Below, one piece after another: positions 1 through 28,397 of a DNA stretch of 28,397 nucleotides. Positions within the stretch are counted from its first letter, which is position 1. The number at the start of each line of letters is the position of its first letter. The translations under genes and the position numbers were made by a program. The DNA is from a virus (lineage: Duplodnaviria > Heunggongvirae > Uroviricota > Caudoviricetes). Location of the stretch: the IMG/VR virus record IMGVR_UViG_2663762992_000009; one strand, given 5' to 3'. The notes beneath the pieces are model-generated. The model worked only from the letters and a program-made list of their open reading frames with translations. It searched no databases and was not told the origin of the DNA.

Positions 1-122
1 ACCAGAACCGACACCGCCGAATACCACTTCACCAATTTGCATCAGCCACATCGGCACCATGCCACCGAGAGCGGTAAACGAATCATGCATCGCAATCACC
101 GCGCCACAGGAAGCCGCCGTAG

Positions 123-737
123 TCACGACCGCAAACAGGCTACCTCACGCCCCATAACCAGAGGAGAAACACCCGTCATACCATTAGCAATACGCGAACG
201 GATATGTAACATGTCCTCCTCCCGGATAGTCCGGGTTGCCCCGCCCGGGCGCGGATCGTTGTAGATGAACTGATACCCACCCGCACTGTCCCGCTGAATT
301 TTCACCCTCTCGGGTATCAGTGGTATCAGGGAAGTTATGCGCCTGCCGGTACGGTCAATCTCAGCAAAGGCATTACCACGCAACAGCAGCCCGGCCATCA
401 TGACTTCCCAGAACTCTACCGCTGTCATATCAGCATTGGGCTGATGATGCAGAAGTTCATATAACGGATGGTCTCGCGCAGCTTTCCGCCCGGCCTCCGT
501 TCGCTCATAAAATCCCAGCGGCAGTGTGGCCACCGTCTGTGACAGCAGATTTACGCAGGCCCACACCGCCGAAAGCTGTGTGGCCTTGCTCTCGCTCACC
601 GTGACGCCCGACGCTGTCTCAGCGCCGGAGTAAGCCTGTAAAAATTCACCGTTCGTCAGAGACAAAGGTACCCCCAGCCACCGGAGCAGGGCACCTTTCA
701 TCCGGCCAGGTTTTCTGGATTTATTCATAGGCTTCAC
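123..737 (-). CDS. phage portal protein (HK97-like), N-terminal 204 codons; frame appears to continue toward position 1 in another frame
   Basis: ORF track 204 aa; sequence has portal-like character ([10 protein letters not shown] region) and sits directly downstream of the large terminase. Translating the minus strand of 1-140 in a second frame still gives protein-like sequence ([19 protein letters not shown]...), so the stop at 123 looks like a frameshift or sequencing error. Confidence 0.75.
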
Positions 738-2476
738 ATAAATATGGGGTCATTAAAGAAATCACTGATATCGCCGTCGCCGTCATCTTCACAGGATCCT
801 GCAACACCAATTGCCATGGCACCGGACACCACGCCATCAATACGCCCATTGCTGCGACGCTTGCTGAATACACGGTTTCCGCTTTTGTCCTCCTCTATAA
901 CGGCATTGGCCGCACACCAGCGAAGGCAGGGGTTGAGTACGATGTTTATTTTTTTATCCATGATGAGTTGTTCAAACAACTCAATGGAATGCGGCATCCA
1001 CAGTCCGGATTTGGCGGACTTGCCGAATCCCTGGCCGTGCGGAATCAGTGGGATGTTTACACCTTCATCATCCAGTTCCGGCAAAAGGTAATCAATGTGG
1101 TAACTGTCGAACGCCACCTTACGGATGTCGAACATTGCAGCAAGTGTTGCCAGACGTTTTGCCACAAAGCCATAATCAATTGCAGCACCTGGCGGCGCGT
1201 GTACATACCCCTTCTTCAGCCAGACGTCATAAGGAACACGATCCACCCTTGCGCGATCGAAAAGTGTATCGCGCGGCGTCCAGAACTCAGTAAGCAACGC
1301 ATTGCTTCCAGGGAAATACAGAGAAAGAGAAGTGAGATCTCTTTTGCCGGAAAGATCCAGTCCTCCGTAACAAATCTGCCCCCGGAACTCTTCAGGATCG
1401 AATTTTTTTTCGCATGCCATCCAGGCATCACTGCTAATCCATGGATTTTCAGCATCAACCCACTGACAGAAATTAAGGCGTCGTACAATGCTCTCTTTGG
1501 ACGGAATACCGCGGGCATCATCAACCTGTTCCCGTAAATAACTGTCCTCAAATGTATGCCCCATGGAAGGGTTCGCTTTTGGCCAGCAGGATTCATCCTG
1601 GAAGGGATCATCTCTTTCATCAAGGGAACAAATGAAAGAGAAAAATGCATCATTATCCAGTTGTCCGGCTGCGACTTTTTGTCCGTACCGGTGATAGTCA
1701 TAGCAGACGCTGGTTTTGTCATGACCACTGTTAGTTATCATGAAAATCAGCGCCTGACGCCTGCCTTTTGTACCAGCCCGCATCATTTCAACCACAATGT
1801 TGCTTTTGTGCTCATGGATTTCATCAATCAAGGCACAATGTGGTCGTGGGCCTGACTGCCCGTCATCAGAACTAATCGGGCGGAAAAATGATCCCGTCTG
1901 CAAAAATGCCAGATTCCACTCTTTGCCCGCCCCTCCTGATTTGCTGATACGTTGTGCCAGCGCCGGTGATTGATCCACCATCGCCACCGCATCACGAAAC
2001 AACACCATAGCCTGGTCTTTTTTCGTCGCCGCAGCATACACCTCGGCCCTGGGCTCCTTATCCGCAGTCATGCAGTACAGGCCAACCCCTGCCGCCAGAG
2101 GGGATTTACCTGATCCCTTGCCTGATTCCACATAAGCGGTACGAAAGCGGCGCGCCCCGTTCCGCCGTTTCCATCCAAAAATGGATCCCACAATAAAGCA
2201 CTGCCAGGGCAACAGAATGAAGGGTTCTCCTTCAAACTCCCCACCGTTAAGCTTCAGTACCTTCGCAAAAAAATCAATCGCGCGTAGTGCTGCTTCTGTA
2301 TCCCATGACAAGCCGCGCTTATGCCCAAATTCAAGATCGCGCAAATGACGTTTACAGGCATTACGAATATCTGGTCCGGCAATTTTCTTACCGGTACCCA
2401 CATCCATTGCATACTGCGTGGCTGGATCAACCGAAGAACTGGTTGAACGGATCTTCGTCTTTTTCTCCACCATCAA
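734..2476 (-). CDS. terminase large subunit
   Basis: 580-aa ORF with a Walker A-like ATPase motif (GKGSGKS) and a C-terminal nuclease-like region, length typical of TerL; follows the small terminase and precedes the portal. Confidence 0.9.
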   Translation of the reverse strand: MMVEKKTKIRSTSSSVDPATQYAMDVGTGKKIAGPDIRNACKRHLRDLEFGHKRGLSWDTEAALRAIDFFAKVLKLNGGEFEGEPFILLPWQCFIVGSIFGWKRRNGARRFRTAYVESGKGSGKSPLAAGVGLYCMTADKEPRAEVYAAATKKDQAMVLFRDAVAMVDQSPALAQRISKSGGAGKEWNLAFLQTGSFFRPISSDDGQSGPRPHCALIDEIHEHKSNIVVEMMRAGTKGRRQALIFMITNSGHDKTSVCYDYHRYGQKVAAGQLDNDAFFSFICSLDERDDPFQDESCWPKANPSMGHTFEDSYLREQVDDARGIPSKESIVRRLNFCQWVDAENPWISSDAWMACEKKFDPEEFRGQICYGGLDLSGKRDLTSLSLYFPGSNALLTEFWTPRDTLFDRARVDRVPYDVWLKKGYVHAPPGAAIDYGFVAKRLATLAAMFDIRKVAFDSYHIDYLLPELDDEGVNIPLIPHGQGFGKSAKSGLWMPHSIELFEQLIMDKKINIVLNPCLRWCAANAVIEEDKSGNRVFSKRRSNGRIDGVVSGAMAIGVAGSCEDDGDGDISDFFNDPIFM

Positions 2477-2891
2477 CTTTTACCTTCGTTCTGGCGGCCG
2501 GGGTCAGACCGAATTCAACCAGATAACTTTTAAAACGGCGGTCAGCGTCTGCCAGCATGGCGACAGCAGGATGCGGTTTTATCAGAAATCCACCATCTGT
2601 CTGTACCGTATAGGTTCTGCCTTCCACTGCGACAGTGTCACGTAACTGAAGGATATCGGCGTAGATATCACAGAGGCGCTCCAGTGCCAGTCCGTCAGCT
2701 ACCGTCATCACTCCCATCCCATCCAGCAGTACGGTCAGTTTTCCCCAGGCAACCTTTCCCCAGTCGGTCAGGTGCGGGGGCGGCGACGGTATTTCGCGTG
2801 AGGGCAACGGCTCTTTGTCATTGAGTTTTCGCTTGCTTGGGTTGCCGGTTACCGCTTTCAGATGGGACGGTTTCGGACGTCTCCCTGCCAT
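2427..2891 (-). CDS. terminase small subunit (P27-like family)
   Basis: ORF overlaps the TerL start; basic N-terminus (RRPKPSHLK) typical of small terminases. Start placed at the ATG at 2891, preceded by GGGAGG with 8-nt spacing; the ORF-track start at 2900 is a GTG. Confidence 0.75.
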   Translation of the reverse strand: MAGRRPKPSHLKAVTGNPSKRKLNDKEPLPSREIPSPPPHLTDWGKVAWGKLTVLLDGMGVMTVADGLALERLCDIYADILQLRDTVAVEGRTYTVQTDGGFLIKPHPAVAMLADADRRFKSYLVEFGLTPAARTKVKVDGGEKDEDPFNQFFG

Positions 2892-3105
2892 GCCGGGCAC
2901 CTCCCAATAAAACTACTGCATTAAATCACATATGTATTTTAATACAGTAGCTTTGCTGTTTTCATCATTTTCTTATATATCAATACACTGAAGTAATTCG
3001 AGGTTGTTTTTTAACCAAAAAACAAGCCAAAAAAAAACTTTTCATTTCGCGGTTGTACACAGAAAGGAGAAGCGGGGGTCATTTACTGCAAAGGTATTTA
3101 AGTTT

Positions 3106-3459
3106 TTACCCGCCCCTCCCCCTGTTCCAGTGTGAATCGGGGTCAAGCGGGATCCCATCAGCATCACAGCCAGTCATTCTCCCGCTCTTTTCCATACGCT
3201 GTTTGGTTGAGTCGTGATGGGGTTTACATAACCCTTGCCAGTTTCCTCTGTCCCAGAACAGCTTTTGCGCCCGGGAGATATCTGCGGGATTTCCTGTTAT
3301 GAGAGCATCTTTCAACCTGTGTGGCGTGATATGATCGACCACAGTCGCCAGCTCAATCCTTCCCAGTGCCTGACACATAATGCATAAAGGATGTTCGCGC
3401 AGGAATGCCTGGCGGGCTTTACCCCATCTGCTGTCATAGATGCGCGGTTCTTTGTTCAT
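3106..3459 (-). CDS. HNH endonuclease (terminase-associated)
   Basis: 117-aa ORF with Cys pairs (CIMC ... CKPHH) and His residues (VDHITPH) in HNH-like spacing; lies immediately upstream of the small terminase, as is typical for HK97-like cos phages. Confidence 0.8.
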   Translation of the reverse strand: MNKEPRIYDSRWGKARQAFLREHPLCIMCQALGRIELATVVDHITPHRLKDALITGNPADISRAQKLFWDRGNWQGLCKPHHDSTKQRMEKSGRMTGCDADGIPLDPDSHWNRGRGG

Positions 3460-3477
3460 ACCACCATTACCTGTAAA

Positions 3478-3711
3478 TCAGTGCGGACACCGTTCAATCC
3501 TCACTAAGCCGTAAAGCATCTGCCTCTTCACTTCGCCGTTCTCTATGGTCGCGTGGCCATATTCATCACATGCAACAGCGATTACTTCACCTTTCTCATC
3601 ATCAGCAGTGAGCGCGCGCTTAACATCAACACCATCAAGATAGACAGTGTACCGCTCTACTCTGATATCAATCTTCCTGCCGGGATCATCATCTAATACA
3701 GTGAGGCGCAT
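3478..3711 (-). CDS. small hypothetical phage protein
   Basis: 77-aa ORF with normal GC content, same strand as neighbours and tightly spaced before the HNH gene; no family recognised. Confidence 0.45.
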   Translation of the reverse strand: MRLTVLDDDPGRKIDIRVERYTVYLDGVDVKRALTADDEKGEVIAVACDEYGHATIENGEVKRQMLYGLVRIERCPH

Positions 3712-4267
3712 TCCCCCCTCCTTGTTATTTATACGCGTGCAATGCGACTATGATTGCCGCACGTCCCTTGTCGGCATGGACGTTTAGCACGTGCTGGCAT
3801 CGGCGTTGCCCTGTTTGTTGGATAGAAATCATGTTGTACTCGGAGAGAAAAACGGAAATGGCAAATAGTGGACAATATTCATAAATAGAGAGAATCCACA
3901 CGGTCGCCGCCCCGTAACAGGTTGGATCGCATAACAGGCCCCATCAAATGAGAATGAATATCGATTATACTAATTAATGCTTAGAACAGGATCATATACC
4001 TGTATCAGGTCAGTCCACTCTTCACCTAAACGTGCAGATGTGTTAATCCGTCTCCCTGCTTAGCACCACTCTTTTGGTGATATACCCGTTTTGGCATAGT
4101 CGGCGAGAGACTGGTGTTGCAGCACTGTCCAGTCCTGTTTTACCATAAACCCCCTAGTTTTATCTTTTAATTAATAGATATTAGTAAGATGAATCAATGA
4201 TGTGCTCAGAGCAAAGCACATCCTGCGTTGCTTTTAGTGCCATTTAACCTATAGAGAGATATGACGC

Positions 4268-4513
4268 GTGAGAAAGTTAATCTGTCTAATTTCGTTCGTT
4301 GCAACATGCGGATTCGGGTATCAGGCATACCAGCATCATGGACTGGCTTCTCTACTGGCTTTCTTAGTCAGCTTAGGGGCTTTTCTAACTGCTGTAGCCA
4401 ACTTAATAAGTGACAAGAAGAAGTCATCCTCTATAAGCCAAGTGATTGGTAATAACTCTTCAGGAATACAAGTCAGTGGTAATTTAACCATTAATGAAAA
4501 GGACAAAAAATGA
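4268..4513 (+). CDS. small membrane protein (two predicted TM helices), first gene of AT-rich moron
   Basis: GTG start with GAGAG about 9 nt upstream; hydrophobic segments LICLISFVATCGF and LASLLAFLVSLGAFLTAVANLI; visibly AT-rich; stop overlaps the next start (ATGA). Confidence 0.5.
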   Translation: MRKLICLISFVATCGFGYQAYQHHGLASLLAFLVSLGAFLTAVANLISDKKKSSSISQVIGNNSSGIQVSGNLTINEKDKK

Positions 4514-5418
4514 GTCTTTTCGATCATAAGTCGGGTCAACATGTCGGAGATGGTTCTACCGCAATCCAAGTAACCGGTGATGCTATCATTGGTAATACTA
4601 CTACTGAAGTAGTTACTATCTGTGAATTAGTAGTTCAAGCACAAATGGCTTCTTTAAAAGAGGAAGCATATAAACTTGTAAACCAACGAGCGATAGAATT
4701 TGGTAATCAGATTGCAGCTAAACTTTCTAGTGATCTTGATCATAAATTAAAAGAGAAATTATCCGACCCTGACATTCAATATTCGATGAACCAAGCTGTA
4801 ACTCAGGTGGCTCGAAAAGGATTTGATGAAAAATCGGAGTTACTTAAAGAGCTAATCGTTTCTAAAATTCAAACTGAAGAAGAAGAGGATAGTATAGTTA
4901 TAGATCACGCTCTTGAGGTGACATCTAAATTAACAACAAACGACATTAAATTTCTCTCTCTAATATATTACCTCAGAAACATAAATAAGATACGAAACGG
5001 TATTAACATGACAGCTCTTGCTGAAAGAAATGAAACTCACTTTGGATTAATTGGCTTTACCGTAGAGCAAAACCATTCAGCCCACAAAGAATACTATGCT
5101 CGCTATGATATTGATTACATTAAATTCTTAGATAAAATAGAGTCTTTGAGAAAAATAAACATTGATCTCCTCAGCTTAAAAGGCGTTATCTTCACAGACA
5201 AGCAATACATAACAAACTATCAAGACCTACTTGAAAAAAGGACTGGAATCACCAGCTTTGAAAGCGATGAGATGTTCTTTGAAACATTTCCTGCTTTAAA
5301 GTTAACTCTAGATGCATTTGGCGTATCGACCATAAATGACTTTAATTCATATGTTTTAAATCCAATTGGCAACCTGATTGCTCAAAACTTTCTTCGGGCT
5401 CGGAACTTCCTTCAATAG
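4510..5418 (+). CDS. hypothetical 302-aa protein, second gene of AT-rich moron (candidate defence/abortive-infection or conversion function)
   Basis: Long ORF in an AT-rich segment; AAGGA RBS about 8 nt upstream; translationally coupled to the upstream small ORF; opposite orientation to the flanking late genes; no family recognised. Confidence 0.7.
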   Translation: MSLFDHKSGQHVGDGSTAIQVTGDAIIGNTTTEVVTICELVVQAQMASLKEEAYKLVNQRAIEFGNQIAAKLSSDLDHKLKEKLSDPDIQYSMNQAVTQVARKGFDEKSELLKELIVSKIQTEEEEDSIVIDHALEVTSKLTTNDIKFLSLIYYLRNINKIRNGINMTALAERNETHFGLIGFTVEQNHSAHKEYYARYDIDYIKFLDKIESLRKINIDLLSLKGVIFTDKQYITNYQDLLEKRTGITSFESDEMFFETFPALKLTLDAFGVSTINDFNSYVLNPIGNLIAQNFLRARNFLQ

Positions 5419-5597
5419 GATAAAAATTATCGTTTGTAAACATTCGACAGAAAAGGGTATTTTTATTAAGATACCCTTCAAATCCACACTTACTACAAAT
5501 ATATCTATAAAAAATAATTTAATTATCGAGATACATATCATTACATGATGTAGAGCTGAAAACTATTCAGCCCAACTTACATTTATCACATTCATAT

Positions 5598-6170
5598 TCA
5601 TTTAAAATGATTTACAACCTTAACGTCTCTGTCCTTTAACTCCATAATTTTTCCTAGTTGCTTGCGTTCCAACTCAATTTTACTGATACCAGTCAGTTGG
5701 TTATTCGCCTTCTCAATAGTAGCCAGCAGCGGCCCGATCCAGAGAACAGCCTGGCAGTATGTCAGAGAGCTGGCGGTAATGGTGTCACCACCGGCTGCAT
5801 CAGCGTTCCGGGGATCGGGGTACATTGCGCTGGCACGTAAACGGTACGCGTGGTCGAGCAGCCCGTCAGCGATATCAGCAGGAACAGGCAAATCACAGGT
5901 TTTTTCACGACGGAGTATCTCCCGGTATTCAATAACTGTTTTTTCGGAACCGGCATCAATCAGGGAGTTAAGGCGGCTGGTATTATCAGCAACCTGATTA
6001 AACCGGTTAAAGTTGAAAACCTGAGTGGCGATAACCTGCCCCTGTAGCGCGTTATCATTGCGAAGGATCCGGTTATCACTTTCTGATACAGCAAGGTCGG
6101 CCCGGCTGAATACCAGCATAACAACCACAACCAGGAACGAAATTATTGCGATAATCGTTATACGGTTCAT
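5598..6170 (-). CDS. Rz: i-spanin Rz
   Basis: N-terminal TM helix (ITIIAIISFLVVVVMLV) followed by a coiled-coil periplasmic domain; last gene of the lysis cassette; contains an embedded +1-frame lipoprotein ORF. Start placed at the ATG at 6170. Confidence 0.8.
   Translation of the reverse strand: MNRITIIAIISFLVVVVMLVFSRADLAVSESDNRILRNDNALQGQVIATQVFNFNRFNQVADNTSRLNSLIDAGSEKTVIEYREILRREKTCDLPVPADIADGLLDHAYRLRASAMYPDPRNADAAGGDTITASSLTYCQAVLWIGPLLATIEKANNQLTGISKIELERKQLGKIMELKDRDVKVVNHFK
5762..5908 (-). CDS. Rz1: o-spanin Rz1 (lipoprotein embedded in Rz, +1 frame)
   Basis: Embedded ORF with signal peptide and lipobox (LISLTGCS) and a Pro-rich C-terminus. Start placed at GTG 5908 with GGGAGA 9 nt upstream; the ORF-track start at 5959 is an alternative. 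Confidence 0.65.
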   Translation of the reverse strand: MKKPVICLFLLISLTGCSTTRTVYVPAQCTPIPGTLMQPVVTPLPPAL

Positions 6171-6174
6171 GGCT

Positions 6175-6312
6175 CTACCACCAGCGAATCGCCACAATCA
6201 GGCGCGCAATACCATACAGCACAACCGTCAACGCCACAGCCCGTATAGCCCATGCCGTAGCACTACTGATTTCTTTTGTTAACGGAGCATCTATTTCAAG
6301 GCCGTTTTTCAT
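6175..6312 (-). CDS. possible small membrane protein within lysis cassette
   Basis: Short ORF with a hydrophobic C-terminus (AIRAVALTVVLYGIARLIVAI) between the endolysin and Rz; overlaps the Rz start; the start codon is uncertain. Confidence 0.3.
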   Translation of the reverse strand: MKNGLEIDAPLTKEISSATAWAIRAVALTVVLYGIARLIVAIRWW

Positions 6313-6400
6313 AGTCAACCTCAACAGAATTCGTTTATACTTCCTCACAGGGAACACACCTCCCTATACATAATTTCTCCCTTGCTTTCCTCAAGGTGCA

Positions 6401-6450
6401 GAAACAGAAAACCCCGACTGTTTGCCGCAATCGGGGTTTTCGCTTTTAAT
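6401..6450. terminator. bidirectional rho-independent terminator-like hairpin between endolysin and Rz
   Basis: AAAACCCCGA (6408-6417) pairs with TCGGGGTTTT (6431-6440) around a 13-nt loop; T-rich tracts follow the stem on both strands. Confidence 0.5.
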
Positions 6451-6460
6451 ACACGCTCAC

Positions 6461-6883
6461 TTAACCCGCCAGTTCGAGCGCGCGGATAAACGTATCAAAG
6501 CTGTATGGCTGGCTACCGTTCTCGTGCTTAATAATGGCCTGCAACAGCTTCATCATGAAACGACTGTCACTGGTATCAATGCGCTGGTCGGGAGTAACAC
6601 CCGTCGCCTGAGCCACGTTGTTGATATACGCCAGCGTGTTGTTCTCGTTCGGCGGCGCCCAGCGTTTAATAATGCCGGTAACCGTGTTCAGCCCGTGCTT
6701 ACGCTGGTAATTGCGCAGGATGATGATCATCGCCCGGATACCATACTCAGGCGTAGTGAACTGGCAGAATGATTTATCAGTGCGCTGTGCTTTGGGTACC
6801 AGGCCCTGCCACTCATCACCCCACCGGATATTGCCGGGGTTGTTGTTGCGGATCCCGCGAGAAATTTTACTGGTTCTCATCAT
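6461..6883 (-). CDS. putative endolysin (muramidase-like), assigned mainly by position
   Basis: 140-aa ORF immediately after the holin, start overlapping the holin end; soluble, no TM segment; motif RNNNPGNIR. No similarity to lambda R or T4 lysozyme recognised by eye. Confidence 0.55.
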   Translation of the reverse strand: MMRTSKISRGIRNNNPGNIRWGDEWQGLVPKAQRTDKSFCQFTTPEYGIRAMIIILRNYQRKHGLNTVTGIIKRWAPPNENNTLAYINNVAQATGVTPDQRIDTSDSRFMMKLLQAIIKHENGSQPYSFDTFIRALELAG

Positions 6884-7202
6884 TTATCCCTGCCCGTTTT
6901 TTAAGCGCACTGATGGCAATTTCACGTAATTTATCCACGCCGACGAAGCCAATCACGCCACCGACAAAGGGTGATATCGATACAGGAAGGCCAAACGCAT
7001 CCAGCGCACTGGTGATACATAAAGAAAGGGCGCCACAAAGGACGCCCTCAAGCCATTTATTTTTTCGCGTGACGCCATCGTATATCAGGCGGGCATAAGC
7101 AATGAGTCCGGCCATTGATGCCCCCAGTAACTGGGGCCACGCATTTTTGAGTCCGGTCAAAACCGCCGCCCAGAATTCAGGGTTTTTGTCATTCATTTTC
7201 AT
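6867..7202 (-). CDS. class I holin, lambda S-like, with dual-start motif
   Basis: C-terminal region resembles lambda S as recalled (LDAFGL ... GFVGVDKLREIAISALKKRAGINDENQ); hydrophobic helices; starts MKM (ATG at 7202 and 7196), like the lambda S107/S105 dual start; SD-like GGTGAGG upstream. Confidence 0.8.
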   Translation of the reverse strand: MKMNDKNPEFWAAVLTGLKNAWPQLLGASMAGLIAYARLIYDGVTRKNKWLEGVLCGALSLCITSALDAFGLPVSISPFVGGVIGFVGVDKLREIAISALKKRAGINDENQ

Positions 7203-7243
7203 ATACCTCACCCCCGGTTTCCGGATGGTGCTGTGTACTGGTG

Positions 7244-7268
7244 AAAAAATTCAGCCTTCCGGGCTGAG
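7244..7268 (-). terminator. candidate intrinsic terminator between tRNAs and holin (minus strand)
   Basis: Hairpin TCAGCC (7251-7256) / GGCTGA (7262-7267) with a 5-nt loop; on the minus strand it is followed by a run of six U. Confidence 0.45.
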
Positions 7269-7467
7269 TATGCTGCAGATCTGAATACGAAAAAGGCCAC
7301 GCAAATGCGCAGCCTTTATAACGCGAGTTTTATTATTCGGAGGCACTCCATCCAACAAACCACCCATGGTTGCCAGGATTTTAACGGAGTGCTTTTGGAT
7401 GAGCGCTGGACCGGAAGGTCAGTATTTTTACACAGCAATTTTGCAAAAAGCAGCGCCCATTCAAAAC

Positions 7468-7543
<76 letters not shown>

Positions 7544-7546
7544 TTT

Positions 7547-7623
7547 TGGTGGCCCTTGCTGGACTTGAACCAGCGACCTGGCGATTATGAGTCGCACGCT
7601 CTGACCAACTGAGCTAAAGGGCC
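7547..7623 (-). tRNA. tRNA with CAU anticodon (Ile2-lysidine type or Met)
   Basis: Full cloverleaf on the minus strand: acceptor GGCCCTT/AAGGGCC, D-arm GCTC/GAGC, anticodon loop CTCATAA, T-arm GCTGG-TTCAAGT-CCAGC, CCA end; closely resembles the E. coli ileX sequence as I recall it. Confidence 0.85.
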
Positions 7624-7630
7624 ATGACGC

Positions 7631-7737
7631 TGCGGTGCCGGACCGCTATTATTCCGGTAGATTGCGCGCTGATACACAATCTGCTTCGCGAAAATTCTCC
7701 ATTTCAGCAAGCCTCAACGCTAGTGAGATTCACCGCA
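7631..7737. repeat. repeat unit A (~100-nt element with complementary termini TGCGGTG...CACCGCA)
   Basis: Shares 5' end tgcggtgccgg and 3' end cgctagtgagattcaccgca with the units at 8860-8963 and 9074-9166; abuts the tRNA-Ile gene. Confidence 0.7.
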
Positions 7738-7938
7738 ATGAGAAAAATTTATCGTCCGCAGATTCTGGCAGGCAAGGCCTCTTCCAAATAAATTACTCAA
7801 AATGCGAAACTGCGCACGGAGAATTAAACCTTCAAAAAGCTAAGACATCACACTTGACCGGTTCAGAAAAAAATCATTATGTTCTTTCTGCTTCTCCCAT
7901 GAAGCGACCTCAATTATTTTCTGCTTATGTGTGATTTT

Positions 7939-7966
7939 GCCCGTTCTGTATGACGGGCTTTTTTCA
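7939..7966 (+). terminator. rho-independent terminator hairpin, plus orientation (element copy 1)
   Basis: GCCCGT (7939-7944) / ACGGGC (7953-7958) with an 8-nt loop, followed by TTTTTT; the preceding ~45 nt resemble the element at 9328-9400. Confidence 0.6.
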
Positions 7967-8014
7967 ACGTCATCATCCCTGTTCATTAAATGTGTATTCA
8001 TCCATCCAGGTTTA

Positions 8015-8449
8015 CTAATTCCATACAGTTCCCCTGGCGACCGAATAACGCCCTGCCCCCAGTAATGCAACTGACAGAGAGCCAACAAAAAAATACACCA
8101 GGCTTTCTATTCCCCACGCGCCAGTACTTTCGAGCATCCATGTTTCCTCTACCCCCACCAGAAGCCAGGCCACAATCATTGTAAAAGCCAGCAACAGTGC
8201 TGCGGGGCGAGTAAGAACCCCAAGAATAATCAGGCCTGGAGCCAAAACCTCTCCCACAATTGCTCCGTATGCGAAAAATCCAGGTAAGCCGTTAGCTATA
8301 AGCATGCCGCTAATACCTTCAACTCCTGCAAAGAGCTTATGCAAACCATGAAATAACATCAGCCCACCAACAGCAAGTCTTAACAGGAACTTACCAAAGT
8401 CAGCATGGGATAAGATCTGGTTAATTTTATTCAGTACGATAGTAATCAT
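8015..8449 (-). CDS. DoxX-family inner-membrane protein (cargo gene in the Q-to-lysis region)
   Basis: 144-aa ORF with four hydrophobic segments and a DoxX-like N-terminus (FGKFLLRLAVGGLMLFHGLHKL); GGAG SD 9 nt upstream of the ATG at 8449. Confidence 0.7.
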   Translation of the reverse strand: MITIVLNKINQILSHADFGKFLLRLAVGGLMLFHGLHKLFAGVEGISGMLIANGLPGFFAYGAIVGEVLAPGLIILGVLTRPAALLLAFTMIVAWLLVGVEETWMLESTGAWGIESLVYFFVGSLSVALLGAGRYSVARGTVWN

Positions 8450-8859
8450 TGTTCATCACTCCAAGTAAAAAAGGAATGAGAAAAACAAATCACCAGCAGG
8501 CTACAACAGTCAATCTGTTCGGCTGTAAATCACAAACAAGTTAAATAGACTGTTAACACCCACCCTACCTGAATTATTACGCCAAAAAAGGAGATAAAGC
8601 GATAAATCTTATTAGCATGTAACTATTGTTCAACTCAATAGAGCCCATACACTAAGTTTTATTGCCCCTAATAATCCGATGACCAACAGAATGATGCTAA
8701 TTAAGAATACCTGATTCGTTGTAAATCTGATACTGCGTAAATATGCCTTTAGAGCATTAGCAGTTCTGTATTTATTCTGCATTTTCCCGCTCAGAAATCA
8801 CATCAATGACCAATTTAAAAGTAGAGCCCGAATAATCTATCTCCACGACCCGATATGAG

Positions 8860-8963
8860 TGCGGTGCCGGTCGCAACCCGGTGAAACGTATCCATGGTGT
8901 GGTGCAATACATACTGGCAGAATGAATAGTGCCACACCCCTCACGCTGGTGAGATTCACCGCA
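8860..8963. repeat. repeat unit B
   Basis: Same conserved termini as unit A. Read on the minus strand it shows a 7-bp terminal helix, a D-arm-like hairpin (CTCA-CCAGCG-TGAG), a long central hairpin and a T-arm-like hairpin (CCGG-GTTGCGA-CCGG). Confidence 0.7.
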
Positions 8964-9073
8964 GGAGGTAACGTATAAACGGCAGGTGCTTTAGATCAAG
9001 CTTTTTATCATGTCGGCGAAATGAAAAAGGGCTCACCGAAGTGAGCCCTGAATTACCGCCGTTTTCAATTTGC

Positions 9074-9166
9074 CGCAGTGCCGGGTGCCTCCCGATGGTA
9101 TTAACCGCAACGTCAACAGTGGAAGCGAAACCTGACGATGCCCCTACGCTAGTGGGATTCACTGCA
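9074..9166. repeat. repeat unit C (more diverged copy)
   Basis: 5' end gcagtgccgg and 3' end cgctagtgggattcactgca match units A and B with a few substitutions. Confidence 0.6.
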
Positions 9167-9372
9167 ACGGGGGGAACCTATTACCCGCAGACAGCGGCTG
9201 ACAAGATATTTATTTTGCTGAAATGCCAAAATGTGAATCTGCGCATATGAAATTAAACAGAACTTAAACAATTGCAGATACGAACTTGATAGGTTTATGA
9301 AGAAATTACTACGGTCCTCAGGCTTCCCCCTATGAAGCACTTAAGCCTCTTACCTTTTCCAATTGTGATTTT

Positions 9373-9400
9373 GCCCGCTATCTGACGCGGGCCCTTTTTT
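9373..9400 (+). terminator. rho-independent terminator hairpin, plus orientation (element copy 2)
   Basis: GCCCGC (9373-9378) / GCGGGC (9387-9392) with an 8-nt loop, followed by CCTTTTTT; upstream sequence is conserved with copy 1 (atgaagc ... tgtgattttgcccg). Confidence 0.65.
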
Positions 9401-9416
9401 ATACGGAGAACTGAGA

Positions 9417-9491
9417 ATGCCGTGTCATGAAAAAATGGCTATCGCAATCTGTGTTATTGCGCTCATCTTCGCACTGATTTTTGGCAAGTAG
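9417..9491 (+). CDS. candidate 24-aa hydrophobic small ORF (MPCHEKMAIAICVIALIFALIFGK)
   Basis: ATG at 9417 preceded by GGAGA with 7-nt spacing; single hydrophobic helix; lies between a plus-strand terminator and a minus-strand terminator hairpin. Confidence 0.3.
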   Translation: MPCHEKMAIAICVIALIFALIFGK

Positions 9492-9506
9492 GTCCACCTG
9501 AAGCCG

Positions 9507-9541
9507 TCTTTTAAAAACGACAAAACCCGCACCGTGGCGGG
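9507..9541 (-). terminator. candidate tR'-like intrinsic terminator downstream of Q (minus strand)
   Basis: GC hairpin CCCGC/GCGGG (9526-9541); on the minus strand it is followed by UUUUGUCGUUUUUAAAA; about 270 nt downstream of the Q stop. Confidence 0.45.
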
Positions 9542-9807
9542 TTCATCTGGTGTTCATGTTCTGCATCCTTGACCTCGCGATACAGCTTTGCGAAGCATAC
9601 AGTGATTGAAGCAGTTTATGGCTCAAATTGCAATACTTTTTCAGCGACGTAATTTGACCTTAATCATATGCTTTATTACTCTTCGCCTGCATTTAAACAC
9701 TGATATAACTTAGTTATACTTCCATTCATCTTGCACATTGATATTTCCACAAAAATCACCCGCAGCTTTTTACTGTCAAGTTTCAGTTAGTGGATAAGCA
9801 CAACTCA

Positions 9808-10347
9808 TCACACATTCCTATCAATGGAATCCCGTAGCGGGATATAAAGCATGTATTCAACCATATACAGCCATTGGTCGATTCGTCGCCGACAGGTAAC
9901 ATAACTCCAGTCAGGGTATTTTTCCTGAAGTTTCTCAGCTATCTTTCGCTTACTCATTCCCCGTCCTTCGTAACGCTGGTGAAGCAGTGCCTTTAGTGCG
10001 GGATGATCTGCCAGAACTGCCCCGATAACCCGGTCGATTATCAGTGCTTCAGAATCAGTACAGTATGCAAGGTAGCTTTTCTGCTTACCGTTCAATATCT
10101 CACGTAAAAATTGCTCCAGTTCAGGCCTGGTAGTGCCTGATTTTTTAAGCAGCCTGAGCGCATCACGGGCGCCTGTGCGGGTGATTTTTTTACTGACCAG
10201 CAACTGATTGAAGATATTTCCCGGATGGCCATTTCCGATATAAGACCAGCGCCCCCACATTCTTAGCTTTCCCTGTACCCATAACGTCTCAAGCGTAGTG
10301 AGACGAAGCATTTCACCAGGTTTACCTGTCGTGACCGGGTAGATCAT
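9808..10347 (-). CDS. late-gene antiterminator Q-like protein
   Basis: 179-aa ORF immediately upstream of the tRNA/lysis region and after the nin genes; basic C-terminal region with HTH-like character (KRKIAEKL ... RRRIDQWL); start overlaps the upstream gene's stop. Confidence 0.75.
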   Translation of the reverse strand: MIYPVTTGKPGEMLRLTTLETLWVQGKLRMWGRWSYIGNGHPGNIFNQLLVSKKITRTGARDALRLLKKSGTTRPELEQFLREILNGKQKSYLAYCTDSEALIIDRVIGAVLADHPALKALLHQRYEGRGMSKRKIAEKLQEKYPDWSYVTCRRRIDQWLYMVEYMLYIPLRDSIDRNV

Positions 10348-10634
10348 ACTAATCCCTCCTCTCTCCAGATTTGTTGCGTACGCATTACGCCTTCGGCATG
10401 CATTAACCGAAGTTCGGTGCGGGTAAAGTCTGTTGTTTTTATCCGGCCATCAATCAGGTCATGACAACAGCTACAGGCAATAGATGCCTGCATATCGTTG
10501 GGTTTGGTTGATGCTCCACAGGTACCGGCCAGACGGTAATGGGCCAGAACCGAGGTTTCAGGGTTATGGTTACAGTATCCGGGAATTCTCACCTGGCACT
10601 GCCGACCTTTAGCTGCTTTACGTAACCCGGACAT
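10344..10634 (-). CDS. YbcO-like (DUF1364) nin-region protein, putative nuclease
   Basis: 96 aa; Cys-rich pattern (CQVRIPGYCNHNPETSVLAHYRL ... IACSCCHD) closely resembles E. coli DLP12 YbcO as I recall it. Confidence 0.75.
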   Translation of the reverse strand: MSGLRKAAKGRQCQVRIPGYCNHNPETSVLAHYRLAGTCGASTKPNDMQASIACSCCHDLIDGRIKTTDFTRTELRLMHAEGVMRTQQIWREEGLV

Positions 10635-11233
10635 CAGGCGAACTCCAGCAACTGCATCGCTACATTTTCAGCTTCCTGTGGTGTTCTGAATTTTCGACAG
10701 AGGATGAAATTCCACAGGACGTTAAAGACATCCTTATAGAATTGCCGGAACGTATCTTCATCCATACGGGAGAAAGAAATAGATTTGGGAATTCTGCGGC
10801 GACAATTATCCGGGAGAACAACTTCATCGAAGTAACCAGCCTGAACCGTCACCCATGCCCGGTATGGCTCGAAAGACTTCAGTAAGGCAACATCCCCAGT
10901 ACGTAACTGCCCTTCTTTCAACAGAAATTCATCCGCTGCGGAGGTTAAAACATCACCGTATTGATGACCGGACATCTCAACAAGATAAGTGACAAAGCGA
11001 TTTATCAGCGAAAGTTCATCTGGTGAAAGCACACCACCGACAGGTGTCCAGTAATCGAAGCCCAGTTGCAGAAGTTTGAAGAAACGCTTATGAAAGGCGT
11101 AGTTGCGGACACGTCTGAAATCAGCGTGTATCCACTCGCCAGTTTTGACTGAATGTACAAAGCCCTCACTCTCCGGTGTTGCCGGGAGCAGGATCCCTGA
11201 TGCGGTCTGTTTGACCAGTTGTAAGTGCGCCAT
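10634..11233 (-). CDS. conserved lambdoid nin-region protein (DUF1367-like, tentative)
   Basis: 199-aa ORF of normal GC, start/stop-coupled to the YbcO-like gene; family assignment is from memory only. Confidence 0.55.
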   Translation of the reverse strand: MAHLQLVKQTASGILLPATPESEGFVHSVKTGEWIHADFRRVRNYAFHKRFFKLLQLGFDYWTPVGGVLSPDELSLINRFVTYLVEMSGHQYGDVLTSAADEFLLKEGQLRTGDVALLKSFEPYRAWVTVQAGYFDEVVLPDNCRRRIPKSISFSRMDEDTFRQFYKDVFNVLWNFILCRKFRTPQEAENVAMQLLEFA

Positions 11234-11415
11234 CGTTGCTCCGGTGGCGCGACAGGTTGTCAGTTGTTCAGGCTGACGTGGGGATTATAAGCCAATCCGG
11301 GATGATTCGGTAGTATGACAAGAGTTTCTTTATGCTTCGAACTGTACTGGATCAGACTCTAATTGACAGTCTGCTTTGAGCAGGTTGGCTACCGAAAATT
11401 TGGCGATTTAGATCG

Positions 11416-12456
11416 TCATCGAACATTCGGTGATATTGCTATCTTTAGATCACTAGTAAGCATCGCGGCCTGCTTTTCTAAAGCCTCTAACATAAAATCT
11501 GTTTTGTCTTGTATCCTAACGAGTAAATAGAATGGTTCACTACTCGTACAGGTTAAACGTGATGTTGTAAAGTCATCACGGTGAGGTATTAATGCGCGAT
11601 AATTTCCTTCAGCGATAAACATAAAGCGAGCATTAGGATGTTCACTGAGCCACATATACTTATTCCTGCAAAAGAAAGTATCGCGTGTGTCATACTTCAT
11701 GGCAAATCCAAAACCGACTTTTATGATGGATAACGTATGTATACTAAATGCAACATATGAAATGCAGCCAATAAGAAATAATGGGACGAAAACTGACATT
11801 AAATAGTTATTATCATCATCAGTTGGCGTTACTTTCCTTTTCTTTACTTTTGAGGGCATCAATATTAAACAAATAATGCAAACAAGGTAAATGATGCAAT
11901 ACAATATAAAAATAAAAAGTAATGCTACAACTGCCGTCATGAGTTTATTGAATGTAGCATCAAATGGAATGTCAAACAAATTGGAAATTAGCGAGCGTGC
12001 AATATAATATGAAATTAATGATACAATTACCCACACATATTTAATTCCCAGGTTAATTTTTATGGCTATGTTTTTTTCTTCATTATCGAACGATTTTATG
12101 TGAGATGATATTGTGTATGTAATACACAATATCGTCACAAAAGCCAATGTATATGGAATGATGGTATTTATATAACCAATAACGTTAAAGGAAACAATTG
12201 TTAATAAAAACAGAAATACCGACAACAGTGCGGCATCTTGCGTTTTTTTATAATTTTTTCGAAGGCGAACGGCCTGTTGACTGGATGACTTTTTATTCCA
12301 ATTATTTTGTACGATTAATCCGCTGAGAATAATCATACCAAACCAAATAAGAATGGGGTATACAGGATCACTCTGAGGTATGATGACGAGCACTGCCATA
12401 AAAAACAATAAACTGTGAACAATCCCGAGGTGTAAGGAAGAGTATATACTTTTCAT
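11416..12456 (-). CDS. AT-rich polytopic membrane protein with C-terminal soluble domain (cargo; candidate superinfection-exclusion/defence protein)
   Basis: 346-aa ORF, strongly AT-rich; about seven hydrophobic segments in the first ~230 aa, then a ~110-aa hydrophilic tail; AAGG SD upstream of the ATG at 12456; about 180-bp gaps on both sides. Confidence 0.7.
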   Translation of the reverse strand: MKSIYSSLHLGIVHSLLFFMAVLVIIPQSDPVYPILIWFGMIILSGLIVQNNWNKKSSSQQAVRLRKNYKKTQDAALLSVFLFLLTIVSFNVIGYINTIIPYTLAFVTILCITYTISSHIKSFDNEEKNIAIKINLGIKYVWVIVSLISYYIARSLISNLFDIPFDATFNKLMTAVVALLFIFILYCIIYLVCIICLILMPSKVKKRKVTPTDDDNNYLMSVFVPLFLIGCISYVAFSIHTLSIIKVGFGFAMKYDTRDTFFCRNKYMWLSEHPNARFMFIAEGNYRALIPHRDDFTTSRLTCTSSEPFYLLVRIQDKTDFMLEALEKQAAMLTSDLKIAISPNVR

Positions 12457-12603
12457 CGATGACCTTTTTAATAATGGGTTATTCTATTGGAATTAGAAAA
12501 ACCACCAGCAGGCCATTACTGTCAAGCCCGGACGCTGTCTGTTTTATCCGTAGCACACGTACATAAACGCGCCATCCGAACCACGATGGCGCGACAGTAC
12601 ATC

Positions 12604-12774
12604 TTACAGTTGGTCAGACTTTCCTTCAGGGCGTATCAGCTCGTCCCGTGATTCAGGCGTTATTACAATCTGATGACTCAGCAATGGCACGACCACGAAC
12701 TCACCAGAACTGAGTACGTATACAAGATATCTGCCAGGAACTTTCAACATTCTCAACAGTTCATCTGTATTCAT
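12604..12774 (-). CDS. small hypothetical protein (56 aa)
   Basis: ATG at 12774 preceded by GGAG with 8-nt spacing, inside the longer ORF-track frame; lies between the membrane protein and the next small ORF. Confidence 0.3.
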   Translation of the reverse strand: MNTDELLRMLKVPGRYLVYVLSSGEFVVVPLLSHQIVITPESRDELIRPEGKSDQL

Positions 12775-12900
12775 ATTTTTGCTCCGTTGGTTAACAGATT
12801 CCCTTTCGGGAGCATTCCCTTTCATCCCTGTGCACAATCTTTTTAAAACAGTGCCGGTACGCGCATACAGGTTTGTTAGAATGTCTGTTAATAGAGCAAA

Positions 12901-13107
12901 TCAGATATCACTCTCCCCAAGGCTCCTGCATTCAAAGTTCTCCAGTTTCACATGTTCACCGGCAGTACGGCCCGCCTCTTTAGGCTTATAAAAACGCATT
13001 TCGCACTGTTTCTGGGTCAGTCTGGTTTCGGAGTAAAATGACCAGGCCACAGGCGGATTGCCTGCTTTATGGATAGTTGCTGTAATTTTGTATTTTTTCC
13101 CTTTCAT
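12901..13107 (-). CDS. small hypothetical protein (68 aa)
   Basis: ORF-track frame on the same strand as its neighbours; weak SD; no family recognised. Confidence 0.3.
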   Translation of the reverse strand: MKGKKYKITATIHKAGNPPVAWSFYSETRLTQKQCEMRFYKPKEAGRTAGEHVKLENFECRSLGESDI

Positions 13108-13222
13108 ACTTACTGCCGAAAAATGTGTTGATTATTTACACAGATTCGTATCACAAGCAGCCAGGAGTATCCAAGCAGGATATGAAGGTAACCCAGTATG
13201 TTACCTTCACTGTCTGATATCA

Positions 13223-13963
13223 TCATTCGGTACTAAGCCCCTGCCACAACGCCCTGTTACCAGGTTTATGCACTTGCCGGGAAATCTCACGGCACTTTTT
13301 CAGACGTTTCAGTTTTGCTTCCGTCCTGCGAATTTCAGCGCTGATCGCCCGTGGTGTAGGGATGACAACGTCGTCGTGCCGCCGTTCTGTGAATGACGGT
13401 ATCGACTGAATAAGGTCTGCAACGTTATCTGTTGAGGCTTCAGCAGCAGTTACTGATGCCGCTAACTTTATTGCTTCAGGTTGCGGCGCAGGATTATCGT
13501 CGCGCCCCATGGCTGAACAGGCTTTCTGTTTCTCCGGTAAACCATCATCAGGCAGACTGTAACGAAACTTGCCATCATGATTAATCCGCAAAAGACGCCC
13601 CTTTCCCGTAGCCATCGCCAGCGTGGAGGCAACCTTCCTGGCTGTTGTGCTGAAGCGCCTGGACAGTTCATCCGCCGTCTGTGGGCCGTGTTTTCGGATA
13701 GCGTCTGTCAGCTGCTTCTCATCGATTTTCATAACCGTTTCCACTGGTGTTACAGGGTTCACTATTTTTTCTTTGGCAACGTCAGTCAGTTCCTTTTCCG
13801 GTCCGGACAGAGACCAGTAGCCGTTCAGGAATATCACCCTGCCTGAGTCTTCCTGCTCACGCAGCATTTCCAGAACATCTTTTGTCTCGATGAGCAGGCG
13901 TGCTGCGACCTCGCGAGCAGTGGCTTTTCCCATCGCTTTCAGTGCATCAGTCACTGTTTCCAT
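13223..13963 (-). CDS. hypothetical phage protein with two winged-helix-like segments
   Basis: Start placed at the ATG at 13963 with a strong SD (CAGGAGA, 9-nt spacing) just after the DnaC-like stop; two helix-turn-helix-like stretches (TAREVAARLL..., TADELSRRFSTTARKVA...). Confidence 0.55.
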   Translation of the reverse strand: METVTDALKAMGKATAREVAARLLIETKDVLEMLREQEDSGRVIFLNGYWSLSGPEKELTDVAKEKIVNPVTPVETVMKIDEKQLTDAIRKHGPQTADELSRRFSTTARKVASTLAMATGKGRLLRINHDGKFRYSLPDDGLPEKQKACSAMGRDDNPAPQPEAIKLAASVTAAEASTDNVADLIQSIPSFTERRHDDVVIPTPRAISAEIRRTEAKLKRLKKCREISRQVHKPGNRALWQGLSTE

Positions 13964-13986
13964 TGACAATTTCTCCTGTGATTCAG

Positions 13987-14727
13987 TCAGGGCCGGTTGA
14001 CGTTTTTTCGCCAGCTTTCCCAGCCAAAATTTACCCATCGGCCACCGTTCATGGACATTCTGTCCATCACCCGCTGACCTGCCAGCTTAGTCAGTGCATC
14101 ATGGTTCAGGTTGGTCAGCATTCCGACGCTGCGCAGGGATGCGGTCCGGCGATCAACAATCTGGTGCAGGATGACCTGCTCGTTGCGTGTCTCACGCTGC
14201 ACACCAACCTCATCAAGGATCAGCAGGTCCACTCCGCACAGCTCCTTCAAAAATTTTTCACCCGAATTTCCATCATCGTACCCGGCATGAAGCGCACTCA
14301 TCACGTCGGCGACGGTGATAACAATCACACTGCGTCCGGCGTTCATCAGGCGGTTACCTATGGCGGCGGCCAGATGATTTTTGCCGGTACCAGGCTTACC
14401 GCTGAACACAAAATTTGTACAACCGGTATCCAGTTCAGCAGCTATGGATTTGGCCTGGCTGAGCGCATGCTTCTGGCCGTCATTCTGCACCCGGTAATTC
14501 TTGAACGAGCATCTGCGATGCAGTGGCTGAATACCGGCCCGACCGAAGATTTTTTCGGCCCTGGTCTGGCGGTTAAGTCGGTCAATTTCCTCGCAGCGTC
14601 TGCGCCCTTCGGCTAGCTGCCATTCCCGCCACTCCCCCGGCGTCCGGAACGGTGCGGAACTGTTGGCCGACCGTGGCGCCAGTTTCCTGATGCGGGCCAG
14701 AATCCCGGTATCTGCGATGTTTCTCAT
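13987..14727 (-). CDS. DnaC-like helicase loader / replication protein (IstB-like AAA+ ATPase; YdaV-like)
   Basis: 246 aa; Walker A (GKPGTGKNHLAAAIG) and Walker B (LLILDEVG) motifs; follows the DUF1376 replication gene. Confidence 0.85.
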   Translation of the reverse strand: MRNIADTGILARIRKLAPRSANSSAPFRTPGEWREWQLAEGRRRCEEIDRLNRQTRAEKIFGRAGIQPLHRRCSFKNYRVQNDGQKHALSQAKSIAAELDTGCTNFVFSGKPGTGKNHLAAAIGNRLMNAGRSVIVITVADVMSALHAGYDDGNSGEKFLKELCGVDLLILDEVGVQRETRNEQVILHQIVDRRTASLRSVGMLTNLNHDALTKLAGQRVMDRMSMNGGRWVNFGWESWRKNVNRP

Positions 14728-14733
14728 GGCTTG

Positions 14734-15651
14734 TCACCCCCTGAAACCCGGTGGAATGGTTGTGTCCGGTGGCGAAATATCCTGAATCCTGGTCGGGCTG
14801 TCGCGGCCACGATTGCCTCCCCGGTCCTGGTCTTTTGCCAGCCAGCCGGTGATAAATTTCCTGATGCCTCGGGCGGTTTTTCGTCGTCGTCGTTCGCTGA
14901 GCAGCCATCCGCGCTGATTACGCAGTGCCTGCCGGACGTCGACCGCCGGATACAGCGTCTCAAACTCGACAACCATCGATTCGGTCACGGAAAATTCAGA
15001 ACCGTCGTTGAGCGGAAGCCGAATAAACTCAGGGTCATCAGGCGGTGTTGATGGCACACCAGCGCTCAGAGGCCGACGCTCAGGTCCGACATGGGCTGGT
15101 CCGGTACCATCGGGCAAACTCGCACCCTGTGACCCGAAATTTTCATCCAGTTGCGTGGGGCTGATTTTTTCAGCTCCGCGCAAGAGGTTTTGATCTTTTA
15201 GATCTGTTTCTTTATCTTTATCTGGATCTTTATTAGTTGCCTTTGTGTTGGGCTCCTGTTCAAACACAGAACCAACACCTGTTGAACATGTGTTATTTTC
15301 GCTGGCAGATTGTGCTTCCTTCCTGTTCCTTCTTGACTGAACAGATGCTTTTCCTGCTGCAGACTTTTTCGCTAAGGTTTCCCTGACCGAATGAAGATCA
15401 TCTTCAATACGCTTGTGAACCCACTCCGTGCCGTTATCAGTAAAAAATTCTCTCAACGACTCTTCTACGGCTCCCCAACGCTCACTGCTAACCCGGGCAA
15501 TCTTTGCCAGCCTGTTTTTCGGTATAGCCCTTCCGGTCTGCCAGTAATTGAACATCAGCAGTAAATAGGCCCCATGCTCCTCGGTTGAAAGATGCATTGT
15601 GTCAGCCAAGTAATCAGCGATATAAAGCTGCATGTATGGAAGTGCCGCCAT
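14734..15651 (-). CDS. replication initiation protein with N-terminal DUF1376 (YdaU-like) domain
   Basis: N-terminus YMQLYIADYLADTMHLSTEEHGAYLLLMFNYWQ is characteristic of DUF1376; long acidic/disordered middle; directly precedes the DnaC-like gene; GAGG SD upstream. Confidence 0.8.
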   Translation of the reverse strand: MAALPYMQLYIADYLADTMHLSTEEHGAYLLLMFNYWQTGRAIPKNRLAKIARVSSERWGAVEESLREFFTDNGTEWVHKRIEDDLHSVRETLAKKSAAGKASVQSRRNRKEAQSASENNTCSTGVGSVFEQEPNTKATNKDPDKDKETDLKDQNLLRGAEKISPTQLDENFGSQGASLPDGTGPAHVGPERRPLSAGVPSTPPDDPEFIRLPLNDGSEFSVTESMVVEFETLYPAVDVRQALRNQRGWLLSERRRRKTARGIRKFITGWLAKDQDRGGNRGRDSPTRIQDISPPDTTIPPGFRG

Positions 15652-15727
15652 AACGCCTCGCTACGCTCTTTTCCGTTCGGTCTGAATACAAAAATTAATA
15701 CTCACTGGTCATGTCTCTCTGTTTGGT

Positions 15728-15791
15728 GCCGAACCTCCTGCTGGTGCTAGCCTGCTGATTCCCCAACCAACAGAACCACAGGAGGTTCGAC
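15728..15791 (+). promoter_or_regulatory. RBS-sequestering hairpin upstream of the plus-strand small gene
   Basis: GCCGAACCTCCTG (15728-15740) pairs in 12 of 13 positions with CAGGAGGTTCGAC (15779-15791), which contains the GGAGG SD of the gene starting at 15792; 38-nt loop. Confidence 0.45.
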
Positions 15792-16004
15792 ATGTCAGAT
15801 ACAAAACTTAAAAATGGATTAACGCCTGAACAAATGGCACACGATATCGCTATGGTGCTCATCGGGAACCCATCCCATGAATGGCTTTCGGATAATGCGA
15901 CCAAAACTCGTAGCACTGAATTAGCAATGAGCGCTGTAGCAGAAGAAGTCATGAACATGGAAAAACATCTTGCTGCAGCTCTTCATCAGTACACGGAGAA
16001 CTAA
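15792..16004 (+). CDS. small hypothetical protein (70 aa) encoded antisense to the early-right operon
   Basis: ATG with a near-ideal SD (GGAGG, 6-nt spacing) and an intrinsic terminator directly after the stop; preferred over the overlapping minus-strand ORF 15695-15958, which has no such signals. Confidence 0.6.
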   Translation: MSDTKLKNGLTPEQMAHDIAMVLIGNPSHEWLSDNATKTRSTELAMSAVAEEVMNMEKHLAAALHQYTEN

Positions 16005-16014
16005 TCCGCATCAA

Positions 16015-16040
16015 AGGTCGCTGAGTTCGCGACCTTTTTT
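16015..16040 (+). terminator. rho-independent terminator
   Basis: AGGTCGC (16015-16021) / GCGACCT (16029-16035) with a 6-nt loop, followed by TTTTTT. Confidence 0.65.
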
Positions 16041-16261
16041 CAGTCCACTCCAGTAGGCATCCCCAACCATTTTTTTATATCGCTATAACTCAGCGTTATG
16101 GGCTGATTTTTGCCGGACTCTTCAACCGGTATGGTATGTTCCTCTTCAAATTTCTTTTCGAAGGTACGCATGTGCTCACGCCAGGCATTTCGATCTTCGA
16201 TCGCTTCTTCCCTCCGGTTCAGTCTGGCGTAATACCGTTCCTGCTCAGTCAACGTTTTCAT
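16040..16261 (-). CDS. small hypothetical protein (73 aa), charged/coiled-coil-like
   Basis: ATG at 16261 with an AGGAGA SD 5 nt upstream; lies between the YdaT-like and YdaU-like genes on the same strand. Confidence 0.5.
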   Translation of the reverse strand: MKTLTEQERYYARLNRREEAIEDRNAWREHMRTFEKKFEEEHTIPVEESGKNQPITLSYSDIKKWLGMPTGVD

Positions 16262-16277
16262 TACTTCTCCTGCATGG

Positions 16278-16781
16278 TTACAACAGATGGTCACTGGTCA
16301 TGTCTCTGATACTGCTGGCGGTAACTGCTTCGTAGCGTCTGTATTGCTTGTATGGCTTCATCACACTCCCGTTCAAAATCCGTAACAGGCGCACCAAGAA
16401 GTACCGCATTTGCCACTGCGGTTTTTTTAAAAACTGTGTAAGCAGATACTCGATGCTATGCCCTGCCGTGACCTGCTTATGCAGCTCCGGCGCGTGTATC
16501 CGGATTGCTTCAAGAACTGCGGGGATTAGCGCTGAAAACTTTTCGCGGTGCTCTGTCGTTTCGAGTTTTCGCCATCGCTGAAAAATGTTTATACGATTCC
16601 GGCGCCATGCTTCGTAATCCACCGTTCCGTCATCACGTTCTATACGGTGGACAGCAATATCTGGTCTCACTTGCTGTTCCAGAAAGGCGCGGGTGATCAA
16701 CTGTGTTGCACTTTCCTGACTCATTGCGGGTGTAGCCAGCCAGGATGACAGTGCTTTGTTGGCATCCTCAGGGGTGATCAT
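16278..16781 (-). CDS. YdaT-like protein (CII-analogue regulator / putative toxin family of Rac prophage)
   Basis: 167 aa; segment IFQRWRKLETTEHREKFSALIPAVLEAIRIHAPELHKQV resembles the conserved core of E. coli YdaT as I recall it; immediately downstream of the cro-like gene with an overlapping start; GAGGTG SD. Confidence 0.7.
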   Translation of the reverse strand: MITPEDANKALSSWLATPAMSQESATQLITRAFLEQQVRPDIAVHRIERDDGTVDYEAWRRNRINIFQRWRKLETTEHREKFSALIPAVLEAIRIHAPELHKQVTAGHSIEYLLTQFLKKPQWQMRYFLVRLLRILNGSVMKPYKQYRRYEAVTASSIRDMTSDHLL

Positions 16782-17043
16782 CGTTGTTCACCTCTCTCGC
16801 ATCCTTTAGTGGTAGATTTTGATGGCTAGGCAAAGCATCCGTTGGATTAGGGTAAAGAACTGAGTCGAGCTGATGCGGTGTAACTGCATACCCTACGGCC
16901 TCACAAAAAGGAATAATTCGTCGCGGTGGGAATTTTCCTGTTGTAACCCATAGACTTACGTTTTGCTGACTAGTTTTAAGACGTCGGGCGATCTCGGTCT
17001 GATTAGTGATGCCGAATAGTCGGCTCCTGGTTTTAAATTCCAT
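16768..17043 (-). CDS. Cro/YdaS-like HTH regulator
   Basis: Start at the ATG at 17043 with a GGAGGA SD; HTH segment QTEIARRLKTSQQNVSLWV; divergent from the CI-like repressor across an operator-containing intergenic region. Confidence 0.75.
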   Translation of the reverse strand: MEFKTRSRLFGITNQTEIARRLKTSQQNVSLWVTTGKFPPRRIIPFCEAVGYAVTPHQLDSVLYPNPTDALPSHQNLPLKDAREVNNDDHP

Positions 17044-17061
17044 ATATCCTCCAAATGTCAC

Positions 17062-17140
17062 ACTTGTATAAATACAGCATGAACTTGTATTTTACAAATT
17101 TAAATTTGTGTGACGCTAACAAAATTTACTTGTAAAATAT
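17062..17140. promoter_or_regulatory. right operator/promoter region (OR-like), three ACTTGTA-containing palindromic sites
   Basis: ACTTGTA at 17062, 17083 and 17128; palindromes TTGTA-TTT-TACAA (17085-17097) and TTTAC-TT-GTAAA; located between the divergent cro-like and cI-like starts. Confidence 0.55.
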
Positions 17141-17145
17141 GAGGT

Positions 17146-17580
17146 ATGAAAAAAAACAACGAATCAGCTCAATACGAGACTTCAGCCAGAAGGATCAAAC
17201 AGGTCCTGTATGAATTAGGCTGGAACCAAAGTCGCCTGGCTAAAGAAATTGGGGTTTCAGCTCAGGCGGTACAACAATGGGCAAAAGGTACTTCTCGACC
17301 GAATGGCCCTAATCTAACTCGACTTTCTGAAGTCACAAGCAAACCTGAAGCATGGTTTTTCAGTGATGTCAGCGGGTTATCTGAGAGTCATGCAGTACAT
17401 TTACCAGAAAGTAATGGTTCAGACTTTCTCCCGCTTAGCGATGAAGAGATCAGACTGCTAACTGTCTTCAGGAAATTTCCTTCTGTAGAGAGTAAAAACA
17501 TGCTGTTAGCGTTTGAGATGAGACTTCAGGAGATAAAAGAATACTATTCCAAATACGCTAATCCCAATAAAAACCGATAG
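17146..17580 (+). CDS. CI-like prophage repressor, HTH_XRE type, short form without a LexA-like peptidase S24 domain
   Basis: 144 aa; N-terminal HTH (NQSRLAKEIGVSAQAVQQWAKG); the C-terminal ~60 aa is too short for an S24 domain; divergently arranged to the cro-like gene. Confidence 0.8.
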   Translation: MKKNNESAQYETSARRIKQVLYELGWNQSRLAKEIGVSAQAVQQWAKGTSRPNGPNLTRLSEVTSKPEAWFFSDVSGLSESHAVHLPESNGSDFLPLSDEEIRLLTVFRKFPSVESKNMLLAFEMRLQEIKEYYSKYANPNKNR

Positions 17581-17608
17581 TCTCCTTCTTTCCTCCCCCA
17601 ACAATCAC

Positions 17609-17631
17609 AAGCCTGCTTGAAATGCAGGCTT
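17609..17631 (+). terminator. possible terminator hairpin after the repressor gene
   Basis: AAGCCTGC / GCAGGCTT with a 7-nt loop, followed by a short T tract (TGTT); the U-tail is weak. Confidence 0.3.
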
Positions 17632-17648
17632 GTTACACCTCGCATAAT

Positions 17649-17746
17649 AAAACACTTAAATTTCATACAATTAAAAATTTTTAGTGATTTTCTCACTTTA
17701 AACACTTGTATTTATCAAATCCATTTTGTAGATTGATTGTACAAAT
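17649..17746. promoter_or_regulatory. left operator/promoter region (OL-like)
   Basis: Sites related to the OR repeats: acacttaaatttca (17651-), acacttgtatttatc (17702-), and the palindrome TTGTACAA (17738-17745). Confidence 0.45.
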
Positions 17747-17816
17747 CCTCTAGCAACACATGCGCGACAGGTAAACGTTCCGCCGACGGGCGTAAAACAA
17801 AGATGAGGACGACAGA

Positions 17817-18005
17817 GTGGACAAGACTGAACTGAAACACATTATCGCCCTGCTCCTGGAAGATGCAAAACGTCTTCAGCAGGTTGAACCAAATGCAGGC
17901 ACTGAGGCCCGCATATGGTTGGCTAATAAAACACTTAATTCATTCAGAGAGTTAAGCGGTTTTGCAAGAGGGTCAGGTATCTCTACCGAACACCAACTTT
18001 CTTAG
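17817..18005 (+). CDS. small hypothetical protein, first ORF of the early-left operon
   Basis: GTG start with GAGGA 7 nt upstream; 62 aa; overlaps the 3' end of a convergent minus-strand ORF, so one of the two may be spurious. Confidence 0.35.
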   Translation: MDKTELKHIIALLLEDAKRLQQVEPNAGTEARIWLANKTLNSFRELSGFARGSGISTEHQLS

Positions 18006-18171
18006 CTAGCGCCTCCATAATAATAGAATGTCGTTCGCTAAGAATGCCGATTGCCGCCCCGCAAAGTGCACACTGAACGAAGTGAATAATGTGACTGCAA
18101 TTTTTCACTGAGGAATTGGTTTTTAACTCAAAAGAAGTTGATGGGCATTTTGGACAGGTTGTTACAGCCAT
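17983..18171 (-). CDS. small zinc-ribbon protein (CxxC ... CxxC), Ogr/Delta-like architecture
   Basis: ATG at 18171 with a strong SD (GGAGGG, 6-nt spacing); Cys pairs CPKC and CALC separated by about 25 residues. Confidence 0.5.
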   Translation of the reverse strand: MAVTTCPKCPSTSFELKTNSSVKNCSHIIHFVQCALCGAAIGILSERHSIIMEALAKKVGVR

Positions 18172-18302
18172 ATTTTACCCTCCACGGGGTCGATGTTGGT
18201 GGAGTTCCCGACGGACGAGGTCGGGAATGTGCGCCGGACACAGGTATAAATCCGGCATACGAAATTCGTATCACATGCAGGATATGTATTTAAACACGAG
18301 CA

Positions 18303-18383
18303 CATAACCGAAAACGCACTACGCAGAACCTTCCTTGTCGGGTCTGTCGTTAAATTTACTGCGATAGTGCGTTTCCGGTTATG
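18303..18383. repeat. long imperfect inverted repeat (about 24-bp arms, 32-nt spacer)
   Basis: cataaccgaaaacgcactacgcag (18303-18326) is nearly complementary to ctgcgatagtgcgtttccggttatg (18359-18383). Confidence 0.6.
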
Positions 18384-18648
18384 AGTGAAAATCATAACAG
18401 TGCTGTGTGTAGTCTTTGACGGTATCCGTTAACAAAGTTTTCCTGGCTGATACCGTCCTTTTTCAGAATGAATTTTATAGTGTGGTGAATGCGGCTCAGC
18501 GCACGTGACACAGTTAAAAACATGTCAGTCCTTCATCTGTTGATGGGTGGGAATGTTCGTCGGCAGTAATGGTTAGCTGTTTACTGTCACCGGGAGGCAC
18601 CCGGCACCACACTCCAAAATTCATTGTGTTACCAGAATGGAGACAACT

Positions 18649-18939
18649 ATGCCAGTTACACCTGAAATAAAACAAAACTCAGACTGGATGCGGCGCAACA
18701 AATCTGAACAAACCGCCCCTGCCTGTAAGCCTGGTATTATTCAGAAAATATTAAGTACGCTGAACCAGAAAGGTGACCCCACCCTTATTCCTTGCGCTTA
18801 TTGTGGCAAAGCCATCAACAAAAGTGAAATCGTGGAGCATGAACTTATTTATATAAACGGAAGTCAGCTCGCAAGAAAAACGAATCTATATTGCAGTAAA
18901 CGATGTGCCGAATATGACCAGATGGCACATGAATCTTAA
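18649..18939 (+). CDS. small Cys-rich hypothetical protein (zinc-binding-like)
   Basis: ATG at 18649 with a GGAG SD (6-nt spacing); motifs CAYCGK and CSKRC. Confidence 0.5.
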   Translation: MPVTPEIKQNSDWMRRNKSEQTAPACKPGIIQKILSTLNQKGDPTLIPCAYCGKAINKSEIVEHELIYINGSQLARKTNLYCSKRCAEYDQMAHES

Positions 18940-19022
18940 TAGCTGAAAGTTTAACACTGCATTAACCCTGAAACTATGCCTGCAATGGCAGGATATCACT
19001 CACCCTGAAAAGAGAATATAAA

Positions 19023-19355
19023 ATGAGAAAGACACCGAGCGAATCAGTAATTAATGAACTCAACAAACGAGCAAAGGAAATTCTTGAACTGTGTGAGAAA
19101 AACGATATTCCGGTTGTTTTTTGTTACTCATTCGAATTAAGCCGGAATGAAAATGGATATTTAAACAACAAATCCATTACAGCTTATATCAATAAAGAGA
19201 AAGGAGCATGGGATTCAACAATAGCCGCAGCCAGCATGATCCTGCGGATGAAAGAGGTTCCTGAGATAGCTATCCATGCAATGGCTGAAATGGCTGCGAT
19301 TTGTGACATCACACGGACTGCATCCGGTACTTCAGATGAAAAAAGCCTGCACTAA
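19023..19355 (+). CDS. hypothetical protein (110 aa)
   Basis: ORF in operon orientation upstream of the recE-like gene; no family recognised. Confidence 0.45.
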   Translation: MRKTPSESVINELNKRAKEILELCEKNDIPVVFCYSFELSRNENGYLNNKSITAYINKEKGAWDSTIAAASMILRMKEVPEIAIHAMAEMAAICDITRTASGTSDEKSLH

Positions 19356-19491
19356 GGCAGGCATTTTCCCGGTTTTTACATCCCGGCGATGCTGAGGTGG
19401 GCGACCAAACCCACCGACAGAGACATGACCAATGAGCACCAGAGGTGATCACCGATCGCCTCATTCTAAACAGAAGTGAGGTTAAAAAACA

Positions 19492-22400
19492 ATGAGTGAT
19501 AAGAAAGAAGATTTCGCGCTGTACTGCCCTGTTAAAAATGAAGAGGCCAGGAAACGACTTGGAATAAAAGCAGGCTTTTTCTGGGCAACTGCAAAAAAAT
19601 TATCTGTGGCTGTTTCCCGCTGTATTGCTGCTATGGACGATAAGGGGTATGACGAGGATGACTTTAAAAAACCTGTTCGCGTCAATTACCCCGTCGTTAA
19701 CGACCTGCCTCCTGAAGGCGTGTTTGATACTGAATTCTGCAACCGTTACGAAAAAGGCGGTCAGGGTGGTATCACAATGGTACTTATCCCCGGCGCTGTT
19801 CCCGCCGATCCAATGCACGGCGAAGTCGGCAGGGATATTACTGGCAGCGGCAACGCAGACGCAGACGCAGACGCAGGCACAGACGCAGATAATGCTACGG
19901 ACAATACCGAAAGTACGCTCCTCCCCGCTTACGCTTATAACGTCAACGGCGAACTGATGTCGGAAGTGGAAAAGGAAATGTCGCAGCCTGTTTCAGGACT
20001 AAGTCTGCCACTTCGTTTCCTGGCGCAATTTAATAACGACTGTCCACAACATCAGGTCACACCAGAGCGTTTACGGGAGTTAAACCTTACAGAGCAGGAT
20101 CCCGACAGTCGTACCGGAACTATTTTACTCGCCATCCAGAACAGAAAGGAACAGCTCGAAAAACTGGACACAAAAAACCTGCATCCTTTGGCGACGTACA
20201 TTGAAAAAGTATTTCCCTGCGGAAAACGACCACAACTCAATGATGTCATTAATTTTATCGATGCCGTACTTAATACAGACTATGTCGATCGCGGACTGCT
20301 CGTTAAGGAATGGTGCGAAGGTCGTCGAGCCGCGTGCGTAGAGCATGTAACAGCACCAGAAACCAGGCGTGATAATACTGTGTCAGCGCAGACGGAAACG
20401 AAGACTACTGTCACTGAACGTCCGCGTCGTAGCGAAAAAACAACGCACCGGACGATTAATTATGAAATTGGCTGTGGCTTATATGACGGCGAGCTGGATC
20501 TTCATAACCTGAGGGAACCGCTGGATTTTGCGAAACGCATTATGGCGAAAGACCGGGAAGACTGGAAAGTATGGTCAGACACAATCAACTGCATCCCTGG
20601 CATCCTGAATTATGACCGCCAGACCATTATCGAGATGGTACGAAAAGCCCCCACCCCGACTTATCACAGTGCTGCACTGCGCCGCGAGTGGTGTGATTCT
20701 TATCTGCGAGCCTGGGGACGGCTCGATCCCGACTGGAGCCAGAGCGCCGCTGTCAAAACAGCAGAGTCACATGAAGATGTCTGTGCTGATATCAGGAAGG
20801 CCGGAAAGCGCCTGCGTGAAATTGAATCAGGAGTTGGGATCAATGAAGAAAAACAGACGACACAGGGAGAACTGGCAGATGAACCGTCAGCGCCTGAATC
20901 AGTGGAACCGGCTTCAGCTGAACATCAGCAGAATACGCAGCCGCTGGATGCTGAGGCATCTGTAAACACCACTAAAACGGAATTCGATGTATTTGCTCTA
21001 ATGCAGAACTCATCTGTTTATGGCAGCAAAAACACACAGGAGACGACCAGCAATGTGCAGGTTCAGGACGCTGAAAAGGATGAAAAACAGGCTGGTACTG
21101 AAGTTCAGTCAGGCGAAAGCAGTCTGGGAACTGGTGAAGAGTCAGATACCAGACAGCAAGCCGATGTAAACCAGAATACGGATTCTGTCGCCCAAAATAG
21201 CGATTCTGTAAACCAAACTGAACCAGTTTTGGCACAAACCGAGCCAGAAGTGCAATCTGACGAACCGGCTGTTGTTTACCCCGCTTACTTCGAACCAGGC
21301 CGCTATGAGGGTCTGCCGAACGAGGTTTATCACGCAGCCAACGGTATCAGCTCGACAATGGTAAAAGATGCGCGGGTGAGCCTGATGTACTTCAATGCGC
21401 GCCACGTAGAGAAAACCATTATCAAAGAACGCTCTCCTGTACTGGATATCGGTAACCTGGTGCATGCACTGGCGTTGCAGCCAGATCAACTCGATGAAGA
21501 ATTCAGCATTGAACCCGTAATTCCGGAAGGTGCATTTACCACCACGGCAACGATCCGCGCGTTTATTGATGAGCACAACGCCAGCCTGACAGCGATGCTG
21601 TCAGCCGACGACATCAAAGCACTGTTAGAAGAGTACAACGCCACCCTTCCTGCTCAGGTTCAGTTAGGTGGTTCCGTGGAGGAAACTGGCCAGAGCTATA
21701 TGTCGCTGCCAGAAGAGTTCCAGCGTCTCGAAGCGGACAAGAAGCAGACCGCAGCGGCAATGAAAGCCTGCATCAAGGAATACAACACCACACTGCCTGC
21801 ACAAGTGAAAATCAGCGGTAGCCGTGATGCGTTACTCGAGCAGTTAGCAATCATCAATCCTGACCTGGTGGCGCAGGAAGCGCAGAAGCCCGCGCAGTTG
21901 AAAGTGTCCGGCACCAAAGCGGATCTGATTCAGGCCGTGAAGTCTGTTAATCCTGATGCCATCTTCGCCGACGAACTGCTGGATGCGTGGCGCGAAAATA
22001 CGCAAGGGAAAGTGCTGGTCACCCGCCAGCAACTGAGCACTGCACTGAGCATTCAGAAAGCCCTGCTCGAGCACCCTACAGCGGGCAAGCTACTGACACA
22101 CCCGAGCCGCGCCGTTGAGGTGAGCTACTTCGGTTTTGACGACGAAACCGGTCTGGAAGTCCGCGTTCGTCCCGACCTTGAGATCGATCTTGACGGGGTG
22201 CGCATCGGCGCCGACCTGAAAACCATCAGCATGTGGAACATTAAACAGGAAGGTCTGCGCGCCAAACTGCACCGCGAAATCATCGACCGTGACTACCACC
22301 TGAGTGCTGCCATGTATTGCGAGACCGCAGCGCTTGACCAGTTCTTCTGGATTTTCGTCAACAAAGACGAGAACTACCACTGGATCGCCATCATCGAGGC

Positions 22401-22596
22401 ATCCGCCGAACTTCTGGAACTGGGCATGCTGGAGTACCGCAAGGCAATGCGCGCCATCGCTACCGGCTTTGACACTGGCGAGTGGCCAGCGCCGATCACC
22501 TCCGGTAACTCCGATGAAATAGCCGACTACACCGACGAACTGAACGATTTCGACACACGCCGCCTTGAAGCGCTGCGTACGGCACAAGGGGAATGA
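19492..22596 (+). CDS. recE: RecE-like exonuclease VIII (C-terminal PD-(D/E)XK nuclease domain, long disordered N-terminal/central region)
   Basis: 1034 aa; C-terminal region carries the catalytic-type pattern RPDLEIDLDGVRIGADLKT; large acidic, low-complexity central region; followed by a translationally coupled annealing-protein-like gene; position matches Rac-type recE-recT order. Confidence 0.75.
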   Translation: MSDKKEDFALYCPVKNEEARKRLGIKAGFFWATAKKLSVAVSRCIAAMDDKGYDEDDFKKPVRVNYPVVNDLPPEGVFDTEFCNRYEKGGQGGITMVLIPGAVPADPMHGEVGRDITGSGNADADADAGTDADNATDNTESTLLPAYAYNVNGELMSEVEKEMSQPVSGLSLPLRFLAQFNNDCPQHQVTPERLRELNLTEQDPDSRTGTILLAIQNRKEQLEKLDTKNLHPLATYIEKVFPCGKRPQLNDVINFIDAVLNTDYVDRGLLVKEWCEGRRAACVEHVTAPETRRDNTVSAQTETKTTVTERPRRSEKTTHRTINYEIGCGLYDGELDLHNLREPLDFAKRIMAKDREDWKVWSDTINCIPGILNYDRQTIIEMVRKAPTPTYHSAALRREWCDSYLRAWGRLDPDWSQSAAVKTAESHEDVCADIRKAGKRLREIESGVGINEEKQTTQGELADEPSAPESVEPASAEHQQNTQPLDAEASVNTTKTEFDVFALMQNSSVYGSKNTQETTSNVQVQDAEKDEKQAGTEVQSGESSLGTGEESDTRQQADVNQNTDSVAQNSDSVNQTEPVLAQTEPEVQSDEPAVVYPAYFEPGRYEGLPNEVYHAANGISSTMVKDARVSLMYFNARHVEKTIIKERSPVLDIGNLVHALALQPDQLDEEFSIEPVIPEGAFTTTATIRAFIDEHNASLTAMLSADDIKALLEEYNATLPAQVQLGGSVEETGQSYMSLPEEFQRLEADKKQTAAAMKACIKEYNTTLPAQVKISGSRDALLEQLAIINPDLVAQEAQKPAQLKVSGTKADLIQAVKSVNPDAIFADELLDAWRENTQGKVLVTRQQLSTALSIQKALLEHPTAGKLLTHPSRAVEVSYFGFDDETGLEVRVRPDLEIDLDGVRIGADLKTISMWNIKQEGLRAKLHREIIDRDYHLSAAMYCETAALDQFFWIFVNKDENYHWIAIIEASAELLELGMLEYRKAMRAIATGFDTGEWPAPITSGNSDEIADYTDELNDFDTRRLEALRTAQGE
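19855..19890 (+). repeat. in-frame hexanucleotide tandem repeat (GCAGAC)n within the recE-like gene
   Basis: Six consecutive 6-nt units (gcagac x3, gcaggc, acagac, gcagat) encoding ADADADAGTDAD. Confidence 0.9.
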
Positions 22597-23648
22597 TGAT
22601 GGAAAAAAACAACGTAGCAGTAATTGAACATAACGAACCGAGCACGATGAATAACACATCCCTGCTTCTGAATATCGACGTCATGGATCGCATGATGAAG
22701 CTAGCAGAGGTGATGTCTCAGGGCGTCGCGACAGTACCGAAACATCTACAGGGAAGACCTTCTGATTGTCTGGCAATAATCATGCAGGCCGCTCGTTGGG
22801 GTATGGACCCATTTGTTGTAGGACAGAAAACACACCTGGTTAACGGGGCTCTGGGTTATGAAGCACAGCTTTACAACGCTTTAATCACCAGCTCCAAAGT
22901 TGTACACGGGCGCTTTAAATACGAGTACGGCGGTGAGTGGGAAAAAATTGTTGGCAAAAAAGACGGGCGTGATGAATCAGGTTTGTTTGTTCGTGTCGGA
23001 GCAGTTCTTCGAGGCGAGACAGAGGTGACCTGGGGAGAGCCAATTTACCTTGCTGATATTACTACGCGAAATTCCCCTTTGTGGAAAACCGCACCTAAAC
23101 AGCAAATAGGTTATTTGGCCGTTAAGTATTGGGCGAGGACTTACTGCCCTGAAGTCACAATGGGTGTTTATGACAGAGAAGATCTGGAACAACGAACAGA
23201 GCGCGAAATTAACCCTGCACCAATCCAACGAATGAGCGCTGCTGAAATCGCAGGTGACACCGTCACAACCACACAAAACACGCAGGAATCGTCAGTAAAT
23301 ATCGACTCACTGGCTGATGTTTTCCGCGAACGCATCAATGCTACGCAGGATGTAGACAGCGCCAAAGTAGTCCGGGCTGATATCGAAAGCGCGAAGGTCA
23401 CACTCGGTTCGGCTCTGTTCACCGAACTGAAAAACAAGGCAGTGAAGCGCTATTACCTGGTAGATCACCGCAACAAAGTTGAAGCCGCGATCAACTCCCT
23501 GCCGTCTCCGGACGAACCGAATGCAGCAGAACGGTTCGGAGAAGTTGAGCGAGCTCTTGCTGCGGCCAAACGTCACCTGGGTGACGAGCTGCACGATCAG
23601 TTCAGCATCACCCTGGCAGATATGAAACCGGAATACATCACTGCATAA
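22593..23648 (+). CDS. putative single-strand annealing protein partner of RecE (RecT/Red-beta superfamily, assigned mainly by synteny)
   Basis: Start overlaps the recE-like stop (ATGATGATGG, coupled translation); 351 aa with a globular N-terminal part and an acidic C-terminal tail; no specific motif identified by eye. Confidence 0.55.
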   Translation: MMMEKNNVAVIEHNEPSTMNNTSLLLNIDVMDRMMKLAEVMSQGVATVPKHLQGRPSDCLAIIMQAARWGMDPFVVGQKTHLVNGALGYEAQLYNALITSSKVVHGRFKYEYGGEWEKIVGKKDGRDESGLFVRVGAVLRGETEVTWGEPIYLADITTRNSPLWKTAPKQQIGYLAVKYWARTYCPEVTMGVYDREDLEQRTEREINPAPIQRMSAAEIAGDTVTTTQNTQESSVNIDSLADVFRERINATQDVDSAKVVRADIESAKVTLGSALFTELKNKAVKRYYLVDHRNKVEAAINSLPSPDEPNAAERFGEVERALAAAKRHLGDELHDQFSITLADMKPEYITA

Positions 23649-23663
23649 CGGAGGTGGTTGAAT

Positions 23664-24002
23664 ATGCCCAGATCAAACCCACCACAAAAGCAGGAGGCAC
23701 TCATTCAGATAATCATCGAGGAAGTGAACCTGCGTGGTCGCCTGACCGTTAACCAGGCATCAGAGATGTTGTCGCTGCACCGTGGGACAACAGAAAAGTA
23801 CTTTCGGGAAGCGACAATACGCGGTGGCCTTATTCGTCATGGACGCTGCGGCCTGTTCCGCGACCAGCGGGCTGTGCTTGATTTTGACTTACAGCGATTT
23901 TCGTACAACTCAGGAAAGTCCCTGGTGGATTTGCCGCCGGATTTTCGGGGAAGCGCGGTAATGCGCCGGGTTATTGAAATCGTGGGGAGGATGCCAGTAT
24001 GA
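23664..24002 (+). CDS. hypothetical protein (113 aa)
   Basis: ATG at 23664 with a GGAGG SD (9-nt spacing); HTH-like stretch (LTVNQASEMLSLHRGTTEKYF). Confidence 0.5.
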   Translation: MPRSNPPQKQEALIQIIIEEVNLRGRLTVNQASEMLSLHRGTTEKYFREATIRGGLIRHGRCGLFRDQRAVLDFDLQRFSYNSGKSLVDLPPDFRGSAVMRRVIEIVGRMPV

Positions 24003-24382
24003 CAATCGATAAACAGGCGCTGCGCCAATTAGCAACTGATGCGCACGAGCTTGGCATCATCAAGCGTTACACGAAAGGCATCGAGGCCAATAAGCGATTC
24101 ATCGCCGCATTCAACCCGGCTACGGTGCTGGCGCTGCTGGATGAGCTGGAGAAAGATAACTGCTCAAACGTTCATTATGCTGACGCCGCCGAGATGGAAA
24201 TTGCAGCATTACGCCAGCGCATAGCAGAACTGCAAATTGCTCGAGACAAATGTTTCCTGAGCGGCCTGAAAACCGGCTGGGAATATGGCATTGCTGATGA
24301 TACGGAAGGGTATAACCGTGAAATCGCTGATGCACAGGCAGTAATCGACCGCGCCGCTGGCATTGGCGTGAAGGGGGAATGA
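23999..24382 (+). CDS. hypothetical protein, possibly Ead/Ea22-like (tentative)
   Basis: 127-aa ORF, start overlapping the upstream stop; coiled-coil-like centre; family assignment from memory is weak. Confidence 0.45.
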   Translation: MTIDKQALRQLATDAHELGIIKRYTKGIEANKRFIAAFNPATVLALLDELEKDNCSNVHYADAAEMEIAALRQRIAELQIARDKCFLSGLKTGWEYGIADDTEGYNREIADAQAVIDRAAGIGVKGE

Positions 24383-24383
24383 G

Positions 24384-24566
24384 ATGGAACTAGTCATGTG
24401 GATATTCAAGTGCATAGGCGTAACTATTTGCCTGTTATCAGGGATACTGGTTACCGCTCTACTGGTGGGATTCGTAGCTCAATATTCCTGGGAAAAAATA
24501 AGGGTAGCTCATTCCGTTGTTGAAATTCAACGCGCCGTAAAGGCCTACAAAAACAAGAAGGACTAA
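24384..24566 (+). CDS. small membrane protein (60 aa, one TM helix)
   Basis: Hydrophobic segment IGVTICLLSGILVTALLVGFVA; start adjacent to the upstream stop. Confidence 0.45.
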   Translation: MELVMWIFKCIGVTICLLSGILVTALLVGFVAQYSWEKIRVAHSVVEIQRAVKAYKNKKD

Positions 24567-24683
24567 CCCATGACCACTATTACCAAAAAACAGCGTGCAG
24601 AGTTGCGCATGAAGTTCGGCGGTCGTTGTGCTTAGATTGGTAGCGCATGTCTGGCAGCACCGACACAAACAGAAGGATAACCG

Positions 24684-24941
24684 ATGTTCTGCCTGATTCA
24701 GCGTGGACAAATTTATACAGATTTTGACGGCTATCCTGTGACGATTTACCGCTGTGACGCCGACAGGATTGTGTATCGCCGTAATGACAGCCAAATCCGT
24801 TCGGTTTCCACTGGTGAATTTAATGCGAAATTCGAGCGTATTGAATATCAGGAATATGCGCAGATAAAAGCCGAAATGGCCCGGGAGGAAAATATCCGAA
24901 ATTTACGCAATCAGGCCAGAGAAAATAAAGCAGCAGGATAA
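24684..24941 (+). CDS. DUF4222-like small phage protein (tentative)
   Basis: 85 aa; pattern G.IY.D.DGYPVTIYR ... RIVYRR fits the DUF4222 profile as I recall it. Confidence 0.5.
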   Translation: MFCLIQRGQIYTDFDGYPVTIYRCDADRIVYRRNDSQIRSVSTGEFNAKFERIEYQEYAQIKAEMAREENIRNLRNQARENKAAG

Positions 24942-25033
24942 ACGCTGATATTGCCAGACAGTAAATAGAGGTAGAACGCTTAAAAACACCGCTCACGCGG
25001 CGGGATTCGTGCAGCCTGAAAACGGAGGACATT

Positions 25034-25258
25034 GTGGACGCATTATTACGATACGCAACAAACAGAATTATCGAACTGGAGACCATGCTGTTACCCGCAA
25101 TACCGGAAATCATCCTTCGGGATTACCGTGGCAAGAAGTACACCAAGGACAAGCAAATTACTAGCTGTGGTAATGCGGTACCACCGCAGTTAGCTGAGGC
25201 GCTGGTGAGAGCTAACCTGCCTGAAATGTGTGTACAGCGTGAGGATCAGGCTGCATGA
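25034..25258 (+). CDS. small ORF carrying a DNA cytosine-5 methyltransferase motif-X-like segment (possible methyltransferase remnant)
   Basis: GTG start with GGAGGA 4-5 nt upstream; segment KQITSCGNAVPPQLAEALV resembles the C-terminal motif X of C5 methyltransferases; 74 aa is far too short for a complete enzyme. Confidence 0.4.
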   Translation: MDALLRYATNRIIELETMLLPAIPEIILRDYRGKKYTKDKQITSCGNAVPPQLAEALVRANLPEMCVQREDQAA

Positions 25259-25608
25259 AAAAACATATCTGCATGTTTTGTGGTGAACCGGCCACGCTGC
25301 TCTGCGATGGGAATCTCGGCTTTCCTCCAAAAGATGACCGTGGCAGAGAATGCATTGACGCATTCCACCAATATACCTGCGATGCGCCCATGTGCAGAAA
25401 ATGTGGCACGCAGATGATGCGCATGTTCGTATCCGGGCGGAAACCTTATGCGGGGATCCACACAGTAGATCACTGCCCTATTTGTCTGCGTGATCTGCCA
25501 ACCTATCCAGCCCATGTGCGAAGGACATCTACTCGCAGGAGCAGGCAGAAGTTATCCGCGCTTCGCATTGGGCTGGTTACCAGAATGACCATACGAAACG
25601 GCTGGTAA
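25255..25608 (+). CDS. Cys-rich zinc-finger-like hypothetical protein
   Basis: 117 aa; CxxC pairs (CMFCGE, CRKCG, CPIC); start overlaps the upstream stop. Confidence 0.5.
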   Translation: MKKHICMFCGEPATLLCDGNLGFPPKDDRGRECIDAFHQYTCDAPMCRKCGTQMMRMFVSGRKPYAGIHTVDHCPICLRDLPTYPAHVRRTSTRRSRQKLSALRIGLVTRMTIRNGW

Positions 25609-25728
25609 CTGAAAAAGGAGCTGAGCTGCAATCCTTTGATTTCTGGACCTGATCATCGTTGTTCAACCCCGGCCATCAGCTATTACGTATAGTGCGCTGA
25701 TGGTCATAAAGTAAAAGAGACATGACCA

Positions 25729-25947
25729 ATGATTCAGCAAATCGTTTTTAATGAAGAATGGATGGTAGAAAAAAAACTACAGGATCGGACTGGTTTAAAT
25801 GACCGCCAGATTGAGAAATACAGGCAAAATTGCTGGATTGAAGGGGTTCATTTTAAAAGAGTATCTCCCTTAGGAAACCTCAGAAGTTCTCGCGGAACGA
25901 CCTGGTACAACTACCCCATGATTAACAAGTTTATTCAGGATTCCTAG
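25729..25947 (+). CDS. xis: excisionase-like protein
   Basis: 72-aa ORF immediately upstream of and nearly abutting the integrase gene; segment [27 protein letters not shown] is typical of putative excisionases of Rac/CP-933-type prophages. Confidence 0.65.
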
Positions 25948-25949
25948 CG

Positions 25950-27197
25950 ATGGCTGCTTTACCAACAGGTGTAGAAATCAGAGGTAGTAGCATCTGTATC
26001 TGGTTTATGTACAGAGGAAAACGTTGCCGCGAAACTCTCAGAGGATGGAGCATAACACCTGCTAATATCAGAAAAGCAGGTAATCTGCGCTCAATTATCG
26101 TCAGTGAAATCAACATGGGCGAGTTCGACTACCAGACTCGCTTCCCATCCTCCAAAAAAGCAATAAAAATTGTCACTACGGTTTCAGTCAGAACTCTAGG
26201 CGAACTCTGTGATCTGTGGCTGTCGATAAAAGAGACTGAACTGGCGGCTAACACCTTGCGCAAAACCAGCTCGCAGCTCGACACGCTGAAATTCATTATC
26301 AATAAAAACACGCCACTTTCGACGATTCGCCACAGCGACATTCTGAACTACCGCAACGAGCTGCTAAACGGAGAGACAAATTACCGAAACGCCACGAGAG
26401 GAAATAAAACCGGCCGTACCGCGCGCACGGTTGATAATTACATTTCCCTGCTCTGCTCCCTGCTCCGTTTTGCGCAGCACTCAGGGTTTATTAAGCACAA
26501 ACCTTTTGAGGGGGTTCGGAAGCTGCAAAAAGCCCGGATCAAACCGGACCCGCTCACAAAGCAGGAGTTTGCACAGTTGATGGAAGCAGAATACGGCCAG
26601 AGCCAGAATCTGTGGAAATTTGCAGTATATACGGGCCTTCGTCATGGTGAACTTGCTGCGCTGGCGTGGGAGGATGTGGATCTCGAGGCGGGAACAGTCA
26701 GCGTGTGCCGTAATCTGACCATTATCGGTACCTTCGGGCCGCCAAAGACAGATGCAGGCTACCGGACAATAAAGCTGCTGGAACCTGCGTTGGAAGCGTT
26801 GAAAGCACAGCGTGAACTTACCGCCCTCCAGCCAAAGTCAAAAATCGTTTTTAACCACCGTGAATATGGAAGGACAGAAACCCAGCGCGTGCACTTTGTT
26901 TTCATGCCAAGGATGCGTAAAGGCGAGCAAAAACCGTATTACAGCGTATCGAGCATCGGGCACCGTTGGAACGCTGCCGTAAAACGTGCTGGCATTCGTC
27001 GTCGGAATCCATATCACACACGGCATACTTTCGCCTGCTGGTTGTTATCCGCCGGTGCAAACCCGTCGTTTATCGCAAGTCAGATGGGACATGAAAATGC
27101 ACAAATGGTTTATGAAGTATATGCAACATGGATGGATGATATGAACAAAGATCAAATTGAACTAATTAATAGAAACTTACTAAACTCTTTATTTTAA
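25950..27197 (+). CDS. int: tyrosine site-specific integrase (lambda/Rac IntR-like)
   Basis: 415 aa; N-terminal arm-binding-like region (LPTGVEIRGSSICIWFMYRGKRCRETL); catalytic signature GLRHGELAAL ... HTRHTFACWLLSAGANPSFIASQMGH ... VY (R, H-x-x-R, Y). Confidence 0.9.
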   Translation: MAALPTGVEIRGSSICIWFMYRGKRCRETLRGWSITPANIRKAGNLRSIIVSEINMGEFDYQTRFPSSKKAIKIVTTVSVRTLGELCDLWLSIKETELAANTLRKTSSQLDTLKFIINKNTPLSTIRHSDILNYRNELLNGETNYRNATRGNKTGRTARTVDNYISLLCSLLRFAQHSGFIKHKPFEGVRKLQKARIKPDPLTKQEFAQLMEAEYGQSQNLWKFAVYTGLRHGELAALAWEDVDLEAGTVSVCRNLTIIGTFGPPKTDAGYRTIKLLEPALEALKAQRELTALQPKSKIVFNHREYGRTETQRVHFVFMPRMRKGEQKPYYSVSSIGHRWNAAVKRAGIRRRNPYHTRHTFACWLLSAGANPSFIASQMGHENAQMVYEVYATWMDDMNKDQIELINRNLLNSLF

Positions 27198-28397
27198 GAA
27201 AGATGATATAAACATCGTACAATTCAAAATCAGATTACTGAATGATAATGCCGACACTAAACCGAATATTTTATATAACGTGTTACATTGAGAATCCAAT
27301 GCATTCTCTTTTTTATTAAGCTCCGTCAACTCTAACTTTTTCAACTCATCACGCATTGTCCTAAAAAGAACACTATACTCTGACTGACATTCTTGCACCA
27401 ATACTTTTTGATAATTTGTAAGATAATATATGGTGAACGTCGTATATAAAGAAAGAACTATAGCTGCCATATTTAAAACCCACGAGTTTACATTATCAAA
27501 TTTCCCCATGGCAGCAAAACTGATTATTCCAGATATAGGAATGGCAAGTGACCTTGTAAGGGTGTCATACATTATGGAATTGAGTTTAGATAAATAATCC
27601 CTGAATTTCTCTTGGTACTCCTTTCTTATTTTTTCAAAACTAAACCCGACCGTAAACGAAAGGTAATTTTCTTGGAAAATCCGTGAGAACAATGTAAAGT
27701 CGGTTAAAATTTTTGAAAGTCGATCTTCTTTCTTTACTCTCCATAAAAAAGAGAACAATACGTTCTGTAGAATGTGTTTTTTCTCCTGTTCATGCAAGAG
27801 GTCAGAGAATAATTTTTCAAAACTTGAAAACCCATCAAATTCGTAAGCTAAATCTTCAAATTTATAGTTAAGATCTAAATACAATTTATTTTTTGATAAA
27901 AACAACAACTCTCTCCCGTTCTCCCCATCAGAACAATCTGTAAGTATTTTCCAAATTTTCGAAACTTGAAAATACCGTAATATTTCATTCCGGTTATAAT
28001 CATCAGGACAAATTGTGCATTTTCCTTCATTCGTAGTTGATGAAATTAAAATAAACCGATTACCAGCAAGAGGTCTATTTGCAACCAGCTCTTTTTCATC
28101 ATAAAAAACTTCGATCTGCCCTCTTAACCTGTCAAGGTTCATGCTGACAATAAAATATTTTACCCCTCCACTTTGCAGCATTGAGGGAGAATCGGACCAA
28201 GCGTGAAAATTACGTTTATAAATTTTAGAATTAAGTTCTACTTCATATTGAGGTTCCAGTAGGTATTGCTCACTACGTTTAAATGCGAGATCAAATACTT
28301 CCTGCTCAAATTGAAGTTCTAAAGTAAGAAAGCCATTATCGTATCCCATTATTTTGGATTTATTTAATATCTCCTTTATATTTTCAAAGCTTACCAT
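27189..28397 (-). CDS. AT-rich hypothetical protein with C-terminal TM helices, convergent with int (N-terminus at or beyond window edge)
   Basis: 402-codon ORF, strongly AT-rich; 3' end overlaps the int stop by 9 nt; C-terminal hydrophobic segments (AIPISGIISFAAMG, WVLNMAAIVLSLYTTFTIYYL, IFGLVSALSFSNLIL); ORF runs to the last base of the window. Confidence 0.7.
   Translation of the reverse strand: MVSFENIKEILNKSKIMGYDNGFLTLELQFEQEVFDLAFKRSEQYLLEPQYEVELNSKIYKRNFHAWSDSPSMLQSGGVKYFIVSMNLDRLRGQIEVFYDEKELVANRPLAGNRFILISSTTNEGKCTICPDDYNRNEILRYFQVSKIWKILTDCSDGENGRELLFLSKNKLYLDLNYKFEDLAYEFDGFSSFEKLFSDLLHEQEKKHILQNVLFSFLWRVKKEDRLSKILTDFTLFSRIFQENYLSFTVGFSFEKIRKEYQEKFRDYLSKLNSIMYDTLTRSLAIPISGIISFAAMGKFDNVNSWVLNMAAIVLSLYTTFTIYYLTNYQKVLVQECQSEYSVLFRTMRDELKKLELTELNKKENALDSQCNTLYKIFGLVSALSFSNLILNCTMFISSFLK

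Follow-up and report, generated by a model that had tools for sequence, protein, structure and literature searches.

A mobile one-gene cassette of ~1.1-1.2 kb was found in a Rac-like lambdoid prophage of E. coli, where it has recombined into ninB, a gene of the early-right operon, within the first ~20 codons; the insertion left a decayed ninB pseudo-start on the upstream side and an entire ninB on the downstream side. The prophage was analysed in a 28,397-nt stretch of viral DNA (IMG/VR record IMGVR_UViG_2663762992_000009), referred to here as the window. The cassette encodes a fast-evolving orphan inner-membrane protein of 346 aa with seven predicted transmembrane (TM) helices, and an envelope-level exclusion or defence role is our best guess for it, made with low confidence. 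The explanation as a whole, in which a cassette inserted in ninB supplies a periplasm-facing inner-membrane protein that would exclude incoming DNA, is put forward tentatively and may well not hold in every part. The features of the region were as follows.

11416..12456, minus strand: coding sequence of the 346-aa orphan inner-membrane protein (ORF, hydropathy, family alignments and AF2)
12457..12499, minus strand: cassette 5' leader with a conserved Shine-Dalgarno (SD) region (AAAAAGGTCATCG-ATG; upstream alignments)
11360..11415, minus strand: conserved cassette 3' flank, common to the Citrobacter and CPS-53-like copies (downstream alignments)
12503..12654, minus strand: repeat copy A, in which the ninB upstream element and the first ~20 codons are duplicated in decayed form (repeat families D2/D3, alignments)
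12568..12593, minus strand: strong hairpin inside repeat copy A with a 9-bp stem, 7 of the pairs G-C (terminator scan, folding)
11195..11308, minus strand: repeat copy B, comprising ninB codons 1-13 and their functional upstream element (repeats, alignments, folding)
10634..11233, minus strand: intact ninB (DUF1367 / NinB-Orf recombination mediator; Pfam 1.6e-75, PHROG 319)
12604..12774, minus strand: small phage gene of probably 56 aa (ATG 12774, GGAG SD; PHROG 34610)
12901..13107, minus strand: DUF1187 gene, 68 aa (PF06688, 1.3e-18)

The membrane-protein gene lies between genes for DUF1376-Rep, DnaC-like and DUF1627 proteins on one side and NinB (DUF1367), YbcO and Q-like DUF1133 proteins on the other, and its placement between the replication genes and YbcO/Q in the initial annotation was thereby confirmed from the Pfam and PHROG assignments of the neighbours. 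It has a GC content of 33.8% (GC3 0.33) against 45-52% for the neighbouring genes and both gaps (GC3 0.45-0.51 in four neighbouring genes) and a window mean of 46.9% in 1041-nt windows (47.3% without the gene), and it falls among the lowest 2.5% of those windows by GC (z = -2.45). The strong AT-richness noted at first therefore holds for the gene but not for a multi-gene island, as the AT-rich block (~11462-12547) covers the membrane-protein gene alone and the two small ORFs, with a GC of 45-46%, never travel with it. The gaps reported on both sides were also found and measure 182 bp (11234-11415) and 147 bp (12457-12603). Extra DNA between conserved genes and a composition differing from that of the surrounding genes are both features in the definition of a moron (PMC3594210), the first shown by the cassette and the second by its gene. 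The gene was 99.7% identical, with one indel, to its copies in the same prophage at six retrieved E. coli loci (five NCBI assemblies and one sequencing-run assembly, with many more contigs indexed), and identical fragments occurred on two IMG/VR viral contigs.

The gap 5' of the gene is not free intergenic DNA but a second, decayed copy of the ninB start. Repeat copy A carries a pseudo-start ATG at 12574 followed by a 10-nt insertion and then a frameshift and a stop, its translation contains stops, and the 56-aa ORF extends into it with its 3' end. Local alignment of 12654..12527 with 11308..11195 gave 79 matches and 33 mismatches, and the score of 27, compared with 9.3 +/- 1.3 for shuffled sequences, was equalled in 0 of 2000 shuffles; the remainder of copy A, from 12527 to ~12503, is based on a single alignment with three real ninB starts. 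Repeat copy B includes a TATAAT kept in three phages and a hairpin holding the SD and AUG at 11227-11251, and homology with other E. coli prophages begins at ~11305. Homology of the cassette to other copies starts at the 5' leader, and DNA homology to the CPS-53-like copy is confined to ~11392..12488. The insertion thus duplicated the 5' region of the neighbouring ninB, which is itself outside the cassette. A repeat search for flanking inverted repeats or att-like sites gave none that was convincing.

Megablast with the region, and with 10 kb of surrounding sequence, returned essentially nothing from 5,426 complete E. coli genomes or from 50,697 phage records, and because these searches were near-empty no exact empty site was available and a related backbone was used instead. 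This related E. coli prophage carries DUF977, DUF551 and hokD as cargo in the same slot, and the arrangement of DnaC-like, DUF1627, cargo, DUF1367, YbcO/DUF1364 and DUF1133 genes is shared; the DUF1627-ninB interval of Rac/Qin-like prophages is the same variable slot on the same backbone. The cargo genes are unrelated to the 346-aa polytopic protein (hokD is a type I toxin of ~50 aa), and the membrane-protein cassette differs in being inserted in ninB itself.

The two small ORFs, described initially as downstream, both lie 5' of the membrane-protein gene in the sense of transcription and were missing from all other contexts of the membrane-protein family. The listed 77-aa ORF (TTG 12837) most likely represents a shorter gene of 56 aa with its start at ATG 12774, since that length was called in two of six loci and the PHROG match comprises only residues 22-64; its GC is 0.449 and it was seen in this prophage only. 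The DUF1187 gene (GC 0.459) is an ordinary prophage gene and has no linkage to the membrane-protein family elsewhere. A distant blastn search with the stretch covering the DUF1187 gene and the 56-aa ORF and a tblastn search of phage records with the 77-aa ORF returned essentially nothing, and Rfam and tRNA scans of the region gave no matches.

A promoter of its own had also been suggested for the gene, which was borne out for the family and not for the window copy. An extended -10 element, TGnTATAAA, occurs at -51/-55 from the ATG in seven homologues from seven different contexts, the copy of Citrobacter braakii ATCC 51113 being an example with the element, and no sigma-70-like site was found within 200 nt upstream of the window copy. 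The junction is located ~45 nt before the ATG, the position of TGnTATAAA is occupied in the window copy by ninB-derived sequence, and the insertion junction has therefore cut off the extended -10 promoter element of the family. A TTGACA at 12527-12522 was considered as a -35 element and dropped, as no -10 element is present at 16-18 nt. An own promoter, a further moron feature (PMC3594210), is accordingly seen in the family but not in the window copy, and the own-terminator feature is likewise missing here, as no intrinsic terminator was found between the stop codon (11416) and ninB and the conserved 3' flank contains no stem plus U tract.

The hairpin at 12568..12593 folds at -23.8 kcal/mol (z = -4.6), compared with -14.6 to -16.4 kcal/mol for the hairpins at the real ninB starts of three phages, and was terminator-like in the scan but with a short U tract. 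It descends from the hairpin in which real ninB starts hold their SD and AUG, and a tR-like intrinsic terminator upstream of the gene was dropped because this origin explains the structure better. With the promoter element lost at the junction, the window copy would most probably depend for transcription on read-through of the phage operon, where it lies in the sense direction, and its own conserved SD would serve translation. The sense orientation in the early-right operon and a hairpin without a proper U tract make read-through likely at least after induction. The lack of a recognisable promoter makes expression from the repressed prophage doubtful, and classical exclusion needs such expression.

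The protein has seven hydrophobic segments in residues 8-238 followed by a tail of 108 aa (hydropathy and AF2), which agrees with the seven or so TM segments and the tail of ~110 aa described in the initial annotation but not with the cytoplasmic location given there for the tail. Predicted cytoplasmic loops contained a mean of 15.2 K+R per member and predicted periplasmic loops 2.1, and the combination of seven TM helices and this strong positive-inside bias places the C-terminal domain in the periplasm and, by the same prediction, the N-terminus in the cytoplasm. After the TM helices the protein is predicted to form an amphipathic helix at residues 241-256, then a beta-sheet (261-314) and lastly a helix near the C-terminus (318-341). 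The amphipathic segment was considered as an eighth TM helix and rejected, being too short and charged and non-hydrophobic in other members. The residues C263, R287 and C303 were invariant in the family alignment and D162, F261, Y267 and Y286 nearly so, exactly 2 Cys were present in the C-terminal domain of 29 of 29 members, and the invariant pair probably forms a disulfide. The best-conserved parts are therefore predicted to face the periplasm, namely the TM5/TM6 loop with D162 and the beta-plus-helix C-terminal domain of ~100 aa. Inside the membrane no catalytic-looking residue is conserved, and the TM sequences are weakly conserved with no conserved pore-lining polar residues. The dN/dS was 0.26-0.44 and every copy was intact. 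The AF2 model used (pLDDT 85, pTM 0.75) was built from a diverse alignment, the shallow-alignment model (pLDDT 58.8) being set aside, and Foldseek searches with it against PDB and BFVD gave noise only (PDB best E 0.13, TM 0.2). An Ivy-like structural match (E 1.5) was weak and disregarded.

Among 1.84 billion representatives the family had only 34 clusters, and Enterobacterales were the source of all members whose organism was looked up. No relative of the protein was found in Pfam, PHROG, PADLOC, NCBIfam, PDB or BFVD, tblastn against the 50,697 phage records gave no match, and Pfam and NCBIfam had 0 matches for any of 29 family members. For homology to a transporter or housekeeping family, which had been named beforehand as an argument against an anti-phage role, Pfam, NCBIfam and a PDB sequence profile yielded no consistent match. 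A related-locus search with the shallow alignment retrieved only 4 loci in genomes and 5 in viruses, searching proteins by word index a second time, with the diverse alignment, made almost no additions, and a literature search by six protein accessions found nothing.

The gene occurred as a solitary cassette in ~15 contexts, comprising prophages (at three different positions), ICEs, plasmids, chromosomal sites and islands. It is located downstream of Q and convergent to the early operon in a Citrobacter prophage and between an xis-like gene and int in CPS-53-like prophages. Mobile homologues had a GC of 30-36% whatever the composition of the host. Independent acquisition, as first suggested, is strongly supported by this constant composition in all hosts, the diverged ninB repeats at the flanks and the solitary occurrence across many mobile elements. 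The most distant branch, with 12-19% identity to the window protein, occupies a syntenic site, ydbK-ydbJ-hslJ-ldhA-ydbH, in Cronobacter and Enterobacteriaceae bacterium YMB-R22. Its composition is host-like (GC 50-53%, GC3 0.60-0.64), and it is found very widely across Cronobacter, with one cluster member on 864 contigs. This ydbK-adjacent branch is a compositionally ameliorated resident chromosomal gene. Chromosomal synteny conserved across genera, the core-genome context that had also been named as counter-evidence, was found in this branch only and not in the mobile branch, which includes the window gene.

Genes of recognised or candidate defence systems adjoined the gene or lay ~4 kb away in three of the ~15 contexts, and the association is a count over these contexts. 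In Cedecea the gene is directly between PDC-S02 (8.8e-83) and PDC-M01A/B (3e-248, 2.7e-129), its neighbours on Pantoea plasmids are PDC-M60A-C on one side and a GajA-like ATPase (5.7e-126) on the other, and in a Brenneria ICE the gene adjoins an HNH nuclease, with an Avs3 (1967 bits) ~4 kb away. No defence neighbours were found after ychF in Jejubacter, in Kosakonia or in Salmonella Kentucky. The protein matched 0 families of PADLOC-DB 2.0.0 at E <= 1 and had no similarity to known Sie, Abi or defence families (PHROGs 0, Pfam 0, PADLOC 0), the Sie proteins considered being SieA, SieB, gp15, Imm, Sp, Cor and Llp. KwaA (Kiwa), ZorA/B (Zorya) and RexB are membrane proteins of defence islands or prophages for which sensing or action at the envelope has been proposed. 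The defence-island neighbours in three contexts of the 346-aa family are a likeness to these proteins, but KwaA, ZorA/B and RexB work with partner genes whereas the 346-aa gene is always solitary and matches nothing in PADLOC.

The predicted location of the protein in the envelope is the one expected of superinfection-exclusion proteins, and two of these were compared with it. HK97 gp15 is a small inner-membrane Sie moron expressed from the prophage, and its homologues are restricted to Enterobacteriaceae and in many cases chromosomal, suggesting capture of a cellular gene (PMC3594210). Both genes are accessory insertions of deviant composition in a lambdoid phage with an inner-membrane product, and the chromosomal relatives of gp15 (YebO) parallel the Cronobacter ydbK branch of the 346-aa family. 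The small gp15 is encoded in the tail operon, however, whereas the 346-aa protein has seven TM helices and a periplasmic domain by prediction; the two have no sequence relationship (PHROGs 0), and morons are described as carrying their own promoter, of which the window copy has no recognisable example. P22 SieA has 162-164 aa and three predicted TM segments, the motif conserved best among its sequences has a predicted cytoplasmic position, and its proposed target is the conduit for DNA delivery in the periplasm and membrane (PMC10883804). It resembles the 346-aa protein in being a prophage-encoded polytopic inner-membrane protein with highly divergent sequence types, but it has three TM segments rather than seven, the 346-aa protein is conserved on the predicted periplasmic side, and there is no sequence similarity between them. 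SieA also occupies one locus of P22-like phages, whereas the 346-aa family hops among prophages, ICEs and plasmids.

In the explanation favoured here, at low confidence, the protein may be a non-enzymatic envelope protein that shields the cell carrying the element from incoming DNA. Superinfection exclusion, one of the two roles raised in the initial annotation beside abortive infection, would take place at the interface of periplasm and inner membrane, with the periplasmic domain perhaps binding a DNA-delivery component of the invader or a host factor used by that apparatus. Against exclusion, known Sie membrane proteins are much smaller than 346 aa. A more specific form of the explanation is possible though doubtful: an unrecognised single-gene, periplasm-facing defence or exclusion module that arose from a ydbK-adjacent chromosomal gene, was equipped with a promoter in an AT-rich cassette and combines a seven-TM scaffold with a probably disulfide-bonded sensor or blocker domain; such a module would circulate among Enterobacterales prophages, ICEs, plasmids and defence islands. 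The ydbK branch, being resident with a host-like composition, points to a cellular, non-anti-phage role for at least that branch. A cellular envelope protein whose ancestral form is the ydbK-adjacent chromosomal gene, acting in homeostasis, stress or as a signalling partner, is accordingly conceivable for the whole family, although we regard it with some doubt; the mobile copies would then be a fitness trait unrelated to phages and plasmids or neutral passengers. Synteny, host-like GC and the wide occurrence in Cronobacter favour such a role, as do several mobile copies that are flanked by ordinary chromosomal genes and lack defence neighbours, but the mobile branch keeps its 30-36% GC in every host, recurs within defence islands and as cargo in the slots of prophages, ICEs and plasmids, and evolves fast by its dN/dS, and a general housekeeping role is further opposed by the lack of the family in most Enterobacterales. 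For the window copy in particular, it is unlikely that it is a silent or decaying passenger with no phenotype in the lysogen, whatever the family does. The missing family promoter, the empty 200 nt upstream and the stable upstream hairpin are consistent with silence, but the ORF is intact, the SD is conserved, the gene is almost invariant in the six E. coli loci, the two IMG/VR contigs carry identical fragments, and the orientation and incomplete U tract favour read-through at least after induction.

The defence-island neighbours and the carriage as mobile-element cargo would fit abortive infection as they do exclusion, and a sensor and effector combined in one protein suits the single-gene architecture and the concentration of conservation on the periplasmic face. 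The periplasmic domain would in that case sense infection and the seven-helix bundle permeabilise or depolarise the membrane, killing or arresting the cell, but this is distinctly unlikely given that no PADLOC model matched, membrane effectors included, that the TM segments are poorly conserved with no conserved pore-lining polar residues, and that no toxicity signal such as an adjacent antitoxin was seen in any context. A small periplasm-facing and probably disulfide-bonded domain on a membrane anchor, rapid evolution and a narrow distribution on mobile elements would also suit an orphan immunity protein, whose periplasmic domain would neutralise a periplasm- or membrane-acting toxin (a bacteriocin, T6SS or contact-dependent effector). 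This is very unlikely, however, as none of the ~15 contexts had an adjacent toxin gene and the known immunity families in Pfam and NCBIfam were unmatched. It is highly improbable that the protein is a lysogenic-conversion enzyme (a GtrC-like glucosyltransferase, Wzy-like polymerase or acyltransferase) altering a surface polysaccharide phage receptor. Such an enzyme would be polytopic, AT-rich and phage-borne like the 346-aa protein, the CPS-53-like prophage copy beside int is in a typical conversion-gene neighbourhood, and the acidic D162 is conserved in a periplasmic loop, but no context had gtrA/gtrB or sugar-pathway neighbours, none of the 29 members matched Pfam or NCBIfam, GT-C, acyltransferase and other membrane-enzyme folds were unmatched in PDB, and the conserved positions are mostly in the small C-terminal domain rather than in catalytic motifs of the TM segments or loops.

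Should the protein prove to keep out phage or plasmid DNA, it would be a new and structurally unrelated family beside the few inner-membrane exclusion proteins, and the periplasmic domain of ~100 aa with its invariant Cys pair and Arg and near-invariant Asp would offer an experimental handle. The presence in one family of copies with and without the promoter provides a natural side-by-side comparison. If the protein is instead a cellular envelope factor, the locus would be an ordinary moron for a hypothetical protein. Whatever the function, the locus is a clean example of lambdoid mosaicism in which recombination at the ninB start left a pseudo-start behind and stripped the cargo of its promoter.

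A Rac-like lambdoid prophage makes up the window, and in it the membrane gene lies within a series of minus-strand genes, with RecE/RecT and the integrase on the plus strand further along.

Gene order around the membrane gene in the window
First in order, minus strand: YdaT
14734-15651, minus strand: DUF1376 replication protein
13987-14727, minus strand: DnaC/IstB-like loader
13223-14038, minus strand: DUF1627
12901-13107, minus strand: DUF1187
12604-12837, minus strand: small ORF
11416-12456, minus strand: membrane gene (346-aa ORF)
10634-11233, minus strand: NinB/DUF1367
10344-10634, minus strand: YbcO
9808-10347, minus strand: Q-like DUF1133 protein

The membrane gene had a GC content of 33.8% (GC3 0.33), within the lowest 2.5% of the window's GC (1041-nt windows), against 47-48% in its flanking gaps and 45-52% for NinB, DUF1627, DUF1187 and the small ORF. 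The low-GC block from ~11462 to 12547 (300-nt windows) corresponds to the membrane gene and nothing else, so the AT-rich island described in the initial annotation is real and beyond chance but consists of one gene rather than three. The two small ORFs, which had been placed in the island downstream of the membrane gene, are both upstream in the direction of transcription, and neither accompanies it in any other genome retrieved. The DUF1187 ORF is a normal phage gene and the small ORF most likely begins at ATG 12774 and encodes 56 aa. The longest DUF1627 ORF, at 271 aa, shares 52 nt (13987-14038) with the 3' end of the DnaC-like gene, and its true start is uncertain as gene callers alternate between 246-aa and 271-aa versions across other assemblies.

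Two further AT-rich blocks were present. The block at 4358-5793 (GC ~0.32-0.36) holds a 302-aa ORF (4510..5418, plus strand) on the strand opposite the neighbouring lysis and packaging genes. This candidate for another moron had no matches in Pfam and PADLOC scans, and a precomputed table lists PF28206 (Vpar_1526) for a gene identical to it. The block at 26973-28397 (GC 0.31-0.35), just past the integrase gene (25950-27197), holds a minus-strand ORF (27189..28397) that runs up to the edge of the window, encodes at least 402 aa and had no Pfam or PADLOC matches. A DoxX membrane protein gene (8015-8449) and the following features are located between Q and the lysis genes.

RNA features between Q and the lysis genes
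9018-9195, minus strand: STnc100 sRNA (Rfam match, 66 bits)
7547-7623, minus strand: tRNA-Met
7479-7536, minus strand: partial tRNA-like match from Rfam, without ARAGORN support

Of the gaps noted on both sides of the membrane gene, the 147-bp upstream one is not free intergenic DNA, as alignment to the ninB start identified a ninB-derived repeat. Positions 12654..12527 align with 11308..11195, the element upstream of ninB plus ninB codons 1-13, with 79 matches, 33 mismatches and three gaps (score 27 compared to 9.3 +/- 1.3 in shuffles, with 0 of 2000 reaching 27). The repeat was also recovered as repeat families D2 and D3, and the same element aligned at the real ninB starts of one E. coli and one Citrobacter prophage. 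The upstream copy, a remnant that seems to extend to ~12503, keeps 'ATGGCGC...' followed by a 10-nt insertion and stops, and is a dead ninB start. Its terminator-like hairpin (12593..12568, -23.8 kcal/mol) corresponds to one found at each of the three real ninB starts, where the loop contains GGAG and the 3' arm the AUG (-14.6 to -16.4 kcal/mol). A ~1.2-kb segment (~12526..11309) is thus bracketed by two diverged ninB-start copies, which are the mark of a recombination that put the cargo into the first ~20 ninB codons and left a complete ninB restored behind it. A related E. coli prophage built on this backbone has DUF977, DUF551 and hokD in the slot instead. The independent acquisition proposed earlier is borne out by the bracketing duplicates, the low GC against the flanks and the solitary homologues in many elements.

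A TATAAT is conserved ~55 nt upstream of the real ninB starts in three prophages (the window, the retrieved locus L036 and the Citrobacter braakii prophage L027). With the hairpin, it might provide translational control and an internal promoter for ninB-Q.

SD/AUG hairpin at ninB starts
Window: 11227-11251
L036: ~4049-4073
L027: ~12580-12606

Homologues with 35-77% identity were found as solitary genes in many settings, and copies with 48% identity were also on two large E. coli plasmids. All mobile-branch copies measured had 30-36% GC compared to 41-51% in their flanks.

Settings of the membrane gene and its homologues
E. coli draft genomes and IMG/VR contigs: same prophage
Citrobacter braakii lambdoid prophage: downstream of Q, convergent to the early operon
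CPS-53-like E. coli prophages: between an xis-like gene and int
Shimwellia: island beside a prophage integrase
Pectobacterium, Symbiopectobacterium, Brenneria: ICEs, at the edge of the T4SS module
IncF plasmids, including ETEC H10407 p948: between stbAB and relBE
E. coli: hly/ibrAB-type loci
Pantoea: plasmids
Cedecea: island
Salmonella Kentucky, Kosakonia, Jejubacter: chromosomal sites

In the E. coli draft copies of the prophage (L001-L006) the membrane protein has 345 aa rather than 346, a one-residue indel, and YbcO is in two pieces in different frames (~11820-12106, window 10344-10634), a frameshift-like split of the 96-aa protein that is intact in the window. In the C. braakii prophage (L027, 13755-16562) the DUF1627 to ORF6N/NinB slot is occupied by ~4.8 kb of cargo encoded on both strands. 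Judged only by how the sequences look, this cargo includes an apparent RelE/ParE-type toxin-antitoxin pair, one HigA-like gene and one for a GNAT acetyltransferase.

About 100 nt of upstream sequence was common to seven copies from seven different contexts, including an extended -10 (TGnTATAAA) at -51/-55 from the ATG; six of them also have TTCCnA a further 16-17 nt upstream. Being convergent to the early operon, the Citrobacter copy requires such a promoter. The window copy resembles the other cassettes only from ~43 nt upstream of its ATG; ninB-derived sequence takes the place of the promoter, and a sigma-70-like site was not found within 200 nt upstream. The own promoter suggested in the initial annotation thus belongs to the family but not to the window copy, which would probably be transcribed by read-through from the early-right operon. 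The Shine-Dalgarno AAAAAGG is conserved and retained in this copy, and it is unlikely, whichever functional reading holds, that the gene is silent here. The ~56 nt that follow the stop codon are common to the window, Citrobacter and CPS-53-like copies, and a terminator scan and flank alignment identified no recognisable terminator in the 3' flank.

The protein family is uncharacterised and without detectable relatives. A word-indexed search gave 31 clusters at 90% identity and an exhaustive profile search only 34 among 1.84 billion representatives; every member whose organism was looked up came from Enterobacterales. Full-length members have 310-390 aa and one architecture, with the shorter matches being fragments. 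No matches were found in Pfam, PHROGs, PADLOC or NCBIfam, including scans of 29 diverse members, and no relative in a PDB sequence profile search. AF2 failed on a shallow alignment (pLDDT 58.8) and gave a confident model on a diverse one (pLDDT 85, pTM 0.75), the difference being due to alignment diversity. In this model, seven TM helices are followed by an amphipathic helix (241-256), then a four-to-six-stranded sheet (261-314) and finally a C-terminal helix (318-341). Across the 29 members, Lys+Arg averaged 15.2 in the N-terminus and loops 2-3, 4-5 and 6-7 and 2.1 in loops 1-2, 3-4 and 5-6. The C-terminal domain has exactly two cysteines in 29 of 29; only C263, R287 and C303 are invariant family-wide, with D162 (loop 5-6), F261, Y267 and Y286 near-invariant, and conservation is strongest in loop 5-6, the C-terminal domain and TM5. 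The Lys+Arg bias, conserved cysteines and conserved segments lead to a clear prediction of an N-in, C-out protein with a periplasmic functional surface and a probable disulfide in the C-terminal domain, and the cytoplasmic tail described previously is most likely wrong. All copies are intact with pairwise dN/dS of 0.26-0.44, which is purifying selection of a relaxed and fast-evolving kind.

The superinfection-exclusion or abortive-infection role first suggested remains, judged from sequence, a moderately plausible guess. Envelope-level exclusion, taken together with the well-supported anatomy, is the tentatively preferred reading. Four classes of mobile element have the membrane gene at cargo positions. 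In Cedecea it is directly between PDC-S02 (Mrr-like, 8.8e-83) and PDC-M01A/B (3e-248, 2.7e-129), in Pantoea plasmids PDC-M60A-C flanks it on one side and a GajA-like ATPase (5.7e-126) on the other, and in a Brenneria ICE it is ~4 kb from Avs3 and adjoins an HNH nuclease. The Cedecea sp. locus (L028, 8536-14186) is a compact defence island with a Septu-like PDC-M01A/B pair and the membrane gene as sole item between. In the Pantoea plasmids (L040/L026, ~1-9308) the PDC-M60A/B/C set has a PNP/PN-superfamily effector and looks Detocs-like; the 396-aa ATPase looks truncated and matches only the N-terminal ~370 positions of GajA models of ~620-630 positions. An abortive-infection sensor-effector is improbable, an orphan immunity protein very unlikely and a surface-modifying enzyme scarcely to be expected. 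The lack of conserved catalytic-type residues in the TM helices argues against an enzyme or transporter.

The proposed site of action of P22 SieA and HK97 gp15 is the periplasm, where phage DNA-delivery conduits assemble (PMC10883804, PMC3594210), and the conserved face of the membrane protein is likewise predicted to be periplasmic, although its size and architecture are unlike those of the known small Sie proteins. Counting against exclusion are the lack of similarity to known exclusion or defence proteins in Pfam, PHROGs, PADLOC or NCBIfam, the promoterless window copy, several contexts without defence neighbours and a resident chromosomal branch. A cellular envelope function, whether for fitness or as a neutral passenger, is a doubtful alternative. 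The most distant members, in Cronobacter and Enterobacteriaceae bacterium YMB-R22, are chromosomal at a syntenic site adjoining ydbK(PFOR)-ydbJ-hslJ-ldhA-ydbH, with host-like composition (GC 50-53%, GC3 0.60-0.64) and one Cronobacter cluster member on 864 contigs. A conserved core-genome context, part of what the initial annotation named as refuting its reading, was found for this distant branch only, which is 12-19% identical to the window protein. The situation is similar for HK97 gp15/YebO, a phage exclusion protein whose relatives on chromosomes have no known role (PMC3594210).

As a kind of element, a moron-like membrane-protein cargo gene of the nin region is familiar; the acquisition of this one is described here base by base. 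The defence neighbours, cargo positions, fast evolution and predicted periplasmic conserved face give circumstantial support for a role against incoming DNA.

Follow-up and report, generated by a model that had tools for sequence, protein, structure and literature searches.

A small antisense gene and its recurrent palindromic leader in the early operon of a lambdoid prophage

The stretch of DNA that we analysed (28,397 nucleotides, IMG/VR record IMGVR_UViG_2663762992_000009, referred to throughout as the window) contains, at about 15.7-16.0 kb, the immunity and replication region of a Rac/CP-933P-type lambdoid prophage. In this phage type, YdaT is the equivalent of CII (PMC9986795). No DNA near-identical to the window was found in the E. 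coli genomes or phage records searched. The genes of the region, together with a terminator and a pair of direct repeats, are arranged as follows.

13987-14727, minus strand: DnaC-like gene
14734-15651, minus strand: DUF1376/YdaU-like primosomal gene
15702-15718, plus strand: left copy of a 17-nt direct repeat, which duplicates codons of the YdaT C terminus (...RHDQ and stop)
15792-16004, plus strand: gene A, 70 aa, with homologues at 32-99% identity and a synonymous excess in its frame
16013-16040, plus strand: intrinsic terminator of A, with a 9-bp stem, a 7-nt loop and T6, read from the sequence
16040-16261, minus strand: gene B, the early-operon partner of A, 73 aa here, convergent with A and frameshifted
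16278-16781, minus strand: YdaT-like gene, with a PHROG match to "CII-like activator"
16291-16307, plus strand: 17-nt direct repeat, right copy, situated where the YdaT-like frame truly ends
16768-17061, minus strand: Cro/YdaS-like gene
17146-17580, plus strand: CI-like HTH repressor

The 70-aa open reading frame of gene A is present on the plus strand where the first-pass annotation of this DNA had placed it, and its SD (AGGAGG at 15780-15785, 6 nt upstream of the ATG) is as near to ideal as had been stated. The description of A as an antisense gene beside a YdaU-like gene also stands, but the YdaT-like gene that had been named as its other neighbor is not adjacent to it: gene B, which had been overlooked, lies between the two.

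Codon-level comparison of its homologues shows A to be a conserved protein-coding gene. The plus frame is open in all eight diverged lineages compared, and the synonymous fraction of codon changes in this frame, pooled over eight lineage pairs, is 0.42, versus 0.06-0.10 in four of the other frames. The fraction is 0.34 in the antisense frame that shares the wobble positions of A, which is also the frame of an 87-aa minus-strand ORF in the window, and this raised value would favor the view that ORF A is a chance open frame and that the only real feature is an RNA or DNA structure in the early operon. We regard that view as highly improbable, given that the antisense frame contains stop codons in seven of the eight lineages and that the N-terminal 25 residues of A (M-S-x-KLKNGLTPxEMAHDIAMVLIG) are almost invariant, yet are specified by codons that differ among homologues. 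The first-pass annotation had named conservation of the overlapping minus-strand ORF, in place of A, as grounds for dismissing the gene; because the antisense ORF is broken in nearly all lineages and the plus frame is conserved, those grounds fall away. An in-frame N-terminal extension of A and an upstream leader ORF were also sought, and neither is conserved.

Homologues of A are 65-78 aa long and are present in Salmonella and Edwardsiella prophages, forming three clusters by word-indexed search and only four clusters at 50% identity by exhaustive profile search. The protein is acidic, has no hydrophobic span and is predicted to fold into a short helix followed by a long helix (AF2 model, pLDDT 77.6). 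Searches against Pfam, PHROG, NCBIfam, PADLOC, PDB sequences and PDB folds returned no significant match for A. (Weak matches to PDC-S02 and PDC-M18A, with E values of 5e-4 to 2e-2 in the searches with A and B, are not taken as evidence.) The suggestion that A might be an antirepressor or a toxin finds no support, there being no hydrophobic segment, no LexA box, and a neutral transposon insertion in the Edwardsiella homologue. That insertion mutant, ETAE_1610::Tn of E. piscicida, is viable and served as a no-effect control in a growth test for Tn-seq validation (PMC11871307), which argues that A is not an essential antitoxin.

Following its stop codon, A has its own terminator, as had been reported: a plus-strand stem-loop with a T6 tract at 16013-16040, whose sequence is AAAGGTCGC-TGAGTTC-GCGACCTTT and then the T6 tract. 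A consensus terminator scan did not list this element, probably because an extension of its stem consumes the T tract. Changes in the stem among homologues are compensatory (GGTCGC/GCGACC, GGCCGC/GCGGCC and GAGGCCGG/CCGGCCTC), and because the terminator and the stem in the leader of A (described below) both recur in every diverged A homologue with compensatory changes, the two structures exceed what is expected by chance.

Gene A is followed, at every locus examined, by B, a small gene (73-115 aa) on the opposite strand and convergent with A. These partners of A have in common an N-terminal motif (EQERYYARxNR or FDEVVKxCxRENRKAD) and a C-terminal one (RAYxxGLxKGRxxGGLExL). The B family is much larger than that of A: it comprises 91 clusters at 90% identity, and those with a named source are nearly all from Salmonella prophages. 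Its genes often occur without A. Paired A and B genes are present in three contexts: between YdaT and the replication gene (the window and loci L003 and L018), directly after Cro (L001 and L022), and in the Edwardsiella early-left operon, upstream of recombination genes (L011-L014).

The terminator of A lies inside the 3' coding end of B in the intact relatives (L001, L003, L009, L018, L022 and L027), such that the B codons K-K-G-R-x-x-G-G-L are the A-run and stem of the terminator seen from the other strand. At the same place, B genes without a downstream A read GAT AAA GGC CGC GAA CAG GGC GGG, with an imperfect stem and no A/T tract, and the terminator is thus an adaptation tied to A. In the window, A is intact, B is frameshifted at an A7 run (16070-16076), and the B frame crosses the terminator only in its shifted frame. 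The closest intact homologue of B (P0044 in L027) has an A8 run and ends in KKMVGDAYWSGLKKGRELSDL and a stop, a peptide also present in the shifted frame of the window; the C terminus of the B family, ...MVGDAYWSGLKKGRELSDL and stop, can be read in the other frame to about 16011, across the terminator.

The product of B is predicted to fold as a helix, a beta-hairpin and a helix (AF2 model, pLDDT 81.8), matching only generic coiled coils, and searches against Pfam, PHROG, NCBIfam and PADLOC returned nothing significant. Homologues of B in Edwardsiella are named "toxin-antitoxin system, toxin component, PIN family" at NCBI. The name finds no support for B, which has no PIN match in Pfam or NCBIfam and whose modeled fold matches coiled coils only.

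The arrangement of the two genes suggests an antagonistic pair, with A on the lysogen side and B on the lytic side: A is on the lysogen strand with its own signals, B is convergent and overlapping on the lytic strand, and their expression is consequently predicted to be mutually exclusive. One could go further and take a toxin-antitoxin-like or regulator/anti-regulator pair to be the essence of the locus, B being an early lytic-side effector (possibly toxic) and A its antagonist, both as a protein and, by way of the 3' overlap, as an antisense RNA. Such a pair would fit the constancy of A-B convergence over three genomic contexts, the presence of a terminator in the coding end of B only where A is present, and the PIN-toxin name of the Edwardsiella homologues, although that name lacks domain support from Pfam, NCBIfam or the AF2 model. 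We nevertheless consider it unlikely that this is what the locus is about: B occurs without A in many prophages, the window lineage retains an intact A with a frameshifted B, the A::Tn mutant of E. piscicida is viable, and the same leader drives many cargos that have no B partner, the downstream flank of leader cassettes being convergent in only 21 of 38 dereplicated contexts. The pair hypothesis is compatible with either reading of the leader given below.

The leader of A occupies 15723-15794 and carries the following elements.

15723-15728, plus strand: -35-like hexamer TTGGTG, with which the conserved leader begins on its left
15727-15740, plus strand: 5' arm of an inverted repeat, containing the anti-SD (GCCGAACCTCCTG), nearly invariant in 56 leaders and coinciding with the inferred promoter spacer
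15742-15745 and 15775-15778, plus strand: distal stem of 4 bp, TGGT with ACCA
15745-15753, plus strand: extended -10-like element TGcTAGCCT, which aligns with TATAAT, GATAAT, GATACT and TATCCT elsewhere
15779-15792, plus strand: 3' arm, in which the SD (AGGAGG, 15780-15785) is followed by a spacer that does not vary (TTCGAC) and by the A of the ATG

This leader is one of 56 distinct versions that precede about 25 unrelated cargo ORFs. IMG/VR was scanned for the 3' arm together with the ATG (AGGAGGTTCGACATG), resulting in 120 loci, of which 62 also have an anti-SD arm (CGAACCTTCC or CGAACCTCCT) some 60 nt ahead of the ATG; scanning again with the 5' arm brought in further loci, and the 56 distinct leaders derive from both scans combined (a sample biased toward conserved arms, in that the scans required exact 15-16-mers of one arm). 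The leaders occur in lambdoid prophages of enterobacteria (Escherichia, Salmonella and Edwardsiella), where they always stand back-to-back with an early gene that starts next to them on the other strand. In all 38 dereplicated contexts, the neighbor upstream of the leader has the opposite orientation, and at locus L149 the SD and ATG of this flanking early gene are only 8-17 nt beyond the leader edge. In two cases (L009 and L027), a single prophage carries two cassettes.

The cargo ORFs are of some 25 types and encode 56-157 aa. Among 10 that we tested, one matches the NCBIfam entry "ECs1072 family phage-associated protein," one is BssS-like, and two fall into a PHROG without assigned function; the remainder have no match anywhere, PADLOC included. 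For four common cargos, the only cluster names are "hypothetical" and "BssS family." Of 5,426 complete E. coli genomes, 464 carry the ECs1072 cassette, in a slot consisting of YdaT, the antisense cargo and a replication gene. A signal for ECs1072, a cargo behind this leader, was scored on arrays in uninduced O157 Sakai, a hint of expression outside induction.

The first-pass annotation had noted that the SD is complementary to an upstream segment in 12 of 13 pairs (GCCGAACCTCCTG/CAGGAGGTTCGAC), and this complementarity is borne out by arms of 14 nt that are 93% complementary and 38 nt apart. The RNA fold of 15720-15800 that it had proposed yields, on the plus strand, -28.3 kcal/mol (z = -2.86), with 1 of 200 shuffles as stable, versus -41.0 kcal/mol (z = -4.95) for the hairpin of the minus strand, whose z scores range from -1.8 to -5.6 in other lineages. 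Across full leaders, the mean MFE is -23.8 kcal/mol for the plus strand and -31.3 kcal/mol for the minus strand, and the minus strand is the more stable in 54 of 56. In nine diverged A-type leaders, 86.8% of cells pair across the arms versus 30-50% with slid partners, and at two positions both members of the pair have changed: C-G to U-A within the SD in Edwardsiella (AGGAGG to AGGAGA) and T-A/C-G in the distal stem. Covariation is thin (these two pairs, with 10-14 of 500 shuffles in control [a]), because the arms are nearly invariant and the scans demanded exact arms. Patterns of G-U versus A-C are asymmetric in both directions and indicate no strand. As judged from these alignments, the inverted repeat is under selection, since 10-13 complementary bases between separately conserved blocks would not arise by chance.

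It had been proposed from the window that the SD is locked in this hairpin, which would act as a translational gate. The proposal is not supported as stated, in that the leader stands before about 25 ORFs and has a -10-like box in its "loop." Aligning the 56 leaders places this -10-like hexamer at a fixed position, approximately -44 to -39 from the ATG, with A at position 2 and T at position 6 in 49 of them. The hexamer is a perfect TATAAT in 8 of the 56 and GATAAT, GATATT, GATACT or TATCCT in others; in the window it is TAGCCT, preceded by TG. In most of the leaders, the -10-like box is preceded, at a distance of 15-17 nt, by (T/C)TGGTG. In the window itself, the -10 (TAGCCT) and -35 are weak, with PWM scores about the background median; the -35 could be TTGGTG with a spacer of 19 nt or GTGCCG with one of 16 nt, and a consensus promoter scan of the window reported none at the leader.

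Conservation upstream of the A ATG begins abruptly at (T)TGGTG, and the sequence farther upstream varies by context. Because this upstream sequence is context-specific and yet the cassettes are portable, the parsimonious placement of the promoter, on the evidence of the alignment, is inside the conserved block. Transcription from TTGGTG and TGcTAGCCT would start in the "loop," at about 15758-15761 and 30-35 nt before the ATG, resulting in a 5'UTR of about 32 nt that would be C/A-rich and weakly structured and would leave the strong SD free. From the inferred start, the 5'UTRs of the 56 leaders fold at a mean of -6.6 kcal/mol. Since it lies between the -35-like and -10-like boxes, the 5' arm would represent the promoter spacer and is probably missing from the mRNA of A. 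So strongly conserved a spacer is unusual for a sigma-70 promoter, and a transcript that includes the spacer is possible.

Rfam (searched with the whole window and in local E-value mode) has no family at this locus. The anti-sRNAs AgvB and AsxR were considered as the identity of the C/A-rich leader and rejected, as they lie at the late PR' moron site.

Type I toxin mRNAs, such as tisB, hok and zorO, have an anti-SD in their 5' region. Gene A resembles them in being small and in having an upstream segment complementary to its SD, and a transcript that includes the spacer would extend the resemblance: the mRNA of A would start upstream of 15727, the anti-SD arm in its 5'UTR would lock the SD, and the structure would have to be opened before translation, for instance by processing of the 5' end, by a trans-acting RNA or by a standby ribosome, in the manner of the type I toxin mRNAs. 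Were the leader transcribed in full, the SD (GGAG) would be completely paired in 53 of the 56 plus-strand MFE structures. The stem is conserved, with the C-G to U-A double change falling inside the Edwardsiella SD; C-to-T changes in L003 and L022 retain G-U pairs on the plus strand only; and promoter function does not explain the extreme conservation of the 5' arm. However, conservation that starts exactly at TGGTG, with variable sequence before it, implies that no conserved promoter could lie upstream, the conserved -10-like box is situated between the arms, and the hairpin is stronger on the minus strand in nearly all leaders. Unlike type I toxins, moreover, A looks soluble, being acidic, helical and non-hydrophobic and lacking a membrane helix; no antitoxin sRNA dedicated to it came to light, and transcription from the cassette promoter probably does not include the anti-SD. 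Translational gating of A by the hairpin is, on these sequence features, doubtful, and we assign it a rather low probability.

The inverted repeat might instead act as DNA, its arms being half-sites for a protein (an operator or activator site) around the -10 and start, or a recombination or homology patch for the exchange of cargos. The arms do flank the inferred -10 and start site, the leader is the sole segment conserved among about 25 unrelated cargos (as expected of a cassette-exchange junction), and short repeated boundary sequences flank the cassette in the window. Against this, the half-sites are about 50 bp apart from center to center, which is atypical for an operator, and the occurrence of the same leader amid different repressor types excludes the immunity repressor as the binding protein. 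The leader lacks the known YdaT site (TTGATTN6AATCAA), and reading of the leader sequences revealed no LexA box (CTG-N10-CAG) or CII-type TTGC repeats. Compensatory change also favors base pairing over recognition of a fixed sequence, and we view a role at the DNA level as quite improbable.

Returning to a promoter within the leader, which is the reading that we prefer, it is about evenly balanced, in our estimation, that the A unit consists of a conserved promoter-leader of about 70 nt, a cargo ORF and an intrinsic terminator, set antisense in the early operon. By analogy with morons and with lambda OOP/cII, the cargo would be made from its own promoter while the early operon is repressed, that is, in lysogeny; in lytic growth, again by analogy with lambda cII/OOP, it would be silenced by convergent early transcription and by sense/antisense pairing. 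The hairpin would then form only in RNAs that span the whole leader, chiefly the early-operon transcript and also read-through RNA of the plus strand. Barring an unseen promoter of their own, the replication genes are reached only by early-operon RNA that crosses the cassette, and this RNA would therefore contain both arms. In the early mRNA the hairpin would be at its strongest and would abut the ribosome-binding site of the next early gene in most contexts (directly so for L149); in the window, that site follows some 70 nt after the hairpin. Its role there may be one of processing, stabilization or insulation. In read-through RNA of the plus strand the hairpin would be a translational lock, albeit one that is not in the primary transcript of the cassette.

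The cassette behaves as an insertion. At two related YdaT loci, L007 and L008 (from Citrobacter braakii and a MAG), YdaT is followed straight by the next ORF of the early operon and the cassette is absent, and presence/absence polymorphism of the cassette is thus seen among related prophages. In the window, a perfect 17-nt direct repeat brackets A and B. (Its interpretation as a simple target-site duplication is weakened, since the window contains four occurrences of the same 16-mer.) With its own terminator and its presence or absence among relatives, A falls into the right general category under the label "moron" that had been suggested for it. We hold with moderate confidence that 15723-16040 of the window represents a moron-type accessory cassette, reversed in the early-right operon of a Rac/CP-933P-like lambdoid prophage.

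Several known systems resemble this unit in part. One is the ECs1072 cassette (NCBIfam NF033230) of E. coli O157-type prophages, which has the same leader, slot and orientation, although its cargo is unrelated to A (151 aa), has no B-type partner and has no terminator embedded in a neighboring gene. In lambda and P22, sieB is expressed in the lysogen and lies antisense within the pL operon, and its product is larger than A and membrane-associated. Gene A is likewise embedded in opposite orientation in an early operon, with what would be, by analogy, its own lysogen promoter, but has no sequence relationship to sieB. OOP of lambda, which has a counterpart in OOP-BTP1 of the Salmonella prophage BTP1, is a non-coding RNA of 77 nt. 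Where OOP lies and how it affects cII are described in PMC7067206, which also mentions sas/sieB of P22. As in lambda OOP/cII, the A transcript is short, on the repressor strand, and situated between a small early gene and a replication gene, and its terminator lies within the 3' coding end of the convergent early gene, resulting in a sense/antisense overlap. Unlike OOP, it encodes a conserved protein and has no sequence or Rfam similarity to that RNA, and the gene that it overlaps, B, is not CII. With morons (a concept that we take from PMC7067206), the A unit shares autonomy, its own terminator, a probable promoter of its own and a short flanking direct repeat; it differs in lying within the early operon in antisense orientation rather than at the late PR' site, and in belonging to a set of cassettes with one conserved palindromic leader, a feature that we did not find in the literature searched.

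No published description of the leader sequence or of the cargo locus tags was found in that literature. Relative to it, a leader common to about 25 unrelated antisense cargos at one slot of the early operon is new, as are the A and B families, neither of which has a supported functional annotation, and a terminator inside the coding end of the partner gene. Tentatively, and as a possibility only, we propose that the leader marks a widespread and previously undescribed cassette system, in which unrelated accessory genes are swapped at a fixed antisense slot behind one two-way control element and in which cargo and lytic expression are mutually exclusive. On one strand, this element would provide the cargo promoter and translation-initiation region, and on the other, a hairpin for processing, stability or insulation. 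The swapped cargos could be factors of superinfection, defense or counter-defense.

Prophage accessory genes drive phage immunity, virulence and host physiology, and they are hard to spot from sequence. Should the leader prove to be a shared control element, a single short DNA signature would suffice to recognize an entire class of cargos expressed in lysogens, of which about 25 families, nearly all uncharacterized, have already been seen at a defined antisense slot beside replication genes. If the proposal is true, a single palindromic element is read differently on each strand and couples the lysogenic and lytic programs by convergent transcription, which would carry the cII/OOP paradigm of lambda beyond a non-coding RNA, to cassettes that encode proteins.

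The conserved leader of about 70 nt, which precedes some 25 unrelated cargo ORFs, contains a C/A-rich stretch between its -10-like box and the Shine-Dalgarno sequence (15758-15779 in the window), with an equivalent part in all leaders. These stretches, among them CCCCAACCAACAGAACCA and CCACAACTAAGAACC, include A-R-N-like triplets and in sequence resemble translational enhancers and Hfq/GcvB-type target sites. In some prophages (L009, L027, and L024-L026), the early region holds two cassettes that share this leader; in one example, the second cargo, a 94-aa protein whose N terminus, MCF..QCPICG, is possibly a zinc ribbon, overlaps a 166-aa early gene at the latter's 3' end.

A consensus terminator scan of the window did not report the clear stem-loop and T6 tract at 16013-16040, downstream of the 70-aa plus-strand gene, probably because the T tract was consumed by A/T extension of the stem; given this miss, negative results of the scan should be treated with caution. 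Rfam matches in the window (7479-7623 and 9018-9195, both on the minus strand) are two adjacent tRNA matches and, elsewhere, one copy of the sRNA STnc100.

Gene B, the small convergent partner of this gene, has 81-aa homologues in Edwardsiella (L011-L014; 4220-4465, minus strand) that are named “toxin-antitoxin system, toxin component, PIN family protein” in RefSeq. Because no PIN domain is detectable in these homologues, the name looks like a propagated misannotation.

Both gene B and the neighboring YdaT-like gene are frameshifted at homopolymers, as follows.

16040-16261, minus strand: gene B, with its frameshift at an A7 run (16070-16076)
16278-16781, minus strand: YdaT-like gene, with its frameshift at an A7 run (16422-16428)

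The tract in gene B is A7 in the window versus A8 in the intact homologue of locus L027, and as a result of the frameshift, the conserved C-terminal motif is missing. The YdaT family C terminus (...FERECDEAI...YRQQYQRHDQ*), seen in the 165-aa proteins of loci L007 and L008, lies in a different frame in the window, within a 41-aa ORF (16291-16416). A sequencing error in this record can be ruled out for the YdaT-like gene, since the same 167-aa product is called in three independent Logan assemblies (L004-L006). Homopolymer frameshifts in two adjacent early genes suggest either a decaying prophage or slippage-prone tracts.

The terminal residues ...QRHDQ* are encoded by a 16-mer, AGAGACATGACCA(G/A)TG, in two of its four copies in the window (0.01 expected), which are located as follows.

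minus-strand sense: 15703-15718 and 16292-16307
plus-strand sense: 19419-19434 and 25716-25731

Every copy is oriented in the sense of its local early operon, and the sites fall after YdaT, before YdaU, before a RecE-like ORF of 1,034 aa, and where a 72-aa ORF upstream of a 415-aa ORF begins. Found too in loci L004-L006, L015, L027, and L028, the 16-mer might mark a module boundary, act as a linker, or serve as a regulatory site.

Follow-up and report, generated by a model that had tools for sequence, protein, structure and literature searches.

ORF56, a candidate antirepressor for a short and probably non-cleavable Salmonella prophage repressor

Results

The window, by which we mean the whole 28,397-nucleotide stretch of DNA analyzed here (IMG/VR record IMGVR_UViG_2663762992_000009), is lambdoid prophage DNA, from an apparently complete Salmonella prophage, with the minus strand as its lytic direction. 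The CI-type immunity repressor gene lies on the plus strand (17146..17580; ATG start, 144 aa, stop included), and to the right of it the same strand carries small ORFs, a YdaE-like gene, RecE, RecT, and an integrase. A cro-like (YdaS-type) HTH gene, 40% identical to Gifsy-2 Cro (16768..17061, minus strand), diverges from the repressor. Behind it on the minus strand are a CII-like/YdaT-type gene (16278..16781), a DUF1376 replication gene (14734-15651), and a DnaC-like replication gene (13987-14727). After the DnaC-like gene, the minus-strand order is DUF1627, DUF1187, a 56-aa ORF (ORF56), a 346-aa membrane ORF, and DUF1367, beyond which come YbcO, a Q-like antiterminator, a DoxX moron, tRNAs, holin/endolysin/Rz genes, HNH, TerS, TerL, and a partial portal gene. 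Identical copies of the repressor are present in many Salmonella assemblies, and no close relative of the immunity region was found among deposited phages or complete E. coli genomes.

The gap between the repressor and cro is 84 bp. The putative operator region (17060..17144) contains three ACTTGTAT-type repeats, at 17060-17076, 17083-17099, and 17128-17144, of which the middle one (ACTTGTATTTTACAAAT) is near-palindromic. These repeats overlap both a putative PR on the minus strand (TTGTAA-17 nt-TATTTA, ~17097-17069, with hexamers read by eye) and a PRM-like plus-strand promoter for the repressor that a promoter scan placed at 17110-17138. On the PL side, 120-140 bp 3' of the repressor stop, an operator-like repeat AAACACTTGTATTTATCAAAT (17700..17720) has ACACTTGTAT in common with the OR repeats. 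Judged by this arrangement of repeats and promoters, which is the anatomy expected for an immunity repressor with OR and OL, the repeats would function as operators. Just 3' of the repressor gene is a perfect 10-bp hairpin, ACAAGCCTGC/GCAGGCTTGT (17607..17633), which has no T run and is a possible transcript end or processing site.

An earlier sequence-only reading of this DNA had described the gene product as a 144-aa CI-like repressor with an N-terminal HTH and no space for an S24 domain, and this description stood up at both the sequence and the structure level. A Pfam domain search, which that reading had proposed, returned HTH-type families only, led by HTH_3 (residues 18-71, E 3.5e-10); Peptidase_S24 did not appear even with the threshold relaxed to E<=1. 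The same reading had raised a cryptic Ala-Gly cleavage module; we looked for one and found that the repressor translation contains 0 Ala-Gly dipeptides, 0 Cys-Gly dipeptides, and 0 cysteine. In PHROGs, the protein falls among transcriptional repressors through its N-terminal part. The AlphaFold2 model, built from a 6-sequence alignment and of moderate confidence (mean pLDDT 66.5), is all-helical, with helices over residues 3-72, disorder at 75-95, and a hairpin of two helices (99-109 and 113-138). It has no beta structure and thus no S24 fold. When the model was compared with the PDB using Foldseek, the N-terminal domain alone found matches, including the DNA-binding domains of P22 C2 and 434, and a sequence search of the PDB was likewise limited to the N-terminal domain. 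About 70 residues remain C-terminal to the HTH. The protein thus has three parts: an HTH at approximately residues 15-72, a linker that is disordered (75-95), and, at the C-terminus, a tail of two helices (99-138). The motif of this tail, which we refer to as the AFEMR tail, is LSxEExxLLxxFRxFPxxExxNMLLAFEMRLQExxxYY.

Over 117 aa (GtgR residues 12-122, E 2e-18), the repressor and Gifsy-2 GtgR share 36.8% identity, in an alignment that spans the HTH and the C-terminal part. A tblastn search with the repressor also matches both Gifsy-1 and Gifsy-2, and the CI of Klebsiella phage ST16-OXA48phi5.1 is 38.8% identical to it. On the strength of these alignments, it is a homologue of the Gifsy repressors, not just a protein of similar size. 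The NCBIfam DicA model (NF007257) aligns with residues 11-134 (48.7 bits, E 6e-13), a score below the curated cut-off of 101 bits, which makes the repressor a relative of DicA and not a member of the DicA subfamily. GfoR and GtgR undergo no cleavage; their inactivation is due to small proteins, GfoA and GftA (Lemire, Figueroa-Bossi & Bossi 2011, PMC3121763). DicA is relieved by Rem, for which no inducing signal is known (Ragunathan et al. 2023, PMC10448788). The window repressor is an ordinary member of the class described in 2011. Since it has no S24 domain, it would not cleave itself, and its inactivation would depend on a partner protein, as that of its homologues GfoR/GtgR and DicA does. 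We consider it likely that the repressor is non-cleavable and controlled in this way. The earlier proposal of antirepressor-dependent induction thus draws support from the GtgR homology, the alignment with the DicA model, and the proven antirepressors of GfoR, GtgR, and DicA.

In the Gifsy phages, GfoA and GftA are made from a LexA-controlled dinI-gftA-irsA operon located 1.3 kb downstream of the replication genes (PMC3121763). That layout would put the inducer module within the window, from 13222 to 11234. The DUF1367 gene at the far end of this interval (10634..11233, minus strand) is an irsA homologue, 50% identical to Gifsy-2 STM1020, and DUF1367 marks the place: in many viral contigs, as in Gifsy-2 and a Klebsiella phage, the antirepressor slot is found immediately upstream of it. 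With tblastn, phmmer, and a three-sequence HMM, we screened every six-frame ORF of 25 aa or more in the window and found no homologue of DinI, GftA, the Klebsiella GftA-like protein, FsoA, or Rem. The sequence-only reading had seen no obvious antirepressor here, which holds for the known families GftA, FsoA, and Rem, and for DinI.

It had also found no LexA box by eye, and a scan of the window agreed. The PSSM used, compiled from 32 E. coli SOS boxes, is approximate; on it, the box of Gifsy-2 dinI scores 23.8 bits. No site in the window exceeded chance: the best reached 12.8 bits with the window's own base composition and 14.1 bits with a uniform background, against a mean best score of 10.9 and a 95th percentile of 15.5 in random Markov-1 windows. 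The site in question is a palindrome, TACTGTATTAAAATACATAT (2915-2950, upstream of terS), which we rejected as an SOS site given that its score is in the random-window range and it is probably part of a cos region. Near ORF56 and DUF1187, the only LexA-like sequences are a decayed relic at the ORF56 leader (ACCTGTATGCGCGTACCGGC, 12853-12872, 1.3 bits) and a remnant at 13126-13145 (ATCTGTGTAAATAATCAACA, 8.0-8.9 bits, depending on background). In L011, L015, and L018, three related contigs sharing TerL or tail genes, no site above 14 bits turned up between the head genes and the tail-tip region plus ~2.6 kb. A 24-bit box in a further contig is irrelevant: that phage is a different, mosaic one, and the box lies ahead of a DNA methyltransferase. 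Of the analogy with Gifsy drawn in the earlier reading, the short repressor without an S24 domain stands, with homology that extends beyond the HTH. The LexA-controlled dinI-gftA operon is absent from the place where it was expected.

Within this slot, 4.5 kb from the repressor, lies ORF56 (12604..12774, minus strand; MNTDELLRMLKVPGRYLVYVLSSGEFVVVPLLSHQIVITPESRDELIRPEGKSDQL), an unannotated 56-aa frame with GGAG 7 nt before its ATG. It belongs to phrog_34610, which is annotated as 'function unknown'. The ORF56 leader (12775..12850, minus strand) is a divergent copy of a conserved motif found 5' of ORF56-family genes; the conserved form consists of GCGCGCAGGGAGAAAAGGGAC and a GC-rich hairpin, and the window version reads CACAGGGATGAAAGGGAATGCTCCCGAAAGGGA. 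The leader matched no Rfam family, and we do not claim it as a structured RNA, given the weak RNAalifold result (-2 kcal/mol, 3 pairs). Directly 3' of ORF56 is a strong intrinsic-terminator-like hairpin (12568..12593, minus strand) with 9 pairs, 7 of them G-C, and a TTTAT tail, which is the only strong terminator on the lytic strand from the putative PR to the nin region. No consensus promoter was predicted 5' of ORF56 or of DUF1187, the preceding 68-aa gene (12901..13107, minus strand), and no divergent transcription factor gene adjoins ORF56 in the window. The multi-pass membrane ORF of 346 aa (11416..12456, minus strand) has a low GC content (28-37%) and matched no family; it is a moron that has entered between the ORF56 terminator and DUF1367, a spot at which relatives hold other cargo.

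A word-indexed protein search gave just 4 relatives of ORF56 and 6 of the repressor, and the ORF56 family was gathered by an exhaustive profile-free search. It is a small set of proteins of 55-64 aa. Homologues at loci L101, L103, and L104 are found in the nin region of lambdoid prophages whose cro/cII genes are of the YdaS/YdaT type, and the repressors of L103 and L104, the loci that reach the immunity region, are short (119 and 134 aa). In L101, L103, and L192, the ORF56-family gene sits immediately upstream of DUF1367/NinB. This is the slot held by gftA in Gifsy-2 and by a GftA-like gene in Klebsiella phage ST16-OXA48phi5.1, and directly upstream of DUF1367 in 80 control contigs we observed Rem-like genes in 15 and GftA-like genes in 4. 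The homologue follows a hok gene in L101 and L104, just as rem follows hokD in Qin, and a divergent HTH gene adjoins it in L101 and L102.

A regulatory arrangement for the family is seen in Cronobacter prophages, whose repressor (P0136) is 70% identical to that of the window. There, a 55-aa ORF56 homologue is the second gene of an operon, behind a 106-aa UmuD-like gene, and the operon is headed by a perfect LexA box (AACTGTATATTTATACAGTA, 27.6 bits). The same order was observed in 26 of 39 loci, in which the ORF56 homologue comes second, behind a consensus LexA box (24.6-28.3 bits) and a UmuD-like gene. The UmuD-like gene was absent from all 80 DUF1367-anchored controls. The order LexA box, UmuD-like gene, ORF56 in these relatives parallels the order LexA box, dinI, gftA of Gifsy. 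In the window, DUF1187 stands in place of the LexA box and UmuD-like gene of the 26 related loci.

Sequence similarity between ORF56 and the established antirepressors was slight at best. BLASTP aligned it with Rem at E 0.007 over 20 aa, and a family-to-family comparison with hhalign gave a non-significant probability of 38% (P 3e-4) over 21 N-terminal columns. With hhalign, ORF56 showed no similarity to GftA, and phrog_340 and phrog_4847 gave no matches.

The AFEMR tail is common to the repressors of L103, L104, and the Cronobacter phages, although their HTH domains differ. We compared all 43 IMG/VR loci that encode an AFEMR tail with the 80 IMG/VR control loci anchored on DUF1367. The ORF56 family was found in 34 of the 43 AFEMR-tail loci, always on the lytic strand. 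When only loci with at least 9 kb of upstream sequence were counted, it was present in 31 of 35, which leaves 4 fully flanked loci without the family. A single control (1/80) had an ORF56-family gene, and it was the only control with a strong AFEMR tail. Fisher's test on 35/9 versus 0/79 gives p = 1e-22, a value that is inflated, as many of the loci are closely related and no phylogenetic correction was applied. Other tails were paired with other partners: GtgR/KpCI-type tails occurred with GftA-like genes in 3 of 3 cases, and strong DicA-type tails with Rem-like genes in 2 of 3.

Repressor and ORF56 could simply travel together on one phage backbone. At least three unrelated HTH types bear the AFEMR tail, all with an ORF56 partner (36 distinct combinations), and pairwise identity among ORF56 proteins has a Spearman correlation of 0.82 with tail identity versus 0.52 with HTH identity. 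The sequence-only reading had suggested that one of the small ORFs in the window may be the inducer, and for ORF56 (12604-12774) comparative genomics now supports this. On that evidence, ORF56 is the best antirepressor candidate in the window, and a strong one.

Discussion

We propose that the repressor HTH would bind the ACTTGTAT-type operators, which overlap the early-right promoter, and the early-left site, with the helical C-terminal tail probably mediating oligomerization. ORF56 would be the repressor's partner, acting on the C-terminal tail by analogy to SinI on SinR, and we assign this reading a probability of roughly 0.6. Binding of ORF56 to the conserved tail would free the repressor from DNA. 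In most relatives, the ORF56-type gene appears to be SOS-controlled through the LexA box and the UmuD-like first gene; in the window prophage, this SOS input seems to be missing, with the DUF1187 gene in its stead. That the window prophage would be wired to be SOS-blind is a prediction from sequence alone.

How ORF56 would be expressed here is suggested by what surrounds it. Because no promoter is predicted 5' of ORF56 or DUF1187 and the sole strong terminator comes after ORF56, we infer that it is made from the early-right transcript, of which it would be the last gene. Lacking a recognizable promoter, a LexA box, and an adjacent regulator, ORF56 cannot alone explain the onset of induction. 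It may mainly be a positive-feedback or commitment device that reinforces derepression already begun, rather than starting it. Alternatively, an unrecognized promoter, the antirepressor of a co-resident phage acting in trans, or stochastic switching may come into play.

In the first of three competing explanations, the real inducer lies outside the window, either toward the tail-fibre end or on a co-resident prophage, acting in trans under LexA control, and ORF56 is an unrelated nin-region gene. Trans-acting antirepressors have been documented for Gifsy and Fels-1 (PMC3121763), and the lack of a LexA box in the window fits with an inducer located elsewhere. Relatives with an identical repressor carry other antirepressor-like genes, among them ORF6N genes and, right after the repressor, a 283-aa Ash+pRha gene; these genes are, however, absent from the window. 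The portal gene is a break point in many assemblies, a sign that these genomes may contain a second related prophage. Against this explanation, the scan of L011, L015, and L018, which ran from the head genes up to where the tail-tip gene region begins, gave no box above 14 bits, and the tight, tail-specific co-occurrence of ORF56 and its LexA/UmuD-like wiring in relatives would be left unaccounted for. We therefore regard an outside inducer as unlikely.

A second explanation, to which we give somewhat less credence, is that there is no dedicated antirepressor at all, and that induction is spontaneous or stress-driven, through a bistable switch between repressor and Cro or through instability or host proteolysis of the repressor. 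DicA derepression can occur without Rem, whether spontaneous, urea-induced, or heat-induced (PMC10448788), the window has no SOS input, and the model of the repressor contains a long disordered linker. Yet the pairing of tail and partner is kept across swapped DNA-binding domains, which argues for a protein-protein control point, and the characterized members of the class all have antirepressors (PMC3121763; PMC10448788). The third explanation, a cryptic self-cleavage module in the repressor or cleavage by an ImmA/IrrE-type partner protease, is very improbable: the Cronobacter prophages with the 70% identical repressor do encode an HTH and weak Peptidase_M78-like pair in the nin region, but no M78 gene was found in the window, and its repressor has no S24 match, no beta structure, no Ala-Gly site, and just ~70 residues past the HTH.

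With ORF56 as the preferred partner, a broader and more tentative generalization can be considered, which we would put slightly short of even odds. Short enterobacterial repressors may consist of two exchangeable parts, an HTH that sets immunity and a tail that sets the family of the inducing antirepressor, giving the pairs GtgR-GftA, DicA-Rem, and AFEMR-ORF56. The input to the antirepressor would be swappable as well, being a LexA box with a UmuD-like gene, a divergent transcription factor, or none. The window prophage would then be an SOS-blind variant, with its antirepressor supplied from the early-right transcript only, making a switch that reinforces itself and depends on a co-resident phage or on some other trigger.

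Enterobacterial prophages commonly have non-cleavable repressors, but only a few antirepressors have been identified (GfoA/GftA/FsoA, Rem, Tum, and AntC). To our knowledge, the inducer is not known for most prophages with repressors of this kind. A rule leading from the repressor tail to the antirepressor family would allow inducers to be found by sequence, and it would also predict cross-induction between co-resident prophages, which bears on the spread of Salmonella virulence genes and on killing by antibiotic-triggered prophage induction. The missing LexA control predicts that the window prophage would be unlike the Gifsy phages in its response to DNA-damaging antibiotics. In the open-access literature, we did not find ORF56 as a third partner family, the correspondence between tail and partner, or the loss of LexA control in this lineage; the ORF56 partner family and the SOS-blind wiring look undescribed.

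Comparison with known systems

The closest known systems are the repressors GfoR, GtgR, and GfhR of Gifsy-1, -2, and -3 with their antirepressors GfoA, GftA, and GfhA. Like the window repressor, these are short (136-144 aa) HTH repressors without S24. The immunity layout is also alike, with recET to the left and cro, cII, and the replication genes to the right, and with irsA/DUF1367 downstream of the antirepressor slot. Unlike Gifsy, the window has no dinI, no gftA/gfoA homologue, and no LexA box, and its candidate partner comes from another small-protein family. The second tail helix of the window repressor (NMLLAFEMRLQE..YY) also differs from the Gifsy tail.

DicA and Rem, from the prophage Qin in E. 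coli K-12, offer a second comparison, as the window repressor aligns with the DicA model nearly end to end. Rem lies in the nin region beside hokD, in the way that ORF56-family genes follow hok in L101 and L104; no LexA box controls rem, as is the case for ORF56 in the window; and the two proteins resemble each other weakly at the N-terminus. However, Rem has 83 aa and ORF56 has 56, and ORF56 is not a detectable member of the Rem family.

Tum of coliphage 186 and AntC of N15 are LexA-controlled antirepressors of non-cleavable repressors, and Tum is fused to a DinI-like half. They share the principle of a small antirepressor under SOS control, and the DinI-like half of Tum parallels the UmuD-like and ORF56 operon of the relatives. 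The sequences and phage types are unrelated, though, and the window has no LexA control.

SinR and SinI of Bacillus subtilis (PDB 1b0n) are alike in mechanism, in that an HTH protein with a short C-terminal helical oligomerization element is bound there by a small antagonist. SinR (1b0n) was among the structural matches to the repressor model, a match that the HTH domain accounts for. The sequences are unrelated, and SinR is a chromosomal biofilm regulator, not a phage repressor, so the analogy is mechanistic only.

Finally, the TF-smORF modules of linear plasmid-like and other prophages (Silpe et al. 2023, PMC10432266) differ in that the window has no adjacent transcription factor and in that the repressors studied there are mostly cleavable, with a second, SOS pathway (PMC10432266). 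They are alike in that small, family-less proteins inactivate the repressor with no proteolysis and independently of SOS, and the divergent HTH gene beside the ORF56 homologue in L101 and L102 resembles the arrangement of these modules.

Results and discussion

Between the HNH and small-terminase genes of the window lies a 36-nt near-palindrome, TACTGCATTAAATCACAT followed by ATGTATTTTAATACAGTA (2915–2950), that can be read as two overlapping imperfect LexA-like boxes of 14.1 and 9.0 bits (approximate scores). It was considered as an SOS site and rejected; it is kept in all contigs sharing the window's TerL, and it probably belongs to the cos/packaging region. Further into the late region, an Rfam match to the STnc100 sRNA (9018–9195, minus strand; 66 bits, above the gathering score) falls within a 1.36-kb ORF-free stretch between the Q-like antiterminator and a DoxX moron, and this stretch is the late-operon leader region. 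Two tRNA genes were found immediately upstream of the lysis cassette (7479–7623, minus strand), the second as a partial match covering model positions 8–63.

The 346-aa multi-pass membrane ORF at 11416–12456 (minus strand, 28–37% GC) is a moron, with a promoter-like TTGACA of its own upstream and no match in Pfam, PHROG, or NCBIfam; relatives carry ORFs of 167–206 aa in this spot instead. At the opposite end from the portal gene, a 402-aa ORF (27189–28397, minus strand) continues beyond the window; it overlaps the integrase gene at that gene's end. A weak match to the NCBIfam DS1_2 anti-phage protein (50.8 bits, cut-off 315) makes this ORF a possible defence gene of the prophage border. Many of the same-TerL assemblies (including L012–L014) end 600–850 bp into the portal gene, as the window does (1–737); the portal region may be repeated in the genomes of these assemblies, perhaps in a second related prophage.

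Two small minus-strand ORFs oppose the PL transcript. One, of 62 aa (17983–18171), is a Cys-rich zinc-ribbon ORF with a weak Lar-like match and overlaps the end of a plus-strand 62-aa ORF (17817–18005); the other is of 43 aa (18392–18523). Both are gene-called in the related locus L003, and the cassette that carries them stands in place of the Ash/Rha gene of L006 and L007. In the interval that separates the replication genes from the cII-like gene, a 70-aa ORF (15792–16004, plus strand) runs antisense to the early-right operon; it has a promoter-like site at 15787–15815 and is conserved and gene-called in all related loci.

Prophages sharing the identical repressor have an Ash+pRha gene (283 aa, directly downstream of the repressor at 10978–11829 in both L006 and L007) or an ORF6N gene (185–187 aa, between DoxX and Q at about 1693–2382 in L002–L004, L006, and L007). 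Genes of both types are frequently annotated as antirepressor-like, and neither is present in the window. The Cronobacter prophages L098–L100, whose repressor is 70% identical to that of the window, also carry a nin-region pair encoding an HTH protein (119 aa) and a weakly Peptidase_M78-like protein (147–158 aa; 3864–4702, minus strand), an arrangement that resembles ImmR/ImmA.

No LexA box above 12 bits was observed within the 10–22 kb examined for either the GftA-like gene of Klebsiella phage ST16-OXA48phi5.1 or rem of Qin, so small antirepressors may commonly be controlled independently of LexA. In the family of ORF56, the 56-aa candidate antirepressor, a conserved GCGCGCAGGGAGAAAAGGGAC followed by a GC-rich hairpin lies 45–70 nt upstream of the start codons (L099, L104, L109, L111, L115, L118, L132, and others); the window copy of this leader (12775–12850, minus strand) is divergent. 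The stem sequence varies from lineage to lineage, RNAalifold support for the structure is weak, and Rfam gave no match for the leader, which is retained regardless of the upstream gene. In L099 and 25 further loci, a UmuD-like gene (phrog_3469; 106 aa, 3081–3439 on the minus strand in L099) with a LexA box, and so putatively LexA-controlled, always lies 5' of the ORF56 homologue; it was found in 0 of 80 control loci. Its place ahead of the ORF56 homologue is much like that of dinI ahead of gftA in the Gifsy phages.

Follow-up and report, generated by a model that had tools for sequence, protein, structure and literature searches.

A conserved hairpin on the 5′ side of a KilS/DicF-type small RNA in a Rac/Qin-like prophage: a probable RNase III processing site

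What role does a long inverted repeat play between the repressor gene and the recombination genes of a prophage? The repeat lies at 18303–18383 of a 28,397-nt caudoviral sequence (IMG/VR record IMGVR_UViG_2663762992_000009), the whole of which we call the window. A first-pass annotation had assigned it to a 465-bp noncoding gap of the early-left operon and had named three candidate functions: a binding site for a dimeric regulator, a structured RNA, and a recombination-related site. We weighed these candidates and others against fold statistics, homologous loci, covariation, and the processing described for the Qin and Rac prophages of Escherichia coli.

The window is a lambdoid prophage of Rac/Qin-like type. 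Its plus strand carries a cI-like HTH repressor gene (17146–17580), recE (19492–22596), recT (22593–23648), and an integrase gene (25950–27197), and there are also a divergent YdaS/Cro-like gene and a gene at the YdaT position. On the minus strand, a Q-like antiterminator gene (9808–10347) is followed by an STnc100 RNA (9018–9195; a true Rfam member at 66.2 bits). Between cI and cro there are operator-like TTGTAT..ACAA repeats, which recur at about 17695–17745. Because they recur there, we place a probable pL-like early-left promoter/operator region at 17690–17750 on the plus strand, about 550 nt upstream of the inverted repeat; its transcripts would carry both arms, which would put the repeat inside the early-left operon. 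The early-left location given by the first-pass annotation agrees with the flanking genes, the repeat lying between the cI-like repressor gene and recE/recT.

Within this operon, which runs from the cI-like repressor gene toward recE/recT, the gap (18172–18636) is bounded on the left by a minus-strand 62-aa ORF (17983–18171) and on the right by a plus-strand ORF (18637/18649–18939). The latter is the first gene past the leader and occupies the kil position (18649–18939, plus strand; 96 aa, phrog_6751); KilR was considered as the identity of its product and rejected, as the product has no KilR homology. A 77-aa minus-strand ORF across the repeat (18162–18395) was likewise rejected as coding: It has no Pfam match, and the loop lengths of homologous elements differ by non-multiples of three.

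The repeat itself sits where it was first noted and is as near-perfect as described, with arms of about 24 bp around a 32-nt spacer. On the plus strand, the 5′ arm (18303–18326; CATAACCGAAAACGCACTACGCAG) faces the 3′ arm (18359–18383; CTGCGATAGTGCGTTTCCGGTTATG) in a stem of 23 Watson–Crick pairs, one A·C mismatch (A18311 opposite C18375), and one bulged A (A18364). The 5′ arm, which is evident in the sequence, in the fold, and as columns 4–28 of the covarying alignment A3 described below, comprises in order a lower stem (CATAAC), CG, the unpaired conserved A18311, a 10-bp middle stem, and an upper stem (CGCAG). The 32-nt apical loop (18327–18358, plus strand) holds in its 3′ part a family-conserved motif, TGTCGTTAAATTT, including a −10-like TAAATT at 18351–18356; this loop motif is kept in most of the 31 aligned variants although the stems vary.

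The repeat is well beyond chance. In a repeat search, its ungapped core (18303–18321 with 18365–18383) is 95% complementary. Of inverted repeats with a length of 16 nt or more and arms no more than 150 nt apart, the 28.4-kb window contains just four, and the two best of these both lie in the gap. With up to three mismatches allowed, the arm motif is found in the window at the two arms only, against 0.01 occurrences expected from shuffles, and the 101-nt segment 18300–18400 folds at −35.3 kcal/mol (z = −5.26), with none of 200 shuffles folding as well. The hairpin does not resemble an intrinsic terminator: No T-run follows the stem, AGTGAAAATC coming after the first post-stem base, and a terminator scan makes no call at the stem. 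The initial judgment that the structure is too long for a terminator and lacks a U-tail was correct, and the true terminator lies 35 nt downstream.

Homologous elements are widespread. Megablast of 17900–18900 against phages and against E. coli genomes returned no match; a sensitive blastn search aligned the gap, at about 70% identity, with kilR-upstream sequence from more than 4,600 E. coli genomes and from Rac-like phages. In K-12 Rac, RefSeq places the sRNA KilS (b4833) at exactly the homologous position. Qin has the same hairpin upstream of dicF (1675–1757 in the coordinates of locus L165), in the syntenic order dicA–ydfABC–hairpin–DicF–leader–dicB. We scanned public genome and viral contigs twice, once with a seed pattern blind to the hairpin and once with a pattern that constrained nothing but the conserved lower portions of the two arms. 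The scans yielded 89 distinct hairpin sequences: 46 precede a KilS-type seed, 17 one of DicF type, and 26 other sequence. Across the hairpin region, one viral contig, L259, matches the window without a difference. The window shares with the Qin and Rac elements the invariant columns of both arms (GAA..CG / GCG..TCC.GTT) and the loop motif TGTCGTTAAAT. The position is also shared: in a pL-type operon, after the repressor gene and small ORFs, and before an sRNA, a leader, and a gene at the kil/dicB position.

Not every related prophage has the element. Type C loci carry the sRNA without the hairpin and lack about 85 nt exactly at its place, and type B loci have a different upstream structure; because both have the sRNA without the hairpin, the hairpin is not obligatory for such an sRNA. 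Presence and absence of the module between otherwise similar loci, as in the missing 85 nt of type C, would suit a mobile element or one related to recombination, be it a cruciform, a MITE-like insert, or a target of site-specific recombination. Yet the repeat is single copy in the window, it always keeps one position and one orientation with respect to the sRNA, it shows no evident target-site duplication, and its covariation pattern is that of an RNA. We regard the recombination-related function suggested by the first-pass annotation as improbable in the extreme.

The covariation comes from A3, an alignment of 31 diverse hairpin variants. Its 18-pair core is 98.2% paired; 10 pairs show double changes, and five never vary. 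None of 500 shuffles of this alignment reaches the observed pairing or covariation values, sliding one partner by 1–3 columns lowers pairing to 28–53%, and RNAalifold recovers exactly the same 18 pairs de novo. The upper stem is wholly different in sequence across about eight families and retains its complementarity (for example, ACTACGCAG, ATTTCCG, ACGGCGAAG, GTTCGC, and ATTCCGCC), and the window differs from its nearest family by three compensatory double substitutions. Conservation and covariation in homologous prophages, rightly proposed earlier as an informative check on the repeat, are both present, the covariation being seen in the 31 aligned variants.

The features that remain unpaired are conserved as well. 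The A·C mismatch is present in 31 of 31 variants, the 3′ arm has a conserved bulged base, and 28 of 31 variants have a bulged A in the 5′ arm, which the window is without; all three features break dyad symmetry. The pairing also has a direction. Non-Watson–Crick cells number 32 G·U on the plus strand versus 5 A·C (equivalent to G·U on the minus strand), counted as sequences rather than as independent events, and pairing in A3 is 98.2% read on the plus strand versus 93.4% on the minus. An earlier event-based wobble count on strand-neutral alignments of the arms gave a weak bias in the same direction, about 14 versus 9.

These observations bear directly on two DNA- or strand-level alternatives. 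If the arms were half-sites of a dimeric or tetrameric regulator, with the intervening DNA looped or bracketed by the protein, the dyad symmetry, the setting in a prophage regulatory region, and the flanking of a possible promoter would all be accounted for. Such an operator would not be expected to have at least eight different upper-stem sequences, all complementary, nor to conserve bulges and a mismatch that break its symmetry, and DNA recognition does not predict a G·U bias toward one strand. The arms are, moreover, unrelated to the TTGTAT..ACAA operator repeats of this prophage, and half-sites 56 bp apart center to center would be atypical. The dimeric-regulator site first suggested for the repeat is therefore very unlikely. 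Equally hard to sustain is a structure in minus-strand RNA, either in the 5′ UTR of the 62-aa ORF or in an antisense RNA to the sRNA. The minus strand does fold about as well as the plus strand (−59.4 versus −58.2 kcal/mol), and the only mismatch in the window would become G·U there. The family-wide pairing and wobble counts nevertheless favor the plus strand, Qin retains the hairpin without an adjoining minus-strand gene, and at PEC41-type loci a good minus-strand promoter read by eye between the ORF and the hairpin (TTTACC-16-TGGTATACT) would yield an mRNA that excludes the hairpin. We consider a minus-strand role highly improbable.

Because of the compensatory changes, the conserved asymmetry, and the one-sided G·U pairs, our data favor a helix in RNA transcribed in the operon sense over a protein operator or a minus-strand RNA. 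A double-stranded stem of about two turns, 23 bp in the window, has been kept by selection on the sense strand. The structured RNA, among the functions first proposed, is the one upheld by this analysis; the structure, its conservation, its covariation, and its strand are established here.

The surroundings of the helix are equally organized. The "noncoding gap" is the leader of the kil-position gene: It does lie between ORFs, but it is not empty, and contains an sRNA gene and a structured leader. Along the plus strand, the established order is hairpin, sRNA seed, terminator, STnc100-like leader, and gene. The seed (18401–18418; TGCTGTGTGTAGTCTTTG) is invariant in the family, and its 18 nt are identical to part of the 3′ region of E. 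coli RprA. The intrinsic terminator of the sRNA (18418–18463; GACGGTATC ... GATACCGTC followed by CTTTTT), defined by its fold, resembles the terminators of DicF and KilS. The STnc100-like structured leader (18457–18661) has a 24-nt long-range stem, 18464–18487 with 18605–18628, that corresponds to inverted repeat I1, and kilR and dicB are each preceded by a conserved form of the leader. The idea that it is an antiterminator RNA of the HK022 put type was considered and dropped, as Rfam shows nothing similar in the HK022 immunity region, itself a weak test.

At Rfam gathering thresholds, nothing matches in the gap, and we treat the subthreshold matches from a permissive scan of the plus strand as leads rather than memberships. 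RprA (RF00034) scores 30.1 bits at 18344–18465 against a gathering threshold of 70, and only the 18-nt seed stretch is common to the window sRNA and RprA. DicF (RF00039) scores 24.1 bits at 18404–18458 (E = 0.012; threshold 48), with a resemblance confined to the terminator half and a different seed. STnc100 (RF02076) scores 39.5 bits at 18457–18661 (threshold 47), with the 3′ terminator portion of the model left unmatched.

Two sequence hallmarks of the KilS family are found: the conserved seed UUGCUGUGUGUAGUC and, behind it, a Rho-independent terminator, both within the 5′ leader of a kil-position gene. Across alignments A1 and A2, TGCTGTGTGTAGTC is invariant, and at many loci the TGCTGTGTGTAGTC seed directly follows an STnc100-like structure. 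The window sRNA matches K-12 KilS at 73 of 98 positions (74%). On these similarities, the prophage is predicted to encode a KilS/DicF-family sRNA with an RprA-like seed.

Fold predictions also suggest how the hairpin and the sRNA could be related. In the fold of 18361–18466 (plus strand), GTTATGA (18378–18384) pairs with TCATAAC (18392–18398), and this small alternative hairpin could form when the 5′ arm is absent or has been cut off; the fold of K-12 KilS contains the homologous GUUGU/ACGAC hairpin. Between the sRNA seed and either arm, we found no convincing alternative pairing, only G·U-rich ones being possible.

Direct evidence for processing comes from Qin. DicF is cut out of the polycistronic dicBp transcript, as Ragunathan et al. 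(J Bacteriol 2023; PMC10448788) report in confirming and extending Faubladier et al. (1990). A 190-nt DicF species is gone in an rnc mutant and accumulates upon RNase E inactivation; primer extension places its 5′ end at an RNase III cut "between positions 813 and 814"; the authors detected no internal promoter; and upstream ydfA-containing transcripts disappear without RNase III (PMC10448788). The sequence in Fig. S1B of that paper begins within the Qin hairpin loop. The exact cut can be estimated in two ways, from the 190-nt length and from the "813/814" position. Counting 190 nt back from the DicF 3′ end (L165 1935–1940) reaches L165 1746–1751, GCGC|TTCCGG, in the 3′ arm beside the invariant A·C mismatch. 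If the long stem of the downstream leader (about L165 2080) marks the end of the 1,146-nt "ydfABC-dicF" transcript, this transcript would start at about 935, and 813/814 would fall at about 1747. The two estimates agree, and we infer that the cut falls in the 3′ arm of the homologous hairpin. The first-pass annotation had passed over this documented Qin site, along with the terminator 35 nt downstream of the repeat and the KilS/DicF-type sRNA beside it.

Rac adds supporting data of a different kind. In Table S1 of Gordon et al. (mBio 2017; PMC5371410), the entry for position 1418510, annotated "kilR-sieB intergenic," has 41 reads in an rnc mutant against two wild-type values of 0. On the Rac hairpin, this coordinate falls in the apical loop, 8 nt before the KilS 5′ end. 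The count of 41 is low in a table of about 2,000 rows, where a chance match within one 85-nt element would have a probability of a few per cent. KilS itself is Hfq dependent, verified by northern blot, and expressed in stationary phase as a discrete RNA of about 100 nt; it is made in the uninduced K-12 lysogen, and an RNase E site at 1418471 lies 4 nt before the conserved seed (PMC8175672). Its 5′ end, 1418502, was called a primary TSS (Bar et al. 2021; PMC8175672, Table S6). That end aligns to the top of the 3′ arm of the homologous Rac hairpin, 7 nt after the TAAATT within an extended −10, TGTTAAATT. Given the primary TSS call, the Rac sRNA may arise without the hairpin.

Judged by sequence homology, the window carries a diverged orthologue of two E. 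coli elements, the RNase III site that precedes DicF in Qin and the hairpin that precedes KilS in Rac. From these homologues, we conclude, with a probability of roughly 0.7, that the repeat is an RNase III processing hairpin on the 5′ side of an sRNA precursor. An early-left transcript from the pL-like promoter, sense to the kil-position gene, recE, and recT, would contain both arms, which would pair into a helix of about 23 bp with the conserved A·C mismatch and small bulges. RNase III would cut this helix, predicted from Qin homology to do so in the 3′ arm at about 18372–18378. The cut would separate the promoter-proximal RNA, which would keep a stem remnant, from a precursor, about 90 nt long, that would run to the terminator (18418–18463) and gain a 5′ monophosphate. 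The 3′-arm remnant GTTATGA would then refold with TCATAAC, and the monophosphate end together with the refolded remnant would let RNase E trim at about 18398, giving a mature KilS/DicF-family sRNA of about 65 nt with its seed exposed. Both activities are known from the E. coli homologues, and their cleavage and its position are transferred to the window by analogy.

The Rac TSS call raises a further possibility that is compatible with RNase III processing: a promoter within the loop, with TAAATT (18351–18356) as its −10, would make the hairpin a switch on transcript origin. Transcripts starting in the loop would have the 3′ arm only, as an unpaired leader, and would supply a lysogenic stationary-phase sRNA; pL read-through would have both arms, fold, and be cut by RNase III, so that the sRNA would have two routes of biogenesis. 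The K-12 KilS 5′ end is indeed listed as a TSS 7 nt after the extended −10, the motif TGTCGTTAAAT is kept across families with different stems, and KilS is produced in the uninduced K-12 lysogen. In Qin, by contrast, the 190-nt species is lost without RNase III and no internal promoter was found. The window has neither the TG extension nor a recognizable −35, a consensus scan finds no sigma-70 promoter in 17900–18900, and TAnnnT is not kept in several families (L077, L033, L099, and L227 types, for example). We consider a loop promoter possible but short of probable; it may offer a second, lineage-specific way to make the sRNA. Even so, the hairpin keeps its role, because the 5′ arm would be pointless without read-through transcripts.

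In its fullest form, this idea makes the element a dual-purpose sensor of transcript origin, with the loop promoter giving a hairpin-less sRNA in the quiescent lysogen and derepressed pL read-through being routed to RNase III. We find this doubtful. If true, lysogeny and induction would yield differently ended and differently active sRNA and kil-leader species, and the switch would be specified by the invariant A·C mismatch together with the conserved loop motif.

A hairpin acting without RNase III has also to be weighed. The stem might, for example, act as a pause or attenuator, keep Rho from loading in the kil leader, or protect the 3′ end of the upstream fragment. Rac kilR is under Rho/NusG-dependent termination and read-through, the kil leader is long and untranslated, and the loss of upstream ydfA transcripts in the rnc mutant implies that the stem affects stability. 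Set against this are the missing U-tail and the canonical terminator 35 nt downstream, a two-turn helix with internal mismatches that has the classical form of an RNase III substrate, the direct RNase III dependence in Qin, and the supporting data in Rac. As the sole explanation, an RNase III-independent signal is unlikely; as an added role of the hairpin, it is possible.

RNase III processing is thus the reading that we carry into a comparison with known systems. The processing site itself has been known since 1990, and the element represents no new kind of biology. No Rfam family covers the hairpin, and we found no description of it as a covarying structure in the literature examined; the words "hairpin" and "stem-loop" are absent from PMC10448788. 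The present analysis gives the RNase III site of the DicF/KilS family a covariation-supported structure.

The closest counterpart is the Qin dicBF RNase III site, with homologous arms, the same invariant A·C mismatch, and the same loop motif. The surroundings correspond as well: Both elements follow small pL-proximal ORFs and precede an sRNA of the Hfq-dependent kind that ends in an intrinsic terminator, then an STnc100-like leader and a cell-division or kil-position gene. The differences lie in spacing and cargo. The window sRNA begins 17 nt after the stem and has a KilS/RprA-type seed, whereas the Qin distance is 125 nt and the seed is that of DicF; the window also lacks the bulged A of the 5′ arm, and its downstream gene is unrelated to dicB.

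Rac KilS resembles the window in the sRNA (74% identical), seed, terminator type, and hairpin, and in the layout minus-strand gene, hairpin, sRNA, leader, and kil-position gene. In contrast, the K-12 loop has the extended −10 TGTTAAATT where the window reads CGTTAAATT, a TSS has been called in K-12 at the top of the 3′ arm, the upper stem differs in sequence and register, and the downstream protein of the window is not KilR.

Classical phage RNase III hairpins, such as those of the lambda N leader and sib and the T7 R1.1-type sites, form about two turns of double-stranded RNA in a polycistronic early transcript, with internal loops or bulges near the cut. The hairpin described here is unrelated to the lambda and T7 sites in sequence, and its product would be the precursor of a trans-acting Hfq sRNA rather than an mRNA with altered translation or decay.

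A last comparison is with StxS and STnc100. StxS is the PR′–tR′ short RNA of Stx phages, and its rpoS-activating seed region is shared with RprA (Sy et al. 2020; PMC7547250). Like these two, the window sRNA would be a prophage sRNA that arises as a by-product of operon control and is trimmed by RNase E to a 3′ seed-plus-terminator fragment. Unlike it, they are located at the late promoter downstream of Q rather than in the early-left operon, have no long simple hairpin, and have no reported involvement of RNase III. Taken together, hairpin, sRNA, terminator, and leader make the gap a compact cassette for RNA processing that is common to Rac, Qin, and many enterobacterial prophages, and sRNAs of the KilS, DicF, and StxS types appear as interchangeable modules behind a few conserved processing structures.

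The predicted sRNA that follows the long inverted repeat (arms 18303–18326 and 18359–18383) spans about 18361/18373–18463 and carries the seed TGCTGTGTGTAGTCTTTG at 18401–18418, all 18 nt of which also occur, by sequence comparison, in the 3′ region of the E. coli sRNA RprA. KilS, the sRNA of the K-12 prophage Rac, has 16 nt of this RprA-identical 18-nt stretch in common. StxS, an sRNA of Stx phages, reportedly uses the rpoS-activating seed region common to RprA, DsrA, and ArcZ (PMC7547250). Given the RprA-identical seed and the RprA-type seed region reported for StxS, KilS-family sRNAs may be prophage mimics of RprA. We found no paper stating that KilS is such a mimic.

The seed and terminator are found behind different upstream structures. 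In one arrangement (type B), seen in numerous prophages of E. coli and Shigella and in viral contigs (loci L052, L066, L075, L005, and others), seed TGCTGTGTGTAGTC and its terminator directly follow an STnc100-like structure, which stands in place of the long hairpin. In another (type C; e.g., L038 and L096), the same seed and terminator have neither the long hairpin nor an STnc100-like structure upstream. The seed–terminator module is shuffled from one upstream context to another. In many non-E. coli relatives (L007, L011, L012, L020, L043, and others, from Serratia, Citrobacter, Erwinia, and Izhakiella), the terminator loop contains a conserved insert, ...GGAGG..GAAGATAATGTTC..., that resembles a Shine-Dalgarno sequence plus ATG; this insert may represent a very short ORF or have a regulatory role.

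Downstream of the sRNA, the kil-position gene has an STnc100-like leader (18457–18661), which scores below threshold at 39.5 bits. A long-range 24-nt stem (18464–18487/18605–18628) closes this leader structure, which the regions upstream of kilR and dicB keep. RNase III site 1649470 (dicF–dicB), published as "known," falls within the Qin copy of the leader and corresponds to about 18495 in the window. By analogy with this Qin site, two RNase III substrates may flank the sRNA, the hairpin on one side and the leader on the other.

Two further hairpins, at 18213–18237 (TTCCCGAC/GTCGGGAA) and 18231–18257 (GCCGGA/TCCGGC), lie upstream of the repeat; Qin (L165, about 1583–1632) and the Rac-like loci of E. 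coli keep both of them, and the first shows compensatory changes (CTCCAC/GTGGAG). A 15-bp perfect palindrome, ATACGAAATTCGTAT (18258–18272), 30 nt upstream of the long hairpin, is not present in the E. coli homologues and bears no relation to the operator-like TTGTAT..ACAA repeats of this prophage.

A 62-aa ORF (17983–18171, minus strand) is embedded antisense within the early-left operon; it contains CxxC...CxxC motifs, gives weak Lar/zinc-ribbon-like Pfam matches, and matches phrog_9414. In K-12 Rac, sieB stands at this place. The annotation of E. coli Rac-like prophages (L001 and L002) includes small homologous ORFs on the minus strand.

Directly downstream of the gene for the Q-like antiterminator (9808–10347, minus strand) is a bona fide Rfam STnc100 (9018–9195, minus strand; 66 bits). 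Together with the kil-gene leader, it shows that one prophage carries related elements in its late and early-left operons alike. Downstream of this Q/STnc100 region are a tRNA-Met (7547–7623, minus strand) and then a second tRNA-like sequence (7479–7536, minus strand), which covers only Rfam model positions 8–63 and received no ARAGORN call. The STnc100 occupies the place of lambda 6S and StxS, the short leader RNAs between PR′ and tR′, and the arrangement at 7479–7623 recalls the tRNA genes that Stx phages carry in their late leader.

Follow-up and report, generated by a model that had tools for sequence, protein, structure and literature searches.

In Escherichia coli, the RecE and RecT proteins act in sequence, with degradation of the 5' strand being followed by annealing of the 3' strand by RecT. 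SAP domains are generally DNA-binding and occur in DNA-processing proteins such as FAN1 and Ku70, and in FAN1 a DNA-binding SAP motif of the helix-loop-helix type is reportedly joined to a PD-(D/E)XK-type nuclease that acts on DNA ends or flaps. The structure of the E. coli K-12 Rac prophage RecE (exonuclease VIII), which covers residues 606-866, is 3H4R. In a survey of the PD-(D/E)XK superfamily, PF12684 represents the RecE family, with the structures 3h4r and 3l0a (PMC3424549). The Rec modules of the Gifsy-1 class, to which the HK225/Gifsy-type RecE group corresponds, are comprised of a nuclease and an annealing protein without an anti-RecBCD gene (PMC12315714).

The window, by which we mean the whole stretch of 28,397 nucleotides that was analyzed, contains on its + strand an open reading frame at 19492..22596 that encodes 1034 amino acids, with an ATG start and a TGA stop at 22594-22596. 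The initial annotation had called its product a RecE-like exonuclease, and this is borne out by matches to PHROG 607 (E 3.2e-291, aa 1-1030), to Exonuc_VIII (PF06630; aa 54-194, 19651..20073, + strand; E 2e-10; 41.3 bits, cut-off 25) and to PF12684 (aa 835-1001; 45 bits, above the cut-off of 26), the last of which is also matched by 47 of 47 aligned relatives. Rfam and tRNA scans of the gene interior returned no match. The start codon of recT, which encodes a single-strand annealing protein (22593..23648, + strand; PF03837, E 5e-31; PHROG 561, E 1.6e-140), overlaps the stop codon of recE as ATGA, and the same recE-recT arrangement is present at the comparison loci L001-L008. The surrounding genes (a repressor, CII, a replication protein, the large terminase and an integrase) form a lambdoid prophage set. 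The open reading frame is a real gene of the RecE/exonuclease VIII family within the early-left operon of a lambdoid prophage. By extension from the E. coli pair, RecE would degrade the 5'-ended strand at double-stranded DNA ends and the 3' single strand would pass to RecT for annealing-based recombination. The gene is an ordinary, already catalogued prophage recombination exonuclease, and its importance beyond annotation is small, since this is a standard enzyme and an identical protein (P0121) has already been deposited from E. coli, where it is found in 14 contigs. In our judgment, the features of the locus are very probably explained together by a RecE of the Gifsy-1/HK225 type that is expressed with RecT and that carries a slippage tract, a SAP-like array and a flexible linker. 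One point that could be of use is that in Gifsy-1-type RecE proteins an insertion of 160 aa splits the nuclease domain.

The protein resembles the RecE of the K-12 Rac prophage in its catalytic motif (RPD...D-x-K-T), in its pairing with RecT and in its N-terminal ~590 aa, which are homologous. It differs in length (1034 aa versus 866 aa), in a nuclease-domain identity of only 22%, and in the presence of the 160-aa SAP-like array at a site that is occupied in K-12 RecE by one short helix of ~20 aa. The alignment to PRK09709 (NCBIfam) spans only aa 1-591, and the equivalog model of K-12 exonuclease VIII, NF007259, was matched at 588 bits where 1269 are required, with no alignment of the C-terminal nuclease half; because this score is far below the cut-off, we treat the protein as a family member and not as an equivalog of K-12 RecE. 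There is also a likeness to the recE genes of HK225, mEp237, Gifsy-1/Gifsy-2, SPN3UB and Klebsiella prophages, with which nt 1500-3105 of the gene are collinear at 77-82% nucleotide identity, insertion included, while the 5' half of the window gene is a different mosaic segment from that of the HK225/Gifsy-type phages. Homologs from Salmonella have the full architecture in common with the window protein at 54-81% protein identity. In the collections searched, coverage of the gene reached 80% in none of the phages or complete E. coli genomes. The first 100 residues (19492..19791, + strand) form a highly conserved module with 87% mean identity to 120 homologs; nt 13-300 match hundreds of E. coli genomes at ~79-81%, in genes annotated as RecE, "exonuclease" or "3'-5' exonuclease", one of which encodes an 813-aa "3'-5' exonuclease". 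As judged by these matches, the N-terminal module is common to other prophage nuclease genes.

The nuclease domain is found in two parts. The N-terminal part, aa 598-680 (21283..21531, + strand), has the invariant residues Y613, H614, G654 and H658, is modelled with a pLDDT above 89, keeps a fixed length of 83 aa in 121 of 121 sequences and aligns to residues 5-99 of the 3H4R chain. The catalytic core, aa 841-1003 (22012..22500, + strand), holds E876, R893-P-D895, D908-L-K910-T and Y935-H936; the motif can be read directly from the sequence as RPD at 893-895 and DLKT at 908-911, with the D895 codon at 22174-22176 and the D908-L-K910-T codons at 22213-22224. E876, D895, D908 and K910 are invariant in alignments of 130 and 47 sequences, as is Y935. 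An AlphaFold model of aa 590-1034 built from the 130-sequence alignment reached a mean pLDDT of 92.4 and a pTM of 0.79, and a Foldseek search with it recovered the RecE nuclease fold (3h4r, E 1.1e-8). The alignment of 3H4R to the protein covers only aa 611-706 and 838-1003. An earlier model from a shallow alignment of 21 sequences was discarded (pLDDT 60.8 on average and below 50 in the nuclease core), and its Foldseek matches, all with E above 0.2, were dismissed as meaningless. The core is followed by a C-terminal tail, aa 1004-1034 (22501..22593, + strand), which is partly of low confidence (pLDDT 44-75), ends in a helix (DFDTRRLEALRTA) and varies from 0 to 31 aa among homologs. On the sequence and the model, the C-terminal ~405 aa is a predicted RecE-fold PD-(D/E)XK nuclease with its catalytic set of E876, D895, D908 and K910 intact, and by analogy with the family it would be a processive 5'-3' double-stranded DNA exonuclease forming a toroidal tetramer. 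The proposal that the last ~250 aa constitute the nuclease does not stand, because the domain begins at aa 598 and is split by the insertion. For the same reason, a truncation designed after K-12 RecE(606-866), or limited to the "last 250 aa", would cut through the domain.

The insertion itself occupies aa 681-840 (21532..22011, + strand), and on repeat statistics, the model and profile comparison it is a candidate tandem array of SAP-like helix-loop-helix units: U1 (21544-21597), U2 (21604-21702), U3 (21751-21855) and U4 (21859-21948), all on the + strand. The significance of the repeats was assessed by Smith-Waterman comparison against 2000 shuffles, none of which reached the observed score for aa 703-727 versus 752-776 (ending in IKALLEEYNATLPAQVQLGGS and MKACIKEYNTTLPAQVKISGS; score 73), for aa 768-792 versus 799-823 (PAQVKISGSRDALLEQLAIINPD and PAQLKVSGTKADLIQAVKSVNPD; score 63), or for a further copy that had been overlooked in the initial annotation, aa 687-702 (IRAFIDEHNASL) versus 707-722 (score 40). 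The array can be written in the motif form EYNxTLP...SG(S/T)(R/K)xxL. When the protein was compared with itself by BLASTP, no off-diagonal match appeared. Nucleotide identity between the units is weak, at only 45-60%, and for this reason a recent internal duplication in the window gene was ruled out. In the model the insertion folds into eight helices with a pLDDT of 92-97, among them the helix-loop-helix pairs 754-767/778-788 and 790-797/809-819 with loops of 10-11 residues, which is the shape expected of SAP (helix, extended loop, helix, about 35 aa). The initial annotation had suggested that the repeated motifs are tandem small domains ahead of the nuclease; alignment supports real, small helical units, through the shuffles, conservation among homologs and profile comparison, and places them inside the nuclease domain and not ahead of it.

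The insertion of the window protein matches the Pfam SAP profile (PF02037) at 16.6 bits (E 0.006), under the cut-off of 23.9, over profile positions 19-33 only, which correspond to the second half of the motif; U4 alone gives 16 bits, and U1, U2 and U3, each searched alone against this profile, give no match. The profile is matched in 6 of 47 family members, and scores above the threshold are obtained for the insertion of P0169 (26.3 bits) and for unit 1 of P0248 (26.4 bits). An HMM of 12 canonical SAP units taken from short homologs scored at best 2.7 bits on the window protein, where shuffled sequences had a 99th percentile of 0.5 and a maximum of 10.6; since this result is marginal, we used profile-profile comparison, and hhalign matched aa 755-824, that is U3 and U4 only, to the insertion with two SAP motifs in the short homologs, with a probability of 94% (E 1.4e-7). 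These short DUF3799/RecE-family nucleases (for example P0248, 399 aa, with PF02037 and PF12684) have the nuclease family and the insertion site in common with the window protein; they do not have its N-terminal region of ~600 aa, and they carry two canonical SAP motifs versus four units in the window array. On this profile evidence, U3 and U4 are homologs of the pair of SAP motifs that the short stand-alone nucleases carry at this site, and as a whole the repeated motifs look like small SAP-type units inserted in a loop of the nuclease domain. Across the family, nucleases without the insertion measure ~255-300 aa and those with it 370-450 aa. With the insertion as query, a phmmer search of 1.84 billion representatives gave only 83 matches, nearly all of them RecE-like proteins or fragments. 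Three other matches were rejected as homologs: P0176 (3580 aa), whose 35 matched stretches look like a build-up of score over many weak helical repeats, and P0207 and P0213, which are repetitive proteins with marginal matches (E about 1e-4). A literature search on RecE with SAP returned unrelated eukaryotic papers only, and a description of the SAP array was not found in the papers searched.

The insertion varies among relatives by duplication and deletion. P0032 carries a tandem duplication of 60 nt within it (59 of 60 nt identical), P0119 has lost 49 aa between two EYNATLP copies, and P0105, P0107 and P0108 have a deletion of 31 aa; the array evolves through duplication and deletion of whole units. 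By analogy with the SAP domains of FAN1 and Ku70, the array would most likely hold duplex DNA near the nuclease and raise its affinity or processivity. FAN1 is like the window protein in combining a SAP motif with a PD-(D/E)XK nuclease; it differs in its unrelated nuclease subfamily (VRR-nuc) and in having SAP as a separate domain outside the nuclease fold, and the likeness is one of analogy, with no evidence of common descent. Our tentative proposal, and one that we would put forward as a possibility, is that the four-unit array is an accessory handle for duplex DNA whose number of units changes through duplication and deletion mediated by the repeats, tuning the processivity or substrate preference of RecET. 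If it is true, unit variation in the array bears on the usefulness of prophage RecET for recombineering. The natural variants that have gained or lost units could provide a test set for the effect of the insertion on DNA binding or recombineering efficiency. Somewhat less probable, and in our view rather unlikely, is that the helical array serves protein-protein interaction or oligomerisation, docking RecT or a host factor or stabilising the RecE ring. The high-confidence model, whose pTM suggests defined packing and not free flopping, the lack of a SAP match in U1 and U2 and the weakness of the SAP signal in the window protein are in its favor, but U3 and U4 are homologous to SAP units of short homologs, one of which exceeds the Pfam threshold, and SAP domains generally bind DNA, one of them reportedly accompanying the nuclease of FAN1; the persistence of natural variants in which units are missing or duplicated also argues against a precisely fitted interface.

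Ahead of the nuclease domain lies a low-complexity linker at aa 453-597 (20848..21282, + strand). The description of this central region as very acidic and Q/S/T-rich agrees with its composition, which is 20% D+E, 4% K+R and 40% Q+S+T+N (22% Q+S+T+N in the whole protein). Its length falls into 20 classes, from 116 to 211 aa, among 121 sequences. An 18-nt tandem-duplication polymorphism is present after ~21017, giving a YGDSSA insertion in P0001/P0122 and in L004/L005, and an imperfect tandem repeat of 21 nt lies at 21165-21217. Composition and length variability together suggest that aa 453-597 are a flexible linker joining the N-terminal region to the nuclease domain.

The last feature is an in-frame hexanucleotide repeat at 19855..19890 (+ strand), which encodes ADADADAGTDAD at aa 122-133. 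It had been described as a (GCAGAC)n tract encoding an (Ala-Asp)n run; the reading frame and the encoded run are as proposed, and the tract is not a pure (GCAGAC)6 but consists of three perfect GCAGAC units (19855-19872) followed by the degenerate units GCAGGC, ACAGAC and GCAGAT. TRF reports a period of 6, 6.2 copies, 87% matches and a score of 60, which places the tract among the top-scoring TRF arrays of the window, the 21-nt array of the linker scoring 64. By our own estimate, a random sequence of 28 kb would contain about 0.002 perfect hexamer triplets of 18 nt. Over a stretch of 6.1 kb, loci with 0-1 substitutions relative to the window carry four perfect units (L001 and L002, +6 nt) or two (L003, -6 nt), so that copy number is polymorphic among near-identical loci (2, 3 and 4 units) and the protein alleles of 1032, 1034 and 1036 aa are all in frame and of full length. 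Four perfect units are also found at the Salmonella locus L006, where GCAGAT follows them, and at the E. coli locus L007. Since the two- and four-unit alleles occur on an otherwise identical background of 6.1 kb, slippage in frame is recent, as the initial annotation had anticipated in proposing that the repeat could vary in length without shifting the frame. Repeat copy number thus varies across homologs and is not invariant. The tract gains and loses 6-nt units through replication slippage, adding or removing Ala-Asp while the frame is kept. With only three perfect units it is a weak slippage substrate. Only the closest relatives have the Ala-Asp microsatellite; in more distant homologs its place is taken by a non-repetitive, D/T-rich linker, which most often measures 46 aa across this part of the alignment, and identity across aa 101-150 is as low as 40%.

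The length polymorphism of the Ala-Asp run is most likely selectively neutral, neutrality being our assumption, and not a switch: the linker that holds the tract is poorly conserved, so that nothing points to a functional switch, and, with a 6-nt unit and alleles that are all in frame, a length change does not switch expression or reading frame as it does in phase variation. It is quite improbable that the microsatellite is instead a contingency-type element whose variability is selected and which tunes the activity, stability or partner binding of RecE. Classical hypermutable tracts are far longer than the 2-4 perfect units seen here, which are accompanied by interrupting variants, and a 6-nt in-frame unit cannot provide on/off switching; the differences in copy number between otherwise identical loci, and the presence and expansion of the repeat in at least three lineages, are what such an element would have in its favor. 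The position of the tract in the segment where the protein is least conserved, the linker of similar length that most homologs have without a repeat, and allele counts of 1, 14, about 10-16 and about 48 contigs, which fit occasional events fixed in lineages, all speak against it. That the length differences are artefacts of assembly or sequencing is hardly credible even though the comparison loci all come from draft or automated assemblies of public runs, given that the perfect repeat of 12-24 nt fits well inside one short read, that the differences are always whole 6-nt units and that the alleles recur in independent samples and sources (P0123 in 10-16 contigs, P0121 in 14, P0122 in at least 48). 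The repeat is a small, clean case of in-frame slippage that has occurred recently in a prophage gene, and it could serve as a minor typing marker.

The recE-family open reading frame at 19492..22596 (+) starts with ATG and encodes 1034 aa, matched along their full length by PHROG 607 (E 3.2e-291; labelled "exonuclease VII", meaning VIII). Pfam placed Exonuc_VIII on aa 54-194 (41.3 bits, cut-off 25) and PF12684/DUF3799, of the RecE-type PD-(D/E)XK, on aa 835-1001 (45 bits, cut-off 26); in a survey of the PD-(D/E)XK superfamily (PMC3424549), PF12684 is the entry for the RecE family and structures 3h4r and 3l0a are given for it. The next gene, at 22593..23648 (+), begins with an ATG that overlaps the recE stop as ATGA, and its product is an annealing protein of the RecT family (Pfam PF03837, E 5e-31; PHROG 561, E 1.6e-140). 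The neighboring genes, comprising an integrase (25950-27197), a repressor (17146-17580), a CII-like activator (16278-16781, minus), a replication protein (14734-15651, minus), a large terminase (734-2476, minus), a DUF977 DNA-binding protein and an Ead/Ea22-like protein, identify the window as a lambdoid prophage and thus put recE-recT in the early-left operon, pointing towards int. This type of Rec module, the "Gifsy-1 class" with a nuclease and an annealing protein but without an anti-RecBCD gene, has already been described (PMC12315714).

Two small genes lie just 5' of recE, at 18637-18939 and 19023-19355 (+); one is YdaE-like and has a Cys-rich motif at its C terminus (PHROG 6751) and the other belongs to PHROG 2016, of unknown function. 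Their order is kept in L001-L005, all the related loci fetched with sufficient upstream flank, and only the 110-111-aa gene adjoining recE is visible in the shorter loci L006-L008. In L008 (3503-3840), the Salmonella locus encoding homolog P0032, the called recT product is 385 aa long and its start lies 38 nt within recE, compared to 351 aa and a 4-nt overlap in the window; either the start was called differently or the N-terminal extension is genuine. The window also holds a tRNA with anticodon CAT (7547-7623, minus), a second, partial tRNA-like match within the prophage late region (7479-7536, minus) and, upstream of the lysis-gene cluster, a match to the gammaproteobacterial Rfam sRNA STnc100 (9018-9195, minus; 66 bits, gathering score 47).

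The initial annotation had described repeated EYN.TLPAQV motifs ahead of the nuclease. Local alignment of the protein against 2000 shuffles supported the repetition through three relationships, each with 0/2000 shuffles: aa 703-727 with 752-776 (score 73), aa 768-792 with 799-823 (score 63) and a pair absent from that annotation, aa 687-702 with 707-722 (score 40). The position did not hold. The sequence of 3H4R, the E. coli RecE crystal structure, aligns to aa 611-706 and 838-1003, and residues invariant across the family lie both 5' (Y613, H614, G654, H658) and 3' (E876, D895, D908, K910, Y935) of the repeats, so the units form an insertion of ~160 aa (aa 681-840) inside the nuclease domain, where K-12 RecE has about 20 residues. 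With this domain spanning about aa 598-1003, the proposed "C-terminal 250 aa" construct would drop invariant residues. A first structure model, built on a shallow alignment, was poor in every part but the insertion; a second, of aa 590-1034 from a 130-sequence alignment with distant short homologs, gave a mean pLDDT of 92.4 and a pTM of 0.79, and Foldseek agreed (3h4r, E 1.1e-8). The modelled insertion has 8 confident helices (aa 685-698, 705-718, 729-737, 754-767, 778-788, 790-797, 809-819 and 826-835).

We divided the insertion into four units, U1 to U4 (21544-21597, 21604-21702, 21751-21855 and 21859-21948). Searched alone against 1.84 billion representative proteins, the insertion gave no more than 83 matches, nearly all of them to RecE-like proteins 800-1100 aa long or to pieces of such proteins, plus a few to stand-alone nucleases of 370-450 aa. 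A homolog search seeded with one of the latter, P0198, recovered RecE-family nucleases in two sizes: those of ~255-300 aa lack the insertion and those of 370-450 aa have it. One branch of the longer form carries two textbook SAP motifs as its insertion, e.g. LLAMVAEINAGRKAKLSTSGTKDELVARI. Unit 1 of P0248 (26.4 bits) and the insertion of P0169 (26.3 bits) exceed the Pfam SAP gathering score of 23.9; SAP was matched at E <=0.01 in 6/47 family members, SAP_new25 in two and Thymopoietin in one. The window RecE itself was under threshold (16.6 bits, E 0.006, spanning only KVSGTKADLIQAV) and was barely detected by an HMM from 12 canonical SAP units. Despite this, we call the units SAP-like because a profile-profile comparison of aa 755-824 (39 relatives) with the two-SAP insertion gave a probability of 94% (E 1.4e-7), with U3 aligned to the first SAP motif and U4 to the second. 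U3 forms an entire helix-loop-helix, U4 retains mainly the second half, and U1 and U2 add copies of the first helix whose partners have diverged. The query also matched 35 stretches of P0176, a giant repeat protein of 3580 aa (E 2.9e-26), whose ~73-aa repeats carry TIAEVQAMIDSVNTS...YIDANPDLF, reminiscent of U3 (AAMKACIKEYNTT...LAIINPDLV); the match probably arose as scores from weak helical repeats added up.

The repeat units are kept in every close homolog and share only 45-60% nucleotide identity, so the duplications are old. The insertion measures 160-161 aa in 115/120 close homologs, and departures from this length involve whole units. In P0032 a 20-aa unit, ALLSADDIKALLEEYNATLP, is duplicated in tandem, with 60-nt copies that are 59/60 identical; P0119 lacks 49 aa exactly between both EYNATLP copies; P0105, P0107 and P0108 lack 31 aa comprising U1 plus the opening helix of U2; and P0076 lacks 9 aa. 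The 1341-aa relative P0169 has additional copies of both half-motifs. By these comparisons the array is evolutionarily plastic. We found no description of the SAP-array insertion and its unit indels in the literature searched; it is a modest detail.

Our analysis establishes the family membership, intact catalytic motif, RecE fold, RecT partner and prophage setting. By reference to Rac RecE/RecT biology, RecE would resect double-stranded ends 5'-3' and the 3' strand would then pass to RecT. In FAN1 a SAP domain lies alongside a PD-(D/E)XK-type nuclease, and the roles of SAP domains in other proteins suggest that the array may bind DNA, perhaps gripping the duplex near the nuclease.

The hexanucleotide tract (19855-19890, +; GCAGAC GCAGAC GCAGAC GCAGGC ACAGAC GCAGAT) encodes ADADADAGTDAD in frame and has only 3 perfect GCAGAC units. 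Among loci whose products cluster with this RecE at 90% identity, L001 and L002 (P0123, 1036 aa) have 4 and L003 (P0132, 1032 aa) has 2, with 0-1 substitutions from the window across 6.1 kb, so the 6-nt unit is essentially the sole difference. L004 and L005 (P0122, 1038 aa) have 2 units, 8 substitutions and an 18-nt tandem duplication further downstream. The tract reads (GCAGAC)4 + GCAGAT in a homolog from Salmonella Muenchen (81% identical) and GACGAC(GCAGAC)4 in another E. coli allele. Assembly error is unlikely, since independent samples yield the same alleles (on roughly 1, 14, 10-16 and at least 48 contigs). The initial annotation, sound in its observations, was thus right about in-frame length variation and wrong about motif position. 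The tract region (aa 101-150) is the least conserved part of the protein (40% mean identity, versus 87% for aa 1-100), and most homologs have a non-repetitive D/T-rich segment over the same alignment span, most commonly of 46 aa. Because the unit is a multiple of three and the tract is short, interrupted, poorly conserved and mostly non-repetitive in homologs, nothing suggests a function for the variation; it is most likely a neutral linker-length polymorphism from occasional slippage, and the Ala-Asp segment might act as a spacer.

The central region (aa 453-597; 20848-21282) is indeed acidic and Q/S/T-rich, with 20% D+E, 4% K+R and 40% Q+S+T+N (22% overall). Across 121 sequences it has 20 length classes (116-211 aa), and the flanking nuclease segments keep constant lengths of 83 aa and about 162 aa. 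An imperfect 21-nt tandem repeat lies within it (21165-21217), as does the site where the polymorphic 18-nt duplication gives P0001 and P0122 an extra YGDSSA. Composition and length variability suggest a flexible linker, and the acidic segment might likewise be a spacer.

The gene is an ordinary member of the RecE family and has been deposited before: its identical protein is public from E. coli (P0121, 14 contigs) as "PD-(D/E)XK nuclease-like domain-containing protein", and thousands of Salmonella homologs share 54-81% identity. The recE genes of phages HK225, mEp237, SPN3UB and Gifsy-1/2 and of several Klebsiella prophages match only the 3' half (nt ~1500-3105, 77-82%). Alignment to the NCBIfam model of K-12 exonuclease VIII equivalogs is limited to aa 1-591 and scores 588, far under the cut-off of 1269. 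The gene is a mosaic, as 0 records in the phage collection and complete E. coli genomes cover 80% of it. Hundreds of complete E. coli genomes match its first ~100 aa (19492-19791; nt 13-300) with ~79-81% identical nucleotides, in variously annotated genes, one being an 813-aa "3'-5' exonuclease" (L009, 3989-6430) within a Qin/DicB-type prophage region. From these matches the N-terminal module seems common to different prophage nuclease types, and is perhaps a common adaptor. P0124, P0125, P0129, P0131 and P0134 are deposited N- or C-terminal pieces of 484-595 aa, and some fragmentary cluster members have frameshifted tails (e.g. ...PITSGIRASAMAFC...), which suggests that some strains have a split or frameshifted recE, or that the gene was miscalled.

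What the first reader, a model, noticed from the sequence alone, without database searches (positions are those of the whole stretch)
25034..25258. Small ORF with a cytosine-5 DNA methyltransferase motif-X-like segment
The segment KQITSCGNAVPPQLAEALV resembles the C-terminal motif of C5 methyltransferases (Q.GNAV/GNSV followed by a hydrophobic helix). A complete enzyme needs about 300 aa or more, so this may be a translated remnant of a phage methyltransferase left after deletion. It has a good SD, so it may still be expressed.
Basis: partly seen in the sequence, partly recalled or inferred. Interest (0 to 1): 0.4.

Follow-up and report, generated by a model that had tools for sequence, protein, structure and literature searches.

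The report
Leftover tail of a deleted methyltransferase gene
The small ORF is a chimeric scar left when a 2.2-kb deletion in a prophage joined the first 25 codons of a small gene to the last 49 codons of a large phage cytosine-5 DNA methyltransferase; it is an ordinary gene remnant with no sign of function.

Summary
The ORF (25034..25258, +, GTG, 74 aa) is real, and its methyltransferase (MTase) likeness is true homology, not chance. Residues 26-74 are the C-terminal end (motif X and the tail) of a family of 480-740-aa prophage C5-MTases. Residues 1-25 come from a different gene, an 85-aa ORF ('g85', phrog_16025) that sits directly upstream of the MTase in most related loci.

Against a Salmonella prophage with both genes intact (L001), the window aligns on both sides of a 2,167-bp gap. 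The junction is at 25109, has 1 nt of microhomology and is in frame. Nothing else of the MTase survives anywhere in the window: motifs I, IV, VI, VIII, IX and the target-recognition region are gone.

The remnant carries L, T and S at three positions that are D, A and R in 67-68 of 68 intact enzymes. Its pN/pS is about 1, against about 0.1 for the neighbouring DUF4222 gene, though the counts are tiny.

Two more lesions lie within 1 kb: a 21-codon stub of an HNH gene upstream and a 1-nt frameshift in the downstream Cys-rich ORF.

This is an ordinary prophage gene remnant of low interest.

The parts
25024..25029 (+). GGAGGA Shine-Dalgarno, 4 nt upstream of the GTG start. It is inherited from the intact g85 gene.
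   Evidence: Read. The string GGAGGACATTGTGG precedes g85 in L001 as well.
25034..25258 (+). Chimeric 74-aa fusion ORF (GTG start, TGA stop).
   Evidence: The exact protein is P0001, recorded on many contigs. The window is identical to L007 over 22500-28397.
25034..25108 (+). Codons 1-25, derived from the 5' end of the 85-aa gene 'g85' (phrog_16025).
   Evidence: Window 24634-25109 aligns to L001 3601-4076 at 96%. tblastn of g85 residues 1-27 gives E 1e-11. phrog_16025 positions 1-27/85, E 2.2e-6. None of residues 20-25 match the MTase family consensus, 0/68 at each position.
25109..25109 (+). Deletion junction. A single A is shared by both flanks (1-nt microhomology). 2,167 bp are missing relative to L001 (4077-6243).
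25109..25255 (+). Codons 26-74, the last 48-49 codons of a ~700-aa phage C5-MTase: the linker after motif IX, motif X and the C-terminal tail.
   Evidence: Window 25109-25224 aligns to L001 6244-6359 at 94.8%. MTase residues 664-707 hit with E 2e-19. phrog_23072 positions 352-400/400. Window 25139-25729 aligns to L004 4088-4678 at 83.7%.
25151..25207 (+). Motif X segment KQITSCGNAVPPQLAEALV; the CGNAVPP core is at 25166-25186. T43 and S44 replace A and R, which are invariant or nearly so in intact enzymes.
   Evidence: Conservation table from 68 intact relatives: A 67/68, R 68/68, CGN(A/S)VPP 68/68.
25255..25608 (+). Downstream Cys-rich 117-aa ORF (phrog_10082). Its start overlaps the fusion ORF's stop (ATGA). 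It carries a 1-nt deletion near 25525 relative to 130-aa homologues, so the conserved C-terminal tail is out of frame.
   Evidence: The ORF is removed altogether in L011, which lacks window 25284-25636.
24684..24941 (+). Intact DUF4222 gene, the upstream neighbour, also found upstream of g85 in L001. Used as the selection control.
   Evidence: PF13973, E 1e-12. pN/pS 0.07-0.11. Synteny.
24570..24635 (+). 21-codon stub (MTTITKKQRAELRMKFGGRCA*) of a 140-aa HNH-like gene; a second deletion scar.
   Evidence: Window 24575-24634 aligns to L011 2913-2970. The full gene in L011 2909-3331 reads MALTKKQRAELRMKFGGRCAYCG...HADH. Homology to L001 resumes at 24634.

Best explanation
The ORF is a non-functional by-product of a deletion.

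Inferred ancestor: the prophage carried, in its leftward early operon between the RecE/RecT recombination genes and xis/int, a conserved two-gene module. This was an 85-aa gene (g85) followed immediately by a ~700-aa orphan phage cytosine-5 DNA methyltransferase, which was itself followed by a small Cys-rich ORF.

Shown: relative to that arrangement, about 2.17 kb is missing. The event had essentially no homology at the junction (1 nt). It removed g85 from codon 26 onward and the first ~663 codons of the methyltransferase, and it happened to join the two reading frames in phase.

Consequence: the resulting 74-aa ORF keeps g85's ribosome-binding site and GTG start and the methyltransferase's stop codon. 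It may therefore be translated whenever the early operon is transcribed. It retains only motif X and lacks the AdoMet-binding motif I, the catalytic Cys motif IV, motifs VI, VIII and IX and the whole DNA-recognition region, so it cannot methylate DNA.

Inferred: since the deletion it has drifted neutrally. It is one of three lesions in a 1-kb stretch of accessory genes that is being eroded.
For: Mapping of the deletion:
- Window 24634-25109 matches L001 3601-4076 (96%) and window 25109-25224 matches L001 6244-6359 (94.8%). The junction bases are read directly.
- In L001-L003 the intervening DNA encodes the rest of g85 and a 711-aa ORF with PF00145.

Ancestral layout:
- In Citrobacter braakii L029 the two halves of the 74-aa ORF map 2.1 kb apart (2034-2114 and 4232-4378). 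They flank an intact 697-aa MTase that is followed directly by the Cys-rich ORF homologue.
- g85 precedes the MTase in about 60 of 80 species-representative loci.

Chimeric nature:
- Two separate PHROG families hit residues 1-27 and residues 26-74.
- No other MTase fragment exists in the window in any frame; all other tblastn hits have E>2.

Relaxed constraint:
- L28, T43 and S44 occur 0/68 times at positions that are D 67/68, A 67/68 and R 68/68 in intact enzymes.
- The sister allele L011 carries S at an N that is 68/68 invariant.
- pN/pS is 0.8-1.2 in the remnant against 0.07-0.11 in the adjacent DUF4222 gene.

Neighbouring decay and precedent:
- An HNH stub lies upstream. The Cys-rich ORF is frameshifted and is deleted outright in L011.
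- Truncated prophage C5-MTase genes have been reported before (PMC8936443).
Against: The ORF is intact, with the same junction, in two lineages that differ by 4% in DNA: the window/L006-L010 and Salmonella L011/L012. It is recorded on many contigs. Some persistence is therefore evident, though 225 nt staying open by chance is unremarkable.

The substitution counts are very small (5 non-synonymous against 2 synonymous), so the pN/pS contrast is not statistically significant on its own.

L001 is not the direct ancestor. Its 3' flank differs (a Phage_GPA gene), and the last 34 nt of the window ORF resemble L004 instead.

Expression and lack of activity are inferred, not measured.
Confidence: 0.9

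Rival explanations
1. The fusion peptide is a functional small protein. It could be the small subunit of a split C5-MTase, complementing an N-terminal fragment encoded elsewhere (as in the two-polypeptide enzyme M.AquI, recalled from memory). Alternatively it could be a neo-functionalised peptide that interferes with related MTases.
For: It has a native SD and start codon and lies in an operon with no predicted terminator on the + strand nearby. The ORF stays open in two diverged lineages. Short C-terminal MTase ORFs are common enough to form their own PHROG family, phrog_13621, and recur in many genomes.
Against: Motif IX, which a C-terminal subunit would need, is deleted: residues 20-25 match 0/68 at the GFPxWY positions. 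No N-terminal partner exists in the window. Three invariant or near-invariant residues are replaced, including R44 next to the CGN core. pN/pS is about 1. The first 25 residues are the non-conserved N-terminal part of g85; more distant g85 relatives align only from about residue 20 onward. The abundance of short hits partly reflects contig ends and the search's bias toward short proteins.
Confidence: 0.05
2. The 3' end of the MTase gene is retained because it carries the SD (GAGGA at 25241-25245) and the ATGA stop/start overlap needed for translational coupling to the downstream Cys-rich ORF. Deletions reaching further would then be selected against.
For: The ATGA overlap is at 25255-25258. 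The same 4-nt overlap links the MTase, or its remnant, to the next gene in L001 and L004. An independent truncation in L004 also leaves about 68 C-terminal codons.
Against: In the window the downstream ORF is itself frameshifted. In L011 it is deleted while the fusion ORF persists unchanged in length. So no current selective need for coupling is evident. Finding only remnants that keep the C-terminus is an ascertainment effect of searching with the C-terminus.
Confidence: 0.08
3. The GNAV similarity is coincidental and the ORF belongs to an unrelated small-protein family.
For: The Pfam PF00145 score is below the gathering threshold (12.1 against 22 bits).
Against: There is 94.8% nucleotide identity over 116 nt to the 3' end of an intact 711-aa MTase gene. 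tblastn gives E 2e-19. The PHROG MTase family gives E 1.3e-13 at the extreme C-terminus of the profile. Residues 26-66 track the family consensus in 68 intact enzymes.
Confidence: 0.01

Closest known systems
Large orphan C5 DNA methyltransferases of enterobacterial temperate phages and prophages (PF00145; phrog_23072 / phrog_116). Examples: the 711-aa protein of Salmonella prophage L001, and the 'DNA methyltransferase' or 'putative methylase' of Escherichia phages Flotzy and Eeyore, Klebsiella phage 5 LV-2017, Citrobacter phage phiNP and Pectobacterium phage ZF40.
   Same: Residues 26-74 are homologous to the last 48-49 residues of these enzymes: 86% aa identity to L001 and 94.8% at the DNA level. 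The motif X core CGNAVPP and the ...AEALVRANLPEMC tail are the same. The genomic position, in the early-left operon of a lambdoid/Rac-like prophage, is also the same.
   Different: About 93% of the enzyme is missing, including motifs I-IX and the variable region. Three invariant or near-invariant residues are substituted. The N-terminus is foreign, coming from g85. It is a fragment by descent, not an enzyme.
g85 / phrog_16025 (85-aa ORF immediately upstream of the MTase; labelled 'DNA methyltransferase' in PHROGs)
   Same: Codons 1-25, the SD and the GTG start are those of g85.
   Different: Only positions 1-27 of the 85-position profile remain. The part conserved across genera, roughly residues 20-85, is deleted.
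Truncated prophage C5-MTase genes, such as the truncated batIM homologue in a Bacillus thuringiensis prophage (PMC8936443)
   Same: An orphan prophage C5-MTase inactivated by truncation in an otherwise similar prophage. This shows the gene is dispensable for the prophage.
   Different: That case involves a different MTase subfamily and host. Here the truncation also creates an in-frame fusion with the upstream gene.
Two-polypeptide C5-MTase M.AquI (alpha plus beta subunits; recalled from memory, not checked here)
   Same: A short polypeptide carrying the C-terminal conserved motifs of a C5-MTase.
   Different: The M.AquI beta subunit carries motifs IX and X and has an alpha partner encoded next to it. 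Here motif IX is absent and there is no partner in the window.

Membership tests
C5 DNA methyltransferase (PF00145), as a functional enzyme | Motif I (FxGxG, AdoMet binding) | tested here: not met
   tblastn of the intact 711-aa relative against the whole window finds only residues 664-707. The FAGGGG motif is present in L001 but absent from the window.
C5 DNA methyltransferase (PF00145), as a functional enzyme | Motif IV (Pro-Cys catalytic nucleophile) | tested here: not met
   SPDCRHFS is present in L001 and in 68 intact relatives. It is absent from the window.
C5 DNA methyltransferase (PF00145), as a functional enzyme | Motifs VI and VIII and the target-recognition (variable) region | tested here: not met
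   No match in any frame of the window. These parts lie within the 2,167 bp that are missing.
C5 DNA methyltransferase (PF00145), as a functional enzyme | Motif IX (…QGFPxxY…) | tested here: not met
   At the positions where 68/68 intact enzymes have G-F-P…Y, the window has L-P-A…E from g85, 0/68 matches. The junction falls just after motif IX.
C5 DNA methyltransferase (PF00145), as a functional enzyme | Motif X (GN[AS]VP followed by a helix) | tested here: met
   CGNAVPP plus LAEALVRANLPEMC is present. It falls on PF00145 profile positions 281-320/324 and on phrog_23072 positions 352-400/400.
C5 DNA methyltransferase (PF00145), as a functional enzyme | Pfam gathering threshold for the whole protein | tested here: not met
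   12.1 bits against a cut-off of 22, E 0.13.
C5 DNA methyltransferase, by descent (gene fragment) | Significant sequence homology to the family, collinear with its C-terminus | tested here: met
g85 / phrog_16025 | Full-length match to the 85-position profile | tested here: not met
   Only positions 1-27/85 match (E 2.2e-6), whereas intact g85 matches 1-84/85 with E 1e-37.
Split C5-MTase small subunit (M.AquI-beta-like) | Carries motifs IX and X, with a partner ORF carrying motifs I-VIII | tested here: not met
   Motif IX is absent. There is no partner in the window. The rest of the genome could not be tested.

The most novel reading that the evidence does not exclude
The in-frame g85::MTase-tail peptide is translated on prophage induction and has acquired a role of its own. 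For example, its motif-X helix might dock onto the motif-I subdomain of related MTases from co-resident or superinfecting phages and poison them. This would explain why the ORF stays open in two diverged lineages even where the downstream gene has been lost.
Probability: 0.03. Interest if true: 0.45.

Novelty: new member of a known kind. Interest (0 to 1): 0.1.

Why it matters
It matters mostly for annotation. The protein is deposited as a 'hypothetical protein' on many contigs and should be labelled a chimeric pseudogene remnant (g85 5' end fused to a C5-MTase 3' end).

It also marks this prophage lineage as having lost its orphan cytosine methyltransferase. One would therefore predict no phage-specific 5mC protection of its DNA.

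Finally, together with the neighbouring lesions, it gives a clean, base-resolved example of illegitimate (1-nt microhomology) deletion eroding the accessory early region of a Rac-like prophage. None of this is surprising to a specialist.

Tried and rejected
- Megablast of 24400-25700 against the phage collection gave only short hits of at most 73 nt to the HNH stub region. It gave no hit against 5,426 complete E. coli genomes. A wider query, 22500-28397, hit mainly RecT at 78-87% identity. Those collections therefore hold no close relative of this locus, and the window is probably not from a typical E. coli despite one source label. The nearest relatives are Salmonella assemblies.
- Pfam alone was inconclusive because the hit is sub-threshold.
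- The search for homologous proteins returned only short proteins of 40-127 aa. I first wondered whether a stand-alone C-terminal mini-protein family exists. Context look-ups and a genome scan showed that the norm is a 480-740-aa enzyme: 68 of 80 loci are intact. Many short hits are contig-end fragments or independent truncations.
- The promoter/terminator scan found no + strand promoter or terminator near the ORF, so there is no evidence for independent transcription.
- PADLOC gave only weak MTase_II hits to the motif X region and nothing for the neighbours.
- The PDB sequence search with the intact parent found only generic C5-MTases (3g7u, DNMT1) and no close structure.
- I did not run structure prediction of the 74-aa peptide. 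A single-sequence model of a chimeric fragment would not discriminate between the hypotheses.
- I considered insertion in L001 rather than deletion in the window. I rejected it because both interrupted genes are full-length, profile-complete and widespread elsewhere.

Full report
**Observation.** The ORF is at 25034..25258 on the + strand, with a GTG start and 74 codons. A GGAGGA sits at 25024-25029.

Pfam gives only a sub-threshold hit to PF00145 (12.1 bits, E 0.13). That hit lies at the extreme C-terminal end of the profile, positions 281-320 of 324, which is where motif X belongs.

A search of 5.8 billion proteins returned 86 hits. Apart from two near-identical copies, they are C-terminal pieces of proteins that carry PF00145 or are named DNA cytosine methyltransferase, with E down to 5e-17.

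**The ORF is a chimera.** The aligned hits share ...GFPEWYIIDRDYRGKKYAKDKQVARCGNAVPPPFAEALVRANLPEMC...AA with residues 26-74 of the window protein. They do not share its first 25 residues.

One weak hit, P0085, shares only those first 25 residues (MDALLRYSINRIIELETMLLPAIPE) and then continues as an unrelated 85-aa protein. I call this gene g85.

PHROG profiles say the same thing independently:
- Residues 26-74 match the last 49 positions of a DNA-methyltransferase family (phrog_23072, E 1.3e-13).
- Residues 1-27 match the first 27 of the 85 positions of phrog_16025 (E 2.2e-6). The intact g85 matches that family end to end (E 1e-37).

**The deletion.** In three Salmonella assemblies (L001-L003) the gene order is DUF4222, g85, then a 711-aa PF00145 protein. 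The 711-aa gene overlaps the g85 stop. Its translation shows motif I (FAGGGG), motif IV (SPDCRHFS) and the C-terminal ...QGFPDWYIIDRDYRGKKYAKDKQIARCGNAVPPQLAEALVRANLPELC.

blastn aligns window 24634-25109 to L001 3601-4076 at 96% identity. It aligns window 25109-25224 to L001 6244-6359 at 94.8%. The window therefore lacks L001 4077-6243, which is 2,167 bp.

Reading the three sequences side by side shows a single shared A at the junction. This indicates an illegitimate event with essentially no homology. The deletion length is congruent to 1 mod 3, which brings the g85 frame and the MTase frame into phase. The fusion joins g85 codon 25 to MTase codon 664.

It finds only residues 664-707 (E 2e-19). 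Every other hit has E>2. No further MTase debris exists.

**Direction of the event and the ancestral layout.** I scanned species-representative genomes with the C-terminal 126 aa of the L001 enzyme. Of the best 80 loci, 68 carry an intact ORF of 481-737 aa with motifs I and IV. A g85 homologue lies directly upstream in about 60 of them.

In Citrobacter braakii (L029) the two halves of the window ORF map 2.1 kb apart, at 2034-2114 and 4232-4378. They flank an intact 697-aa MTase, and the Cys-rich ORF homologue follows immediately. So g85, the MTase and the Cys-rich ORF form the intact arrangement, and the window is the derived, deleted state.

L001 is a close relative rather than the direct ancestor. 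Beyond 25224 the window resembles L004, at 83.7% over 25139-25729, and not L001, whose next gene is a Phage_GPA homologue.

**What is left and whether it could work.** Aligning on the CGN[AS]VPP core of the 68 intact enzymes shows that the window matches the family from residue 26 (I) to residue 66 (C). At the six preceding positions it matches none of them, including G-F-P and Y of motif IX, which are 68/68 conserved. Only motif X and the tail survive, about 7% of the enzyme.

From established knowledge of C5-MTases, motif I binds AdoMet, the motif IV cysteine is the nucleophile, and the variable region reads the target sequence. A fragment with motif X alone therefore cannot methylate DNA.

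**Evidence of drift.** Within the retained 41 residues the window has three substitutions at conserved positions:
- L28, where 67/68 intact enzymes have D.
- T43, where 67/68 have A.
- S44, where 68/68 have R.

The Salmonella sister allele (L011, same junction) shares T43 and S44 and keeps D28. It has S at an N that is 68/68 conserved.

Nei-Gojobori counts give pN/pS of 0.77-1.16 for the remnant (window vs L001, window vs L011). The adjacent DUF4222 gene gives 0.07-0.11 in the same comparisons. The counts are tiny (5 against 2, and 4 against 1), so this is supportive and not significant alone. The hits at invariant residues are the stronger argument.

**Neighbourhood.** The locus lies in the leftward early operon of a Rac-like prophage. 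The gene order is:
- RecE-like exonuclease VIII (19492-22596)
- RecT (22593-23648)
- DUF977
- Ead/Ea22
- a 60-aa ORF
- DUF4222
- the fusion ORF
- the Cys-rich ORF
- DUF1233 excisionase (25729-25947)
- integrase (25950-27197)

No + strand promoter or terminator is predicted around the ORF, so it would be transcribed with the operon.

Two further lesions flank it:
- At 24570-24635 a 21-codon ORF (MTTITKKQRAELRMKFGGRCA*) is the stub of a 140-aa HNH-like gene that is intact in L011.
- The Cys-rich ORF (25255-25608) has a 1-nt deletion near 25525 relative to its 130-aa homologues. This puts the conserved ...EQAxxIRAxHWAGY...FDF tail out of frame.

In L011 that ORF is removed by a further 353-bp deletion, while the fusion ORF persists. 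The region is being eroded stepwise.

**Distribution.** The window is 100% identical to L007 over 22500-28397 and 99.97-99.98% identical to L006 and L008-L010. The exact protein is indexed in about 80 blocks of the assembly collection.

The 24400-25700 segment has no megablast match in 5,426 complete E. coli genomes. The wider 22500-28397 query yields mainly RecT at 78-87%. So despite one 'E. coli' source label, the element is rare or absent in typical E. coli, and its nearest relatives are in Salmonella.

**Comparison with known things.** The parent enzyme belongs to a widespread family of large orphan C5-MTases of temperate phages. tblastn finds 100 phage records covering at least 80% of the query. 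The closest are Klebsiella phage Kpn_R1 at 79% and Escherichia phages Flotzy and Eeyore at 72%. No close solved structure exists.

Truncation of an orphan prophage C5-MTase in an otherwise similar prophage has been reported for the batIM family (PMC8936443).

A split C5-MTase, M.AquI, is known to me from memory. Its small subunit carries motifs IX and X and has an adjacent partner. Neither condition holds here.

**Verdict.** The refinements are that the ORF is an in-frame fusion of the 5' end of g85 with the 3' end of a ~700-aa MTase, and that a mapped 2,167-bp deletion created it.

The most likely status is a non-functional remnant that may be translated (confidence about 0.9). The residual possibility of a functional peptide is small. 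This is an ordinary prophage gene remnant and useful mainly for annotation.

Noticed in passing
window 24570-24635: A 21-codon ORF, MTTITKKQRAELRMKFGGRCA*, is the 5' stub of a 140-aa HNH-endonuclease-like gene that is intact in Salmonella locus L011 (2909-3331). Homology to L001 and L011 resumes exactly at the stop codon (24634). It is a second deletion scar, about 400 bp upstream of the finding.
   Followed up: yes
window 25255-25608 (lesion near 25525): The Cys-rich 117-aa ORF (phrog_10082, unknown function) has a 1-nt deletion relative to 130-aa homologues in L004, L029 and L032. The conserved C-terminal tail (...EQAxxIRAxHWAGY...FDF) is readable in another frame. The same frameshift is present in L006-L010, so it is not a sequencing error of the window. 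The ORF is deleted entirely in L011.
   Followed up: yes
L001 4001-4258 and about 60 of loci L014-L093: An 85-aa gene (g85, phrog_16025, no Pfam) sits immediately upstream of the large C5-MTase across many Enterobacterales genera, forming a conserved two-gene module of unknown logic. In phage Flotzy (L013 2823-2990) the g85-like residues form the C-terminal end of the CDS annotated as PAPS reductase. g85 also resembles the C-terminus of another MTase family (phrog_111).
   Followed up: partly
L001 4255-6390 and 68 intact relatives (L014-L093): The intact MTases (481-737 aa) contain 2-9 tandem copies of a PxxT[IVL][TL] motif (for example PLQTITKKHG, PVPTVTAGTS) spaced about 32-68 aa apart in the variable region. 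Copy number correlates with protein length (r=0.76). This resembles the tandem target-recognition modules of multispecific Bacillus phage C5-MTases (that comparison is from memory). It may mean these prophage enzymes methylate several motifs.
   Followed up: partly
P0014, P0016, P0040 (proteins; Klebsiella and relatives): These 96-97-aa ORFs, recorded on 24-51 contigs, consist of motif I (…DNFAGGGGASTGIELAIGRSVDI) joined directly to motifs IX-X (GMRMLQPHELY…CGNAVPP…). They appear to be in-frame internal deletions across a shared 'VDI' microhomology. They are a recurrent mini-version of the same MTase.
   Followed up: no
window 26988-27139 and 27189-28397 (- strand); L006 8156-10760: The last ~150 bp of the integrase gene has an 80%-identical copy about 100 bp upstream of the ttcA-like (ATP_bind_3) host gene (L006 10609-10760). 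Between the two copies lie a 402-aa ORF (phrog_5023, unknown function; its 3' end overlaps the int 3' end by 9 nt, the two being convergent) and an NA37-family gene. This looks like a remnant of an earlier integration, or a cargo island at the same att site. Neither protein has a PADLOC hit.
   Followed up: partly
L004 4001-4207; L052 3058-4336: There are independent truncations of the same MTase in other prophages. One is a 68-aa remnant starting at the internal Met of motif IX, next to DUF1187 and xis/int (L004). The other is a 115-aa ORF in Enterobacteriaceae bacterium G50, where g85 and the MTase tail are only about 1 kb apart (L052). About 10 of the 80 species-representative loci have a disrupted MTase ORF.
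   Followed up: partly

Follow-up and report, generated by a model that had tools for sequence, protein, structure and literature searches.

The 402-codon open reading frame (ORF) at the right-hand end of the window, by which we mean the whole 28,397-nt stretch of viral DNA analysed here, is probably the gene for the membrane effector of a two-gene abortive-infection system that is based on a nucleoid-associated protein (NAP) and carried as AT-rich cargo by a Rac-like prophage at ttcA. We base this assignment, which is made by analogy, on homology of the ORF product to the DS-1 effector, pairing of the gene with a NAP gene, mobility of the two genes as a unit, protein architecture, the published function of related systems and the position of the gene in the prophage. 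As judged from sequence, the cassette is most likely a divergent member of a system type described in 2025-26, and not a new type.

The gene and its junction with int

The features of the region to which we refer are as follows.

25729..25947, plus strand: excisionase (phrog_539; DUF1233 in the contig annotation)
25950..27197, plus strand: Rac-type tyrosine integrase, 415 aa (Arm-DNA-bind_2 and Phage_integrase)
27138..27197, plus strand: AT-rich final 20 codons of int, 20% GC, the right-hand edge of the cassette's AT-rich block
27189..27197: 9 bp shared by the two convergent genes, whose stop codons occupy 27189-27191 and 27195-27197
27189..28397, minus strand: putative membrane effector (DS-1B/Pag2B-like), complete 402-codon gene
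27549..28397, minus strand: codons 1-283, predicted cytoplasmic part, comprising an alpha/beta domain (~residues 1-180) and a helical region
27549..27698, minus strand: codons 234-283, long juxtamembrane helix bearing the most conserved motif of the ORF family
27192..27548, minus strand: codons 284-402, membrane module, comprising a hairpin (~283-299 and ~305-325) and a C-terminal anchor (~377-398)

A preliminary description of this DNA, made from the window alone, had reported an AT-rich gene of 402 codons that converges on int with a 9-bp overlap, and had placed its N-terminus at the window edge. Both observations were confirmed. The GC content is 32.3% in the ORF, compared with 48.0% in int and 46.8% in the window, the overlap runs from 27189 to 27197, and the ATG occupies the final three bases of the window. 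At the composition of the ORF, a frame open over 402 codons would arise by chance with P ~1e-15, and there are 16-47 stops in each of the remaining five frames of the region; the ORF is therefore no chance frame. Nor is it cut by the window edge, since a Salmonella-annotated protein (P0001) that differs from the ORF product at 2 residues is also 402 aa long, and full-length homologues range from 401 to 406 aa. The gene is thus real and complete.

No intrinsic terminator was predicted on either strand at the int/ORF overlap or across the cassette, and a promoter scan across the cassette gave predictions at chance level. We observed that the effector gene abuts int convergently, with an overlap of 9-10 bp or a gap of 4-27 bp, beside integrases of two unrelated families. 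The protein sequence of the int tail is homologous to the tails of other Rac-type integrases; the idea that this tail had been rebuilt from the end of a host gene was rejected because the tail aligns with them.

Location of the cassette between attL and int

The preliminary description had offered two readings of the ORF: a cargo gene lying between int and att, or a host gene that was the target of integration at its 3' end, which phage sequence then rebuilt. It had also named two observations that would bear on them, namely an att core separating int from the ORF, and orthologues of the ORF, with typical host GC content, at the same chromosomal position in prophage-free strains. The 26-bp att core of Rac is found, in Salmonella contigs near-identical to the window, in the 5' end of ttcA, ~1.5 kb past the start of the ORF. 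This core, TTGTTCAGGTTGTATTGTTCTTTCTT, is an exact repeat at both annotated ends of Rac in MG1655, and it is identical in ttcA at positions 8458-8483 of contig L002, beyond the cassette. A search that allowed up to 3 mismatches detected no att core in the window, either at the int/ORF junction or elsewhere. The location of the Rac core in ttcA, beyond the ORF, thus bears out the first reading: the ORF is cargo of the prophage, carried between attL and int.

The second reading could appeal to the presence of the ORF at the same position in two strains without the full prophage (L001 and L004). In both, however, int fragments flank the cassette on both sides, from which it follows that these loci are prophage remnants and not empty sites; the cassette is intact, but attR and everything of the prophage past int codon ~346 have been lost, and a search for attR in the two strains found none. 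A host gene is also at odds with the location of the att core in ttcA and not at the ORF/int junction, with the GC content of the cassette (32-35%, against 50% in ttcA), and with the occurrence of homologues at other att sites, alongside different integrases, and in other elements. Moreover, none of 5,426 complete E. coli genomes matched the ORF by megablast, and a scan of species-representative genomes for relatives gave one locus only. Given where the att core lies, and given the mobile distribution, we regard the host-gene reading as refuted, with next to no chance of being correct.

The intact cassettes of L001 and L004 could also be taken to indicate a toxin-antitoxin-like addiction module, in which a membrane toxin restrained by the NAP would stabilise the prophage end or remnant and would not provide immunity. 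Modules of this kind often include a membrane toxin. Yet a useful defence gene would equally be expected to persist after prophage decay, and neither gene of PANGU, discussed below, was toxic singly, the NAP there acting as an activator and not as an antitoxin. We therefore consider an addiction function very unlikely.

The prophage resembles Rac of E. coli K-12 in its integration site and 26-bp core in the ttcA 5' end, in its type of integrase and excisionase, and in its RecE/RecT early region; as for a Rac-type prophage at ttcA, the core in the ttcA 5' end and the adjacent Rac-type int and xis are both present. The two differ at the attL side. In Rac, nothing intervenes in the 51 bp between the end of intR and ttcA, whereas in the Salmonella locus the position next to ttcA is occupied by a vestigial int 3' end, and a 2.2-kb NAP-effector cassette with ~0.2 kb of AT-rich intergenic DNA upstream of it lies between the vestigial and the active int. 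In IMG/VR contigs the cassette lies within 1-1.6 kb of the prophage ends, which are software predictions and do not by themselves prove packaging.

Possibly, the terminator-less convergent abutment of int and the effector gene is functional and not accidental, with the int 3' fragment possibly a single-crossover scar, although we think this unlikely. If it were so, int read-through at induction would yield RNA antisense to the effector/NAP mRNA, silencing the abortive-infection module in the lytic cycle of the prophage, and transcription of the cassette in the lysogen would dampen int. The int 3' fragment that separates attL from the cassette may have been left by a single-crossover insertion, in which case cassettes would move between prophages with the conserved int 3' end serving as homology arm. 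An int 3' scar as a general feature of the cassette was rejected, as it was seen in the Salmonella/Enterobacter ttcA lineage only and is absent in Pantoea and in the tRNA-Ser prophages.

Relationship to NAP-effector systems

The ORF product, which the preliminary description had called unrecognised, can now be described from its sequence as a distant homologue of the validated effector of DS-1. Pfam and PADLOC 2023 gave nothing usable, and Foldseek gave no significant match; NCBIfam NF053869 (DS1_2_antiphage) matched residues 136-326 (50.8 bits, E 1.3e-13). The same model matched all 28 close homologues of the ORF (best E 7e-18) and all 10 members sampled from the wider superfamily (44-93 bits), although neither the ORF nor any of the 28 reached its equivalog cut-off of 315 bits. 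In direct comparison with the DS-1 effector WP_000150292.1 (404 aa), BLASTP gave 24% identity over 113 aa (E 2e-6). By hhalign, the same protein scored 92.3% against the profile of the ORF subfamily and 98.8% (E 5.6e-17, 225 columns) against a 135-sequence superfamily profile that includes the ORF.

DS-1, a validated defence system from the DefensePredictor study, consists in E. coli of the YejK-like NAP WP_000355468.1 and WP_000150292.1 (NCBIfam NF053868 and NF053869). A comparable NAP gene accompanies the ORF. In every contig that carries P0001, a gene for a YejK/NA37-like NAP of 341 aa ends 5 bp before the ORF ATG; it sits just outside the window, and we infer its presence there from contigs that are 99.4% identical over the last 2.8 kb. 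The NAP gene is the decisive clue to the ORF, and lying beyond the window edge it was invisible to the preliminary description. Its product matched Pfam NA37 (1.8e-42), YejK (4e-44) and DS1_1 (5.1e-6). It scored 25.7 bits with NF053868 (DS1_1_antiphage), under the 330-bit equivalog cut-off, and 151 bits with the housekeeping YejK model NF001557, under the 341-bit cut-off; it is distinct from the chromosomal yejK, of which it is a diverged, mobile paralogue. PADLOC 2023 had no model for this NAP, nor one for the ORF product.

The cassette and DS-1 therefore share a two-gene organisation, a NAP gene followed by a gene for a ~400-aa protein (the gap in DS-1 is 2 bp), as well as effector length (402 vs 404 aa), a conserved juxtamembrane motif and C-terminal hydrophobic helices. 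They differ in that effector identity is ~24% over the alignable core and both proteins fall far under the equivalog cut-offs, in that the NAP lacks ~40 N-terminal residues present in DS-1A (NA37 match at residues 42-382 of 391), and in the location of the Salmonella cassette between attL and int of a prophage. The ORF belongs to a different subfamily from the experimentally tested systems.

The pairing with a NAP gene held wherever we looked. The ORF is always paired with a NAP gene, which in every context examined has the same orientation and lies 2-17 bp away or overlaps, and the pairwise identities of NAP and effector are correlated with r = 0.955, ie, the two proteins co-diverge. These observations are consistent with a predicted operon in which the NAP gene is first and the ORF second. 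Adjacent genes for NA37 and a ~403-aa protein were found in six mobile-element contexts, and also in a Klebsiella phage, as follows.

ttcA, with a Rac-type int (Salmonella, Enterobacter, Pantoea)
tRNA-Ser, with an int unrelated to the Rac type
tRNA-Gly, an islet with a P4-like int, the pair oriented as int
D5-primase element
Klebsiella phage P7641, where the pair adjoins lysis genes

The pair is thus mobile; the GC content of the cassette is 31-35%, versus ~50% in its flanks (ttcA 50%). Megablast of int plus ORF against a phage collection gave no match.

These contexts also bear on the proposal that the NAP and a membrane tether serve the prophage's own biology (DNA anchoring or compaction, int/xis expression, or excision) and not defence. 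The tight convergent abutment with int in two unrelated integrase families, with no terminator predicted between the genes, would fit such a role, as would the nature of YejK-type proteins, which are DNA-binding nucleoid proteins. However, the pair also occurs without a convergent int, in the P4-int islet (same orientation), in the D5-primase element and next to the P7641 lysis genes, and the ORF is homologous to a validated defence effector. A role of this kind appears highly improbable to us.

The architecture of the ORF product is consistent with a membrane effector. The hydrophobic C-terminal helices noted in the preliminary description were borne out by hydropathy and by an AlphaFold2 model (mean pLDDT 82.7). 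Kyte-Doolittle analysis gave segments at ~283-299, 305-325 and 377-398, with moderate peaks of 1.46-1.56 in a 19-residue window, and these match the positions of the modelled helices (285-296, 303-351 and 358-401). C-terminal hydrophobic segments are present in 145 of 147 superfamily representatives, and a conserved amphipathic helix lies between the hairpin and the C-terminal anchor. The region of the ORF that aligns best with DS-1B is the juxtamembrane helix of codons 234-283, whose family motif is Y..F.VGFSF.KIRKEY.EKFRDYLSKLN....TLTRSLAIP. A Foldseek search with the model against PDB and BFVD found no significant structural relative, the non-significant matches being helical bundles (ClyA, CorA and designed bundles; best E 0.08 and 0.014), and a profile search of PDB sequences gave no match.

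With Pfam and Foldseek, no recognisable catalytic domain was found in the ORF product, and this, together with a prophage-borne, AT-rich, membrane-anchored gene in an accessory position, would also suit a membrane protein that acts independently of the NAP, in SieB/Imm-like superinfection exclusion or in blocking of injection, the NAP being functionally unrelated. Against this are the adjacency of a NAP gene in every context, its co-divergence with the effector, and the requirement for both genes in the related systems that have been tested. The probability of a NAP-independent protein is in our view very small.

Proposed function and its implications

The closest functional parallel to the proposed NAP-dependent effector is PANGU type II. 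For PANGU-Ecu, it was reported that both genes are needed, that the outcome is abortive infection and that Pag2A relocalises upon T4 infection (bioRxiv 10.64898/2026.04.06.716658). Pag2A binds the N-domain of Pag2B with a KD of 19 nM; for PANGU type II itself, neither the step that activates the effector nor its action on the membrane is established (same preprint). Shared with the cassette are the bicistronic arrangement of a YejK-like NAP and an effector that is soluble in its N-terminal part and TM in its C-terminal part, and a widespread, modular and horizontally moved distribution; the likeness of the ORF to Pag2B rests on the description of Pag2B. The C-terminal TM domain by which type II is recognised has its counterpart in the hydrophobic helices of the ORF product. 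A strongly acidic DNA-mimic surface (DMK) has been reported for Pag2B; the sequence does not make one evident in the ORF product, whose N-terminal part (280 residues) is mildly acidic (net charge -5, pI 5.5; -2 to -9 among homologues). By likeness to Pag2B, codons 1-283 of the ORF are presumed to encode the NAP-binding region. The word 'prophage' is absent from the preprint, which does not discuss att-int cargo. In PANGU type I, the NAP Pag1A likewise leaves the nucleoid when this is damaged and then activates the operon partner, but that partner, the GRel toxSAS Pag1B, is a soluble alarmone synthetase, with no membrane protein involved and no homology to the ORF.

From this literature we infer a trigger, a NAP-effector interaction and a membrane action for the cassette. 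In a healthy lysogen the NAP would stay on the nucleoid. An incoming lytic phage that degrades or remodels host DNA would release it, and the released NAP would bind the cytoplasmic N-terminal part of the effector. The C-terminal helices would then damage the inner membrane, so that the infected cell would no longer support phage growth.

These findings suggest a probable function, by analogy, for a hypothetical protein family of ~1,000 clusters at 50% identity. Neither Pfam nor PADLOC 2023 detects the effector, and its NCBIfam score lies below the cut-off; for annotation its operon partner is the key to recognition. Prophages in Salmonella, Enterobacter, Pantoea and other Enterobacterales would carry NAP-based defence of the DS-1/PANGU kind as cargo, with the attL-int junction as a repeatedly used cargo site and a cassette that, in some strains, outlasts the prophage. 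As a subfamily far from the tested systems, it would provide a useful test of the generality of the NAP-sensor mechanism.

Convergence of the ORF with int

As the preliminary description had it, an AT-rich gene of 402 codons converges on int, the gene for a Rac-type tyrosine integrase, and the two overlap at their 3' ends by 9 bp (27189-27197):

27189..28397, minus strand: the ORF, 402 codons, its ATG falling on the final 3 nt of the window
25950..27197, plus strand: int, 415 aa, converging on the ORF

GC content is 32.3% in the ORF, 48.0% in int and 46.8% in the window, and the fall begins within int, where the last 60 nt are 20% GC. These last 20 codons (27138-27197, plus strand) can still be recognised as coding for the tail of a Rac-type integrase, so that the compositional edge of the foreign block falls before the int stop codon, within the gene itself. 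At the ORF's composition, 402 codons would stay free of stops by chance with a probability of about 1e-15; the other five frames of this stretch contain 16-47 stops. The ORF is complete, as judged from a 402-aa Salmonella protein on record, which differs from its product by two residues, and from full-length homologues, which are all 401-406 aa. The C-terminal transmembrane helices proposed earlier were borne out, in that hydrophobic stretches at about residues 283-299, 305-325 and 377-398 coincide with helices predicted in an AlphaFold2 model (mean pLDDT 82.7).

Attachment site and integrase remnants at ttcA

Contigs with a near-identical ORF protein were all from Salmonella enterica, and matched the window at 99.4% identity over its final 2.8 kb. 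Their gene order is dbpA, ttcA, the 3' fragment of an integrase gene (68 aa), an NA37/YejK-like gene for a protein of 341 aa (the nucleoid-associated protein, NAP), the 402-aa ORF (5 bp from the NAP gene), then int and xis, and the RecE/RecT early region of a prophage resembling Rac. The annotated ends of Rac in E. coli K-12 are marked by the exact 26-bp repeat TTGTTCAGGTTGTATTGTTCTTTCTT. Its left copy lies within the 5' end of ttcA, in agreement with Liu et al. (2015), who placed attL inside ttcA and noted Rac-like prophages at the same site in Salmonella. The identical 26-mer occupies the same place in Salmonella ttcA (8458-8483 of contig L002), and the arm next to it on the phage side is homologous to the corresponding arm in Rac. 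An att repeat between int and the ORF, named beforehand as evidence against the original proposal, was looked for; no core-like sequence was found in that interval or elsewhere in the window. With the core in ttcA and none between int and the ORF, attL has the ORF on its phage side, and the ORF is cargo carried between att and int, one of the two readings first offered. The other, that the ORF is a host gene whose 3' end was the integration target, is refuted both by where the att core lies and by the mobile distribution described below.

The integrase 3' fragment (codons ~346-411; L002 8556-8762, ~1.2-1.4 kb past the right end of the window; also at about 3573-3767 in comparison contig L017) has the att core of ttcA on one side and the NAP gene on the other, exactly at the position of the K-12 Rac intR end, and its DNA is 81% identical to the active int over codons 346-396. 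It was found in Salmonella and Enterobacter, and was absent in Pantoea and in tRNA-Ser prophages. This fragment and the AT-rich end of int look like the scar of a recombination that brought in the NAP gene and the ORF, a putative effector gene (together, the cassette).

Comparison with strains without the prophage had been suggested as a check; two Salmonella contigs, L001 and L004, lack the prophage and contain the ORF. Co-linearity there ends within int, and the prophage is gone from position 11418, inside int, onward. In the interval 8458-11847 of these contigs, int fragments lie on each side of the intact cassette, and neither contig has an attR core; these are prophage remnants and not empty sites. 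In both, the predicted defence cassette has outlasted its phage.

Further passengers were observed in the window:

4510-5418, plus strand: ORF of 302 aa; second AT-rich island, GC about 0.34; no match in Pfam or PADLOC; NCBIfam LPO_1073/Vpar_1526 family, 2.9e-30; probably another moron
8015-8449, minus strand: DoxX-family membrane protein (Pfam 1.1e-20), an unusual passenger within the prophage
11416-12456, minus strand: ORF of 346 aa; third AT-rich island, GC about 0.32-0.35; no match in Pfam, PADLOC or NCBIfam; cargo, and possibly a further accessory or defence gene
25034-25258, plus strand: 74-aa ORF, faintly similar to type II cytosine methyltransferases at their C-terminal end; probably a remnant
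25255-25608, plus strand: Cys-rich 117-aa ORF directly after the 74-aa ORF, without family match

The NAP-effector pair and its homology to DS-1

An NA37 gene lies directly upstream of a gene for a ~403-aa protein in all contexts examined:

Contexts of the NAP-effector pair
ttcA prophages with Rac-type int: Salmonella, Enterobacter ludwigii (74% identity), Pantoea agglomerans (50%)
tRNA-Ser prophage with an unrelated 336-aa integrase: Salmonella, Citrobacter
tRNA-Gly islet with a P4-like integrase: E. coli, other Enterobacteriaceae
D5-primase element: Serratia
Klebsiella phage P7641: a much more distant pair, the two genes overlapping

Related cassettes adjoin tRNA-Ser(tga) in the prophage with the 336-aa integrase (contig L008, 4641-4728) and tRNA-Gly(ccc) in the islet (contigs L013 and L014, 3397-3470); thus, three different att sites have each captured this two-gene module. 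Cassettes are 31-35% GC, with flanks of ~50%, and NAP and effector identities co-vary (r = 0.955 for 15 non-independent pairs from six systems). The pair is a single mobile unit. Its strict pairing and co-divergence do not fit an exclusion protein acting independently of the NAP, and a part played in int control, or in how the prophage handles its own DNA, is made less likely by occurrence of the pair away from any integrase. The cassette abuts int convergently, with no terminator, and this arrangement is found again with two integrases that are unrelated; it could link expression of cassette and integrase.

The ORF protein had been described as unrecognised. This holds for Pfam and for PADLOC (2023), the defence-finding tool used; PHROGs returned only phrog_5023, a family without an assigned function, and no structural relative of the model was found among solved or viral predicted structures. 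It does not hold for NCBIfam, where NF053869 'DS1_2_antiphage' matched with E 1.3e-13 and 50.8 bits, significant though below the cut-off of 315. The upstream 341-aa protein matched Pfam NA37 (1.8e-42) and YejK (4e-44), with a weak match to NF053868 'DS1_1_antiphage, nucleoid-associated anti-phage protein' (5e-6). In DS-1, a validated E. coli defence system of two genes from the DefensePredictor study, YejK-domain NAP WP_000355468.1 is followed 2 bp on by 404-aa WP_000150292.1. Using the effector sequence from that paper's supplementary table, BLASTP gave 24% identity to the ORF protein over 113 residues (E 2e-6), and hhalign gave 92.3% against a 28-sequence subfamily profile and 98.8% (E 5.6e-17, 225 columns) against a 135-sequence superfamily profile that includes the ORF. 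The best-aligned region is the most conserved segment of the family, a long helix that ends in '...LAIP' and continues directly as the first of the hydrophobic helices. When 1.84 billion representatives were searched with a profile, 1,019 clusters matched (E <= 1e-3), nearly all of ~400 aa; C-terminal hydrophobic segments occur in 145 of the 147 representatives listed, and all 10 members sampled matched DS1_2 (44-93 bits).

A predicted mode of action

The PANGU preprint (bioRxiv 10.64898/2026.04.06.716658) describes, as its type II, exactly the architecture seen here: a YejK-like NAP (Pag2A) and an effector (Pag2B) that is soluble in its N-terminal domain and transmembrane in its C-terminal one. 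Protection needs both genes, neither is toxic singly, and the mode is abortive infection; T4 infection takes the NAP off the nucleoid, and the NAP binds the effector N-terminal domain at nanomolar strength. In type I, phage-induced genome degradation is the trigger, and escape mutants map to T4 EndoII (PANGU preprint). An addiction module would account for retention of the cassette in the remnant strains, and conflicts with the reported lack of toxicity and with the reported role of the NAP as activator.

Homology and architecture argue for PANGU-like logic in the ORF cassette. A superinfecting lytic phage would damage the nucleoid, the prophage NAP would report the damage and activate the ORF membrane protein, and this would stop the cell; trigger, NAP-effector binding and membrane action are all predicted by analogy. 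Confidence is lowered by scores far under the equivalog cut-offs, by an N-terminal part that is only mildly acidic (net -5, pI 5.5), by moderate hydropathy peaks and by the location of the partner NAP gene outside the window.

Among known systems, DS-1 and PANGU type II come nearest to the cassette, and it shares with them gene order, partner type, protein length, architecture and significant homology. It differs in the ~24% identity of the ORF to the validated DS-1 effector, in a NAP shorter than that of DS-1, in that both proteins miss the NCBIfam equivalog cut-offs, and in its position as cargo between att and int. By these comparisons, the cassette appears to be a further putative member of the DS-1/PANGU type II-like systems.
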